Shown here piece after piece: positions 1 through 64,000 of a stretch of 64,000 nucleotides of DNA (position 1 is its first letter; each line of letters begins with the position of its first letter). The DNA is from Marsupella aquatica (lineage: Eukaryota; Plantae; Marchantiophyta): the NCBI GenBank assembly GCA_973895155.1, contig OZ316891.1, positions 31,751,112 through 31,815,111 on the forward strand, written 5' to 3'. The position numbers were made by a program, and so were the translations under genes. The notes under the pieces are model-generated. The model saw only the letters and a list, made by a program, of their open reading frames with translations. It ran no database searches and was not told the DNA's origin.

Positions 1-25
1 CGAGGAGTCACGGAATAGGAAAGAT

Positions 26-2954
26 GTGTTCAAATTTTGCAATTCCATTGTGTTGGCTCATCGAAGAGGAGCCTTTGGTGGGAGAGATGCATTGTGGGAT
101 TTGCTGAGAGATGTAGCTTCCAACCTCAATAGGGAAAAGCAGGGTCAGAGGTGGCGATCAGGGTCAAAGCTACTTGTCCAAACACTGTACCAACATGGGG
201 GAAGACATGTAGTTGACTGCCTACAGACTAATGGTCTAGGCCCTAGTCTGAACACCCTTCAACGAGATCGAAGGGGTATGGCAGTGTTTCGTGTTGGTAT
301 ACGAGCGGAGCAATTCAAGTTTGTGGCCGAAGTGTACTCTCGACTGAAACAGAGGATGGGTATCGATGGTCCTGTGCCATGCTATGTGGCTGAGGATGAG
401 ACTGTTGTGAAGCGCACAGTCAGGTGATTTCATCGTCATGATTATCATCTATCATTGAATTTGAGCTCGGTACTTGTTACCATGGCTAGATTGACTCGGC
501 AATTCACTGAAGTTTTCATGTGCCATGCAGATGGCAGCCTAAACATGATACACTTTTGGGATTTTGTGGAGAGAAAGAGAACCATAAATGTGTGGTGGGC
601 TTGACATGAAGGTTGGAGAGGGAGAGGAGGGCTTCAACAACATAACTGAAGCCTTTCAAACATATGTTGTTGGCCACCAAGCAAGAGCGCTTGTAGTGAA
701 TCCCCTGGTTCGTGGATTTCCTCGACTCTGTGTAGGAGGTACCATTACATGCAACAAGTTTAAGGCGGACGATGTAAGAGATCAATGGAATGACATTGGA
801 TCCCTATGGACCACTCATTGCTTGCAGTCAGTCGGCCCGCTCTTGGGCCATGCCAGTGGTGGGGATTCTCGTAGGAGGAAGCTCATGCTGGAAGACTACA
901 CTGGTAAAGGAATATAGGGGCCCAAACAGAACCTTTGCTAGGAAGGATGGCTATTGAGTCACTCGTTTACCACTGAGGGGCCCTATGTGCATGCTCATGG
1001 GTTACATGATCAAGATTACATCCACAATGGGAAGAAGCTCATCAACACATTGGATTCCTTGGCTAGAACATTGAAATTAGGGGCGCATGTGGCAAGTTGG
1101 AGTCATTTGGGGACTGTACAGAAGCTTGGTAGCCATGATGAACATGGCATTAACCTTGCAGACATTGGGCATAATGATAGACAGAATTGGGCTAGTGCAC
1201 AGAGACTCTGTAGTAGGAAAGTAGTCTCATCATTGAGGAAGCTTCGACAACGGAAGGATGTGAAAGTGGAGATGTCACTCGGGACTGAGATTTATGTAAC
1301 CATATGTGCAGACTATTTTGATGTGTTCATGAACACATCCCTTACTTTGCGGCAACGGATTGTCCTATGTGGAAAAGTTGGTTTCTTTTTCAGACTTTGG
1401 AGACTCTGGTGCTTCCATGGGAACCATACTGTAGGTGGTAATACACAGCCAATTAGTTTTACAGCAAGTTGCGTCCCTATGCAAACTTTCCTGGACATTC
1501 AAATATCAGTGCATTTTGTGGTCCTTCTGATAGTCCAATTTAGAGAGAATTTCCGACATCTGCCAGTACCCTTGCAGATGACAGGCTCTGACTGTTGTGA
1601 ACAGTTTTTCTCTAAAGTAGGTGGGATGAAAGGGAATGAGCGAAACTATGACTTTTCGGAACTTGTTGACTGTGCAACCTCTTTAAACAGGTTGGCAGCA
1701 ATGGACCTGAGTCGTGGGATTGTAGGTGCAGGGAGAAGTCATAAGAAGCACAGGTCCATTTGGATGTCTCTCATTCCAGGCCCTAAGGAGGATGCTGATC
1801 AAGCAGACTATTCAGGCATAGAAACAAATGAGGAAGTTGCGGCAGCTTTGAAAGAGGGGTTGTTGTTGGCGCAAAATGTTGCCACTCAACTTGAAATGAA
1901 CCCATTCACATCTTGCAAAGACAAAGTGTGGTGGGATTCACCATGGATCATGGAACAGAAAGGGTCAAAGTTTGGTGGATGGTGTGATGTTCGAGTGGAT
2001 GATCTCAATCCAGCGGATGATGTACTAGGTCCCTCGATCCAGCTCTCAACAGGACCTGTAGTTGGGCCACAGGTCCCGAGTACAGTACCGCCTTTTGTAG
2101 ATCCTACTGCTGAAATACCTGTTGAAACTCCTATGGAAACGGAGTTGTTAGTAGATGAGGGAGATGATGGGGTTCCAGATGTTCAGATAGCTTCTGCTGG
2201 ATGTGTGGTAGTTATGTCCGAGATTTATGCTGACCTGGTGTATGGTGAGCCTATTGTTGATGTGAAACCTACTGTGAGTTTCCAGGGTCGGCAAATATAC
2301 AAGAGCACATTGGTTAGTCAGCTTGTTGGGAATCCCCATCTTAGTAAGGACCGTTTGACTCATGTGAAGCAGAGCATTTATTTCAACAATTTAGTGGATA
2401 AGCCAGTGAATCGAGGTGTACCCACTATGTTCATGACTGTTGGTAGTGACTGTGGTGTATTATTTGAAGATAATACACCACAGGTGAGAGAAACTCGAAA
2501 TTCTGGAGGAAGTTCTCGATGCTTGAAAGGGAAAGGAGTTCGAAAGAAAGGGTGTAGCCAGGACTCTAGTGCCCTCCCCAACCCAAAGAGGCCACGAGGT
2601 GTGGCAGTCAATGTGGCCACAGTACCTGACAGTCCTAAATATGTGTGGTGGATAGGACGAGTACAATGCATTCAGAGGAGGTATAATGGGAAAGTTGGTA
2701 GAACAAGAGAAGCTGTGGATTTGCTTGATAGGCCTGGTGCTGATCAGGGAGTGAAAGTTTGATTTGATTGGTTTTCACGGGTGGGAAATAGCAGGCTAAA
2801 ATTTGCGTACAATGTCTCCGATCCTGACTGGATTGACTTGGACTGTGTCATATCAGCAGTCACTTTATCAGTGAATCTTGGTTGTCCAAACGTCTTCCAC
2901 CTGGATCAGGCAGATGCAGTTGTTCTGGATGATTTTGTCCAGACCCAAAAGTGA
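26..2954 (+). pseudogene. P-element-like DDE transposase, spliced, with stops and frameshifts
   Basis: Motifs in P-transposase order: AEDET (D1), HASGGDSRRRK (D2 region), QDYIHNGKKLIN (DxxH), GSDCCEQFFS (E). GT-AG intron 424-530 joins RTV|RWQPKHDTLLGFCG. Stops at 915 and 2760; the frame continues to TGA 2952-2954. Confidence 0.65.
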
Positions 2955-3317
2955 TTTGGGCGGGGATTTGGGTAAGCTCTAAAATTGTTTTCTGATGAAT
3001 GATATTCATTGAATGATTGCAGGGCAATCAAGTTGATGTACAAGCGAGTACGTACTGTAACTATCTATCGTCTTCAATTCATATGCATGTGGAGAGGTTA
3101 TAGATAGCATTTAATGTACATCTTTATGCCACAAGCAAAATGTAGTCTCCCCTAATTTGCATGTTCTGATGAGGGTTACTTGGCTTGCCTCAGGTGTCTT
3201 TGTTTGCTTGTGTTCTGTAACCTGGCCTGCAACAGACCGGGCAACAGACCCGACAACAATATGGTGTGTTCTAGACCCGGTTCTAGAGGGAGCACAGTGA
3301 AACATCGAATATATTGA

Positions 3318-3800
3318 TTGGATGTACCAATGCCCAAGCGGGGGCTGAAGCATGACCCCACTCCACGAAGAGAAATGTTGCCGAGGAGTGGGCCTAGTAG
3401 GAACGGGAGTAGGAAAGCTGGAGACGGGACTGGAGAGGGGGCTGGAGAGACTAGGAAGCACGCTAGGAAGTCTCCTATTGTGATGTTAGCTAATGAAACA
3501 ATCTGTCCCTCTAATTTCAAGAAGGACAGCAGTGAAGCCCAATGGATTTGCACTGAGTGTGGTGATGAAAGTCTTTGTAATATTTGCTCTCAGTTTGCAG
3601 AAGTGAATGCTCCCATCCCATATGAATGGAGCAACATTAAGAATCTGTGGCCTAGTAGGATGCCCAGTAGGATGTCTGGCACATTAGAGGCAGGAGTAGT
3701 GTTTGACTTCTCTGCCCTGTTAAGTGGAATACCGTGTGCAATGTCACCTCTGTTAATGTCTTGTAGTGAGATTTCGCTGGAATCGTTTGGAGAACTTTGA
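3318..3800 (+). CDS. Small hypothetical ORF inside the P-like element (CxxC...CxxC)
   Basis: 160-aa ORF containing CTECG...CNIC; no family recognised. Confidence 0.25.
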   Translation: MDVPMPKRGLKHDPTPRREMLPRSGPSRNGSRKAGDGTGEGAGETRKHARKSPIVMLANETICPSNFKKDSSEAQWICTECGDESLCNICSQFAEVNAPIPYEWSNIKNLWPSRMPSRMSGTLEAGVVFDFSALLSGIPCAMSPLLMSCSEISLESFGEL

Positions 3801-4163
3801 TATGTAATCTAGTATGAATTAGCTGTCTAGTGATTTGTGTGCTAAAGTCCCAATGACTTTCACACATTGCCAAAAATTATATGGCAATATGTTTGTTTAG
3901 TGTAAGTTGTAAGTGCCATTAACTGGCAGATAAAAAAAATGTGCACTCGTATTGGATGTCTTCACAAAACGATTTTTTTTATAACAAATGAAGGGTATTT
4001 TAAATCCCAAAATCTGTGTGATTATAATAACATAGGTAAATTTTATATAGGATTGAAAATTCTCTTTAGAACAAACAAGATATATTTTAATCTTCGTCCA
4101 AAATATAACTAGGGGTGCCTAGGGGACCTTCGGTCACAGGTATGTCTCATTACATTCCCTTTA

Positions 4164-5699
4164 GTGAGGGCCCAGGGTTTGCAGGATGTCCAAGGAATTT
4201 TGGGACAGGTAATGGGTTCCAACTTCACTTGGAGGAGGGTTCGCAATGGGCGCATTATTCAGTCTCGGCTTGATCGGTTTTACCTTAGCGAAAAAGGGCA
4301 GTGGATGGCGGAAATCATTGAACTCAAACATGATGGCTCTTCTGCTTTATTGGATCATTATCCGGTTACCATTACCTTTTGGATGACCCCTCTCTACGAT
4401 ACGGAGCTGATTACCCGCAGAGCCACATACTTTAAAGCGAACCCAGCGATTCTAAGAAAAACAGAGAATATTGAAACTCTAGCAGAGGCCTGGAAGGATG
4501 GGCAGGAAAGCAAGATGGATGCACATTTGAAGTTTGCCAATGCATTTCAGAGGCTGAGACGAAGCTACATGGAATTACAATACTCTCCGGTCCCGTGGGA
4601 TGAAGAAATGGTGAGAGTAAGGAATAAACTTCGCTTGCTGAAAATTGCGATCATGGATGATTACTCAGAAGATACTATACAAGATTTTTCTTGTATTGAT
4701 CAGTGTGTACATGAAATGGAGTTAGAAGAGGCCCATCATCATCGACGTATGTCTAGAATAACTTGGCTGGGGCAGGGAGAGGAACCTTCTAAGTTTTACT
4801 TTTCAATGGTAAAGGCTAAAAGAGTAAGAGAAAATATGGAATATCTGATCAATGAGGAGGGGAGGGAGATACGAGAGGAGAAATTGATATTGATGGAGGT
4901 ACAACGACATTGCCAGGCGTTATACACCCCACCGGTAATGAATAGCGAGGAGCTGAGGAAAATTCATGTTGCACGAGACAGATTATGTCAACATACTCAC
5001 TTCGCTCTGCCTGCTGCGGAGATCAGAAGGCTGGAGAGGCTACCCACTATGGAAGAATTACATGAGACACTAAGATTACTACCAGGAGATAAGGCACCAG
5101 GAATAGATGGCATGACCGCGGAGGTCCTACGTGCTTGCTGGGGATTCATGAAAGAAAATTTCTTGGAAATGGTGTGCGATTTTTGGAGGACCGGTAACAT
5201 CGCTTTTGGAATCAAGGAGGGTGTGATCCGGTTCATTCCCAAGAAGACTGACAAAAGAAGATTGGGAGATTGGAGAGGGTTAACTATGCTCACAACTACA
5301 TACAAGGTGATCGCAAAGTTACTTGCTCTGCGACTCAAGATACTGCTACCTAGATTGATTAGTCCACAGCAGACGGGATTCATCCCGGGGTGACACATTT
5401 TGGAAAATATTTCCCTTACCTGGCTAGCTAGCGATTGGATTAATCTTATGCAAACCCCCACTTTATTTCTACAACTCGATTTCAAAAAGGCCTTTGATAG
5501 GGTAGATCATTCCTATATCTGGGAAACTATGAACTTACTACCTGGAATAGGGTCTCACTTCATCTTTCTGGTTCGATCTCTACTTAGCAATGGATTATCC
5601 AAAGCGTTAGTGAATGGATTGTGGACGGAGGAAATTGGTATGAGCCGGGGTGGAGACAGGGATGCCCTCTCTCCCCGCTACTGTTTGCTATCTCCACAC
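4164..5699 (+). pseudogene. LINE ORF2 5' part (endonuclease C-terminus and RT N-terminal half)
   Basis: ORFs 4164-5393 and 5400-5798; premature TGA at 5391. Confidence 0.9.
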
Positions 5700-6368
5700 G
5701 GGTATAGCCACCGAGACAGGAAACAAGAAAACAGGAATTCTAGTAGCAGATTTTTTTGCTGTTATCAGGAATATGTTGTTGTTACCAGGAAAAGTTAGTC
5801 ATTGGAATAGGATAATACTTCATTACTTCAAGCCCAATACATCTGAAAAAAGCAATATGCATTGCGCTTCATTTAGATTCTAGAGCTTAGAACCAACTAA
5901 CACGACAACAATTGTTCTCTGAAGATAAGTGAGTCCGGAATCACCAACATACTTCTGGAAAATAGTGTCCCAAAAATCACAGACACACAACCATTAACCA
6001 GTGAATGCCACGGGAAAAAACATTGACATGGTAGGTCCCACCATAAGTAACATAATATTATAGGCCAACAATAAGGCAGAAAACCACAAATGAAAACTCC
6101 GGACAATTTGAAAGACCACCAATGATGGGCTAGCGCCTGGCGCTAGCTAAAATGGAAACAACAACACATTTAGAAAATGACATTGGATGAATGCAGAATG
6201 TGGCAAACAAAAATTTAAAATATCATTTGTAGTGATAGGATTACAATGAAGTAAATGGTAATAAGGAAGACTTCCATCCCAGCGCTAGGCGCTAACACAA
6301 AACTATACCGTTGTAATACGACAAAAACTAATATAACCATTTCGAGCAAAGGACAAATATATCCTTCT

Positions 6369-9300
6369 CTATAAACCATGAGCATTCTCCCTTTCCAAGA
6401 TCAGTCGGACTTCTCCAACTGTGAGAATTGGTTGGCTGGTCAAAGTAGATTCCTCAACATCTAGTTTGAAAATGGTCTGGAAAACCCAGTACAAATGTTT
6501 GCAAGGCATATATATGGATGTCTGCGAGAATGTTGACGATAGAAATCCTCACAAGAACAAGTCGGGAAAATACAAATCTGCACAAAGTAACTATTCGGCG
6601 TCCTTAGATTCTCATGTGTTTGTACTTTGAATTGCTTCCCCCATGAGTTCCCAATAGAAACATCCCACTGTCCCTGGACGGACATGGTCTCTTTTCTTGC
6701 AGATTCAATCCTCTTCATGTGACCATGGGTCAAGGTCGATCAAGGAACCGTGTTCTTTCCATTCCGACTCCGGAGACAAACAGTGGGTTCCAAAAGATTG
6801 ACTCTCTCTGGAAATAAGTTTACATTGATTCGAAGCTTGAAAAGTGATGGTGGAGGTAGACGACCGTCTCTTCCTTGGGCTATAGGTATTCCCTGTTCAA
6901 CAAGATACTTCATCTCAGCTTCCAAAACATTTGTTCCTTTTATAACAGGAAGAACATCGGGAAAGGAGGGCAGGTTCACTACACCACGGCGGGGATGGCT
7001 CCGATAACATGTGTTGTTTGGGCAGAACCATATCATTTTGGCTATGGGTTCCCCCTTGAACATGCGTTGTCCTTTGACAACAATGCCGATGACACCGTTT
7101 GATGAGGGGAACCCAACTTTCTTCACTCTATTTTGACACTCATCTCTCTCGGAACTACCGCCAAATGACGCGTTGCACTATGGACCGGCCCCAAATCTTG
7201 ATGTCCGACGCAGATGCCATGAACCCTGCATGACTTCTGTTTCAAGAATTGGAGATTGGAGCGATGTCTGCTGAAGTACAGTGGGAGCACTTTGTGGGTA
7301 TTGTGTTGAACGTGATTGATGTTGAACCTGCGGTGTACTGAAATCATCACGTTCTACATCCCTCAAATCATCACTTCCTGAGAGATTGACAACGGAAATG
7401 TCATTAGGTTTTTCTTCCGATACGGAAGCAAACATTGTGTGGTGCAGATTTTTACGCTTGAGTGATCTGGTATTTGACGATGTGATAAGGACTTTATCAT
7501 ACCGGTGGGAGTCTTGTGGCGAGACAATCCCAGTTGCAGGTCCTTTCCTCTTGACAGACTTTGTTAGAACATCTCCGTTGAGAGGAACGCTTCTCTCCAA
7601 GTCAAACTCAGCTGCATTGGAGAGGAGCAAGTTCATCGCATCCTCGAACAGCTTTGGGGAACCTGCCTGGTCAGCTGAATGGAAAGCCAATTCCCATATT
7701 GTAGGACCTCTTCCTCTACTCAATCCTTTCCGATATGCGATATATGCTGCAACCTGAGATATAGCTCGATTCTGATCCATTTCACATGCCTCGAAGAGCC
7801 CCACTTTTTTTTCATTACCCATGCTTTCATTCCTGCGTGAACAGACTCTGATCCGGTATAGTTAGGAATCCTAGCGCCTTCTTTAGCACTTTTGTCCTGG
7901 AACGGCAAAGCATAAACACTAGTAAGAATCCGCAAAACATACTAGCGCCAGGCGCTAGGCAGAACATTTCGACAAAACCATCAATATTATTGTGTAATCA
8001 CATGTTTATGGAAATAAATAGGTCAATATTTGAGAATCAATGACATTATTTGGATTCTTTGGATGGAATGTTGAGGAATGTCATCTGAAAAATGTACTTC
8101 TACAAAGGAATCTGACTTGCATATTACTAGCGCCAGACGCTATTACTCACCAAGCGAATAAAATTTCCCCACTGCCTCCAACACACGACCCACCACGATA
8201 TCCAACTCTGAAGCATTCGGAGCTTCCCAGGTAAGCAGTTACCCGACTGCCACCATAGGTCAATCTCTCTTGAAAGTCGGTAAGCCTCTACAAATGTCGG
8301 TGCGTTCCATAATTTATCCCATAGCATTCGATGTTCCGCCTGCTTCTCTTCCAACACTCCTTCAACAGAATGGCGATGAAAAGCTTGGTAAAAATGAAAA
8401 GCGTCCATCCTCTCCCGTTCAGGGTTTGGGTGCCCTCCAAAAAAAACATTTTGGACTGCTAACCATCTGGCTTGGGCATTGTCTGCCATGAAGCCATGAA
8501 TGGTTGGATTATCTAACCCATTCTCTTTGGAAACCTCAATCATTAATCTCCAAGCCTTCTCAAACGACGCCGTGTCCTCGGCTTTTAGCTCGCAAGTAAA
8601 TATTGTACACAATGCACGGTAATTATGATCATAAATGTGTGCGCTGAAAGTCACCCAATCCTTGGTCATTTGTTTCATGACATCGAAGCTTACCCAGGCA
8701 CCTTCAAGCATCCCTCCAGGTTGCATTTGCCGCATAAGATCCACCCCAGACCCATGGCCTTTGGAAGTCATCTTAAATATGTAAGGTCTGTCTTCTTGAG
8801 ATCCTTGACCTGGAAGGATGTACCTCTGTAGAAAAGGCATGTTGATATTCTTTTGATACCGAACAAGAAAATCCAACTCTCCACGGCCTTTCTGGTCCTG
8901 CCTAACACTCCTGAAAAGAGATGCAAACTTCTGTGGAGTATAAACTACCATTAGAGACTGGAAAATCTCTGTCTCTTCAATATCTTCAATCTCACCCAGG
9001 CTCTCACACAAAGACTGTACAAAAGATCCTGTCGCTACATTTTTAATCCCAGCAGGCATCCAAGTAGGATTGCCTTCCAATTTCTTTTTAATGACATCTT
9101 CAACTACCTTTTCCGCACTCCGGGAAAATACCTTACGACAAGGATGGTTGTGGGTGCCCACATGAATCGCAAGGCGAGACATGTGACTACAAGTATCTGA
9201 GTCAAGCAGAACTTGAGGATACATATAAAATAGTCTTGCAGAGCATGCCTCTACACAAAAAGGGAGCTGCTGGCAATGATGACAAACAACTCCACCCTGC

Positions 9301-10139
9301 TCAATGAACGATCCAACACGGTGAGAGCCTCCAAGTTTCGGGGAACCAGCCCATGCCTTTGCATTCCTCCTCTTCTTTCGGCGGAAGTAGTCACAAGTTT
9401 TATTCCTGCACTCAATAAATCCAGTACAAGTGACTTTACTGAATTCCCAGTATTTCTTGGGCTGCACGTTTGCAGTGGTAGGAAATATTCTTGTCCAGAT
9501 GTAGCAATCCTTGGTTCGGTCCATGTCCCGTAGACGGGATCCTTTTGAAAGAATTCCCGACGATGGAGGCAACTAAAACACTACGTTTCCATTGTACTTC
9601 GGAGGCAAACAAGGTACTTGTTCATGCCGGAAGTTTCCAGCCGAAATGAACCTCGAAAGTTTGCTGGACCCAATTGACTTGAGCAGCGCGTCCATTGCAC
9701 TTCTTCGATATACAATATGGGATTTTGACGATGGCATCTCCTCTTTGACCAAGACCACGTCAGGAGCCAAAGGCTCCACAAAGGGGATCCTTGGTGGCTC
9801 CTCATCATCACTATCAAAAAGAGCAACTACATCCACCGGATCCCTCTGAGGGGATTGCCGATCTCCTTGATTTGGTTCCCAAACGACAATGGAGTAGCGC
9901 AACCCAACATTAAGGTGCCAAAATCTCACCCCATCATTGACATCAAAAAGTGCGACAGATTCAAAGTCATTGGCTTCCGTTCCCTCCTCAACGATTGCCT
10001 CTATGTCATTCATGCGCAAATGAAACCTTCCACAAAGATAAACCTCACTTATTTGCCTGTACCTTTTGGCCACTGACACTGGAATGGAAATGATGTCACC
10101 GGTGGACATACGGGTAACTATGATTGACTGAGACATCAC
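6369..10139 (-). pseudogene. MULE transposase (GCM-like Zn domain, DDE, SWIM), one intron, several stops and frameshifts
   Basis: N-terminal CRNKTC, CHHC and GTHNHP (GCM/FAR1-like); WVSFD (D), FMADNA (D), DAFH (CxxH position), GSESVH (E); C-terminal CSCEDF...CKHLYW SWIM finger. Phase-0 GT-AG intron 8150-7897. Confidence 0.85.
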
Positions 10140-11112
10140 AGAAGCCTTGGAAGCAAATGAGCGCAGGAAAATTATGAATCAAAATTCTGCCGACGAGGGC
10201 TATTATCGATTGTGACTAACAGTTCCCTAAAGCCGTTATAATAAGACAATCCTCTGACACCATAAATGTATTTTGTCGTTATATCAACGTCATTTACAAT
10301 AAACATCATTTAGGAAGAACCCTTTTGTTCTAGAAATATCAGATGATGAATAGCGCCAGGCGCTATTAAAAACATTGCAAAAGAAGAGGTCCATGCAGAG
10401 TCATTTATGTGCAGCGCCTGGCGCTATTAATAACAATCCAAACGATTAGTGTCGATCTAACGTAAATTTATGTGTAGCGCCGAGCGCTAATAAAAGCAAA
10501 TGACGTAAACCAAAGTCCTAAAGGAGACACTAGATGATTAGCGCCAGGCGCTAATATTGATATCATTCATATTATGAACGTATACAATGGTAAAAACTAG
10601 AAGTAGGAGCCTTCAAAAGGAAGAAAAATCTTTGTTTTTTGCTAGCGCTAGTTTTATTTTGTATCAGAATTATGAGAAAACCGGATTTTGGGGAAAATAA
10701 TGGCATATTAACGACTCTTATGGCTCTATATTGAATTCCCAACTGACATAAAAATTGAAGATTTTAGGCCTTGGAAATTACTAGCGCCGGGCGCTACTAT
10801 TTGGTGAGTAAAAATGGATTCAAAATATTTTGAGGTTTTCCTTTCAACGGTCATATTCAACGGTAACTATAGGTTGCGTGACCCTAAATACATCGATCCC
10901 CTTTGGTGTTGTCGAATAAGATAACAACATGTGTCACAGATCCAAGCTAGTGGTTCAGTTTCCTTAGCGTATATGTTATGCTCTGTGCTCTAGATTCTTC
11001 TTATTTCCCATGTTAAGTACAGTATGATCGAAGCTGTTTGACGGGTTTTTGCCGTTCGTGGTATGGAAAGAGCGCGGTGGTCATCACTACTTCCTTCGCC
11101 CTTGTGCAAGCA
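10140..11112. promoter_or_regulatory. Putative bidirectional promoter between the transposase and ParB-MTase genes
   Basis: AT-rich spacer of about 1 kb between divergent start codons, with five full palindromes at 10351-10796. Confidence 0.5.
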
Positions 11113-14100
11113 ATGGACCCTGCCTTATCCTCCTCTCAATGCTTTAGTGGAAACGGGCACAGAGAGGTCGTTCCCTCGCAAACATCTCAGTGCTCATTTT
11201 CAGGATCTGTGTATAGTCGTCGAGTGACTCGATCCACTACTTCGCAAGCTCCTGAAGCACAACCCGCTGTATCGTTCCCGAATAGCAAGAGAGGGAAGAT
11301 GGATGATTCTAATTCGTTTGCTGTGGAGGACTTTGGAGAGACGTCGTTGACTATTTATGATGTGATCTCCAAACACATTATGTCATTTGGAAAAGATTTC
11401 CGAGGATATGACAAGGATCCGCCAAGGATTCCAATGTGCCGACTACTTCATATGGAAGTAGTGCGGACATTACAAAAGGGAAGCCCTTCGATAGAGAAGC
11501 TGAAAGACTCCTTTCAGAGCACAGGATACAATTCTAAGATCGGCATGTTGTTTTACGTCCAACCAACAGATTCCAATGGAGAAGTCCAGATCTGCACGCC
11601 AGAGATTCGTGCTTCTTGGGATGCAATTTGGGTTGCAGAGAACAAAAAGTTTGAGGCGGAATGTGCTGCCAAACCTGACTTCTCCGTCCTGCAAGATAAG
11701 ATGTTTTCTGTGTTTGATGGAAACCATCGACTCTACGCATGGTCCATCGTCACGAAGGAGAATCCGGATGATGTGAAATACCATCCTCGCATCCAGTGCA
11801 CAATATTCAAGGGAGAAAAGGGGTCCTTGATCGAGATTGAGGCAGCGATGCACACTGTTAACCAGTAAGTGTCTCTTCCAATATATTTCTAATCTAATCT
11901 ATGACCACAGTGTTTCACTAGCGCCGGGCACTACTGACTCCCTCTATCGTTTTCAGGCTTGGGCAGGCAGTGGTCAAACCCTCTTGGATACTTGATGCAG
12001 ACGGTATCAACCAAATTCTCTCGAATGAACTCGATTACTACAAGTCTATCATTGACGCTGCAAACTTCAAGAAGTTTGGGCAGATCATGCAGAAAACGCG
12101 GAGGGATCGTGGTATATGAAAAAAATGCCTCAAGAAGCGCTTATGTACATCTTGTGTGAGAATAAGATCAAGTCTTATTCTTGGCAGTTTAAGATGGATC
12201 TGGAACATGCTGCCGCTCAGGGTACACCTTGGTCTCCCGAAGAGATTTCAAAAGGACATGCAGCGATGATGAAGGAGGCAACAAAGGATTGGGCGATAAA
12301 GGTGTCAAAAATCACTCCTCTGTTAAGCCCCGCTTTTGAGGATTTCATGCGGACATGTGCTGAGATGTACCCCCTCACAGAGAAGAATAAGAGAGAGAAG
12401 AAGCCGGATGCAGTTGTCTGTACAATGGATCGAGCAAGATTGTTTACCGCTGTCTCTGCCCTCGACCCCAAGCTGAGGAGTACCCTTCTGGTTGCCCATT
12501 GTACACCGGAGCTGAGGAAACAATTCTTCCATCCACAGAGCATTAATGACGATCTAGTGAAGCAATGGTGCCATACCTGGCAAACTTGGAACATTGTGGA
12601 GGGAATCGCTATTGGTTTGCTGCAAACCTCCCTACGCCAGGTTAGTGATATAGTCCCCGCCAATCGGTTGCAAGAGTGGGAGTGTGAGTCGATTGAATCG
12701 CTTATTGAAATAGTCTCAAATGACTTCAAGAAATTTGGGGACGCTGTGAAAGGCAAGTTTTTTAATACAATGTGGCCTTCCAAGTATCCTGACAAGGCTG
12801 ACTACAACCTCAAGAATCAGAAGAGGGCCAAACAATACCTGTATCGTTTTTTCAATCATGCACATGGAGATTGTGAAGCTAGATTACTTTTGGGCATACC
12901 CTGCTGCTTTCCAAAAGTGGATCGTTGTTCCCGAAGGAGACATACTGGCCGACGTGTATTCAATGTATCCCGCTGAAGGGTGTCTTCCACCAAGGGAACT
13001 GTCAGAATGGGAGAGAATTCATTGTCCTTGGTATTTGGACACCGATAGATGGGACTCTCCATTCAGAGACACTGAGAAAGACGCATTTCATAAGCTTTCA
13101 AAGTCTCAGGTCCCTCCCAAGTTTGTGTCCAACATGAAGCAGGGAATCGAAGGTGATGTGAGCAAGTCGGCGGCAGAATTGCAAGCGGTGTGTGAAACCA
13201 CAGTTGTTCATGTTGATCGAAGTTGCACACCCAGAGCCAAAGCAAAAACCGAAGCTGCGGCACCGAGTACCTCAACACGGTCCGCCAAAAAATGTAAGTT
13301 GTCATTCAGCTTGTAGCTTCACATTTTGGTTAGCGCCAGGCGCTGCTATATGACTATGTCTATTGGTTTGTTTTCTCAATTGGTTTGGACAGTGCCTGGC
13401 ACTATTATTCAGCATTGAATAAATTCTGCTCTTTTTCCTTTAGGTGGGAGAAAGTTTGACGCTGCAACCGATGACACAAAAGTAGATGCCACTCCGGAGC
13501 CTTCCGAAGCCAATACCGGTGCCCAGTCAGACCCAATAACTCCAATTGACAAAGCGAAAGAGATCGTCCCTTTTGATGCAACCAGTACAAATAAGAGGAA
13601 GAAAAGGGCAATTCAAGCAGAAGAATCTTCCCGAGATGATGCCGCTGGAACTGGTGTTCAAAGAGATGTGGGAACCTTCAAGAGCAAATCTTTTAGGCAT
13701 TGCATGGTGGAAACAAGTATCCAAGAATTTATTAATACTGCTTTCAACAAAGCAGTGAAACCAGATTGGGTGACTAATGCAGAGAAATGGGGAAAGGACT
13801 TAATCAAGTCGGGTTCCCGAGAAAAGGGAGTAATCAGAGGAGGAAAAGAAAGATCGTTTGGTGTCAATGCAGGATTCATCTATCTTCCTACTGGACTTAA
13901 ACCTACGCTCATGGACCGTCGGGTTCCAAAGTGGAATGTACCAGACCACACAGTTCCCGGTTCTTTCTTCAAAGTGATGGACCCTTTCCTTTTTGATGAT
14001 GGCATGCTTGCGATCTTGTATTCTGATGACCATGACCAGGTCTCGTAGGTCATTTCAACATGCCAGCAGTCCAAAAAGTTCCATTGTGTCAATTCTCACA

Positions 14101-14823
14101 ATGTCGTCATGTCTATGCCCATGTACAGAGCAAAGACCGATATTCAGGTACAAATCATTGCATATCTTGTTTATTGTTAGCGCCTGGCGCTAATTTAGTC
14201 TTTGCTGTAGTTCTCGAATCATTAGCTGTCGGTTGATAATTTGAGCCAAATGTGTGCGATGCGTGCAGGTATTTACCCTTAGGCTAGACATATTTTGTCA
14301 GACTTCTTCAAAAGGAAAGGTACCAAAGGATCCAAGGTTTAAGCCTCTATCAATAACTGAAGATCCTTTGATCTCTAACTTGATTGGGCTTCCAACCTTG
14401 AAGACAGATCATTGCCCAGAGTTGGATTTTGCTGGGAACGCCTGTCTTTCGGTTGGTTTTATGCAATCGGTGATAGAGCTTTTTACTCTTCCTGGAGATA
14501 TTGTCCTTGACTGGACTGTAGGTTCAGGAAGCACATTCATTGCTGGTGATTTTTCTGGTCATTTCATGATTGGGTTGGAAAATAGGCGTGAGTTTGTTGA
14601 GGCTGCATCAAGGGTTTTCTTAGAACTTCTTGATCCCAAGCATGTTCCGATATTGACTCCTCCCGCGACCAATTTAAGTGGTCGCAAAAAGAAAGATAGG
14701 CTCCGATCTGTTCTCAATTTTGATTCTGACGAAGAGGAAGGTACCTTTGGAGACGTCGAAGATGACACAAAGAAAACCCAGGAGGAAGATTCTTCGAAGA
14801 AGAGCGAAGACTCAGACGAGTAG
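11113..14823 (+). pseudogene. Spliced gene: ParB/Sulfiredoxin-like N-terminus fused to an N4C/N6A DNA methyltransferase-like (N6_N4_Mtase) C-terminus; this copy is lightly disrupted
   Basis: FSVFDGNHRLYAW matches the ParB/Srx signature. IELFTLPGDIVLDWTVGSGSTFIAG...MIGLE...FVEAASR matches motifs X-I-II of beta-class amino-MTases. GT-AG introns 11865-11956, 13294-13443 and 14148-14268 link the ORFs. Frameshifts near 12110 and 12855; TAG at 14046. Confidence 0.75.
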
Positions 14824-15990
14824 TGTTCTTCCAGTAAGCTTCTTGATCCTTTCAAGTGTTGTTGATAATTTTGGGTTCTTGCTCTCTTATTTCCTAAACT
14901 TATATTTTTTTCTGTTTTACTGGATCAGGTCAGAATGGAATCTGAGGAAGCGTTTCCAACTCCGGAGGAGACTAGCTAGGAATGTAATTGTCACTCCTGA
15001 GAAGCCGTTTGTTTTGCCCTCATACGCTGAAAATGCCGCTAGGAGGGTTGACAAAATTAGAACGCTTTGTTGGGAAACAAAAGGTCTACGTCTTCAGAGG
15101 GGAGCAGACAGGAAGTTCATGAGGAACCCTTATATAGATGATGTTTCCCGAAGCAAGTACATTGATGATGAAGCCGAGTCCACGGACAGATCTGAAAGCT
15201 CCGCATCAGAAACATCTGGTAGTTTATAGGTAGCAATGGGGTTTTCTTCAAATATGTCCTTTAATGTTTCAATATGTAACCATTTCGATGAATTGGCTGA
15301 TTTTAAGCCCTTTCAACTCTTACTAGCGCCAGACGCTCCTCAAACATACTGTCTTTATTATATTTTTATTTCAGATTCTTGAAGTTTGAGTTGTGAAGAC
15401 GTGTGCTCAGGTGCAATATTGGCTAGCGCCGGGCGCTTCCCAATTTTCTAAGGGTTCTTGGGTGTGGATTCTTTCATGGCTGTGGTTGCATAAATGTTTT
15501 GTTTTCCGTCTGGTTTTGTGGTATTAGGTGAACTGGCGGGAACAGTCATGGATCTTTGCAGCTACATGTCTTCTAGAAAGACCCTGATCGGGAGGAGGCT
15601 GGAATAGATGATGGTTGTCAACTGGGATTACTATAGTAGCTCCAGGCGCTACTGAAAGGTTTTGGTTAATTATAATTGACTTAAATAGCTTTCCGAGATT
15701 GAACATTTCATAACCCCCTTCATTAAATATCCTTCGAGAGTGCAATTGGTACAAATTATAGACTCTTCACAGCGCCCGGCGCTAGCAATAATCGTGGAGA
15801 GTTCCTATCGCTACAAGTTTCTTATATTTATTCCTGTTTGTTTTTTTGGTGTCTTTTAAGAAAACCTCGCCTTCGACGCTATTTTTACCTGAATTGAGAC
15901 TAGAATTTTCCTGTTACCAGTATTTTTACCTATTACCAGTTTCTGTTATGAATACCTATTTCCTGTTTTCCTGCCTTTTGTAAACACCTC

Positions 15991-17881
15991 CTCCACGCAG
16001 CCATTTATGGATTTCTGTAATGCAGAGCTCGCTGCTGGTAGATTGCAGGGTCTTAGGATTAATTCTTCTTTACACATATGCTTTAGATTGTTTGTGGATA
16101 ATGTAGGATTGTTCATCCCAACCACTGCTGAAGCTTTTGACCAGGCAAAAGAGGCGATTAGCTGTTATGAAACGGCCTCAAGAGCCAGACTGAATCTGAA
16201 AAAATCTGTGATCATCCCATTTGCTTTAGAGGTGATTCCGGAGTGGCTTAGAAACACCGGATGCAAAATTAGCGAAAAAGGTATGGTGTAGTGCTACCTT
16301 GGAGCACCCTTCGGAGTGGACCTGTTGGAAGCACAGCTGCATAATTTTTGTCTAGATAAAATTGGGGCGAGGCTATCATCATGGTCCACCAAATTTGTAT
16401 CGTTCACAGGACATTTAGTGCTGATCAAACACGTCTTATAGGCTATTCCAATATATCACATGATGTTTATACGATCATCAGGAGAGTTAGCTAAGAAGAT
16501 GACGATTCTGAATAGAACTTTTCTATGGGGAAGTAACCATCTCGGAGGACGCCGAATACCATTGGTGGCGTGGGAGAAGATGACACGACCTAAACTGGAG
16601 GGGGGACTTGGATTGAAGGAATTTAGAAGTCATTCTGATGCCTTGTTGTGCAAATGGTTTACTGGGGCACTGGATGACCCAAATTCTGAATGGGCCAAAA
16701 TGTATGCGGCGAATCTTAGGCTGACAAAGTGGCAAAATTACAAGACTATGAGGAGGAATCACTATTCCATGACGGATCTGCTATTACTGAGTACCCCAAG
16801 ATCTTTTGGTAAATTGGCATATACGGGAAAGCTTTGGGGTGCATGGGCTAAGGTACGAGAATACTTGATTTTTTGCCCTGGCACAGGCTCTATTCCAGGG
16901 AATTGGGGCATTGAGGACACAATACGTTGCTTGCACGGTTTTTATCATCTGCTCGAGAAGGATATCACATAGATTGTCCAAATCTTTGGTCGATTGGGAA
17001 TTTGGACCACACTGGACCTCTGGTCTACTGTGGACAATAGATGGAAAGACATGTTAGGAAAATTACAAAGATTGAGAGGATTTACCATCACTGGCCAAGC
17101 ACAAAGCGCATTACTTCTTCGAAATCTTACTGAAGCCAGGATTGGAAGTTGCGCACCACTGGTGGATGCCTGCCTTTGGAGATGGACAGATTTAGCTGCA
17201 AGGATGAGGAATTTTGGATTATCCAATACGAGGGTATATGAGATGCTACAACCCAAGGGCACGGACTTGGATCGTTTAAACCAAATATGGAGAGAAGCAC
17301 TTACAGAGATGGAGTGGAGAGGCATTTGGAAAGTGTTGTGGAGATCAGACCTTTCTATGAGAGTGAAAGTTTTCATTTGGTGCGTTCTAGCAAAAGGATT
17401 ATTCTCGAGATCAAGGGCATTGAAGATTGGGAAATCTAATGGTCACTGTCTGCTCTGTGACAACATGTTAGAAACCATCCCCCATCTATTCTGTCACTGT
17501 TGTCATGCACAATGTTGTTGGATTGAAGCTAAAACTTGGATGAACGGAGATCTCATTGGTACCTATCTGAGCATCATTGGGCTGCTGAGATCCTTTCAAG
17601 GTCGCACACTGTTACACTCACTCAGGGCATTTATAATTTACCAGATTTTATGGAGCATCTGGCTTGCTAGGAACTATGAAACCTTTGATTTGGCACAGCG
17701 ACAAGTGTTTGATCAATTACAGGTCATTTCAGACACAATGGATCATCTGGCTGCCATTATTGCAGCTACCATCCCCACCTCTGACAGGAAAAGGAGTCGA
17801 CTACACGCTGCATCTGAAATGCTGAGAGAGGAACGCACAAGGCTTGTTAGGTCTGAAGTTAGAAGGCTAATAACTCGATAG
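15991..17881 (+). pseudogene. LINE ORF2 3' part (RT C-terminal half and zf-RVT)
   Basis: LFVDN (degenerate FADD), YLGAPFG, PKLEGGLG, CLLCDNMLETIPHLFCHC; several stops. Confidence 0.9.
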
Positions 17882-18441
17882 GTTTTTTTCTTTTTTAATT
17901 AGGAAGTCTTAAGGTTCTACGAGGATTTCTTTCAGCTATGGACTTGCTATGAAACCAAGTAGAAGCCCATTGAATGTTAGGTGGAAATGACATCTGACTG
18001 ATCCTTCTCCTGGATATTAACAGTAGACTGAAATCAAAGGATTCTTACCAAGGAGGCTGTTAGTTTGGCTTAGGGTTTTTGTGGAAAATCTTTACTGCCC
18101 TTGCGGCTTTTTTGCCTTTGGGGCCTGCTCGAGGGCCTGCTGGTTTCCCTCTCCGTGGGGTTCAAGCGGAATAAACAAAATTTCAAAACAAAAAAAAACC
18201 ATTCACAATGTCATTTGAACACTCAATAGACTATTGTAGTCAATGAAACTTACTTGAGTCCATTTCAGTTCATCAACCTTCCATTTCGTTCAACCAAATA
18301 CTTAAGTCCATTTCATTCATCAAAAAACTTAAGTCCATAGCATTCAACCAAATACTTAAGTATAATTTAGGTTGTCTTATGGGTCCACTACAAAAAAGGT
18401 TCAAGTTATAAGATGGTGGAATTAGTAGCAGTCATGCTGGT

Positions 18442-19070
18442 CTAGTCATGGGTACTTGGGATATCAGAACCCTCTGGGATGACATGGCGAGTACAGTAAA
18501 TCATGCGCCACTGTCCAATGTCCCAGGTGTCTCGGCCCCTCACCCTTCTCCTCAAGTGCCTGTTTGCTGTTGGTCCTTCATCACGACACCATGCACGAGG
18601 GCATCTACGACATTGGACAAAATCCCAAATGCCCTCCCGATACTCCTTACAGACCTCACAGTAATGTCGTGGGCATATAAGAGCATCGGGATGTGCATCA
18701 GGGTTATCTGGATGGCGGGTGAAAGGCATTTCCCCCAATCGCAGAAGTGTCCGGAGACAACCCACATGGTAAAATGAGTAGCAGTCATCATGAGAACACT
18801 GGATCACAAGGGGCTCATATGTGGTGGGTCTCAAGGTTCTGCCAAGGAGTCCACAACCAAAACATCTTCCTCATCAGGGTTGTGGCCATCAACTACATAA
18901 TGAAAATGGCGACCACAAGGGCCATCACAGAACAAAACAATTCCTCCCTCATCACATTCAAAACAGCAAGGGGGATCCATACGAAGGTGCTCCCTATGCC
19001 CAAATCTTGGATCCAGCAACTGACGAGCAATGTGTGCCATGCTGAACAAGATCTGCAAAATTACCTTCAA
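18442..19070 (-). pseudogene. EDM2/NSD-type tandem PHD-finger fragment
   Basis: CFECDEGGIVLFCDGPCGRHFH; CSHDDCYSFYHVGC; LICPRHYCEVC...QCRRCPRAW...RMIYCTRH, the same order as in the EDM2 PHD cluster; frameshift at about 18832. Confidence 0.7.
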
Positions 19071-20925
19071 AAATTAGGGCCACCAGCAATCATTAGGGCA
19101 AGCAGAGGGGCAGGCATGTGATGTACCAGAAGGAGCGATAGTCCACCAGCAATCATAGCCAGTAGGCACCACCAGGGGCATGACTTCCTTGTGGGCTCCT
19201 TTGATCCATCCTGCAATGTGAGCAATGCAGAATCAGAAGTTAACAACTTGAGTGTGCATCACCATCATGGGCAGAACCTGGACGTGTCCCACCACAGACA
19301 CAATCATTGATGAAATGATAGGTGTTCCACGCCAGGCAACCACCCCATGACATTCTTGCCATGTACTGTGCAAAAGTCTGCACTATGTTAGAGTCACCTC
19401 CCCTACAACGATCACATGTTTGGGTGTGACAATGGAGACAAGCCTCCAAGAAGACACGGTCCTCATCCAGCCAGCATCGCCCTCCGGACCTCTTCAATGA
19501 AAGGAAAGACCACGTACATCACAGGCAGAGAGGAAATGCTAGCAAAAAATAGCAACATCAATGTGTGACAACATTTGCAAGAGGAGCGACCTCCAAGGGG
19601 CCATAGAAGCTAGGAGTATCACCTTCCTTCCGCCGATCCAAGCTCTGTAGAGTAGTGTCTAAAACCAAGTAGCAGTCGACCTCCACACGCCTCCACAATC
19701 TACCTACTCTCCAAACTTGCACAGCAACAGTCCTTCCGCCCTCCAAACTTGCGGCAATAGCAGTCCTCCCGACCTCCTCAAAGAGAATGGACGGACCTCT
19801 AAAACCGTGGCAGCAGGAGTCCTCCCGGCCTCCACAGTTGACTACAGCTCCAGCTTGCAGCAGCGCACAACAATCAACCTTTGATTTCTCACAAAGAAAT
19901 TGGAGAGCCTCTGAACTTGCGCCAACAACAGTCCTCCCGACCTCCTCAATCAACTAGAGCTCCAATGTCGCGGCAACGCTACACAACACAACAATCCTCT
20001 GATTCCCACAAAGAAGATGGAGCTCCAAACGCACCAACAATGCAGCTCCCGGCCTCCACAGTCGACTACAGCTCCAAGGTTGGCAGCGCTACACATCAAT
20101 CCTCTCGTCTCTCACGAAGAAAACATTGAGTTTGAAACTCAATGTTCGTGAATCAACCTGAGTTCGTCGACCACCCTTGGGCCCATTCCCGCTTGAGCTT
20201 CCATCCCCGTCCCTGCAGCCGCCATCCGACCCTTATTTGGCCGTTGGATCTAAAACCCTAGACATCAACGGCCCTTGAAAACCCCGACTGGATGTCGTGG
20301 GTCCCCCTACCCACTTTAGACCCCACCCCCAATAAACTATTTTTTAGACTGAAGTTTGGTTAGAGTTGGGCATAAATTTAAACATGCATATTGTGGCAAA
20401 TATGAATATTTACGACCTTAAAAAACACGTGTCCCTATTACAATGAGACATGTGTACCAGTACATACATGATGCGTGTCGCATATATTAATATTTGTACC
20501 AATTACCCTTACTTTGTTGGACACCTTCCGTGGAATGTGTTTCGTTTTAAAAATGCCTATTGTTCTTTAAAGCAGCCCAACAATTAAAATGGGCCCTATT
20601 GTTCTTCCATGAAACTTTGGAAGTCTTCCGCCAAACCCAATTAAATGGCCCTATACTTTGTCGCACGTGATGTGGGACTTCCACGGAAGTGACCCCCCTG
20701 AGCTCTTGCCGCTCTTGAATTTCATACTCACGTTCTCGCAGTTCAAACTCACGTTCTCGCATGTGAGAATCATGTTCTTAGATATCAACATCACGCTTGG
20801 CCGTAGAAGCCATCTCAGCACAACTGTTTGCCATGGTTCTCAAATGCACTTGTTAATCACTACTCGACTTGGTTGCCTTTTGCTTCACACCTCTCTTGCT
20901 TGGGCCATAAAAGTCCTGAGGGGAT

Positions 20926-22825
20926 ATGATGGTTCTCTCACTCCACCAACGTCTAGCGCAAAAGGCGGGGTGTGGTAGGAGGGCTCGGGATGCACGAGGT
21001 GGGCGTGAAGAAGAAGCGGACGAGGTTGACGAGTGTGAAGCTGAGGTCATCGCATCAACAACGCCCAAAAAGCTGGATCGGAATGAGTGGATTGATGCGG
21101 TACCCGACAAGCAGTGGCTTTTGTTTCCTCGGGAGGAGGATGATGTGTTCAAGGCATTATGTATAGATAAGCGTGACCCCTGTTTAATGGACGATTCAGG
21201 GTTAGAAGATTTTATCAGATTACCCTGGCTACAAAACGATGCAAGCCAGCGGGAGTTGATGGAGTTCATAGGTAATTGGGATCGTGCCAAAAAAGTGACT
21301 CGTGTCTATGGCCGGGAATTTGTATTGAACATGCGGGTAGTGTCAGAGGTGTTTGGCTTACGGCAAGGTCGAACTAACAAAATCGAACAACGGGCGGTGG
21401 CTAAGATAGAAAAGTGGGATGATTTTGAAGGGCCACCGTAAACGAACGGGTTCCTTCAAACTCAGTGCACCAACAAGTAGTTTTTGGAATTGTTGGATTT
21501 CCTTCGGGTTACATTGTGGTTTACCAACAGTCGAACTGAGATAGGTAAGAGCCAGGTGATTTTAGGACAAAATCTAGGGGAGGTTAGAGATTATTGTGGG
21601 TTTCTTTACAGGAAACTGTTGGACGAGTTAAATTCTAACCGCAAGGTTATAGCGGATGGAGCTCTTTCTGGAGCTGTTTCCAAGCTGTCATATCATTTGC
21701 CGATGATATGCAAGTATGCTTGGAGGGAGATTTTGGGAATAAGTGGTATGGTAGATGAGATAGCAGCCAACAAATCGCAGACGGCACCAGGTGAGCAAGA
21801 GGAGAATACATCTTCTCCGTTGGTAGCAACAAGCGCCGAGGATTTGAAGAAGCCACTCTTGGAGGTGCTTAGTCCAGATGACTGGGTGCCTGAGAAAGAA
21901 TCGTGTCCTAGTGGTAGTTCACCAGCGCAAGCTGAAGTGGATGAACCTGTTAGTCGGCGATGCACAAGGGCAAATAAACAGGGGCAAAATGAAGGTGGCA
22001 CTACAACAGGGCATGGTCTCAAAGCCAAAGCGAGAGGTGCAAGAAGAGGCGGCGTTGCTGAGGCAAGTTCCAGGTCACCGATCGATTATGATATTAGGAA
22101 TTGCGTCGGGGAGACATCGAATGAGGACTTTGGGATACAGGGAATAAAGGTGCAGAACCAAGGCGGAGTCCGGCAACGGCATTCAGCCATGTCGGAGCCG
22201 ACGCTGCAAGAGCCCGCTTTTCCTACTAGTGGTAAGGGGTCCGAAGAAGCGCACCAGGAGTGTTTTAGGATGCCACTGTGAATTTGGAGGGAGAATGCCA
22301 GGGGGTCCATGGCAAGCCAAAATGAAGGTTCCAAGCAAGCACGTCGAGTTTCCGGCAAGGGTCCGGGATGAGGAGCGAGTAGTTTGTGCAATTCATACAA
22401 TCCAACCCTCGTCGAAGGAATACCTTAGGATTGTTGAATTTGACGGTAATTTGTTTAATAAACTTCAGGAGTCAAAGACAAACACAATATTTGCCCTCAG
22501 TGGTGAGGTGGCCGACTTGGTTGTTGCTGTGCTTAAGGAAGAGCTGGAGTCAAAGCCGAGGATCATTAAGATGCTGGCCGAGAAGAAATTGTTTGAAGAT
22601 CAATTGAAGGAAGCTGAGGCCGAGAATAAATGTCTTGAAGATCAATTGAAGGAAGCTAAGGCTCAATTGAAGGAGACTGAGGCCGAGTTAGCGTGCAGGA
22701 CGGAAGAGAGAAACGAGGCGGGGAACAAAGCCAAGAGATTGAGTGGAGATGTCGAACGTCTGAAATCGCAGGCGAACACCCAGTTGAAACAGCTGCATAA
22801 GCTCATCGGCAGACCCAATGGGTGA
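20926..22825 (+). pseudogene. TE-associated accessory protein (similar to the gypsy extra ORF at 55.8-57.9 kb) with C-terminal coiled coil
   Basis: Collinear ORFs 20926-21441, 21484-22281 and 22229-22825; GLEDFIRLPW and NGFLQTQC...LLDFL motifs; repeated EDQLKEA heptads. Confidence 0.45.
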
Positions 22826-24646
22826 AGTACAAGGGGGAAGGCAGCTTCAGAAGAATATAACTGAGGGATTGGCCGAGTACTTGGTCATCGTCTGTCAGTC
22901 AAGAATAATGTGAAGCCAGGGTTGAGCTCCGGTCCCCCAAGGAAACTCAGGTCGAAGGGTCGATTGGGTCACGTTGGATGAAGGAGACTCGGAGCTTGAT
23001 GGAACCTCTGGAGATGTATACTTAGGCAAAGAATGTAAAATTAAGTAAAGAAATAAAAGAAAGAACCAAAACAGGTAAATCGCATAAGCGTTGCTTGTCG
23101 TTAGTGAAAGTGTTTAGTTCGCTTTGATGAGTAAATTTCTCACAGAGTAATAATACCGCACATTAGGCGTGACTGGACGGTAACAAAGAATACTCTGCAA
23201 TTTTTAGACTTTAGTAGTAGTTCCTAGTTAAATAGGTGAAGAACTTCCCAAGGAGGTTGTTGCTAGTTATAGGTGAAGAAATTTATATCCCGAAGCAGCT
23301 TGCGGCGAGCGGGTAAGAGTGTCGGAAGAGTTGGCTGGGAATTTAGGGTTTAGGGGCCGTGCAAATTGTGCGGGTGGAGTTTGGGGAATTGTGCGGGTGG
23401 GATCATCTACCTCGGGCCACTGGAGTGGAATTGCGTCATTGGGTAGGAGTAGCATGCTTAGCATGGTCTTTTGTTGAAACAGGGGGACGATGAACGTCAG
23501 GCAAGTACAGAGAGATCGTGGATCCAATTGACATCGTCGTTCATAGTGTGCGTACTGTGTTGTGTGTTATCTATGATTGTAACTTGAGGATTCCACCTTG
23601 TGTATGTGAGTTTAATAAATGTGTAGATGAGAGTACACTTGGTCGGTCTCTAAACCAACAACACACACCTCGGTCTACCCTCCACGGGAGGAATGCTAAG
23701 TTGAGTGGGTTGAAAGTTAGTGGATCCTTTCCTAGTCTCCAATGAATGTCCAAACTTCCGTATTGGGGAAGTCGAGTGAAATCCTAACCATCTCCACTCT
23801 CAATCCAGTTTGCACAATGAGTGATGTAAACTATCTAAGATTAATCATATCCACACACCAGCTAACGTAGAGGAATTGAACATCTTTTTCCGTTCTGATT
23901 AAAAAAATTGTTATTGAAGGGTTAGGGCCTTGAGTATCTTGATTGTATGCAGACAAAATGCCTCGACCACAAAATGACAACTTCTTGGAGGACTTCTTTG
24001 GTGCATTGGAAAGTTGTAGCCCTCCTGAGCTCAGCTGGGTCTGGGGGCACCATGGGTTCTTGGGGTTTGCAGGTGTTAACTCGCCCGCTTGCCAAATCCT
24101 GCAGAACAGCAGCCAAGCCGTGTTCAATCTCCCAAGGGGGCTTGTGTTGGGAAGGCAAGGCCAAGTAGGTGTGGAGGTTGAGTTCCAAGAGTGCTCGGTC
24201 CCTAGGCCATTAGTGAGGTGAATCGGGAGTTGGTGCTAGAGTCGGGGCCATTCTGGTCCCTACTTGTTGGGACAAGCTAGGCTATTTGGGCCATGAGCAT
24301 GTCCTGGGGTCAGGGCGGTTAGTTGGTGATGGATAGGTACAAGGGGGAACCCGGGCTACGCCCAAGGAAGGAGCTCTTCTGGACAAACAGTCTGTATTCT
24401 CGACATTGTGTGACTGCGTACCCTCGTGTGTTGGTCCTGGGCAGTATTCCTGGCTGGTAGGGATAGACCTATCTTCATGAACCTCAACGTCATCATCACC
24501 TGCAAATGACGTAACCTGCTTGTTGTTCTATTTAATAAAGGAATTAAAGATATAGGTGTTGAAAAAGGGACAATGATTTCAGTGCAAAATAAAATCTGTG
24601 ATAAAATATCACATAATCACTTGCATAAAAAAATACCAAAATATAG

Positions 24647-25087
24647 CTACACCGTGCAAAAAGAAACCAATGTAGAGGCAAAAGTAAGTAAGTTCTTACT
24701 CTCTGATGATAAATCAAATGGATTCTCCTGTGCATTTCGGTCCATAGAAGAGATGTCAGATATGAACTTTTTAGGTGGAGTGATGCGTGGAATATCTGCA
24801 TACCACTCCTGGATCAACAATTGCTCATACAGATCAACAGAAAAATTAGTGGGGAATCGATGGTCACATCGGTCCTTGTCACCCATGTTAAAGTAAGAAA
24901 CCTGCCCAGTTTTCTCCTTCCTTTCATAGTCATAAATTGTTTTAAACTTCTTCTCAATAAGCTGCCACTTCTTACAAGAGTTTGGATCTCGAATAGGATT
25001 AGTGTACCCCTCATCCACCGTAAACTTTGCCACTGCTTTCCATTTCAACTTGCTACTAGTCATTTTTTTGTGTGTTGAGCCTTCCAT
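24647..25087 (-). pseudogene. Trihelix/Myb-SANT-like DNA-binding domain fragment
   Basis: KWKAVA...RDPNSCKKWQLIEKKFKTIYDYE...SYFNM...FPTNFSVDLYEQL resembles the Myb_DNA-bind_4 trihelix domain of GT factors and Harbinger ORF1. Confidence 0.65.
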
Positions 25088-26244
25088 AATGATAGTGTGA
25101 TATTCATTCTATTTTGGTGCAATGAGAACCGTCATCTCCTCGTCAGTCCAATCTGGCAACCATCATCAGAAAGCATGCCATCATCAAAAAGGAAAGGGTC
25201 CACAGCTCAGAAAAAAGCATTGGGAACTGTGTGGTCTGGTACATTCCACTTTGGAACCCGACGGTCCATGAGCGTAGGTTTTAGTCCAGTAGGAAGATAA
25301 ATGAATCCCGCATTGACTCCAAATGATCTTTCCTTTCCTCCTCTGATGACTCCTTTTTCTCGGGAACCCGACTTGATTAAGTCCTTTCCCCATTTCTTAG
25401 CATCTGTCACCCACTCTGGTTTCTCTTCTTTGTTGAAAGCACTCTCAATAAATTCTTGTATGATTTGTTTCCACCATGCAATGCCTTGTGTTATGAGTTA
25501 AACCTAACCCGTTAACCCTAGGTAATAGAGGTTAAGGAGTAGTTACATAACTACCTCCATATAACCCCACATATGTACCAAACATTAACATTATTATTGA
25601 TGTTGGAGATTGGAGTACATTCTGGCTATGGTGTCCTCATTCTAACACGTTATCAGCACGTCTCATTGAGCAATGTACATAGGCCAATAGTAGAAGAACT
25701 TACGAACATGCAATTTGATTACCCTCCATCTATAGGAAAGAAATTGAATACATCCTCAGGACGATAGTACAGCCATGAAAGGACAATTTTACATAGTTGT
25801 TTCCCCTTAAGACCCAGGAAGGATTGAAATCATAGGAACAGTCTTCCTCCCACACATGACCTGTTATGCAATCCCACATTCAAAGACCAAGATGTACATG
25901 GCCCGGAAATAGCACAGATTACACTCAGGATTCCGAAGACCATTGATAACAACAACTCCAAAGTGCGCCCTCATGAAATTGCCCAAGATTATGGACATTT
26001 GATTGCGTACAGACAACATCGAGTATAAATTCACAACAGGAAGCGGCCTACAAAGGGAAGTCATACAAACATTTGTGAATCCCTAATCATTGATCAAGGA
26101 TCTAATATTTACTCATGTCATAGTACCACTACGAAATTAAGCTCACACACCAAATTGTGAGAGGGGGATCATTGACATTTCAAAACCGTTGAGAAGGCCT
26201 ACAATATCTGCATCAGAAGAAGACCATAAATAAACTACACTTAT

Positions 26245-28293
26245 ATGGCAAAACTGACGCTAGAAAAAAAAAGCTTCCAAGAATTGGCCATAGATGGATC
26301 AAATTATCTATCTTGGTCCCTAGATATGGAGGCACATTTAGCAGCTAAGGACATACCAGATACTATAATCACAGATAATGGGCCCACATTACGTGAAAAA
26401 GCTAAGGCCCTGGTTTTCATAAGGCACCACCTAGCAAAGGCCTTGAAAACCCAATACTTAAATGAGTACAATCCGAGAATACTATGGGACAAATTAAAAC
26501 TCCGATTTGATCATATGCGATTGATCTCAGTGCCAGCAGCGAGACATGATTGGATCAACCTAAGGGTCCAAGACCACAAGACCATAGCAGAGTACAATAG
26601 CAAATTATTTTGCATAGTATCCGGGATAGTATCACAACTCGCGGTCTGCGGCAACCCAGTTGACGATGCTGAGCAGATCGAGAAGACCCTGTCGACGTTC
26701 CACCCAACAAATTTGGTATTAGCGGCTCAATACAGAAATATGGCATTCACAAGATACTCCCAGTTAATAGCACATATGTTATTAGCAGAGAAGCACCAAA
26801 TCTTACTTATGGAGAATTCAAAAACAAGGCCCTCGGGTACTCTCCCACCCTTAACAAAACCAGAATCACAATATAACAGCAATAATCAAAGGGGTTTCAG
26901 GGGGAGGAGTACCTACAGGGGGCGGGGTGGACAACCTGCAGGAAGAGGAAGAAACCAATTTCCCAGAGGAAGAGGTGCAGGACGCATCAATAACTCTGTA
27001 AATGACAGACCAAGGTGGCAGAGCCGAAACACGGATCGCGGCAGAGGGCATGGAAGAATCAGCAACTACGGCATACCAGATAAGAGATACAACCCAATCA
27101 AATGCTTTAGATGTGGTACACAAGGACACACAAGAAAAGATTGCAGGGCTCTGGCATCACACCTAGTTAATCTTTACCAGGATTCAATAAACAAACCTAC
27201 AAAAGAACCCCAAGGCAATTTCCTAGAATTACATCAAGAGCTCACGCAATATGTTACCGAACCCCCATCACCGGAAATACATACAATTACCTATGGAGCG
27301 GAGGATTCCAAACTAGCAGACCCAACACTCTGTATAATCGACAGCGGCACCTCACACACAATTTTAAAAGAGAGAAAATACTTCACCAACATTACCCCAT
27401 CATCAAGAACCATCACAACAATTTCTGGCCAAAAACAGATAGAACACGGGCATGGTCCAGCTACTGTCACACTCCCAAGAGGGACTGTGATCCACATTGA
27501 ATCTACAATTTATGCACCAACAGCCACCAGAAATCTGATTAGCTTTTTGGACATCCGAGCAAATGAACTACATATCTCCACCAGCACCCACAACAATCAA
27601 GAAGTCTTGCAAATCCTTAAGAAAACACCCAAGGGACTACAAGTCCAAGAAATACTCCAGGCACAACCCCCAGGATTATATGTGACTCCAATACAATCAC
27701 ACTATCCTGAGCATAAAAAGCAGCATATTGCCATTACTTGGCATCACCGGTTGGGACACCCTGGCACAAACATGTACCATAAAATTCTTAAAGACTCAGT
27801 GGGCATCCCACAAGCAGCAAAAACATCCTTTAAACATGATCCTTGCATAGCATGTTTGCAGGGTAAATTTATTACTCGCCCATCGATTACCAAGACAGTG
27901 TATACTATCCCTAAGTTCCTGGAACACCTCAACGCTGACGTTTGCGGCCCTATCGAGCCATCCAATGGCCCATTCAGATTCTTTTTGGTTATGATTGACT
28001 CATCAACCAAGTGGTCACAGGTGTCCCTCATATCCACAAGAAACTTAGTATTCTCACGAATATTAGTCAATATACTTAAGTTGAGAGCACAGTTCCCGGA
28101 ACATCCCATAAGAATATTGAGAGTTGATGGAGCTGGGGAATTCACTTCAAAGACATTCAATGAATTCTGCCTTACCGCTGGAATAGAAGCCCAGTATCCC
28201 GTCCCATATGTACATTTCCAAAACGGGATGGCAGAGTCAGTGATCAAAAGAATACAACTCAGTGCACGTCCACTATTGATGCAAAGCCACTAG
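26245..28293 (+). CDS. Copia Gag-protease-partial integrase
   Basis: CFRCGTQGHTRKDC knuckle, IDSGT protease, WHHRLGHP...CIAC, ADVCGP, RVDGAGEF, QNGMAE. Confidence 0.9.
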   Translation: MAKLTLEKKSFQELAIDGSNYLSWSLDMEAHLAAKDIPDTIITDNGPTLREKAKALVFIRHHLAKALKTQYLNEYNPRILWDKLKLRFDHMRLISVPAARHDWINLRVQDHKTIAEYNSKLFCIVSGIVSQLAVCGNPVDDAEQIEKTLSTFHPTNLVLAAQYRNMAFTRYSQLIAHMLLAEKHQILLMENSKTRPSGTLPPLTKPESQYNSNNQRGFRGRSTYRGRGGQPAGRGRNQFPRGRGAGRINNSVNDRPRWQSRNTDRGRGHGRISNYGIPDKRYNPIKCFRCGTQGHTRKDCRALASHLVNLYQDSINKPTKEPQGNFLELHQELTQYVTEPPSPEIHTITYGAEDSKLADPTLCIIDSGTSHTILKERKYFTNITPSSRTITTISGQKQIEHGHGPATVTLPRGTVIHIESTIYAPTATRNLISFLDIRANELHISTSTHNNQEVLQILKKTPKGLQVQEILQAQPPGLYVTPIQSHYPEHKKQHIAITWHHRLGHPGTNMYHKILKDSVGIPQAAKTSFKHDPCIACLQGKFITRPSITKTVYTIPKFLEHLNADVCGPIEPSNGPFRFFLVMIDSSTKWSQVSLISTRNLVFSRILVNILKLRAQFPEHPIRILRVDGAGEFTSKTFNEFCLTAGIEAQYPVPYVHFQNGMAESVIKRIQLSARPLLMQSH

Positions 28294-28300
28294 TGAACAG

Positions 28301-29032
28301 GTGCTGGGGCCTGAAAAGCCCTATCTCTCAGCGATTGGAGCCCTCCTTTACCTAGCAAATCAGACAAGACCCGACATCAGCTTCGCTGTCAGCCTACTGG
28401 CCAGACACGGATCACAACCAACGATCAGACATTGGAATGGAATAAAGAGGGTCCTTCGCTACTTACAAGGGACAGTGGACATGGGATTATACTTCCCCAA
28501 GAATTCGACCCCAATTTTGACAGGATTCGCAGATGCAGGGTATTTGTCGGACCTAGATGATGCGAAGTCCCAAACGGGCTACGTTTTCCTGCAGGGCACA
28601 ACAGCGATTTTGTGGAAAAGCACGAAGCAGTCTTTGACAGCCACATCCTCCAACCATGCAGAAATTATAGCACTGTACGAAGCAACAAGAGAATGTGTGT
28701 GGCTTAGACACTTAATTGACCATATTAATCACAGCACTGGCAAACCACTGCTAACAGAACCTACCATCCTTTATGAAGACAATCGACCTTGCGTGGACCA
28801 GATCGCCAAAGGATTTATCAAAGGTGACAGAATCAAACACATTGCCCCGAAATTATTTTACGCACATGAACAACACGGAGAGAAGATTCAAGTTAAGTGG
28901 ATACCAACAAAAGATAACAGAGCTGACCTCTTTACGAAGCCCCTGCCTCCCGTCCTCCACAAGGCACATACATTTGGCATCGGCATGAGACAACTCACAG
29001 ACTTGTTACGCCCAGAAACAGAAAAGAATTAA
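28301..29032 (+). CDS. Copia RT C-terminus and RNase H
   Basis: YLSAIGALLYL, TRPDISFAV, GFADA, YEDN, ADLFTKPL. Confidence 0.9.
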   Translation: MLGPEKPYLSAIGALLYLANQTRPDISFAVSLLARHGSQPTIRHWNGIKRVLRYLQGTVDMGLYFPKNSTPILTGFADAGYLSDLDDAKSQTGYVFLQGTTAILWKSTKQSLTATSSNHAEIIALYEATRECVWLRHLIDHINHSTGKPLLTEPTILYEDNRPCVDQIAKGFIKGDRIKHIAPKLFYAHEQHGEKIQVKWIPTKDNRADLFTKPLPPVLHKAHTFGIGMRQLTDLLRPETEKN

Positions 29033-30079
29033 GATGACAGCCGAGATTACTTACCTGTACTTGAAAGAATGCAACTCGACGAATGATCGCTACAACGACC
29101 TCTTTCAATAGCGCTCCTTGATGACTAGCGCGGGGACCAGTGTCTACGACTCGCGCACCTCCTAGCAGCCAACAACACTCCAAGAAACTACATTCCACCT
29201 CCAAGGCGCTTTGTTCCCCTTCGACAAACCCGTCACCAGACCTAACAACGTCATCGACTAAACGTCGACTCTACCACTACCCAGCCGAAGACTTACTCCC
29301 CGCAGACTTTGCCCTTACACGCTCATTCTCCTTTTCGATAGTTACTCGAACAATTTCTCATATATTATGTTAAGACACTTACCTTAACTTAGATTAAACT
29401 TATAAACAGTCTTAGATCAATTAGACTTTCATTACTTTTAATCATTTCCTCAAGGGTCCCACATTATGTAATGGTTGTGGCACTCTTTCCCTTATAGTTA
29501 GAAGAAGGGTTTTGATGAGACCAAACCAAATTGATGGGCACCACTACGGGTTAAGCTTTCCCCTACTATGGTTGATTTTTGACTATCCCCAAATTCAACC
29601 AAGGGGGAGTGTTATGAGTTAAACCTAACCCGTTAACCCTAGGTAATACAGGTTAAGGAGTAGTTACATAACTACCTCCATATAACCCCACATATGTACC
29701 AAACATTAACATTATTATTGATGTTGGAGATTGGAGTACATTCTGGCTATGGTGTCCTCATTCTAACACCTTGAAGATTTACTCTTGAAGTTTCTCACAT
29801 CTCTCTCAAGACCGCAGGGGCATTATCCCGGGAAGATTATCCTGCTTGAATTGCCCTTTTCTTCTTCTTCTTTGTACTGGTTGCATCTAGAGTAACGATC
29901 TCTTTTGCTTTCTCAACGGGAGTGACAAGGTCTGATTGGGCGCTGGTATTAGCTTCAGAAGGTTCAGGAGTAGCATCAACCTTTGTGTCGTCAGTTGCAA
30001 TGTCTGACTTTCTCCCACCTAAAGGAAAAAACATAATACAATCAATGTTCTCCAAGAAAGTTTGCCGCAAGTGCTCTTG

Positions 30080-33000
30080 TGTTATAAGGGACAAAACCCT
30101 AACCCTACTTACCCTAGAACATAGGAGGTTACCTAACCGCCATACCATGTACTACATAGGGAGAGATTTCCACTCCCACAATGCAATGAAGGAAGTGAGC
30201 TTGCTGGTGTATTGAACGTCCATGATTAATCCATATTACGTTATCAGCACGACTCTATCCTTGGAGCACAATTCTTGATTTTTCCTTAAGCAATCGATTC
30301 AGTGAACCGATATGCACATTTCGAATTATTGATTGAACCAAGGATCAATTTTTTTTTCTCAAACGACACCTTGAAGGATCAGGAGCGCTGACATCTGAAC
30401 ACCGAATACCCACATTGAAATTTGCTCTTTGATCAATACGAGGAAGTTTCTTCTTCACCGTTTTCTTTCCATTTGAATTTCTTAGACCTCAATGCCACAA
30501 CTGATTTAAAGAATTCAGGCAGAGCATAACTCACAAATCGCTTGATATAACTCGATTTGAGATCCTATCATCATAACTTCCATCACCATGAATTCGATAG
30601 AGAAGCTTCAATTTAAGGCTCTAACTATTGATGGTGCCAATTATTTATCCTGGTCACTTGATGTCGAAGCATATCTTTACTCAAAAGACCTACAGGACAC
30701 TATTTTAACCGATGCAGGCCTAACATTACAGCAAAAGGCGAGAGCATTAATCTTCATACGCCACCACCTTGCAGAGCCACTCAAGATTCAATATCTCAAT
30801 CAATACAACCCCCGAATTCTTTGGGAAGATCTCAAATCACGGTTCGATCACATGAGCCTAGTCTCTCTGCCGGCTGCACGCCATGACTGGATAAATTTGC
30901 GTGTACAGGACCACACTTCTATATCAAACTACAATGGAGAACTTTTTCGCATCACCTCTCAACTCACAATCTGTGGCCACCCAGTTAATGACGCCGAGCA
31001 GATTGAAAGAACCCTATCAACGTTCAGTGCCGGAAATCTCATCCTTGCATCCCAATACCGAAACATGGATTTTACAAAATATTCCGAGCTAATTGCTCAT
31101 ATGCTTCTTGCTGAGAAGCACCAAATACTCCTACTGGAAAATGCAAAATCTCGCCCACCAGGTACAGCCGCTCCACCACCCAAACCTGAAATCAATTTCA
31201 ACAGACAAAATGATAAGATCCGAGGCAGAGGACGTGGCACATTCAGGGGGAGAGGACAACGACCATTTATCAGAGGCAGAAACCAACAAAGGGGCAGAGG
31301 CTATGGACAATTCCATAATTTGGAATATCAATCTTCTGGACATTTTTATCGAGGAAGAGGACAACGTGGACGAGGTAATGGATACAGAGGCAGAGGCCGT
31401 AGCGGAGGCCGTGGCCGAGGACCTAATAGTTGGACCAGAGAGAACGAAAATCTGACTGAATGTTTCAGGTGCGGCACAAAGGGTCACCTACAGAAAAATT
31501 GCCGATCTCCTGCCCACCTGGTCCAACTTTATAAACAAAGCATGGAATTACCTAGTAATGAAGCCCATGGAAACTATATGGAAACTACAGATGATATTGA
31601 GGGATATGCACCAGAAGTACATACTGCCCAATTAGGAGCTAATCCCTCTATGCTCGATGATCATCACAACTGTATTGTCAATAGCGGCACATCTCATTCC
31701 ATCCTACGCCATAAAGATTATTTCCTACGTATCACTCCATCCCACAGATCCATGACAACCATAACTGGACCTAATCATATAGAGGAAGGTTATGGTCCAG
31801 CACAAGTCAGATTCCCCAAGGGTACAATTCTCCACATAGACTCCGCCATTTATGCTCCGCGGGCTACTTGAAACCTGATAAGTTTCAGTGATATACGCGC
31901 CAATAAATTCCACATTCATACAGAGACATGTGGCAACCGTGAGGTCCTACATATCCTGGAAAATACCACATCAGGGAGATTAGTGCGAGAGATACTCCCC
32001 ATATATCCCCCAGGACTCTACATCACCCGAATCTATTCATATCATGCTACAAGTACTTCACTGACTTTAACACAAATATGGCATAATCGCCTTGGACATC
32101 CTGGTACAAGTATGTACCACAATATACTTAAGGCTACCGTGGGCATACCTAAAGGCGTTCACCCATCTGCTACCAGCAAACCCTGCCTCGCATGCTCACA
32201 AGGAAAAATGGTTACCCGTCCCTCACCATCCAAGACAATACATCAGATACCACAATTTTTGGAGAGAATACACGCTGATGTCTGTGGCCCCATTGACCCT
32301 CCTTCTGGCCCATTCCGATATTTCCTAGTTATCATTGATGCCTCTACTAAGTGGTCACAGGTCTCCCTGCTCTCTACCTGTAACCTGGTCTTCCCACGAA
32401 TATTATCGCACATATTGAAATTAAAATACCAATTCCCAGAGAATCCCATCAAAACCATTAGAGTTGATAACGCGGGGGAATTTACCTCCAAAACTTTCGA
32501 TACCTTCTGTGAAACTGCAGGTATCAATACAGAATATCCGGTTCCACATGTTCACTTTCAGAATGGTCTTGCAGAATCCATAATCAAACGAATACAGATG
32601 GTGGCCAGACCTCTCCTGATGCAGTCAAATTTACCAGCATCAGCTTGGGGCCATGCGGTCCTGCATGCAGCTACTCTTATTTGACTGAGACCGTCCTCAT
32701 TTAATACACAGACCCCACATTTTCTAGCATATGGATTACCACCAGACATCACACATCTATGAATTTTTGGCTGCCTGGTACTTGTCCCAATTTTAGGTCC
32801 CAAGAGAACTAAAATGGGACCTCAGAGACAGCGCGGTATCTATGTGGGCTTTGACTCATGCTCTATTATAAGATATTTGGAACCTTCCACAACAGATGTT
32901 TTTAAAGCACGGTTCCAAGACTGCCATTTCTTTGAAGACGATTTTCCAACCCTTACAGAAGATCCCAAGAGAAATGGCGATGTACCAGTGAAAGACTTAC

Positions 33001-36000
33001 AATGGTTGTCTCCTCGCCTGCTTACAGAGGACCACCAAACTAAAGAAACAGATCTAGAAGTACAACGTGTTCTCCACTTACAACAGATGCTTATGAAACT
33101 TCCTGATGCATTCGACGATGCAGCCACTGTCACTCGCTCACACATCGAAGCAGCCAACATACCAGCTCGAATTTCTCGGCAGCCTACACCAGCCACTCAC
33201 GCTGCACCCAAGGCCAAAAGAGGACGCCCACTGGGATCCAAGGACTCTCATCCAAGACAGTCCCGCACAAGTGTAGCTCGTCCATCTCCCACCATTACAC
33301 CAACCATAGAACCATCTTCACAAGGACCAGCCGATAATGAGGAGATCACAATTAATTACGTACATACCGGGAAGATAATGCAGCGTGATACAATCCGAAT
33401 TGATGATATCTTTGCATTCCAGATTTCCGAGGACATTATCAATACAACTCCTGATCCCCTAACCATTGCTGAGGCCCGAACTCGCCCGGATGGCCACAAT
33501 GGGAGCTAGCTATCAATTCAGAACTGGACTCCCTAATCAGACGAAAAGTTTTTGGGCCCATCATTCCTGCACCTGCCGGACTTCATCTTACAGGATACAG
33601 ATTTATTTTTGTTAGAAAACGAAATGCGAAAGGAGAAGTTATCAGACATAAAGCGCGCCTAGTCGCGAAGGGCTATACCCAGATCCCCGGTCGGGACTTT
33701 GATCAAACATACTCTCCTGTCATGGATTCCATCACATATAGATATCTTATTGCATATGCTCTTATCCACAAACTAGTAATGCATATTTTAGATGTGATTA
33801 TTGCCTATCTATATGGTATCCTTGATACCAAAATTTATATGAAGGCACCCCCCGAACTCATCAAGCGATTGACGTTTCACATTGAGGGGGAGAAAACCGG
33901 TAAACTAAGCCCAGGTCTACAACCTGGAGTACAACAAACTTGTCCTACAGGCAATTTGACTTCAGTGACGATTGAGACTGGACCTTTAGTCCCAACCACA
34001 CAAGATGTGCTACACACATCCGCTCAGAGGAAACGAATGTCTTCCTCACAGGTTACCCCTGTTACACAAACAAAGAAAGTTAAAAGAGAACTTGCAGTTC
34101 AAGTACTTTGCTCTCTATATGGTTTAAAACAGAGTGGGCGGACCTGGTATAAACGCTTCAAAGCTGAAATGATTGCACTGAATTTTATTACTGACGATAT
34201 TGCCCCTTGCCTATTTCTCAAACAGGACGGAAATGAATTCGTCATTATAGCAATTTATGTTGACGACATCAATATTTTTGGCACAACAAAAATTACAGCT
34301 GATACAATAGACATCCTGAAGAAGATATTCGAGATGCGGGACATAGGTAAACCCACCTATTGCTTGGGCTTACAGTTTAATCACTTGCATCATGGCATAC
34401 TCATTACTCAATCTACCTATACTGAGAAAGTATTAAAACAGTTTAACATGGAGACTGCTTACCCTGTTAGCACTCCTATGGATCTGAGATCCTCAGATCC
34501 TGCAAAGGATACATTCAGGAAATGGACTGCACCAGAAGCCATTCTTGGCCCAGAAAAGCCTTACCTCTCAGCAATCGGGGCTCTCATGTACCTGGCTACA
34601 CAGTCCCGTCCTGATATCTCTTTTGCAGTCAATCTTCTTGCACGCCATAGTGCCAAACCCACTATTCGTCACTGGAATGGCGTAAAGCGAGTATTCCGTT
34701 ACCTGCGAGGAACCACAGACCTGGGACTATTCTTTCCCAAGCAGTCAGAAAATCTATTGGTGGGATATGCAGATGCAGGATACCTTTCAGACCCTGACGA
34801 TGCAAAATCCCAGACGGGATATGTTTTTCTTCAAGGAGGTACTGCTATCTCCTGGAGAAGCTGCAAACAAACATTGACAGCTACTTCGTCCAACCACGCG
34901 GAAATCATTGCCCTCTACGAAGCCACTAGGGAATGCATTTGGTTAAGAAACTTGATGGATCATATTCATACACACACAGGGAACTCTCGTTTGGATAAAC
35001 CTATGATTATCTATGAAGATAATCGACCCTGTGTCGATCAGATAGTGCAGGGTTTTATCAAAGGCGATCGTATTAAACATATAGCACCTAAATTCTTTTA
35101 TACACATGAGCAGCACGGCGGACAGGTCAATGTACAGTGGATTCCTAGCAAGGAAAATCGAGCAGATTTATTTACGAAACCACTACCATCATCTCTCCAC
35201 AGAGAACATACATATGGTATAGGCATGAGAAGCATGACCTCACTGCTGCAGGGCATCGATAGATAAATCGGAACTGACATTATTGATGCAACGCATTCAT
35301 GAATATCTCAACATTTCTTACACACAGGCTACAGTTTCGAATATCTATAGATAACCAGCGATATACTCTACTACCATTCTGTCACTCGACATTCGACTTA
35401 TACTCATCCGCAAGCTGAATAACAGAACCGAGCTCAGGATATATCTACAAATCAAGAATCGAGAGAGATAGACGTCAACTAGCAACCAACTCATTTTCGC
35501 ACTTAATCACACATAAGCGCAACATCTTCTTACCGTCCGAGCTTTATTGATTATGACCGAGTTATTGCACCGAACAAACCAAGCGCAGGACGACGCCAAA
35601 CTCCAGGACCCTGGGCGCACAACCGCGAACAACGGAAGTAGCAGCAGTCGACCCCAACAACGACTCAATCGCCACTTCTCGACTCAACTTCTTGACTCAA
35701 TAGCCATCCACATTCTACCTCAGCAATGCCGCGCAGCAACATCTGATCACAGAGCAATCTCCGATTTCCCGTTCCCATCGATTACCTCGAAGTTCAAGCT
35801 TCAACTCACGAAGGAGACTATCGAATGCATACCTAGTCTGTAATTTTTTTTTTACACTTAGCCTTACACTCAATAGTCAATAGAACTTAGATTTACTTTT
35901 ACAGATACAAACTACTTATCGTTATAATTCTTTGATATATTTCATTTTTGGCCTTAGACCATGTAATAGTAGTGGCACTCTTCCCATGATTGAAGCATGG

Positions 36001-36274
36001 TTTTAATGAGACCATACTACACTTTGGCCAAATAATAGACATATCATTACAAGGGTTAGTTTTTCCCCATACTTTTATGGTTGTTTGAAATATTTTTCAT
36101 TCAACCAAGGGGGAGTGTTATAAGGGACAAAACCCTAACCCTACTTACCCTAGAACATAGGAGGTTACATAACCGCCATACCATGTACTACATAGGGAGA
36201 GATTTCCACTCCCACAATGCAATGAAGGAAGTGAGCTTGCTGGTGTATTGAATGTCCATGATTAATCCATATTA
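30080..36274 (+). mobile_element. Ty1/copia LTR retrotransposon (Bianca-type), full length
   Basis: LTRs 30080-30238 and 36116-36274 (159 bp, 2 mismatches, TG..TA); TSD TCTTG; PBS CGTTATCAGCACG at 30239-30251; PPT AAGGGGGAG just before 36116. Confidence 0.95.
30588..35266 (+). pseudogene. Copia gag-pol (Gag, PR, INT, RT, RH) with premature stops and a frameshift
   Basis: ORFs 30588-31871, 31983-32684, 32814-33509 and 33722-35266; LYGLKQSGRTW, IYVDDI, ADLFTKPL. Confidence 0.93.
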
Positions 36275-36955
36275 TCTTGTTTATTATCGCCCTCCAAGAA
36301 AAAACCCTTTCCAACGGAACTGTCGGACTACATACCAAACAAAAAATTGACAACATTTCTCCAAAGAAGAACTTGTGAACAAGTGATATTCATATGCAGA
36401 GCATGTAAGCTGCAAATTGGGCAGGCTCGACAATTCTTTCAGAACAAGAAATTGAAGCAAGTGGGAACAAAATTGATCGAGGTTGTGATCGATGGGCGCG
36501 CAATAAAAGAAGCTCGTAACCGGAGACATCCTTCAAAGTTTAACATGTCTGAAAATAGAGGCAAATGCACATAATTGCAGGCAGCAAGAGACGTCACCCA
36601 AGAATTGAGTAGAAATAGAACCAGGATGGGGAGACAAAACAGTTTCAATGGCTGAAACAGAGATGCTGTCCCGCTTCCTTGGGCACTAAGAGTTGAGTAG
36701 TATTGTTGCCCAGCACTTAAGGGTTGAAACGCAGGAGAACATCGAGTATAGCTAGGGCCTCCCTAGGAATTCTCTGCCCAAAGGACACCACAAGAGGCCG
36801 TGTAAAATTGGTATTGCGAACCTAACAGGGATCATTAGATTCGTCAGCATGCAGCTACACACAGCTCCCCGATCAGAGACTAAAGCGACATTAAATAATA
36901 CGTTACGATGAGTAATTTGTAGCAGATTGTGAATTCTGCAAGCATTATTAGCTTG
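36275..36955 (+). repeat. Left arm of a diverged inverted duplication (partner about 41507-42112)
   Basis: Collinear reverse-complement matches such as CAAAGAAGAACTTGTGAACAAGTG, CAAATTGGGCAGGCTCGACAATTC and CTAGGAATTCTCTGCCCAAAGGACA. The arm starts at about 30070, before the copia insertion. Confidence 0.9.
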
Positions 36956-37869
36956 CGACAGCCCGGGATTTGGGATAGCCACCGGGGATCTCTATGGATT
37001 CATGTAGAGACCTTGGTGGCGAGGAGGAGAAACCCTGCAAGGTGGTATTATTAAACCTGATCTGTCACTCAAAATTTCTCGCACAAACCTCGATCTGTCA
37101 CTTGCAATTCAGCTGAACTGAGCCCAGCTAACTGAGCCGAACTGCGATTTGACTGGGGTTTGAATGCCAAACAGTTTCCTCAAAGCAGTAGTGCTGCTGA
37201 TCCAATAGAGTTGAGGCAAACGAAGAGATCTGACTACACTATGATAACCTGAGGATTCTCAAAAGCCACAACTATCTGCATCACTTAGAGAATACATCCA
37301 CCCTTCACGACTCTTCAATTGTCTCAAGACCCGATTGCCACGGCAACCCATTCAAAATGTTTTATGAGGAAAGTCTGAATTATTCGGGAGTCACTCCACA
37401 TGGAATGCCATGATGGTTTGGGTTGTGAGGGTTGTGCGTGGACAGTTTGGGTTCAGGTGACGAAGGGTGAAGGTTTGAGGGTTGAGATTTTAGTATTTTG
37501 GGTCCCCTAATGCATGGTTCAAGGTGGAGGAGGGTTGTGGGTGGACAATTTGGATTGAGGTAAAGAAGGGTCGAGGTTTGGGTCACTCTGATGCAAGCGT
37601 TGAGTTGCTTATATTGTAACTAGCTCCGACTACCCATACTTTGAACGTCAATAGAGATGAGGACCAAAAAGTCCTTGAGACACAATATATTTGATGAAAT
37701 AATAAGAATTACCCATTCTTTGAACATCAATAGAGGTGAGGACAAAAAAGTGCCGAAGACAAAAAAAAGACCCAATACAATAATAAGAGTAGTGTAGGAA
37801 AAGACAACTTTTGGGAAATCCCCCTTGAGAAATTTTTACAGCAAGTGGGAAAGCTTGATGGCAAAATGG

Positions 37870-38225
37870 TTCAAGTTGAGGGAGTTTGAGTTTAGGGTTT
37901 AGGATTTAGTGTTTAGGGTTTGGTTGGGGGTTGAGGGAGTTTAGGGTTTAGGGAGTTTGGGTTGAGGGGGTTGGGGAGTGGTGTAGTGGGGGTTTAGGGA
38001 TTTTGGGTTTGGCGGGTTGGGTTTTGGGTTGGGTTAAGGGAGTTGGAGAGTTGTGTGTTGGGGGTGGAGGGAGTTTGGGAGTTTAGTTGGGGAGGTGTTG
38101 AGGGAGTTTGAGTTGAGGGGGTTTGGTTGGGGGTTGAGGGAGTTTGGAGTTGAGGGAGTTTAAGGTTTAGGGTTTAGGGAGTTTGTGTTGAGTTGGGGCA
38201 TGGTGTAGTGGGGGTTTAGGAGAGG
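37870..38225 (+). repeat. Degenerate telomere-like G/T-rich tract
   Basis: Several TTTAGGG units mixed with GGGAGTT and GGGGGTTGAGGG variants; almost no C on the + strand. Confidence 0.75.
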
Positions 38226-38229
38226 AGAG

Positions 38230-39100
38230 GGTTCTAGTGGTGAAAGAAGGGAGTATAAAGGAAGGAAATTCTGCCAGATTCACATGCGAGCAGGAGATAT
38301 TACCCAAGAATGTTTTCAGAATCCATATAAGAAAGGGGGTAATGTGACAATAAATGCAGCTGAACAAGGGTCACGAGAGATTGAAAGAATAGAAAAGAAT
38401 CAAAGTTATTATAATCCTGACAGACAATATTCAAATAAGAGGAACTTCAGGGAAGAGGGAGAAAGACCTCCCCTTACTTGCTATTATTGTGGGAAGCCCG
38501 GACATATAAGAGAGGCTAAGTGTGAATTATGGGTGCAACATAATAAAGAAAGAACTAAACCCTAAAGAACAGAATCGTGTAAGAATTCAGACAATGGATG
38601 TGAATATAGTGACTAGGTCACAACAGGTAGAGCCACCAATCGTGTTAGCTCCACCGTCGAGTGGAGTACCAAGTACCAGTTGGGAACAATTGGACGCTAC
38701 AACACAAGACACAGCAGAACAAATCTGACAACATCAACAAAGTGAATTGCTGCCAAGTCCAGAAAGATTAATGGGTTTGGATGATAGAATAGAAGATGGA
38801 GCTGAAATTTTAGAGTCTGATGAGAGTTTTCAAGAAGAAATCAGAGAGTCCTTTCCACATGAGGAAGACCCAATAAGTGATGAATCATTAAGGGAAGAAC
38901 CATTGAGAACGGAACAAATCAGAGCAAAAAGTGAGCAAGAGATAATAAAGAAATTGGTAGAGGTTATTTCAAAGGCTAAAGTGGAATTAACTTGAAGAAT
39001 TGTTATGTATAGCTCCACAATGCACAGAGGCATTGTTCAAGAAAATGAGTGAGGGAGCACAAGAGACAGCAGTACCAAATACCAGTGAGCTAAGGGAAAG
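38230..39100 (+). pseudogene. Retrotransposon gag remnant (zinc knuckle)
   Basis: CYYCGKPGHIREAKC followed by VNIVTRSQ and an acidic linker, typical of gypsy Gag. Confidence 0.6.
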
Positions 39101-41199
39101 GACAACTACAACAAGAAATGAAGAAGATAATAAGCAGGAATTACCACTAACACCAACTTATAAGTTGTAAAAGACAATATTAGCTGATAAGGGAGCAATG
39201 GTACAGTTAAATCAAATCTAACACTATAATACTCAATGCCCCTCTTTTTAGTTTTCATTCGTTTATGAAAAGTGCAATGGGCGGGAATGATTCCCTGCCA
39301 ATGGATCATCTTACATTTTTTGCAGACCATTAGATGACCAAAATAAAGTGTCATGGTGTTATAGGGATGTGGGGATGACTCGCATGCCTTGGGATGAGGA
39401 TGTTACTTTTGAGTGCCATTGGATTAAAAAAAGTGGTTCAGAGCAAGTACGAGGAATGTGAGTATGGGGTCCAATGGGATAGGGATGGGAGTGACATGTA
39501 GAAGGAATAGGAGGGAGCACAAGTTAGTGCATTAAAAATGTCAGAGTGGATAGTGAGGTAAACATGTGTGTTGGCAATGGGGTACCACACTGGAAAAGGT
39601 GTGAGGTACAAAGACATGTATGGTACAAAAACAAGGTAACTAAGGGAAACAAAAATACATCCTAGATACCAAGTCACTTATAATACAAAGGCAAGGAAAT
39701 CCACGGGGAGAGAATATAAAATTTTAAGATCCCAAGAGTGAGAGCGAGGTCACAATTCTATTCTGCATTTAGAGGAAAGATGTGTCCATAAACTTTATTC
39801 CAAAATATACGAGGAGGATACTTAATATATCCAAATTGCCCCCAAGGCCACAAATAGACTTTCTAAATATTTGTTTTTGGTGGGGGAATGATTTTCTCTG
39901 TTTAGTTAGATTTTGAAGAGGGGGCTGGGCTATTAGTTTTTCTCTTTGTTTTTTGTGAGGGTAGTTTTTGTGGCCTCTCTTTGATCTCTTCTTTTTTCAA
40001 CATGTTTTATGCACAACTTCTTTATGCTCAACACATTTTGTTCTTGACATATTTTCCATTTGACATCTTTCACACCCAGTTGTGTTTTCTCTCTGTATCC
40101 TTTGCATGCTAGAGATATTTTCTACTTGGCATCAAGTACTATAATATGCAATTTGGCCAATTCTGGGGGGATTGTCTGCTTACAAAACTCAAAACGAATG
40201 GAACACAATCTTGATTGTCTGCTAAAAACATGTAGATGCGTGCCCTTCTGAAGCTCTTCGATCATGAGCCCGATTATTTTTGTCCGTTCATCAAATGAGC
40301 CAATCTACGGCTCAAAATGCAGATCTTTTTTAGATCTACGTCTCAGAAATAACCAGATCATCAAATGATAAAAATGAGGGAGAAAAATGATAAAAACAAT
40401 CCAAACAATCTCATTCTGAATTTTTGGGCAGGTCGGGCAGGGACAAGTGTACCATCGGGTGACTGGGCAAACCACTGGGAAAATATTCACACAATATTCC
40501 ACTACTATTAATTTTCTCAGTCCTTTTCCGGAAGGGTCAAAGAAAGACCTACATGGCGGTGGGCATAAAGTTGCTCCTGGGAGAGTGATGACGTGCGAAT
40601 TGTAGCGGCACTGGCTTGCTGATTCTCATAGCCAAAGAGATATTTTTACTTGCTTCCACATATTCAGGGATGGCCATTTTAATTTTTCTAGACCTTCATG
40701 TTTCATGGAGAAGAGGGTGGCCATATTAATTTATCCAGGCCTAATTAAATGTACTTTGTGATTTTTCTCTTCAAACTTCTGGTGTTTTATAGAGAAGAAT
40801 ACACTATAAAAAACGTCAATGTGACTATTTACAAAAGTTTGATCAGATTAAGCTTCGGACTGTATTTGACTGATATCTAGCCAAAACATGCCTTTAAGGG
40901 CGTGTTTCAACAAGTAACACCAATAGCAAATTAAAGCATTTTACTCAAGAATATGAGAACCCCGGGGTAGAGATTGGAAGTTGATTGCAAGCTATATGCC
41001 CATAATAGGGAAGCCAGAAATGCAAGACGCCCCCAACAATAGTGCACAAGAGGGGACTGAAGTTTCTAAGGTGCCACAACCCAATGTCACGGACCCTTTG
41101 GTACAAGAAACAAGTGTGGCAACATCAAGTGTCAGAACCCAAGCGAAGCTATTAAAGGCCAACCGCGAGTAATATGCAAGATACCATGTTTGCATCACT

Positions 41200-41420
41200 T
41201 TCAATCTTGCCCTCACCTCCACATCTTGCCCTCTCCTCGACATCTTTCCCTCACCGCAAAATCTTGCCCTCTCCTTGACATCTTGCCTTCACCGCAAAAT
41301 CTTGCTCTCTCCCCGCAAAATCTTGCCCTCTCCTCGCCAAATTGTCCTCCCCGCAAAATCTTGTCCTCTCCTCGACATCTTGTCTTCTCCTTGACATCTT
41401 GCTCTCGTCTCAAAATCTTT
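41200..41420. repeat. Degenerate tandem repeat of about 20-21 bp (CGCAAAATCTTGCCCTCTCC / CGACATCTTG variants)
   Basis: About 10 units visible; gives SPQNLAL repeats in translation. Confidence 0.8.
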
Positions 41421-41506
41421 CGTGCAACGCACGGGCATGGGGCTTGTTAAATATAAAAGGAACCAAGATTAAGATTCTTGGATGGTGGTTCAGCAATTAA
41501 TTTAAT

Positions 41507-42112
41507 GAGCTAACAATCCTTGTAGAATTCACAATCTGTTAAGACTTACCTGTCGTAGTGGCTTCGGATTGCTGAATTGCTATAGTTGCTTCTCGGGGAG
41601 TGGTATCGAGCTGTGCGTAGTAGCTACATTCTGACGAATCCAGTGATCCCTGTTAGGTTCGCGTTACCACTTTTACACGGCCTCTCGTCATGTCCTTTGG
41701 GCAGAGAATTCCTAGTAAGGCCCTAGCTATACTGGATGTTCTTCTGCGTTTCGAGCTTAGATTGCTGGGCAACTATACTTCTCACCTCTGAGCGCCCAAG
41801 GAAGCGGGACAGAATCTCTTTTTCAGCCCGGGATACTGTCCATCCTGGTTCAAGTCCTGCTCATTTCTTGCATGACGTCTCCTGCTGCCCGTCTCCTAAT
41901 TTCCCGTCACAATCTAGATCAATTTTGTTGCCGCTTGCTTCAACTTGTTGTTCTGAACGAATTGTCGAGCCTGCCCAATTTGCTACTCACACGGTCTGCA
42001 TAACACTTGTTCACAAGTTCTTCTTTGAAGAAACGTCGTCAATTCTTCGTTTGGTATGCAGGACACTTCAGTTGGAAAGGGTTCTTTCTTGGAGGGCGAT
42101 AAACAAGAGCAC
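41507..42112 (-). repeat. Right arm of the inverted duplication; decayed coding-like exon upstream of the PPR gene
   Basis: The minus strand reads TTFLQRRTCEQV...QIGQARQF, as in ORF 36347-36574, with stops; GTAAG donor at about 41549. Confidence 0.85.
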
Positions 42113-42950
42113 TCGCGCCATAGTTTTTCAGAGGGCAATGTGCAGGTATGACGGTGGGTTGCTTTGGGGTTTGGATGGAAGATCTCCTCATACTTTCACT
42201 TCTCAAAACTTGTAGTTTTGATTTTCAAGTTTTGATGGCAAAGCTGGGATGATTCGTAAAAGAGTCCAGCAGGAGGAATTGATCCTGGAGAAGATACCGC
42301 TACTGCTATGCTTCTAGGGCTTCCTCCAACTGTTACGCTGAGCTGAGATTGCTCTGCCCGGGCAAGGTTTCCCCAACAGAGCCTTCGCGTAATGAATATT
42401 CTTTCCTTAGTCCATGGGAAGGAAAGATGAGACTTGAAATTTGAGGGCTCTGCAACATTGCACTACTTAGGCTGATTTGAACCTTTGTCAAACAGGTAAG
42501 ATCGTATTTCTCAAAACTGTACCATTGAGCTCCGTATTCCCGGCACGGGAACAGAGCTGACTCGATGGAACTTTTGGATATGGACCGCTTTAGGCAACAG
42601 TCCTCAGCCAGGTATGATTAATTTTGTATGCATGTCATTTTGTTGGATTTGATGTGACCAAACGACCTTGAATACATTCTCAACAAAGACGTTTGATTTG
42701 CAGAGTTTATCCTTCATCTTCCGGTTTGATTGGTATTGGCATCCGCCATTGTTCTTCTACACGGCCTTCAGGTAATGAGACTGAAGAGCGATTTCAACAT
42801 TATGCGTACCTACTTCTAAACAGAAAGTCTTGTTCCAGCACCACGGTGTGACATTTATAGTTGCGGGAATTTCCTGCTATGAGGCTTATGTGATCAAGAC
42901 TTGAGGTGAACTTCTAGTTTGATTCCTTTTTTGTGTTAAGAAGCACAGGT

Positions 42951-42996
42951 AGGGCGGGGAGGGGAGGGGAGGGGAGGGGAGGGGAGGGAAGGGGAG
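42951..42996 (+). repeat. (GGGGA)n purine microsatellite, G-quadruplex-capable
   Basis: About 8 GGGGA units upstream of the PPR CDS. Confidence 0.85.
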
Positions 42997-43788
42997 GCTG
43001 TTACATTCATGTCGTATGTGTCTCTTCACGGATTGTATAAGAGCCAAGTTCAAGAATGATGGATAACCTTTATTTCTGAATTGTAGGAGAGTGAGGTAGG
43101 CGCTTTCACGTTCATGTCATCTGTGTCTAATCACGATGGATTCTACAGATGATGGCTAGGCTTTATTTCTAAGTACTCTCTTTTCAGAAACCTGAGATTC
43201 TGGTTTGTTTATAGCGCAGAAAGGACAGTGTAAGCAACTTACAAATTAACGCCTGTCAAGATGCCCTAAGAGTCTGTCCTGTACACAACCCAAGGATAAC
43301 ATGTGACTTCTGGCTGAAGTATTTTAGTACCAATTCGATAGGCTCTTGACTCTGTCCTTTCTGTGGGTACAGTGAAATACGGGAGAAGGAACGAGCTTGT
43401 TGATACCTGGATACGCCTTTCACAATTATTTCAATATTCTATTCTAAGATCATTGCATTCTTGACAGATAGCCGTTATTCTGAGTTGGAAAGGAGTCATT
43501 TAACTTTTGCAAGTTATCTGTACCAAAGATCACAGCAGAGCAAGGGAGACAAGAAAATACATCTTTGGTCGGAGGTAGGAATGCACCCTAGAACTCGAGA
43601 GGCTTACCGGTCTGCTATCCATTTCTGAACACTCATTGTAGAAAGATCACTGGAAACATAGTCGTCAAGAAATAACTACAACTTCATTGCACCTCGTGGA
43701 ATCTCCTGGATTTTATCCTGGTAGCAGATCTGATCGTGGGTTGTGGTGCTGACAGAGGAAGCCCAGAGCACCTGAGTACAATCAGAAG

Positions 43789-46700
43789 TTGACAAGACTA
43801 GCACTTTGGGTGGATGGATGGTCAACCCCAGCGTGGGTTAAGGCAAGGGCGAATTTGGTTACTCACTGCAGATTTCCATCTAATGTTAGTTATTACACGA
43901 GAGATCGGTCTCAGGCCACTGCAAAAGGGATTGGCAGTAGGCATATGCATCCTGGTACCACGGGTCAAACAATTGCTATGTTGAAAGCTCGTCTACAGCG
44001 AGGCATTGCTATAGACTCGTACACATATGTTAAAGTTCTGCAAATCTGCTTGCAACAGAAAGACCTTTCAGGAGCCAAGCAAATTCATGATTGCATCATC
44101 GAGAGTGGAATTCACGAAAATCCATATGTGGCAATCACGCTTTTGAATGTGTATATCAAATGCGGAGGTTTATCGGATGCACGTAAAGTTTTTGATCAAA
44201 TTCAGAAGAAGAGTGTTATTACTTGGACCAGCATGATTGCGGGATACGCTAGGAGTGATCATGTTGAATCTGCACTCGAAATTTTCAATCTAATGCGCCA
44301 AGAAGGCGTGAAGCCGAATGAGATCACGTATCTGAGCGTCCTGACTGCATGTTCAAGCCCATTAGCTCTCAATTGGGGAAAAGAAATTCATCAGGGTATT
44401 CGACATGCCGGCTTTGAATCGGACGTGCGTGTAGGGTCTGCTCTCGTACTGATGTACGCTAAATGTGGGGGCATCACAGAGGCAAGGAAGGTTTTTGAAA
44501 AGTTGACTAATCGAAATGTCATTACATGGAATGTTATGATTGGAGCATGTGCAGAACGTGGTGATGGTGTGGAAGCATATCGACTATTCCTCCAAATGAG
44601 ACGGGATGGCTTCGAACCAAATGCAATCTCCTATACGAGCATCCTGAATGCATCCGCATGTGATGGGGGTTTGGCATGGGTGAAGGACGTTCATGGCCAC
44701 GCTAGGAAAGCGGGACTGGAGTCAGATTTGCGTGTGGGCTCTGCGCTGGTTCACATGTATGCAGAGAGTGGCAGGATAGGTGACGCCCGACAGGTTTTTG
44801 ACAGAATGGAGAAACGCGATGTAGTCACATGGACTATAATGATCGGTGGACTTGCACAACACGGAAGTGGGCATGAAGCTTATCAATTGTTTCTCCAGAT
44901 GCGACGGGAAGGCTTCGAACCAAACGCAGTCACTTATGTGAGCATCCTGAATGCGTCTGGAAGTGGGGGGTCTTTGGAGTGGGTGAGGGAGGTTCATGGG
45001 CATGCTAGCAAAGTGGGACTGGAGTCAGACTTGCGTGTGGGCACTGCACTGGTCCACATGTATGCAAAGAGTGGCAGTATAGATGACGCCCGACTTGTTT
45101 TTGAGAGAATGGAGAAACATAATGTAGTCACATGGAACGTAATGATCGGGGGACTTGCACAACATGGATGTGGGCATGAAGCATATCGAATGTTTCTTGA
45201 AATGAGACGCCAAGGCTTCGAACCAAATGAAATCACTTATGTGAGCATCCTGAATGCATCTGCAAGTGCGGGGGCTTTGGAGTGGGTGAAAGAGGTTCAT
45301 GGCCACGCTAGCAAAGCCGGACTGGAGTCGGATTTGCGTGTGGGCAATGCACTCGTTCACATGTATGCGAAGATTGGCAGTATAGATGATGCCCGACTGG
45401 TCTTTGACAGAATGGAGAAACGCGATGTAATCACATGGACTGTAATGATAGGAGGGCTTGCACAACATGGATGTGGGCATGAAGCATATTCGTTGTTTCT
45501 CCAAATGAGACGTGAAGGCTTTGAACCAAATGCAATGACCTATACGAGCATCCTGAATGCATCCGTAGGTGATGGGGATTTGGCATGGGTGAAGGACGTT
45601 CATGCCCACGCTAGGAAAGCGGGACTGGAGTCAGATTTGCGTGTGGGCTCTGCGCTGGTTCACATGTATGCAGAGAGTGGCAGGATAGGTGACGCCCGAC
45701 TGGTTTTTGACAGAATGGAGGAACGCGATGTAGTCACATGGACTGTAATGATCGGTGGACTTGCACAACACGGAAGTGGACATGAAGCTTATCAATTGTT
45801 TCTCCAGATGCGACGGGAAGGCTTCGAACCAAACGCAGTCACTTATGTGAGCATCCTGAATGCGTCTGCAAGTGCGGGGTCTTTGGAGTGGGTGAGGGAG
45901 GTTCATGGGCATGCTAGCAAAGTGGGACTGGAGTCAGACTTGCGTGTGGGCACTGCACTGGTCCACATGTATGCAAAGAGTGGCAGCATAGATGACGCCC
46001 GAATTGTTTTTGAGAGAATGGAGAAACACAATGTAGTCACATGGAACGCAATGATCGGGGGACTTGCACAACATGGATGTGGGCATGAAGCATATCGAAT
46101 GTTTCTTGAAATGAGACGCCAAGGCTTCGAACCAAATGAAATCACTTATGTGAGCATCCTGAATGCATCTGCAAGTGCGGGGGCTTTGGAGTGGGTGAAA
46201 GAGGTTCATGGCCACGCTAGCAAAGCCGGACTGGGGTCCGGTTTGCGTGTGGGCAATGCACTCGTTCACATGTATGCGAAGATTGGCAGTATAGATGATG
46301 CCCGACTGGTCTTTGACAGAATGGAGAAACGCGATGTAATCACATGGACTGTAATGATAGGAGGGCTTGCACAACATAGATCTGGGCATGAAGCATATTC
46401 GTTGTTTCTCCAAATGAGACGTGAAGGCTTTGAACCAGATGCATTCACTTATGCGAGTATTCTGAATGCATCTGCAAGTGCGGGGGCTTTGGAGTGGGTG
46501 AAGGAGGTTCATGGCCACGCTAGCAAAGCCGGACTGGAGTCGGATTTGCGTGTGGGTAGTGCATTCGTTCACATGTATGCAGAGAGTGGCAGTATAGCTG
46601 ACGCCCGACTTGTTTTTAACAGAATGGAGAAACGCGATGTAGTCACTTGGAACATAATGATCGGTGGACTTGCACAACACGGATATGGGAAGGAAGCCCT

Positions 46701-47562
46701 GGAACTTTTCAGACAAATGAATGCAGACCATGTGAAGCCCACCGAGACGTCATTCACAGCTGTGTTGGCAGCCTGTTCTCATGGAGGCCTTGTTGATGAT
46801 GGCCGTAGAATCTTTTCTGCTATGACGCAAGATTATGGTATCGAGCGTACTATTTTTCACTATACCGTCATGGTGGATATTCTTGGCCGGGCGGGACACG
46901 TGGAAGAAGCAAAGCAGTTGATCAGTGAGATGCCGATCGAACCAGGTGATGTAACTTGGACAGCCTTGCTTGGGGCTTGTAGAACTTACGGTAACGTGGA
47001 GCTGGGTGAACTGGCCGCTAACGAGCTTTTCAAGTTGGAACCCGCTAAGGCCTCTACATACGTGCTGCTCTCCAATATCTATGCTGCAGCTGGGAAGTGG
47101 GAGAAGGTGTCATGTGTGCGCACTATGATGCGAGAGAGAGGTGTTCGGAAGGAGCCAGGACGTAGCTGGATCGCAGTTCATAACAAGATCCATGAATTTG
47201 TGGTGGGGGATACATCTCACCCAGAAGCGGAGGCGATCTATACTGAGCTGAATAAATTGAATGAAAAACTGAAGGCGGAAGGCTACATTCCGGATACCCA
47301 GCTTGTATTGCATGATATCAATGAAGAGGATAAGGAGCTAGCCCTTTGCTCTCATAGTGAGAAGTTGGCTATTGCTTACGGACTTATGCACCTACCTTGG
47401 GGAGAACCTATTCGTGTAAGTAAGAACCTTCGTGTGTGTTCAGATTGCCACTCAGCAACCAAGTATATCTCTAAGGTGACCGGACGCGAGATTATTGCAA
47501 GGGATGCAAATCGGTTCCACCATTTTAAAGATGGAATGTGTTCTTGTGGTGATTACTGGTGA
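43789..47562 (+). CDS. PLS-class PPR protein with E1/E2/DYW cytidine deaminase domain (organellar C-to-U RNA editing factor); first in-frame ATG about 43945
   Basis: Uninterrupted ORF with about 29 P/L/S motifs, PG box (KEPGRSWI), HSEKLA, LRVCSDCH and terminal CSCGDYW. Confidence 0.97.
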   Translation: MTRLALWVDGWSTPAWVKARANLVTHCRFPSNVSYYTRDRSQATAKGIGSRHMHPGTTGQTIAMLKARLQRGIAIDSYTYVKVLQICLQQKDLSGAKQIHDCIIESGIHENPYVAITLLNVYIKCGGLSDARKVFDQIQKKSVITWTSMIAGYARSDHVESALEIFNLMRQEGVKPNEITYLSVLTACSSPLALNWGKEIHQGIRHAGFESDVRVGSALVLMYAKCGGITEARKVFEKLTNRNVITWNVMIGACAERGDGVEAYRLFLQMRRDGFEPNAISYTSILNASACDGGLAWVKDVHGHARKAGLESDLRVGSALVHMYAESGRIGDARQVFDRMEKRDVVTWTIMIGGLAQHGSGHEAYQLFLQMRREGFEPNAVTYVSILNASGSGGSLEWVREVHGHASKVGLESDLRVGTALVHMYAKSGSIDDARLVFERMEKHNVVTWNVMIGGLAQHGCGHEAYRMFLEMRRQGFEPNEITYVSILNASASAGALEWVKEVHGHASKAGLESDLRVGNALVHMYAKIGSIDDARLVFDRMEKRDVITWTVMIGGLAQHGCGHEAYSLFLQMRREGFEPNAMTYTSILNASVGDGDLAWVKDVHAHARKAGLESDLRVGSALVHMYAESGRIGDARLVFDRMEERDVVTWTVMIGGLAQHGSGHEAYQLFLQMRREGFEPNAVTYVSILNASASAGSLEWVREVHGHASKVGLESDLRVGTALVHMYAKSGSIDDARIVFERMEKHNVVTWNAMIGGLAQHGCGHEAYRMFLEMRRQGFEPNEITYVSILNASASAGALEWVKEVHGHASKAGLGSGLRVGNALVHMYAKIGSIDDARLVFDRMEKRDVITWTVMIGGLAQHRSGHEAYSLFLQMRREGFEPDAFTYASILNASASAGALEWVKEVHGHASKAGLESDLRVGSAFVHMYAESGSIADARLVFNRMEKRDVVTWNIMIGGLAQHGYGKEALELFRQMNADHVKPTETSFTAVLAACSHGGLVDDGRRIFSAMTQDYGIERTIFHYTVMVDILGRAGHVEEAKQLISEMPIEPGDVTWTALLGACRTYGNVELGELAANELFKLEPAKASTYVLLSNIYAAAGKWEKVSCVRTMMRERGVRKEPGRSWIAVHNKIHEFVVGDTSHPEAEAIYTELNKLNEKLKAEGYIPDTQLVLHDINEEDKELALCSHSEKLAIAYGLMHLPWGEPIRVSKNLRVCSDCHSATKYISKVTGREIIARDANRFHHFKDGMCSCGDYW

Positions 47563-48980
47563 ACCCAGATTGAAAGCTGTGTTGGGCTGGCTGGAAAGTG
47601 ACTTCAAATCAGTAGTCACTGGCAGCGCAGATACAATCAGGTTTTGGGTGTAGCAATTCTATAACATTAATTTTGAGATTCTGCAAGTGGGGGTTGTACC
47701 TAGCCCTCTTCTGGCTGAAAGACCATTTCATGTAAGAGAAATGTCACGCAAGTTTCGTTTTGAGTGTCGGAATTATAGGTGCGTGAAATCAAGCTGTTGG
47801 CTTGATATGTAGAAGACATCTTAGTTGAGTATTGTCCTTAGATCAAAAGAAGAGTTTGCATACAGTAGCTGCCTTGCTGTGAACATGGTACTGGAAGGGA
47901 ACTCACATTGGTGACAGGAGACGAAAATCAAGGGCATAAAGATCAAATGCGCGGATGGCGACCTCCACGAGCAGAAAGCTTCAAGCAATGAGTCTTCGAG
48001 TTCATCGACTTGCAGGAAGCCTTTGGCCGAGACTGATGGATGTATTCAGATCTTCGAATACATCCATGTCGAAGATTAGATAATTCAATTCTAGTAAAGT
48101 GGCCATGTTCTTCTGCTTCAAAGGTAGTTGACAGTCTGGATTCGACCAAAACGATATGAAGTTCCATATGTACTCAACTGTGTGAGCTTCCCAGATTCGC
48201 AAGATACGGTCGTGAAACGTGCTCGAAAGCTTGTTAGCTACTCTGGGCTTAGGGAAGGCGTAAGGGAATAATTCTCAAATGACGCGAGAATGGAATGATG
48301 CACTGTACAGTACTATCGTGAAGGATTATCGGACAAGGCAGGAAAGTGGACTGTATTTGCAGTAGAAACTTTGCTACGTTGACGGCGTGATTGAATCCGA
48401 AAGCTCATAGACCGTGCGCGTGAACGTAGAAGGGAGCATAGTTCTGCAAGGAATAGTGGAGTAGCATGCGTCTGTTGCTTCTGCTGGGCCCATGCCTACT
48501 TCAAGAAAATAGATTCATGTGTAGAAGGTCTTGAGAGAGAAAAAATAACAATCAGGGCATTAGGTAAGTATTCAAATGGAGGAGAACACCTTGCTATCAT
48601 AAAAACTCCTGCTGTCACCATAGTAACTGCGCTTAATCTGTTATCTTTTCTTTTTGGCTTGAATTTGTTTTGGGTGAGATGTTGAAGACGTCTGGTGGAA
48701 AGACACCATTCTTCATTTGAATTAATCCAAAAACAGTCAGGCAGCAATCAACCACTAAATTTAATGTTCTTGACACTGGAATGCCAATCTGGCAGTTGTT
48801 TTCCTCAATCCTCAATTCAACGAGAAAACAGGAAACTTTGCTAGTGACACTGGAAATGGCTAGCGAGGCGGACCTGATGGGTCGGGAAATAAGTCACGTT
48901 GACCAATATCCCATTAATCTTTGACCTCCGTCTGAATAATTCTCATTGCAAATGTGGACCTCCTCCACATATTTAAAAGC

Positions 48981-51900
48981 TGTTGTAACCTAAGGTTAAG
49001 TCTACTCCAAATCATGGTGTAACCACTAACCTAAGGTAGTTACTACAACCACCTGAGTAGTGGTATATGTTTCCCTACATGAATGAGAAGACTATTCTAT
49101 GTAGTACTCAACACTTTATCAGCATGAGTAGGCTCGACATTCAAAATTTTCCTTTAGAAGTGAGATTAGATGTGGAGGGGTCTCCTTATGAAATTATACA
49201 CAGATCTCTGTAAATTTCTGTCAAAAATTGGCATGGGATTTGGATTGCAAGTTAGTCCATTTCCCACATAGGCGATTCCATCCCATCAAACATTCACCAC
49301 CTAATGATATTGCCAACCAATTTCACCAATCTCTGTAACTTTATTCAAGGATACAATCGAACATCTTGCCTTACCAATCTCCAACTCGAACCCTAAACCT
49401 TGCACATCCAAGGCAGCCAATCCTCAAATCCGGACAAAGTTGAATGCTACTACAAACAGCTGAGCGAGAAATGTCTACCCAATTAGTTTTGTGGACCCCC
49501 TGGCTACATTTCTTAGGCCTTGTTTGAGTAAAACGAATGTATGTAATATTAGCTTTAACTCAAGTTGTGAGAGGCTATTATGGTCCAAAATGCTATGGTA
49601 TCATAGATTATTTTGATGAGATAGTTTTACAAATTTTAGTGAAAGTATAGGAGAAATTAATTACCTCATCCAAATGTGATTTTGCAATCTTCTTCATAGT
49701 GACCAGGAAAATAAGGGCCTTTAGCTTGCGTTTTGAGAGGCTAATGTGGTCCATAATGCTCTGCTAGCATACATTAAAACACTTAAGATCTATGAGATAT
49801 TTTCACTAGTTTAAAAACATTAATTAATAAACCCAAAGCATAGTTTTATTCGGTTAGTTGATTTAGGCATTAAATGGCACTGTATTTTACCCCATTAAAT
49901 GGCACTATATTTGACCATTGAAGTGCCCTGAGCACTCAATTTGAGTTGAGAATGCTACTTTTTCAAGATCAATTGAGATATCTGCTTTTCTCAACAAGGA
50001 ACCCTAAGCTTTCTAGTAGTTGAGTCCTCTTTAGAATATTTGTCGCCTGATTTGTCAATGTACTTTAAAATAATTGGAAATCTTGGAGATTTCACTGAAG
50101 TCTGAATTTGGCAAGTTTGGAATTAGAGATTAATAGCCTCATGACCTTGACTCAACTATGCACCAAATGGAGAAGGGCTAAGCTTAAGCTTTCAGAAGAT
50201 AGAAGTCTGATTAGGAAGGGAAGCTGGTAGTCATGTTGAATTGGACAAATATGATAGATTTTACAGCTCGCATTGTTTAGATTAGATTTTCTCACAAAAT
50301 CACTGTGGACCCATTCAGCCATGGCCTGAGCAATTTGACATTTTTTCAACTACCACATGAATACTTTGCTTTGTAGCCCAAAATTGACAACATGATAATC
50401 ACAAGCAGTTGTCAAAATCAGGCTTTTTTGTTATATGCAACCAAATTCTCAAGCTAAGAGAGTCAATAGTCAATTTGTGGCAAGTCCATTTGAAACCAGA
50501 TCAATGTCTGATCAATTGAATTGTATCAATTCATTGAATTCAAGTTCCGACCATAGCTGGCAATTTGCCTGAATTGCAAAAGGCTGGAAATCTTACTCCA
50601 TGTGCTAGTTACCCTTTAACAAGGAAGTTATCAAGTTAGTTATTAGTCATTGTTTATTATATGAAAAATACTTTTCAAATCTTTGAATTTAATTTTTAAA
50701 ATTGGATACGTAACTAAAACGGTTACATAGTGACAGTTTTACCCATCTTGCTCTTTGCATTCTAAATTTTTACGTTTCTTTTTATGGCATGGCGTCCCAA
50801 AATTTACTCCCAAATTGATGCAAACACGAATGAAAACTGTAAGTTTGATTCACAAAATTGACGAGTCTTGTTTGTTGCGGTTGTTGTTGACTTGGCACGC
50901 TCTAGTGCCAGGAATTTTGGAGGGGACCTCTCATGGGGTCCGTAATAATAACTCCGGGACAAGGGAACGAGAGAGGTGCAGGCGCAAATCACAAAAGATA
51001 AGTGACTTTCCCATTTTACCGTATCTCATACAGTGATCATTCAATTGAGAATCACAAATTCCCCTCAATCTTTGGACACCCACAATGACCACAAATACTA
51101 TCGAAAAACTCTACTTCCAAGCATTCATTTGAATATAGACTGATCCAACTATCTATCTTGGTCTCTAGATATTTAAGCACACCTTGCCTCTAAAGATCTG
51201 CAAGACACCATTCTAACAGATGTCAGTCTGACTTTGCAACAGAAGGCCTAAAGCCTTCATTCTAATTAGACATCACCTTGTAGACTCCCTAAAACGCCAG
51301 TACATGAATGAATATATTCCCCGCATCCTCTCGGATGACCTACACTCAAGATTTGACCACACGCGCACAATTTTTCTACCTGCAGCAAGGCATGACTGGG
51401 TTAAGACCACAAAACTATTGCCGAGTACAACAACCAACCATTCAGAATTGTTGCACAATTGGCCATCTGCGAACAACCAGTGGGAGATGAAGAGCAGATT
51501 GAGAAAACATTGTCCACATTCCACTCCACCAACCTAGTCCTATCCACACAATACAGGAACATGAACTTCGAGTTGATCGCACATATGTTGTTGGCCAAAA
51601 AAATCAACTATTACTACTACAGAACACAAAAACAAGACCCCCAGGCACACTCCCACCACAACCAAATACAGACACACATTACAATGTACAAGAGAGGGAA
51701 ACGGGACCTCATTTGGTGGGAGAGGGGGCAGTAGAGGGAGAGGGCCCCAAACGGGCCGAGGAAACAACTTCAGACGCGGTGGCAGAAGCAATATATATAC
51801 CAAGGGAGGGGTTGCAAAAGACCCAAGTTCAGCGGCAACACTTATCGGAATACCTCCAAGGAGAAGAGATAATAGCAACCCACAACGAACAAGAACTCAG

Positions 51901-52480
51901 GACAGACACAACCCCACAACAACAAGAGATAAATTCAAAAACCCTCCAATTTGTTTTCAATGTGGAACGAAAGGGCACTTACAGAAAAACTGTAGAGCCC
52001 TAGCACACCTGGCAGCATTATAAACAAAGTTTAAACACAACACAATTTGAAACCCACGGTGTCTTCCTCAAATCCACATAAACATTACCAGAAATGCACC
52101 TCATAGCACACCATCCCACACTACCAGAGTTGGATGACCCACTGGTCACCTTCACAACGTTGGACACCTTCACAATGGAGGGTCACCACCATAATGGGCC
52201 AACACCAAATCGAAGAAGGATATGGCCCAGCCACGATCATCTTACCTTGAGGCACAATTATCCAAATAAAATCAGCAATCTACGCACCAAGATCAACAAG
52301 GAACCTCCTCAGTTTCAGAGACGTCCGAGCCAAAGGGCTACATATTTATACGAATATGATAAACACACAAGAAGTATTACATGTTATTGCACTGGCACCT
52401 AATGGGACAAAAACAAAAGAGACCCTCATGGCCTACCCCCTTGGTTTTTATATAACCAAAATAAACACTCCTAGAGGCCA
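48981..52480 (+). mobile_element. Old truncated Bianca-type copia remnant
   Basis: Candidate LTR 48981-49113 (TG..CA) followed by PBS-like CTTTATCAGCATG. Decayed gag at about 51085-52480 (PAARHDW, EQIEKTLSTFHSTNLVLSTQYRNM) is homologous to the two intact copies. Unrelated AT-rich DNA lies at about 49490-50940. Confidence 0.8.
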
Positions 52481-53778
52481 CCGGTGACATGCGCACCTTG
52501 GTTCATGGTCCATTACTTACAGTCACAACTCGAACAGCCATGTGATCAAAGGGGAGGCATTTTCAAGTTGAACATCTTGATATGAAGAGGGTAGCAACAC
52601 AAGATTATGGGGTGATGGGGTGGTTCATCCAAGATTCACAGAGTAGCACATTTGATAGAAATCCCATACGTAGTACTATGGCACACTATGGGAAAATTGA
52701 GAAGATTCTTACCATCAAGTATCAACAACATACAACCTTGGAGGAGGTGGTGTTGAAGTGCAAGTGGTTTTGGATGAATCTAGTCGGCCACAACCGGACT
52801 TGTGAAGAGGATGCTTGCGGTTTCACACGGTTGAAGACAAGTGCACGTAGTGTCGTTAGTTCCAGTTGGAGAACGTCAAATCCATTTGCATTTCCCCATC
52901 ATTTGGAGCAGGCATTTTATCTCCCTATCCGGATGACCCAGAGTGGTCCATTGTCATGCCTTACATCCCTCACTCACGATCCACCATTCAGGATCAACCA
53001 AATGTAGTCATAGTAGAGGATTTGTACCCCTCTAGAGCTATAGTACATGCAACCCTAGGTAGGTAAAACCCCTCTATGTTTTCCTTCTATCGGCATTAAT
53101 GAATCATATATATCTGGTTCTACCTATTATAATAATTACTCCACACATATATGTACCTCAAAAGATTGACATGCAAGCTTCAAATATGAGTTTCTTGAAT
53201 AAATGATTGTTCACTGAAGTCCTTTGATCAAATGGAAATCCTCCATGCATGCATACTTTCCCATTCCCATGTTTCAAATCATTCACCAAAACCCATCAAA
53301 ACTTCACCTGAAACATTAAAAAAACCAAAAACCCAGCCTACCCAATATTACAACCATCGGACAAAATTTGCCATTCTAACCACATCGGACCTAATTCCCA
53401 TCTTTCTCACGTCGGACACATATTGCCATACCTCAGCCATCGGTCCACCTTCGGAAGGGTGATGCCATTTTATTACCATCGGACCATTTCTGATATTGTG
53501 TATACCGGATCTATGATGCCATTGAATGGGTATCGGACGCCTCAATAGAACATTTAGAATCTAAGTCCGACTTGGTCGTCATGGGTAATGGTCCGATGTA
53601 GATTGTATGGGTAACGTGGTCCGATTGTATTAAAATCAGAAAGGTAGTTTCCGAAGCCTAATGTATCAGACAAACCGTTGTTTAAAATATTGGACATGTC
53701 CGATAGATAGGGCATGGGACGCCGCTAGCTTTTAGGCCGCGATCGGAGCATCGGAAAAACTGCAAAATTGTACTAGTG
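52480..53778 (+). mobile_element. CACTA (En/Spm) 3' remnant
   Basis: DUF4216-like peptide (YGKIEKIL...VLKCKWF...PFAFP...QAFY...PDDPEWSIV), CATCGGAC/GTCCGAT subterminal repeats, terminal TAGTG at 53774-53778. Confidence 0.8.
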
Positions 53779-53998
53779 TTTCTTGAGGAGTTTTGTGAGA
53801 GGCAAGGCTATCTTTGCATATCCTTCCACAAATCTGTCGTAGTATCCAACCAATCCCAAGAAGGTTCATACCTCCGTCATTGTTGTGGGTTCTTTGATTG
53901 AGAGCACTACTGCGATTTTCTCCAAATCCACGACTATCCCTTCCTTAGAAACTCAGTGGCCAAGAAGTATCCCACTAGCAACTCCAAAGTAGCACTTG
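53779..53998 (-). pseudogene. Ty3/gypsy RT fragment (target of the next element)
   Basis: Translates KCYFG...LLGH*VSKEGIVVD...[27 protein letters not shown]. Confidence 0.8.
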
Positions 53999-55834
53999 TG
54001 TGGGTTCATGTGGTATAGACAGAAGAACCAAAAGTGTCTCTTTTCACTTAAAGACCAAGGTATCGATCCCTTTAAGAACAGAATTGGATTGGATTGAATA
54101 TTTTTATCTTTTTGAGAAGTTTCGAGCCTCTTGCTCTCTATTTCTCTTACTTACTTCTAACAGAAGTAAACAAACCCATCAAAACACCAGTACAAAAAAC
54201 ATTTGAGTTATAGATGAAAGTAAACTTAGATTGAGATGATTTAATTATCATTCTAACATTGCCACTCCTTCAGAAAGGACTCTGGTCTTATTATATATAA
54301 AATGGTAACTTTCAACCACTCTCCAATCATCCTTTCTCCAACCTATAATAATGTCGGATGTAAGACTTTTGCTCACCAAACCCAAAGTAACTTTCTGGTT
54401 ACAAATGCAAAGATAAGCCTTAAGATGCCGTCAACATGATTCGATAAGTGTGATACACAACTTAAGTCAAATTCTAAGGTTTATTGTAGTGCATGGTAAT
54501 GGTACTAATTTCCTTGAAAATGGAATTTTGCTTCTCACAATTACAACATTCATCCTCGAATTGGCTAGCAAATCTCGTCACAACGAGCAAGCCTAGCAGT
54601 GAACTCGATGTGAATCTCATAAGTTAATCATTAAACTCAATCACCACAAACGAGTCATGAATTTAATCATACTTTAAAATCAAAATTTTATTTCCATACA
54701 AGACCTTGATTCTCAGTGACTTGTTACAATGGAAGGAGGAACAATTAATCAACAACCTCTATTACTGAATAATGGTTTTGCCCCTAGACAAGAAGTGACA
54801 CTAAAAGACTTTATAGGTTTAGGGTCCTAATATAATGGTGATAGGGAAGGTTATACCCTTTCGAGTCTAACTAAGATGAATGTAATATTACTCTAACAGT
54901 AGATTCCTACAAAAACTAAGTTTGGGGGCGGAAATGACTAAGTGTCATTAGGCTTTTTTGACAGAAAACAATATTTGACTATCTTTGCCTATTTTTAATT
55001 CCTAATCCGTAACACCCAAAATGTTGATTTTAACACAGTGGTAGGTGCTACCTTCAGTCTACAAGCAAGCAAAATCTCAAACTTTTCTGAGTGGTCTAAG
55101 TATTTCAAAGAAATCGGAAAAAAGTGCTGTTGGATGAAAATAGAGTATAATCCTAAAATTTTCTAAGTGGGGGAAGAAAAAGGTGGACGCTTTGAAAAGC
55201 GTCGGGATTTGGATGGACGATTCATGAAGCGTCAGTGTCTTCTCTTTGTTGGGGCTACGGACACTTTCAAAAGCGTCAAGGGCTTCGTCATCGTCAGGGG
55301 TGGACGCTTCATGAGGTGTCCTGAAACTGTTGGACGCTTTCAAAAGCGTCGGCAGAAAGTAACAAATTAAATTTTGGTACCTTAGAAACTTCATAACTCC
55401 TTAACGGCTGGTCCGATGAAGCTCAAACTTTGCCAAGGTGATTTCCTATATCTAGTCCATCAGCTACCAAGATTTCAGACATTTCTGAGATCCTTATCAA
55501 TTAAAATAAAATAGAAGAAGATGCAACCTCTTAATCTGCATTCAACACTTAGAATCAGTGCAGAAACTAGTTTCCTTCACAATGAGGCTGCAAAAATCCA
55601 AGAATAAGCTCGAGTTGAGGGAATCAAAAAAAGTAAGCATCCACATAGCCCTCCACTCAAATTTTGCTGTGTCCCCACAAGAACTTGAAATTCGTGAAGT
55701 CTTCTGAGCTTTTCTGATTCATGCTTAATTTCTTCAGTCATTCAAAATAATCCAGAACAATGCCAACTCAATTGATATCCTTCTCCAAAAATACAATCAT
55801 GTCGGTTGAAGATCAGAAAGTTCCTCTGATAGAA

Positions 55835-57854
55835 TCAAATAGTAGTACATGGAGGCCAAGCTTCAACTAAAGGTCGCCTTACTAATCCTTTGATCTCTTG
55901 TCTTCCTTTTGCATGATCGGAGACCATAAGCTGATTTCTCTGAAGCTGTGCTCGCAATCTGACAAGCTCATTTTCATACTTAAAAGGAATTGCATAGCCA
56001 TCATGGGCTACCCATACATACTGACGAGTTGGCCATGGTCTGTCTGGAAATAGAGGTGGGAAAGGACAGGAAGCTCTGCAAACTGTATAAACCCAACACC
56101 ATATCTCATATTCTGAGAATTTGTGTCTTCTGTCCTTATCTATTGGAGGTACTGGCTCAGGAAATTTATATGTAGGAATTAAAGTACGAATACACTCAAT
56201 GAATGTGCCTGGTAAAATCTGTTTTTGTTGCCTAATACTCTCAATCTCCAAATGGCAAAAAGCTATAAAATATTCCTTCCTGGTCCACCTAGCAATGGAA
56301 GCAAGGTTAGGAACAGGAACTGTCGGTGGTAGGTTGATTGGATGTCTCAGCCGTGGAGGTACCCTAATAATCCTGGAATCATCCTCATCTTCATTGGGGG
56401 CGCCTTTCCATCGATAAATAACTCCTGGTGTCGAGCAAGGAATTACAGATTCCTTGGTGGGCAGCTCTGATGTATGGTCGGATGAAGAAGAAGAAGAAGG
56501 TGTTGGTACCTTCTCGATATCTCTGGGGCAACAGGTTCGCTTATAGATTCCACCTCTGGTTGAGAGTGCTCTGATGGAGTTTCGAATTGCTGTCCAGCCA
56601 GGTCAGCTACAAACAAATCCGCAGATTTACATGCTTTCTTCAGTGGTCTTCTCTCATAAGTTAATTGACAACTAATCTTCTCAATGGATGTTGGAACAAC
56701 CGGAGATGAAGCTCTTTCCAGAGAGGGTGGTACCAAGTCAGCTTTCTCTAGTTCAGGCAGCAATTGAGTCTCAGAAACAGGAGGTGACACATCTGATTCA
56801 TAGCCATGTAGAAAACCTAGAGCATCCTGCTCTGGTATAACCAATAACGATACCGTTACCTCCACAAGGTGAGCAACTGCTTCTGGATTTTCAGATGGAC
56901 AGCTCTGTGAAACCGAGAAGGGACCAGGTTCCTTTGTCTTCTCTTCCACAGCTTCATGCATCTGTTCTGCTTCTCTGTCCACGGTGGATTCTTCAGCAGC
57001 AAGATTAGACACTTCTGCTCTTCCAACATTCTCTCCCGGTACTCCAAGTAATGTACGAACATTGGGCAGCACTTCATCCTCTTCACAAGTCAGTAACTCG
57101 CATAAAGCTTCCACAGTGTGTTGCAAACTACTAAATTGCCCTACTGGAGCACAAGCTACTGTTGTTTTAGCTTTAAGCTTCAACTTGTTGTAGCAACGTA
57201 ATTCAGACGGTAGTAAACAATTCCGTTTGGAGTAAATGTGGGCCAAATAAGGAGTCAAATGCACTATTTACAGTTTCCCAATTCTAACTCGATTTTGAAA
57301 ATTCTTCACCTGAGTATGTATCACTCTATGGAGAATTTGCGTCCAATTGATAAGCTTCCTCTGCTCCAAAGAAAATATTATTGTAGCAGCAAATGACAAT
57401 GTGATTCGCGACTGACTCTCAGGTTGAAAATAGGCGAAAGAAAATGAAATAAATGTTCCAGTGGCAACTCTAAGCAATCTCCCGCCACCATGGATCCATT
57501 TTGTCTCTTGAATGATTCAGGGCAAAATTGCGCTTCAATGTAAGCCCTCGATTTGCCTTCAACTTTCTGCATTCCCTCTCCTACAATTGGAGTCGCATAC
57601 ACTGTCGAAATGAGTTCCTCATTCCAGTTGCTTGGTCTGGCACGAATCATAGGACCATCCTCTGCATCCCATACACCATTATCTAACAGACTGAGCTCGC
57701 AACTACTCCAAGGAAGCTTCAAGAGCTTTGCCAATCCCATGGTTGACAAATCATTCTGTAAACGTCTTTGATCCTCCACCTTCGAAGGTAGCACTGCAGA
57801 AATCGGTCGCGCGGACACATTCAATTCAGTCTCCACCATTTTTTTCAATTCCAA
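55835..57854 (-). pseudogene. Gypsy extra ORF (3' of pol, sense orientation), unknown function
   Basis: Collinear ORFs 57378-57854, 56443-57264 and 55835-56251, with frameshifts. Confidence 0.6.
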
Positions 57855-58246
57855 CTTCTCCCGTCCTTAACTCCAGCCGCTTGTCGTGCTTGAGGCGGCA
57901 ATCACCCAATGTAGAAACCAGTAATGAAGATTACTGATTTAGCCAGGCAAGATTTCGCTTCACCTTGGAGGTCCGTTGCACATCGCAATCCACCATGAGT
58001 CGTACTTGGAGTCGTTTGAGAAGCAAACTTCTCCCGAACGCTTTGTAAAGCGTGCTATGTCCAGTGACTTTAGTGGACGCGTTGTGAAGCATCCAGGTTT
58101 TACATTGTGATGGACGCTTTGTAAAGCGTCCAAGTAAAAATGAAAACAAACAAAAATTTCAAAACTAAACAAAAAAATAAATAATCCTAACAGATTCAAT
58201 AATCTACTGTCTAATAGGTATAAGTATACCTAGCCCTCCACTCAAA

Positions 58247-61200
58247 CTACGACATGTCCGCATGAGTGGAAGATAAATAATAGGGCTTTAATCTAAAGCC
58301 ATTAATTCGAGTATCTAAAGGGTATCCATCTAAAGTGGTTAAGGATACGGAACCATTAGGCCAGATTTTCTCAATTCTATAAGGGCCTATCCAATGGGTA
58401 TGTAATTTACCCGGAAAAAGCATGTAACATGAATCAAAAACTAACACTAAATCATCATCAGCTAACTTAACCTGTTTAAGCTTTTTATCATAAGAATGTT
58501 TACTTTTTGCTTGTACTACAACAGTTTGATCTAAAGCTAAAAGTTTATTTTCTTCTAATTTAGTAATATCAACAAACCGACTCTCTAGACTTGCTTCAGG
58601 AGTGAATCTCTCAGGAATAAGTAATCGCGCTCAGTAGGGATGGAAAACTCAATAGGGATAATACTATCAACCCCATAAGTTAAATAAAATGGGGTTCTAA
58701 GGGTTGTAACCTTTTCAGCATTACGATAAGCCCAAAGCGCAGAATGCAGTTTTAAATCCCAGTCAGTCTTGTGAGATGCCACCATTTTATTTAAGATCTT
58801 TCCCATAATCCCATTAGCTCATTCAGTCAAGCCATTTTCTCGTGGGTTATAAGGGGTAGTCTTTCGGTGTTTAATAAGGTATAAATCTGTGATCAACTCA
58901 ATGGTGGAATTTAGAAAGTGCAGGCCCCTATCACTCACCAGTTCTAGAGGACAGCCAAAGCGGGTGATAATATGCTCGAATAAAAATGCCGCAGCAGTGT
59001 TCGCATCATTCTTCCTGGTCGCTTTAGCCTCCACCCACTTGGTGGCATAATCAGTTGCAAGAATGATATACCTACTACGACTCCAACGAGCAGCTGGGGA
59101 AATGGGGCCAATGAAGTCTATACCCCACTTTTCAAAAGGTGCTAAGGGAAGAATGGGGGGTAGTGGCCACTTAGAAGATGCAGTGGGTTTCCCTACTCTC
59201 TGGCACGGATCACATGACTTAATAAAATTATAGGTGTTCTTGTGCATTGTGGGCCACCAATACCCTGCATCTTGGATTTTCTTAACAGTAGTGTTAATAG
59301 CATAGTGGTCGCTGTCCTGGGAATAGTGAGCTCTCAAGAATACATCGGGTGTCTGGCTGCATGTACTAATTATGCTACTTATCACTTGTAAGAGACCTCA
59401 TGCTTAGAACCAATTCCCTTGAGAGCCTTGTCCCCTCCCGGCCATTTCTCAAGTTCCTTGGGTTCCCCTGTGCCTCTTGCGGTTTTCTCTAGATAAGCTG
59501 GGTGGGAAGGGCGTACCCTTTTCTGCAAGGACTCCTAAGCACTTTTGGTACCAAGAGATATGTGTGATCTACTCCAGATAATGGTAATAACACCAGAGTA
59601 GTCGGGGCCAGGCCCACACTCCACAAATCTCTCCTCCAAGTGATAATCTTCTCTACTTGCTTCTATCAACTTTCGGTTATGATCTCTCTTCTATTACACT
59701 ATTATGAACACACTCACATCCCCATTTGTGCATCTATATAGTATTAATGGATCCGACGATGCAATAATCGCAGTGTATCCTTCTTCCCCAAACTTCTGTG
59801 TAAGAACCTGCCTAATATCTACCTTCCTCTTTACTATCAACTTAATGCTCACTGTAGAACGCAAATTCAGAATCTATGGACTCTCATTCAAATCAATATT
59901 GACATTCATACTTCCTATTATGCTTACTAACTAAGAGAGGTTCAGCGGCAGAGCCGTCCCTACTTGATCACAGGTTTGCGGACATTATATCTATGGTATT
60001 GGCGGCATAGCCGACCTTGCCAGATTCAAAGCTCCGTCTTCAAGGTACTCGAGTGGTGGCAATGCCTTCCATGACCAAGAATCAAGAAACTTAGAACCCT
60101 TTCACAATAGAAACCGACGGCATAGCCATTCTGTTAGTCCTAGAACCAATGTTCAAGCATTCCTCCGATGCAAATGCACACAATATGCGCTCTATGTACT
60201 CTCTATCCTCACACTCATACACTTGAAATACTGGAAAATGGACTCTCCTGGGAGGGCGATCCTCCCTCTTATTTATAGTTGGAGCCAGGCCACGCTGGTC
60301 CCTTTACAAGAGTATCCTAGAAGATACAAGAATTTACTAGAATTTACTAGAACCTACTAGAATTTACTAGAAATTACTAGAAGTTACTAGATTTTACTTT
60401 TTACCCACGGTAAATTCTAGAAGTTACTGAAATTTACCTTTTTACTATGGTAAATACTAGAAATTACTATTTACTATGGTAGATTCTAGAAGTAACTGGA
60501 ATGTACCTTTTTACTATTGTATATTCTAGAAGTTACTATTTATTATGGTAGATCTTTGAAAATTACCAAGACTTATAATTTTACTTGGTAAAACCCAAAA
60601 TCTCTTTTTTACCACAAAAACCTCTATTTTAATATTTTCACACAAAACCAAACTATTCACCACATAATCTAATTTCCTTACGACACCGCCTGTCTCACCA
60701 GAGTGTAAGGCTTCAATTACCTATGGAATCTCTCTCATCTCAAGGCAACGCCTTAACTTCTGATCAGGTCCTTGCTTAAATAAGGTGCCTTTTATAATAG
60801 TGTAAGGGCCCACCTTGTGTGCAAAAACAGCCCTCTCCTCATCATTAAGTCCTTGTGGGAATACCCCATGCATACAACAACATCTGCACAATATCAAAGT
60901 ATTTCGAGGACTCTCCTTCAATGTGCCAAAGGTGCTCATCCGGAAATTCGTCAGAAAGGTTGTTGTCATTCTCTTCACCTGGGAGTCTCGACAAGAAGTC
61001 AGCATTCTCATGGTGTTTCCCCGGATGGACTTGCACCTCGTAATCAAATTCCTGAAGCAGGAGTACCCATCTAGCTACCCTTCCTGAAAGGGCAACTTGA
61101 TTAACCAAGTACTTAAGGGAATTATGATCAGTGTGGAAGATAATTTGATAGCCTAAAAGGTAATGTCGGAATTTCTTACAGGCAAACACAATTGCCAGGG

Positions 61201-61910
61201 CTTCTCTCTCGGTGACAATATAATTTTTCTCTGCATCACTCATTTGGCGACTGGCATAATAAATGGGGTGATCTCTATTATTACTGTCCTTTTGGCTTAA
61301 ATTAGCTCCTATGCAAAAGGCAGATGAGTCAATAAAAATGTGGAACTTCTTACTCCAATCAGGTGGTGAAAGGATAGGTGAACTAATTTATCCTTAAGTG
61401 TTTGAAAGGCATGTTGTGCGTCGGCACTCCAAGCATAGGGTTCATCCTGCTTCAGCAATTTGGTCAAAGGCAAGGCAATGTCAGCATGTTTGTGGATAAA
61501 GCGGCGGTAATACCCGACATGCCCTAGGAAGGCACGGAGTTGCTTCAGGTCAGCAGGGGGTTGAAGCTCCACAATCACGCGGACCTTCTCCTTGTCCACC
61601 TCAATGCCTCGTTGAGAAATGACATGACCAAGCAAGATGCCCTCCTTCATGCCAATGAAACACTTTTCTAGATGCAAGCACAGTTGGGCCTCCCGACACT
61701 TCTGGAAAGTCTTTTCCAAGTGCATTAAGTGATCCGCAGCCGACCCATAAACACAAAAATCATCAATGAAGATCTCCATGAAGTGCCAAAGGTACTCCTG
61801 GAAAATGATCATCATGATACGCTGGAAGGTACCTGGGGCATTACACAACCCAAATGGCATCATCGCATACGCATACGTACCCCAATCCGTAGTGAATGTT
61901 GTCTTGCCAT
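58247..61910 (-). pseudogene. Gypsy pol (RT, RNase H, integrase), interrupted by a solo LTR
   Basis: MPFGLCNAPGTFQR, FIDD, TEREALA, TDHNSL, GYWWP, WGIDFIGP, SDRG, WIGPY. Confidence 0.93.
59313..60685 (-). mobile_element. Solo LTR (1373 bp) inserted in the integrase zinc finger
   Basis: TGTC...GACA ends; flanks TCGC/CCGC; removal restores LHSGETGGHYAINTT. TATA box on the minus strand at about 60270; AGAATTTACT tandem repeats at 60330-60560. Confidence 0.85.
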
Positions 61911-62399
61911 CTGCACTTTTACGTCCTCCAATCCAGCGATCAAAGCTCTCAGTTGCTTCCTAGTATTCTTGAATTTGACCTTCTCCTTTTTGACATACTT
62001 CAAGCAAGTTGTCACCCAGGGCTCCCCATCACTAGATGATTTTGCTGAGGAGTCTTCCTCCAAATTTGACGGTTCAGACGATGGACGACGATGTGTTGTC
62101 CCTCCACTGTCTTCTTCTTTTTCTTTTTGCTCCCACACAATCTGGCGGTTGTTTGATAGTGTTTCGCTTGGGTGATTGCTGCCTGCAACATGTTGGGGGC
62201 CATCTTTCTAACTTCAAACTGTACACGTCAGGGTAGCCCCGAGATAAACCACTCCATTTGGAGGTTCTTGGGTGGTGGCACTGTCAGTTTCCTTATCTGT
62301 TGTTGGATGCGTTGAATATAATATTTGCAGAGTGACTCACAAGCACTCATCCGACTTTTGTTGAGCCAACGCACGATTCTTGCATCTGCTCCTGGTTCT

Positions 62400-63753
62400 C
62401 AAAATTCCTTCTCAAAGGCGGCCTTGAGGAGTGGCCAGTTCTACTGAGTGGGTACATCCAGCACCATGTATCACTTCAACGCCTTGCCTTCAATCAGTCC
62501 TTGGAACATCCACTTTGTTGTGTCATCGTCTGCTTCTTTGTTCACAGCAAGGTGGCCAAGTACTGCTCCATCCAATCATTGACATCAATCCTGCCTTTGT
62601 AAGGAATGTACTTGATTCTAGATTTCACCATTGGGACAACTGGCCTTCCACCTCCCGCCAGGGGGTTTGGGGGTGCCTGATTAGCAATAGTGGCTGCCAA
62701 GGGTTGGCAATACTGCAACGTCCTCCCAGACCTTGCAAGGTATCTCAAAGCCCGGGGGGTCTCGTTCATCCGCTACTTGCTCTTCTTTCCACCAAATACC
62801 ACACACTCCCCGGCAGTGGCGCCAAAATGTTGTTGGGGTGGAGCACAGGGAAGCAACAAACCCAAGCTAGGATTATGTATTCAGACCACTCAGTCTTCTT
62901 CCTTGATGAGTGTCGTGTTTGGTTTGAGGGGAGTAGATTACACTCTAAAACTAGTTAACTATCCTCTTTCGAGGGAACCCTTCTATAGCCCTAAGTAGGT
63001 TGTACAAGACTTTACACAAATAAACGCACTACCAATACTACTACCTACGACCCTTCCTCTATTACTATTGCATGGAAAGCCCCTCAGAGATTCAAAGGAC
63101 TTGCCCACAACTGGTCAAAAAGGGGTACCAAGGTATGGATTATTGAGCAAAGGCATGGCTATGCATTGTTCTTATTGTCATAATCTTTGGTTTGAGAGTC
63201 CTTTTTATAGGTTTCCAAACCCGATGTCCTAACATGATGGTATCTGGACCAAGAATAGGACCTTGAGTCTAGTCTAGGTTTATCTTGGATGTCCACTCAA
63301 AACACTCTGCTTCGTCCAAACCTCCACCGGGTACCTCTCTCCTAGCCTGACTACAGGGTCACGAGAAAGTACACAATGGCGAGGGCAAGATTTCTAGCAG
63401 TGTCCAAACCACCCGAGGGATAGGAAAAGGGGAGACTACCTCTTTTTCCTCAACCATCCCCAAATAGTGTGTATTCTACTAGGGCAACACACAAAGGGCG
63501 GCCTATATCCGATGGGTGATTCCATAGGACTTAGACAAGAGGTAAAGCTTGGGGGTTAAATTCCTGCTAGACTCCCACGCTTACCTTGTCATTGCAGCTC
63601 GTCATCCTTACTCCTGTCGTAGGCAAGACACATAGCCGAGAAACGTTATAGCTCATCCGGTCTTGACCCTGGTCCGGACAACCTACAATCCAGGGGAAGA
63701 TAGCCTCTTGTTGTCACTATTGTTAGTATTCAAACCTCACTTCCTCAACAACA
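62400..63753 (-). mobile_element. 5' end of a second gypsy element (Athila/Tat-type): LTR, PBS, gag start
   Basis: LTR 62828-63753 with TGTTGTTG..CAACAACA termini; PBS TGGCGCCACTGCCGGGGA at about 62807-62824 (minus strand); gag-like YKGRIDVNDWMEQY. Confidence 0.8.
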
Positions 63754-64000
63754 ACCTCCACTAGAAATTCAATGAAGACTAACTTACCAGAATGGGGAAA
63801 GAACATTAATTGCACATAAACGCGGATTTGCTTGCAAATACTGCACGCCATGTAACTGAATAATGTTCCCCCCCTCATCGCTTTGGATCAAGGGTTTAAA
63901 TACTTTACCATTGGTCCTAAGAATGGGGCAACGGTCACTGTAATTGTAACAAGCTATTCTCCTCTTCCTAACCTAGTTCTATTCGTCAATCCTTCCACCT

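Follow-up and report, generated by a model that had tools for sequence, protein, structure and literature searches.

What does a transposon in a liverwort genome gain from a second gene that encodes a protein with predicted ParB-type and amino-methyltransferase-like domains, and from 17 copies of one palindrome scattered through its non-coding DNA? The question is raised by a Mutator-like element in a 64,000-nucleotide stretch of Marsupella aquatica DNA (contig OZ316891.1), here called the window. The original prediction was that the second protein binds the palindromes and modifies or shields the DNA of the element that encodes it.

The element interrupts a LINE reverse transcriptase

The element occupies positions 5700..15990 (10,291 bp, with G...C ends) and, as had been proposed for this 10.3-kb unit, is bounded by a target-site duplication, which is 8 bp long with one mismatch. 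When the element and one duplication copy are excised in silico, the host LINE reverse transcriptase reads through (RQGCPLSPLLFAISTQPFMDF); the element is inserted into this gene and interrupts its reading frame.

5692..5699, plus strand: left target-site duplication CTCCACAC, within the LINE reverse transcriptase
5700..5869, plus strand: left terminus with four inward-facing CAGGAA hexamers, candidate transposase sites
15821..15990, minus strand: right terminus with four inward-facing CAGGAA hexamers
15991..15998, plus strand: right target-site duplication CTCCACGC, one mismatch to the left copy

Local alignment of the two ends revealed no long terminal inverted repeats. The termini are weakly inverted (local score 56; the best shuffled score was 52), which fits the non-TIR subgroup of Mutator. 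The hexamer CAGGAA, which was chosen by eye, occurs eight times facing inward and never outward across both ends (mean 0.14, maximum 3 in 5000 shuffles). The observed/expected CpG ratio is 0.67 in the element and 0.54 outside it, a difference to which we attach no meaning because elements differ in age.

Two broken genes arranged head to head

The element contains a decayed transposase gene on the minus strand and, head to head with it, an accessory gene on the plus strand.

6369..7896, minus strand: transposase exon 2, with stops near 7179 and 6741 and a frameshift near 7810
7897..8150, minus strand: transposase intron, GT-AG, with two palindromes (7944, 8129)
8151..10136, minus strand: transposase exon 1, Cys/His-rich N-terminal region, with a stop near 9574

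We take SFD (8673-8690) and MADN (8475-8489) to be the first two acidic catalytic positions of Mutator transposases, DAFH (8391-8405) to be their D-x-x-H motif, and SESVH (7837-7851) in exon 2 to carry the catalytic glutamate. A SWIM-like CSCEDF...CKH motif in exon 2 is interrupted by a frameshift near 6508, and this 2-base indel is present in other copies in all four runs. The top ESM Atlas clusters of the transposase bear PF10551 MULE (0.95, 172 shared features), whereas the Pfam MULE profile did not match the transposase pieces. The assignment to the DDE/SWIM Mutator type is based on the clusters and the motifs.

The accessory gene, divergent from the transposase gene, comprises about 1,114 codons in our exon model and starts at 11113 or 11299.

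11113..11864, plus strand: accessory exon 1, predicted ParB/Srx-fold domain, with DGNHR at 11716-11730 and a conserved Asn at the exon end
11865..11956, plus strand: intron 1, one palindrome (11920)
11957..13293, plus strand: exon 2, conserved helical middle region, with frameshifts near 12101 and 12852
13294..13443, plus strand: intron 2, two palindromes (13332, 13391)
13444..14147, plus strand: exon 3, charged linker and N-terminal half of the methyltransferase-like domain, with a stop at 14046
13875-13895, plus strand: predicted motif IV, FIYLPTG, in exon 3
14148..14268, plus strand: intron 3, one palindrome (14179)
14269..14823, plus strand: exon 4, SAM-binding motifs, Pfam PF01555, with DWTVGSGST at 14509-14535 and IGLEN at 14569-14583
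14929..15229 (about), plus strand: candidate, probable fifth coding segment beyond exon 4, LPSYAENAARR...RNPYIDD

DGNHR near the N-terminus and IGLE near the C-terminus were thus both located where they had been described. The three GT-AG introns agree with the homologue alignment, and 60 of 150 relatives among the matches listed end exactly at the position of intron 1. The four-exon gene proposed earlier is sound in these introns but probably incomplete, as segment 14929-15229 matches the C-terminus of a relative, albeit of one alone (P0017, E 1e-4). The indels near 12101 and 12852 occur in other copies too. Stops and frameshifts break both genes, and the window copy therefore cannot work, in line with its earlier description as disrupted.

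The accessory gene belongs to a family

A one-off Pack-MULE capture, with the repeats made by chance or slippage, would agree with the finding that none of the contig pieces listed spans both genes in another copy. Considering, however, (i) the 231 relatives of the accessory protein, the named ones of which come from one liverwort and two ferns, (ii) the end-to-end alignment of one liverwort protein with it, and (iii) the diverged contigs that cover both element genes in four of four runs from three coded organisms, we reject such a capture as highly improbable, and the accessory gene is supported as a family gene.

Word-index searches among longer proteins gave no match to the accessory protein, and no relative was found in a viral-contig scan or in a first metagenome scan with a single-exon query. 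No RNA data set was among those listed as containing the sequence, which is uninformative about expression. A second metagenome scan returned four loci, none of which (0/4) had a transposase match. One of these, L001, is a single 1.9-kb contig without a transposase that is 59% and 45% identical to the window gene over two exons and shares its intron 1. L002 covers part of the domain and has no palindrome array; L003 and L004, which match over 16 residues only, were set aside.

The palindromes are confined to non-coding DNA of the element

The palindrome AGCGCCNGGCGCT occurs 17 times at up to two mismatches, always inside the element (6132 to 15783) and never in the other 53.7 kb of the window. 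Shuffled sequences contained 0.39 copies on average and three at most, and none of 100 reached 17.

6132..6293: two palindromes (6132, 6281), downstream of the transposase gene
10352..10795: five palindromes (10352, 10413, 10476, 10540, 10783), in the gap between the divergent genes
15325..15783: four palindromes (15325, 15425, 15638, 15771), downstream of the accessory gene

Together with those in the introns, all 17 lie outside the exon model, as had been claimed. Non-coding DNA makes up 30-35% of the element, and the probability of such a placement is about 2e-9 to 2e-8, assuming independent sites. The copies are dispersed, not tandem, and the first four of the intergenic group are spaced 61-64 bp apart. 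Their number, far beyond that in shuffles, and their dispersal led us to discard chance or slippage as the origin of the repeats, and speak further against a one-off capture. Seven of eight mismatches are C-to-T or G-to-A, so the palindromes of the window copy have not been spared the usual decay.

In one other family, a change in the palindrome accompanies divergence of the protein: intron 1 of L001 contains 19 AGC-N6/7-GCT palindromes with a core unlike that of the window palindrome (mean 1.3, maximum 8 in 1000 resampled introns), and the L001 exons contain none.

This layout in introns, intergenic gap and ends bears out the likeness to VANC that had been drawn. Arabidopsis VANDAL21 is likewise a Mutator-like element with an accessory gene, and VANC21 motifs gather in intronic, intergenic and terminal non-coding DNA (PMC5735166). 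According to the same account, VANC motifs vary between VANDAL families; they are tandem repeats, which that text nowhere calls palindromic (0 occurrences), whereas the window sites are palindromic and dispersed. Compared by this description, which mentions no ParB or methylase domain in VANC, the two proteins differ in makeup, and anti-silencing, which is shown for VANC21, is proposed for the window protein by analogy.

The palindromes might instead be sites of the transposase or of a host factor, with the accessory gene playing a role unrelated to them. The Mutator transposase AtMu1 is described as activating cognate copies alone and sequence-specifically (bioRxiv 10.64898/2026.08.24.746577), which counts against the model proposed below; six of the 17 palindromes are no more than about 670 bp from an end, and both proteins diverge with the family, so that the data fit either as the binder. 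The ends, however, bear an inward-facing hexamer of their own, so that the palindrome is available to the second protein, and the other 11 palindromes are internal. Furthermore, ParB-type proteins are palindrome readers, and ParB cargo adjoins inverted-repeat arrays in unrelated transposon superfamilies (bioRxiv 10.1101/2025.02.11.637652). We therefore consider transposase or host-factor sites to be a rather improbable explanation.

The N-terminal domain resembles ParB-type clamps

The ParB-like domain of the original prediction is supported by the model of a relative, P0153, whose N-terminal domain was predicted with a pLDDT of about 95, and by ESM Atlas, which assigned exon 1 of the window gene itself to ParB/Srx (0.95). 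The P0153 domain best matches ParB, Noc and KorB (PDB 7bm8, 6sdk, 7ol9, 8qa8) with Z 8.0-9.1 and rmsd 2.1-2.5 over 93-99 residues (top single match: Z 9.1, rmsd 2.2, 99 residues), Z 8-9 being near the range attainable by unrelated models. Sulfiredoxin scored lower (Z 4.6-6.2), and in a wide fold search KorB (Z 8.0) came first among 48,161 chains. Foldseek gave no E-value better than 0.08; sequence comparison with a profile built from 54 ParB-like domains matched no solved structure, and PHROGs gave a ParB-like family at E 0.27 only.

Among the relatives, G, N, H and R are conserved in 68-75 of 80 rows and the downstream Asn in 70 of 76. By pattern, a G-x-x-R followed by an Asn, these residues may correspond to the ParB P-motif and to the Asn that is described as necessary for clamp closure (PMC11790492), although GNHR stands in place of GERRxR. 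The window palindrome and the sites of these clamps are similar in being palindromic and of like length (13-15 bp) (PMC11790492). In contrast, the accessory domain is only 10-12% identical to ParB, Noc and KorB, has about 50 extra residues and lacks a ParA partner. A helical region follows it, and matches extended to Noc and ParB (to model residue 281) had an rmsd of 8.5-10.9; the fold match is to the N-terminal domain only, and the P0153 model did not resolve a helix-turn-helix that would read the site.

The resemblance to KorB, which is described as repressing over long range in a CTP-dependent manner and as having a palindromic operator of 13 bp (PMC11790492), raises the possibility that the protein compacts the element, pairs its poorly inverted ends for transposition or, like KorB, represses both promoters from a distance, host silencing not being its target. 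Such a structural or repressive role would suit the barely inverted termini, sites running along the whole 10 kb, and the five of 17 sites in the shared promoter region. It leaves unexplained why a C-terminal methylase-like domain has been retained over long distances, and non-TIR Mutator elements with such a motif layout are described as using their motifs for anti-silencing (PMC5735166); we judge it improbable.

The predicted catalytic motif of the C-terminal domain lacks the usual aromatic

Exon 4 matches Pfam N6_N4_Mtase with E 6.8e-8. The match passes the curated cut-off and is confined to profile positions 163-219 of 221; the accessory exons matched no other Pfam family. SAM-binding motif I is kept and a candidate motif IV lies about 170 residues upstream (N-terminal), which supports the amino-methyltransferase part of the prediction and, by these motifs, a beta-class domain.

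Motif IV was assigned by pattern and position, with profile scores of 0.3-2.9 for three relatives and no profile support for the window copy or P0153. It reads YLPT in the window copy, which does not match the catalytic (D/S/N)-x-P-(Y/F/W), and DLPT, DLPT, DMPS and DMPT in the Riccia relatives; of the two Adiantum proteins, one has DFPI and the other, with DVPF, keeps the aromatic, while D-x-P-Y is present in seven of eight phage enzymes. In N4CMT, the Tyr of this motif is reported to stack against the target base (PMC10406627). Because the aromatic is missing from the window copy and from all four Riccia proteins, at about 26% overall identity, its loss is not the decay of one copy. We predict from these motifs a methylase-like domain with little or no normal methyl-transfer activity. 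Models of this region were poor, both that of 1,023 residues (pLDDT under 50 over the domain) and a single-sequence fold of a 95-residue fragment (pLDDT 52).

Self-marking, the other half of the original idea, is weakened by these observations. A protein that occupies the palindromes and, by way of an unusual active site, deposits 4mC or 6mA on the element, blocking or competing with host 5mC, would account for the well-kept SAM-binding motifs and for the D, P and G at positions one, three and five of motif IV and the following Trp, which are kept in all six relatives that reach the motif; one fern relative even has DVPF. The same idea was put forward for an algal transposon, Sola1-1_Ec32 (PMC12477816), and the palindrome centre CCNGG resembles, as a resemblance only, the CCSGG target described for bacterial N4CMT relatives. 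The absence of the base-stacking aromatic from the window copy and the four Riccia proteins, and the report that the N6-methylase domains carried by DIRS1 transposons are inactive (PMC4738411), make a writer unlikely in our estimate.

Related cargo genes in algal transposons

The claim of novelty was overstated, for the architecture and the idea of self-binding are already in print for algal transposons. The Ectocarpus element Sola1-1_Ec32 carries a cargo gene with ParB-like and N4C/N6A methyltransferase domains, and its authors propose self-binding and self-modification (PMC12477816). By its published description, this protein (1,104 aa, against 1,114 in the window model) likewise joins ParB-like and PF01555 domains and is encoded on the strand opposite the transposase, but its host is a brown alga, the backbone is Sola-1, the element is 21.5 kb long, and the account names no binding site and is silent on the catalytic motif. 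In red algae, Plavaka elements carry PAG2 and PAG3, homologues of which are reported in Chondrus Mutator elements; as in the window, ParB-like cargo lies near inverted-repeat arrays and PF01555 cargo is present, and the cassette moves among transposon superfamilies (bioRxiv 10.1101/2025.02.11.637652). The Plavaka cargo consists of two genes, ParB-2OG oxygenase and methylase-SET fusions, whereas the window has one fused gene; the Plavaka repeats are tandem and adjoin PAG3, while the window motif is dispersed over introns, promoter and ends. A literature search found no paper on DUF3723 with ParB.

A bacterial-type beta-class amino-methyltransferase fold in a eukaryote is also described for MpDN4MT1a/b of Marchantia and N4CMT of bdelloid rotifers. 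These differ in being host genes with intact SPPY, shown activity and no ParB domain (MpDN4MT1 compared by description). New here are the occurrence in land plants, the Mutator backbone and a defined candidate site.

A tentative model of accessory protein function

Combining these findings, we tentatively propose, at a probability of about 0.4, that the palindromes are loading sites for a VANC-like accessory protein that maintains the activity of the element, the methylase-like domain of this protein having little or no normal activity. The reading is drawn by analogy, since the placement of the palindromes matches that of VANC21 binding in VANDAL21. A dimer of the accessory protein would probably read the two-fold symmetric site. 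Nucleotide binding at GNHR might lead to loading and to spreading from the sites, as in ParB, Noc and KorB, a step that we regard as doubtful. If the sites are bound, their occupancy would, on balance, counteract silencing by the host along the element, in the manner of VANC on VANDAL. The C-terminal domain, in turn, has quite likely kept the ability to bind SAM or a flipped base and would act as a reader or shield and not as a writer.

In its most far-reaching form, the protein would be a parS-style eukaryotic sliding clamp that is nucleotide-loaded on family-specific palindromes, spreads from them and carries a remodelled amino-methylase that shields or re-marks DNA against silencing, with protein and palindrome co-diverging between liverwort and fern transposon families. 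We consider this form unlikely; if it is true, land plants would have a second anti-silencing system, independent of the first and defined in its mechanism, and the protein would be a spreading factor that can be programmed for use on plant chromatin.

Transgenics are routine in liverworts, and the element offers a sharp candidate site, a natural site variant (that of L001) and liverwort relatives. It makes testable whether a ParB-type clamp operates on eukaryotic chromatin, and whether cargo methylases are writers of marks or pseudo-enzymes.

A Mutator-like element inserted into a LINE

The presence of an editing-type PPR-DYW gene together with copia and LINE remains identifies the window as land-plant DNA. 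The PPR-DYW gene at 43753-47562, which lies amid transposon remains, likely encodes an organellar RNA-editing factor, and the copia remains (26230-29032 and 30561-35266) possibly represent a tandem or nested pair. A 606-codon open reading frame at 942-2762 had no Pfam match.

Surroundings of the element in the window
942-5699 and 15999-17881, plus strand: decayed host LINE with RVT_1 and zf-RVT matches, its reverse transcriptase split by the element
26230-29032 and 30561-35266, plus strand: two adjoining copia-type gag-pol remains, alike in domain order
43753-47562, plus strand: PPR gene with E, E+ and DYW domains, uninterrupted over 1,269 codons
61309-61959, minus strand: reverse transcriptase fragment (RVT_1)

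The element and its genes
5692-5699: left flank repeat, CTCCACAC
5700-15990: Mutator-like element, termini G...C
10136-8151 and 7896-6369, minus strand: transposase exons, separated by a 254-bp GT-AG intron
11113-11864, 11957-13293, 13444-14147 and 14269-14823, plus strand: accessory gene exons, 1,114 codons
15991-15998: right flank repeat, CTCCACGC

Removal of the element restores in-frame read-through of the host LINE reverse transcriptase and, with the flank repeats, this bears out the 10.3-kb unit bounded by a target site duplication that had been proposed. The element ends are weakly inverted (score 56 versus a maximum of 52 in 200 shuffles). Each end carries four CAGGAA hexamers, a motif picked by eye, all pointing inward and none outward (shuffle mean 0.14); those at 5700-5869 and 15821-15990 are candidate transposase sites of a Mutator element of the non-TIR type. 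They differ in sequence from the palindrome described below.

The transposase is disrupted by two frameshifts and three stop codons. Its main piece falls among MULE clusters in the ESM Atlas (0.95, 172 shared features), and it contains an acidic triad, a D-x-x-H motif and a SWIM-like Cys/His motif at positions that we take to be those of Mutator transposases. A word-index search with the transposase gave no match. The predicted minus-strand MULE transposase is upheld by its Atlas neighbors and motif positions, but not by Pfam, where the MULE family did not match any of its pieces.

A palindrome array confined to non-coding DNA

The palindrome AGCGCCNGGCGCT occurs in 10 exact copies and in 17 copies at two or fewer mismatches, every one of them within the element, compared to a mean of 0.39 and a maximum of 3 in 100 shuffles. 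As its flanks are mainly T...A (13/17 and 14/17), the palindrome extends to 15 bp. Two copies lie beyond the transposase end, two in the transposase intron, five between the genes, four across three introns of the accessory gene and four downstream of it; none of the 17 is coding in the exon model of both genes, as the original prediction had it. The candidate fourth intron of the accessory gene contains no palindrome. All but one of the eight mismatches are C-to-T or G-to-A transitions.

The palindromes might instead be bound by the transposase or a host factor, with the accessory gene unrelated to them. A transposase can serve as a sequence-specific activator, according to a preprint (bioRxiv 10.64898/2026.08.24.746577); we consider this explanation quite improbable.

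The accessory gene belongs to a multi-copy family

The reading frame of the accessory gene is broken by one stop codon and two frameshifts. A fifth coding segment is probable from the sequence near 14929-15229, which matches one relative (E 1e-4). A protein search with exon 1 returned 231 representatives at E <=0.001 and 83 at 1e-10, and 60 of the 150 relatives listed terminate where intron 1 lies. Organism names were obtained for 21 of 30 representatives looked up, mostly long ones chosen for this purpose: 16 are from Riccia sorocarpa and 5 from Adiantum. One relative, R1sor_027256 (1,207 aa), aligns to residues 72-1094 of the window model (26% identity, E 2e-76).

Contigs from four public sequencing runs, which represent three organisms known by code, were placed on the element; one of the runs may itself be the source of the window. 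Per run, between 272 and 6,237 contigs matched at 80-99+% identity. In three of the runs they filled all 30 bins of the element, and in the remaining run 29. Indels are present in further copies at 12101 (4/4 runs), 12852 (2/4) and 6508 (4/4), positions that coincide with frame changes of the window copy. The element is thus a multi-copy family, and the breaks of the window copy are not family-wide. None of the contig pieces listed from the four runs spans both genes.

A 1,931-bp metagenome contig, L001, encodes a close relative that is 59% and 45% identical over two exons and shares intron 1. This 816-bp intron (337-1152 of L001) contains 19 AGC-N6/7-GCT palindromes, many at 20-bp spacing and resembling AGCCC-N2-GGGCT, and the exons contain none. 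The outer AGC...GCT is common to the L001 and element palindromes, whereas the core is different. A 13-bp variant, AGCTYC-N-GRAGCT, is found in the 5' part of the intron. No transposase is present on this single contig, whose palindrome array may represent an insert with no relation to the gene.

A ParB-type domain joined to a methylase-like domain

Exon 1 falls among ParB/sulfiredoxin clusters in the ESM Atlas (0.92-0.95), and 11299-11865 is also near a fungal DUF3723 cluster (0.94, 31% of members). DUF3723 is a gene of fungal Starship elements; a literature search returned no paper combining DUF3723, Starship and ParB. In the model of the relative P0153 (83 rows), the N-terminal domain has a pLDDT of about 95, the helical middle is moderate and the methylase domain fails. 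Foldseek placed Noc, ParB and sulfiredoxin on top with weak E-values. A structural aligner gave Z values of 9.1 for ParB (rmsd 2.2, 99 residues), 8.5 for Noc, 8.0-8.2 for KorB and 4.6-6.2 for sulfiredoxin; these values are middling, but the top rows are a single family spanning the domain. The Atlas and model results agree with the ParB-like domain originally proposed. No site-reading helix-turn-helix is resolved in the model.

GNHR and a downstream Asn are conserved among relatives and correspond by pattern to KorB motif residues. In KorB, CTP binding requires an Arg in the matching motif, and an Asn is needed for the nucleotide to be hydrolysed and the clamp to close (PMC11790492). It is rather unlikely that the accessory protein acts as a structural or repressive clamp of the KorB kind.

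The SAM-binding end of the C-terminal domain matches PF01555, DpnA, CcrM, MboIIA and phage methylases, in line with the predicted amino-methyltransferase domain. About 170 residues upstream, at the motif IV place of beta-class enzymes, the window copy reads FIYLPTG; the six of 155 collected proteins that reach this place with a matching pattern read DLPT (twice, one cluster), DMPS, DMPT, DFPI and DVPF. Among eight phage or plasmid enzymes, all have D-x-P-Y apart from one, which is a split gene. Profiles give weak support to this placement of motif IV: three relatives score 0.3-2.9, and the window copy has no score. The SPPY motifs of MpDN4MT1 and N4CMT are intact, unlike FIYLPTG, and in the N4CMT model this Tyr is stacked against the target base (PMC10406627). 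As judged from these motifs, the liverwort-type domain is probably a pseudo-enzyme. Dead methylase domains are described for DIRS1 elements (PMC4738411). That the accessory protein is an active, atypical writer of 4mC or 6mA, as the SAM-binding end might suggest, appears unlikely.

A putative anti-silencing cargo

We propose that a dimer of the accessory protein would read the palindrome and, more tentatively, that the protein might be loaded there and spread along the DNA as ParB does. It would thereby keep the element open against host silencing, a role suggested by the VANC-like layout of the motifs (compared with PMC5735166). The original prediction was correct in almost all details of what it observed. 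No land-plant report of such cargo was found in a literature search conducted mostly outside subscription journals. Within a class of transposon cargo that has been described recently, this system is a variant from a land plant with a Mutator backbone. Its function is putative, and its value lies in a defined candidate site and a testable pair of site variants.

Follow-up and report, generated by a model that had tools for sequence, protein, structure and literature searches.

A palindrome dispersed through the non-coding DNA of a decayed Mutator-like transposon in Marsupella aquatica: a candidate recognition site for the element's own ParB-domain protein

A 15-bp palindrome recurs through the non-coding DNA of a transposon in the liverwort Marsupella aquatica, and the question raised by this locus is which protein reads it. 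A 64-kb stretch of genomic DNA (the window) was analysed. The reading preferred here, at a probability of roughly 55%, is that the palindromes serve as parS-like sites for self-recognition, to which a dimer of the ParB-domain accessory protein would bind, keeping the family transcribed and unsilenced.

The element is 10.3 kb long, carries an 8-bp target duplication and sits in a LINE reverse-transcriptase gene (Table 1). The LINE frame QGCPLSPLLFAIST, read directly, ends at 5699 and picks up again as STQPFM at 15992, and RVT_1 and zf-RVT domains were found on both flanks by Pfam search. The left and right duplications are 7/8 identical, the differing base being CG to CA; from this one insertion the duplication is readable as 8 bp with one mismatch or as 9 bp with two, and Mutator/MULE target-site duplications are about 9 bp. 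End-to-end local alignment of the termini gave a score of 127, reached by 7/500 shuffles. CAGGAA words cluster in both termini, and those on the left are candidate transposase sites. In this copy the ends are free of palindromes over 430 bp on the left and 206 bp on the right; one other contig carries an additional palindrome inserted at 15889, within the right terminal region, so the separation of palindromes from termini is weakened. Many related contigs were found along the whole element length in 4/4 runs. An exon 3 fragment of a second copy in the window, split by a copia LTR element (copia domains), is essentially coding only and carries no palindrome. CpG observed/expected was 0.63–0.64 in the element, 0.45 in the flanking LINE and 0.44–0.69 in the rest of the window; the element lies within the range of the latter and thus gives no sign of protection from methylation.

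Table 1. Features of the element and its surroundings (positions in the window).
Feature	Position	Strand	Remarks
Decayed two-gene Mutator-like DNA transposon, weak terminal inverted repeats	5700..15990		in LINE reverse-transcriptase gene
Left target-site duplication, 8 bp	5692..5699	+	read directly
Right target-site duplication, 8 bp	15991..15998	+	read directly
Left terminus, degenerate inverted repeat, no palindrome	5700..5800	+	4 CAGGAA words: 5717, 5732, 5766, 5786
Right terminus	15830..15990	-	4 minus-strand CAGGAA words: 15973, 15965, 15913, 15836; inverted pair I9
Transposase exon 1	8151..10136	-	GCM-like Cys/His region by eye; D..D..DxxH core; one in-frame stop
Transposase intron (GT..AG)	7897..8150	-	position as in relatives; homologs end there; L001 intron too
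Transposase exon 2	6328..7896	-	SWIM-like Cys/His motif by eye; stops, frameshifts
Accessory exon 1	11113..11864	+	low-complexity N-terminus and ParB/Srx-type nucleotide-binding domain (DGNHR); 231 homologs
Accessory exon 2	11957..13293	+	all-helical region (model), fold unassigned; tblastn with P0166, E 3e-21; two frameshifts
Accessory exon 3	13444..14147	+	linker and N-half of beta-class amino-methyltransferase fold; motif IV YLPTG at 13881-13895
Accessory exon 4	14269..14833	+	C-half of methyltransferase fold, SAM-binding motif I; PF01555, E 6.8e-08
Probable fourth accessory intron, no palindrome	14834..~14930	+	3' end uncertain by few bases
Probable accessory exon 5, acidic tail	14930..15229	+	tblastn to P0030 tail, E 0.047
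Palindromes 3' of transposase	6131-6145 (exact), 6280-6294 (2 mismatches)		window scan
Palindromes in transposase intron	7943-7957 (exact), 8128-8142 (1 mismatch)		window scan
Five palindromes, divergent spacer	10351, 10412, 10475, 10539, 10782 (10351..10796)		window scan
Palindrome in accessory intron 1 (11865-11956)	11919..11933		window scan
Palindromes in accessory intron 2 (13294-13443)	13331-13345, 13390-13404		59 bp apart
Palindrome in accessory intron 3 (14148-14268), exact	14178..14192		window scan
Four palindromes 3' of accessory gene	15324, 15424, 15637, 15770 (15324..15784)		window scan
Second family copy, exon 3 fragment	29774-30030 and 25171-25486 (within 25171..30030)	-	82% and 91% identity

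The introns of both genes were predicted from homology and splice consensus. Mutator/MULE transposases have a DDE core with a (C/D)xxH signature; here D..D..DxxH is kept in 11–12/14 aligned rows (D, D, D and H in 12, 12, 11 and 11), with the third acidic residue not located. Exon 1 of the transposase has 13 homologs at 43–66% identity, and Pfam, PHROGs and PDB sequence searches returned no family name, with no MULE match in Pfam. Relative to other copies, indels lie at 6508 and 7803 in transposase exon 2 and at 12101 and 12852 in accessory exon 2. The homologs of accessory exon 1 came from an exhaustive search; a word-indexed search for longer ones gave 0 among 242 candidates, and in viral contigs neither relatives nor paired palindromes were found. 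The probable fourth accessory intron is indicated by weak tail homology and splice consensus; tails similar to that of P0030 occur in three more relatives (P0173, P0176, P0177).

The window was scanned for the palindrome at up to 2 mismatches, which gave 16 matches, all between 6131 and 15784. The other 54 kb held 0 matches with 0 expected (0 in 100 window shuffles), in agreement with an earlier note that had placed the palindromes within the element only and would have taken their spread beyond this family as refutation. A further copy at 13390, the 17th, has 3 mismatches and accounts for the second site listed in intron 2; both its CpGs have decayed, and joints from 13374 to 10412 and from 10429 to 13432 suggest that it is intact in other copies. 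Exact copies number 6/17. The perfect symmetry reported at 6129-6147 and 10537-10555 extends over 19 bp at both, and a third copy is equally symmetric (10349-10367). Absence from exons, likewise claimed from the first, was borne out: 0/17 copies overlap a predicted exon (p about 7e-10; fully non-coding start positions make up 29% of the element), the best match within coding DNA has 4 mismatches, and a lone half-site occurs in coding DNA at 7872. Presence in every intron was stated too broadly; it holds for the transposase intron and accessory introns 1–3 and fails for the probable fourth accessory intron (best match 7 mismatches).

Tandem amplification had been denied altogether, which is right for most copies and wrong for one promoter pair. 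Spacers 10366-10411 and 10427-10474 are homologous (0/1000 shuffles reach their score), so one palindrome pair arose by duplication; for the other 9/10 spacer pairs in the promoter cluster the score was reached by at least 144 of 1000 shuffles, and the flanks of the remaining copies, mostly unrelated, are identical at a mean of 16.6/50 positions. The first four palindromes of the divergent spacer are 61, 63 and 64 bp apart, and neighbour spacings of 59–64 bp make up 4/10 (p 0.0095, or 0.14 with the duplication counted once). At three joints of other contigs (two of them homologous) the spacing is 63 bp, about six helical turns; no helical phasing was evident for the longer spacings or for the sister family described below.

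Half-site positions A2 and G3 are unchanged in 34/34 half-sites, and CCNGG is broken in 4/17 copies; the conserved part thus lies elsewhere than in CCNGG, which had been taken as the core. Internal half-site changes are C-to-T in 7/8 cases, the signature of 5mC decay. Variation at site 14178 was read from the 40 places with the best support out of 65 that vary: the centre base and one arm base (14187 G>A) are among them, and so are 10 places in the intron flank of this site, a pattern that speaks for selection. In a sister family (L001; transposase identity 60%) the palindrome occurs three times in the homologous transposase intron, with an identical half-site and no central base (spacer 0); these copies are 84 and 90 bp apart, and one lies at the centre of a 60-bp perfect hairpin. 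The two introns align at a score of 108 (shuffles: mean 102, max 127), and since three copies are kept while the introns align no better than shuffles, selection is indicated, as had been proposed for the motif. The L001 locus contains the transposase only and is linked to this element through it only; at four of the five loci (L002–L005; 25–45% identity, 1–1.7 kb) no such motif was found. The dyad also fits a dimeric DNA-binding protein, as had been suggested, and is supported as a fit.

A candidate for that protein is encoded by the accessory gene. The N-terminal domain of a relative (P0166) is 35% identical to accessory exon 1, and its predicted structure has a fold like ParB/Noc/KorB (Z 9.2, rmsd 2.2 over 98 residues against ParB 7bm8); on this model the ParB domain first assigned to the accessory protein appears sound. 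In a structure search KorB 8qa8 was the first of 48,161 chains (Z 7.9), the best 14 rows of a VIA search were ParB/Srx-fold proteins (best Z 9.2) and the best 9 Foldseek rows were all ParB or Noc (E 0.14–0.6); a viral fold search gave ParB-like rows, none with E <0.001. R56, G141, N142, H143, R144 and N188 are kept in 49–51/53 aligned sequences. The GxxR phosphate-binding motif is present as [DE]GNHR (G 49/53, R 49/53), unlike the canonical ParB motif GERRxR (PMC11790492). Pfam, PHROGs and PDB sequence searches gave the domain no name, and ParB matches at E 0.07–0.09 lay on the linker and were treated as chance. An atlas search with exon 1 gave clusters at 0.92–0.95 named ParB/Sulfiredoxin, DUF3723 (31% of members) and ParB_N (11%), taken as a lead only. 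A helical region follows the ParB domain in the model, where alignments running into it had an rmsd of 8–10 Å and structural superposition placed no helix-turn-helix; this region, encoded by exon 2, is a candidate for the DNA-recognition part. ParB-fold domains are also found where a protein lacks any DNA-binding domain (phage ParB activator, PMC13229309), and ParB-family proteins on mobile elements bind palindromes and regulate distant genes (KorB, PMC11790492; BisD, 10.1101/2024.09.16.613209).

The main rival binder is the transposase, whose N-terminal GCM-like zinc region would bind the palindromes for self-activation or for transpososome organisation in an element with degenerate ends; this was judged rather improbable. 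The half-site common to L001, reached through the transposase only, the degeneracy of the ends and the extra site near the right end of another copy all speak for it. GCM/WRKY-type domains, however, bind short non-palindromic words, and the sites lie in introns of both genes and not at the ends, which have their own CAGGAA word. Published work points both ways, since a Mutator transposase can be a sequence-specific activator whereas the AtMu1 transposase signal is at terminal repeats (10.64898/2026.08.24.746577).

It is distinctly unlikely that the element uses the palindromes as enhancers bound by a transcription or chromatin factor of the host: a dyad of 15 bp would suit many host dimers and the half-site is kept across families, but the window scan found no site in the other 54 kb, the surroundings of the host PPR-DYW gene included, and the spacer change from 1 to 0 fits a co-evolving element-encoded binder better.

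A shade less probable again is that the accessory protein works as an amino-methyltransferase on the CCNGG core (N4C), as hinted in the earlier note, and by this blocks host 5mC silencing. The methylase domain of a relative (P0167; low-confidence model, pLDDT 45.6) matches M1.HpyAVI (E 1e-06) and CcrM (E 3e-06), the order of motif IV before motif I is that of the beta class, and SAM motif I is intact (PF01555, above the curated cut-off in exon 4); such proteins have been proposed to modify their own element (PMC12477816). Motif IV, (D/N/S)PP(Y/F/W) in beta-class enzymes, reads YLPTG in this copy and in the second copy, with neither the D/N/S residue nor the aromatic residue, and N4CMT can do without neither the Ser nor the Tyr of its SPPY motif (PMC8885841). 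In 4/4 runs T>G at 13881 stayed below 5%, the T>G places of each run being all accounted for elsewhere, and a copy-specific deletion within the motif was ruled out, the alignment being ungapped and shared. Among the Riccia rows, 15/18 align at motif IV and read D[LM][PS][ST], none with an aromatic residue; 1/2 fern relatives keeps DxPF, which leaves this reading some support. The methylase is, by its sequence, probably inactive, and with YLPTG as the catalytic motif throughout the family self-methylation of CCNGG is unlikely; the breaks in CCNGG, its absence from the spacing of L001 and the 5mC-type decay of the half-sites also count against it.

Least likely of all is that the copies arose as by-products, be it as a micro-MITE, as palindromes left by template switching or as hairpins formed by intron and UTR RNA: the L001 hairpin, the tandem duplication of one promoter pair and the contigs in which two palindromes are joined by unrelated DNA indicate that such processes may create copies, but retention is left unexplained, one particular word is kept rather than any dyad, splice-site distances vary, five copies lie between divergent genes, and the sites lack the consistent target duplications by which the earlier note would have recognised a micro-MITE (scattered 4-bp flank matches at varying offsets in 8/17 copies).

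Binding of the palindromes by the accessory protein has parallels in several known systems. Through a short motif, VANC21 sits on its element in introns, between genes and in the non-coding terminal parts (PMC5735166). VANDAL elements (PMC5735166, PMC10398659) are likewise Mutator-like; their ends are degenerate, they carry an accessory gene, and each family has its own short motif in non-coding DNA, to which 17/17 palindromes in predicted non-coding DNA correspond here. The VANC motifs, 9-mers that are not palindromic, stand in tandem repeats, in contrast to the 15-bp dyad and the single homologous spacer pair (1/10) of this promoter cluster; compared at domain level, the accessory protein here combines a ParB fold and a methylase fold with no other Pfam family above cut-off, and anti-silencing, a property of VANC, is proposed here by analogy. 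Accessory genes of the ParB-methylase kind are already known from algal transposons (PMC12477816), with the same two domains (1104 aa versus about 1200 in the relatives here), the gene on the strand opposite the transposase and self-binding proposed; that carrier is a Sola element and this one a land-plant Mutator-like element with the catalytic motif lost, the likeness is by domains only, and the PMC12477816 passage names no target sites. KorB/OB of plasmid RK2 (12 sites, the operator an odd-length dyad; PMC11790492) and BisD/bisS of ICEclc (10.1101/2024.09.16.613209) pair a ParB fold with palindromes dispersed on its own mobile element and regulate genes at a distance, as is proposed here; those systems are bacterial, with proven CTP clamps and a defined DNA-binding domain, whereas the likeness here is of fold and motif only, at 8–14% identity. 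N4CMT (rotifer, PMC8885841) and MpDN4MT1 (Marchantia, 10.1101/2021.02.12.428880) share a beta-class fold of bacterial origin in a eukaryote, but are host genes with intact SPPY and, in the passages on them, no mention of a ParB domain, against transposon cargo with YLPTG here. Palindromic target sites in ParB-methylase transposons were not described in the literature searched; Petroll 2025, Iyer 2011 and supplements lie outside it and may have them.

If the accessory protein is the binder, the helical region after its ParB domain would read the half-site (extended consensus about TTRN-TAGCGCC), and each bound site would load a nucleotide-gated dimer able to spread outwards, as ParB and KorB do. 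With sites every 0.1–2.2 kb the whole element could be covered, including exons unable to hold sites. The methylase-like domain may serve as a dimerisation, SAM-binding or modified-base-reading module and not as an enzyme. The output would be family-specific activation or anti-silencing, as for VANC; the shared promoter region holds the sites at their highest density. Protein and site would co-evolve from family to family, the spacer being 1 here and 0 in L001. A bolder version, tentative and on balance doubtful, is a bacterial ParB/parS-type system co-opted by land-plant Mutator-like transposons, in which a nucleotide-gated dimeric clamp would load at palindromes phased at ~63 bp in every large non-coding gap and slide to keep the element active; the pseudo-methylase would close the ring or read marks, and the spacer would be specific to the family. 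If true, it would put a ParB sliding clamp on eukaryotic chromatin and mean that VANC-type anti-silencing was invented here a second time, independently.

The locus supplies a precise candidate site for the self-binding idea, the sister family L001 adds a naturally occurring spacer variant, and the degenerate catalytic motif moves attention from the methylase to the ParB domain, so that the idea becomes a direct binding test. If the preferred reading is right, the palindrome would be usable as a short programmable landing pad, and these elements would represent a second route to family-specific anti-silencing, possibly with a CTP-type clamp in the plant nucleus.

The element split a LINE reverse-transcriptase frame and was bounded by an 8 bp target duplication (copies differing at one base), its ends being weak inverted repeats with four CAGGAA words apiece. 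The transposase (minus strand, two exons) retained a conserved D..D..DxxH core and received no name in a Pfam search; on these motifs, as the superfamily is defined, it is read as Mutator-like. The accessory gene lay head to head with it on the plus strand in five predicted exons. It is colinear with proteins of 1200 residues from a liverwort, Riccia sorocarpa, and, at a greater distance, with fern proteins. Judged by its stops and frameshifts, this copy is dead. Contigs related to the element (272–6237 per run) covered it in 4/4 runs from three organisms; it therefore belongs to a repeated family. Many of the 150 listed accessory homologs stop at the same residue, at the position of the first intron, which looks conserved across the accessory family, and fungal DUF3723 clusters were among the Atlas look-alikes of the exon 1 region.

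Features of the window and of the sister-family locus L001
Feature	Position	Structure	Reading
Open frame	window:942-2759	606 codons, without Pfam match	possibly another transposase
Element	window:5700-15990	two genes	Mutator-like by motifs
Accessory exon 1 stretch reaching the first intron	window:11299-11865
Probable fourth accessory intron	window:14834-~14930	no palindrome copy
Second-copy piece of accessory exon 3	window:25171-30030	600 bp, split by a copia element with 5-bp duplication
Copia-type LTR elements, at least two	window:26230-35263
PPR-DYW gene (E, E+ and DYW deaminase domains)	window:43753-47559	open 1269-codon frame	host organelle RNA-editing type gene; fits a land plant
Perfect hairpin in transposase intron	L001:1172-1231	60 bp, 29-bp arms, centred on a palindrome without central base	may show how new sites arise

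A pattern scan of the 64 kb window at up to two mismatches returned 16 palindromes, all within 6131–15784, against none in 100 shuffled windows; a 17th copy at 13390 carried three mismatches. Six of the 17 were exact, and perfect symmetry reached 19 bp in three. None overlapped coding DNA, although 71% of positions would be expected to (p ~7e-10; coding and non-coding DNA were divided by a gene model built on homology and splice consensus), which bears out the claim of an earlier note that exons are avoided. Its statement that every intron holds a copy fails at the probable fourth accessory intron. Positions A2 and G3 were invariant in 34/34 half-sites, the flanks contributed a loose TTRN and the central base was free; the conserved part is thus the outer half-site and not CCNGG, which had been named as the core. 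Changes inside half-sites were C-to-T in 7/8. Two spacers of the promoter cluster were mutually homologous, so that one palindrome pair arose by tandem duplication, and for this pair the exclusion of tandem amplification has to be withdrawn.

The palindrome is genuine, and selection maintains it as a cis-element of its transposon family. Of 65 variable places in contigs of other copies, the 40 best supported include the centre of site 14178, a single base of its arms (14187 G>A) and 10 positions in the intron around it; the arm change may be a tolerated variant or 5mC decay. A metagenome scan yielded five loci. In L001, whose transposase is 60% identical to that of the element, the homologous intron carried the half-site in three palindromes that lack the central base and have longer symmetric arms, and the introns otherwise aligned no better than shuffles; the word therefore outlives its surroundings and the spacer shifts between families. 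The other four loci, short and distant, held no such motif. Neighbouring palindromes were spaced 59–64 bp apart in 4/10 cases (p 0.0095, or 0.14 with the duplication counted once). Joints in other contigs, three in all and two of them homologous, imply 63 bp; because the joint table covers short gaps only, this suggests phased binding rather than proving it. Contigs of runs X2 and X3 linked two palindromes 63 bp apart through DNA unrelated to the element. The motif is probably common to sister families or non-autonomous derivatives.

For the accessory protein, the relative P0166 was modelled (mean pLDDT 79.7). The N-terminal domain of the predicted model resembled ParB, Noc and KorB, the best match reaching Z 9.2 at rmsd 2.2 over 98 residues, with KorB at the top of 48,161 chains (Z 7.9) and weak Foldseek E-values; the all-helical region that follows had no clear structural match. 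The residues that we take to line the nucleotide pocket, assigned by motif from ParB proteins, were retained in 49–51 of 53 homologs. The C-terminal part has a beta-class amino-methylase fold with the catalytic motif YLPTG, found also in a second fragmentary copy (25171–25486) and, judged by T>G change counts, in all four runs; the motif is D[LM]P[ST]G in the Riccia relatives, DVPFG in one fern protein and DFPIG in another. N4CMT is described as requiring Ser and Tyr of SPPY (PMC8885841). The second-copy exon 3 piece begins at the intron 2 acceptor, and the DNA upstream is unrelated.

We favour, at a probability of about 0.55, the palindromes being self-recognition sites for a dimer of the accessory protein. 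The dimer would bind the palindromes of its own element and might then slide along it, with anti-silencing as the presumed outcome. The layout matches that of VANC21, described as occupying its own Mutator-like family via a short motif, in introns as well as in intergenic and terminal non-coding DNA, and as demethylating it (PMC5735166, PMC10398659); the dyad resembles sites of the ParB family, of which KorB and BisD are each reported to load at palindromes on the mobile element that carries it and to exert their effect at a distance (PMC11790492; 10.1101/2024.09.16.613209). The system would join VANC-type logic to a ParB-type protein. The main rival, binding by the transposase, is appreciably less probable: activation of its own family by a Mutator transposase is described, but at the termini (10.64898/2026.08.24.746577), which here carry a different word, a separation weakened by an additional palindrome at 15889 in one contig. 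Sites for a host factor fit less well and are improbable. Slightly more doubtful still are methylation targets, as the earlier note hinted for CCNGG; conservation of the ParB pocket and not of the methylase active site argues against this. Mechanical by-products fit poorly and are very unlikely, as are all other readings together.

The self-binding suggested here for the accessory protein has a printed counterpart: an Ectocarpus Sola element is described with a 1104-residue ParB-like and methylase gene opposite the transposase, for which self-binding was proposed, and similar proteins are cited there for green and red algae (PMC12477816); this type of protein is therefore already in print. The literature searched, apart from the two papers cited for the algal proteins, described neither palindromic targets nor a Mutator-like carrier in land plants. 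The enzymes treated in Iyer 2016 (PMC4738411) and a Marchantia 4mC preprint differ from the accessory protein. The palindrome turns the proposed function of the accessory protein into a directly testable one.
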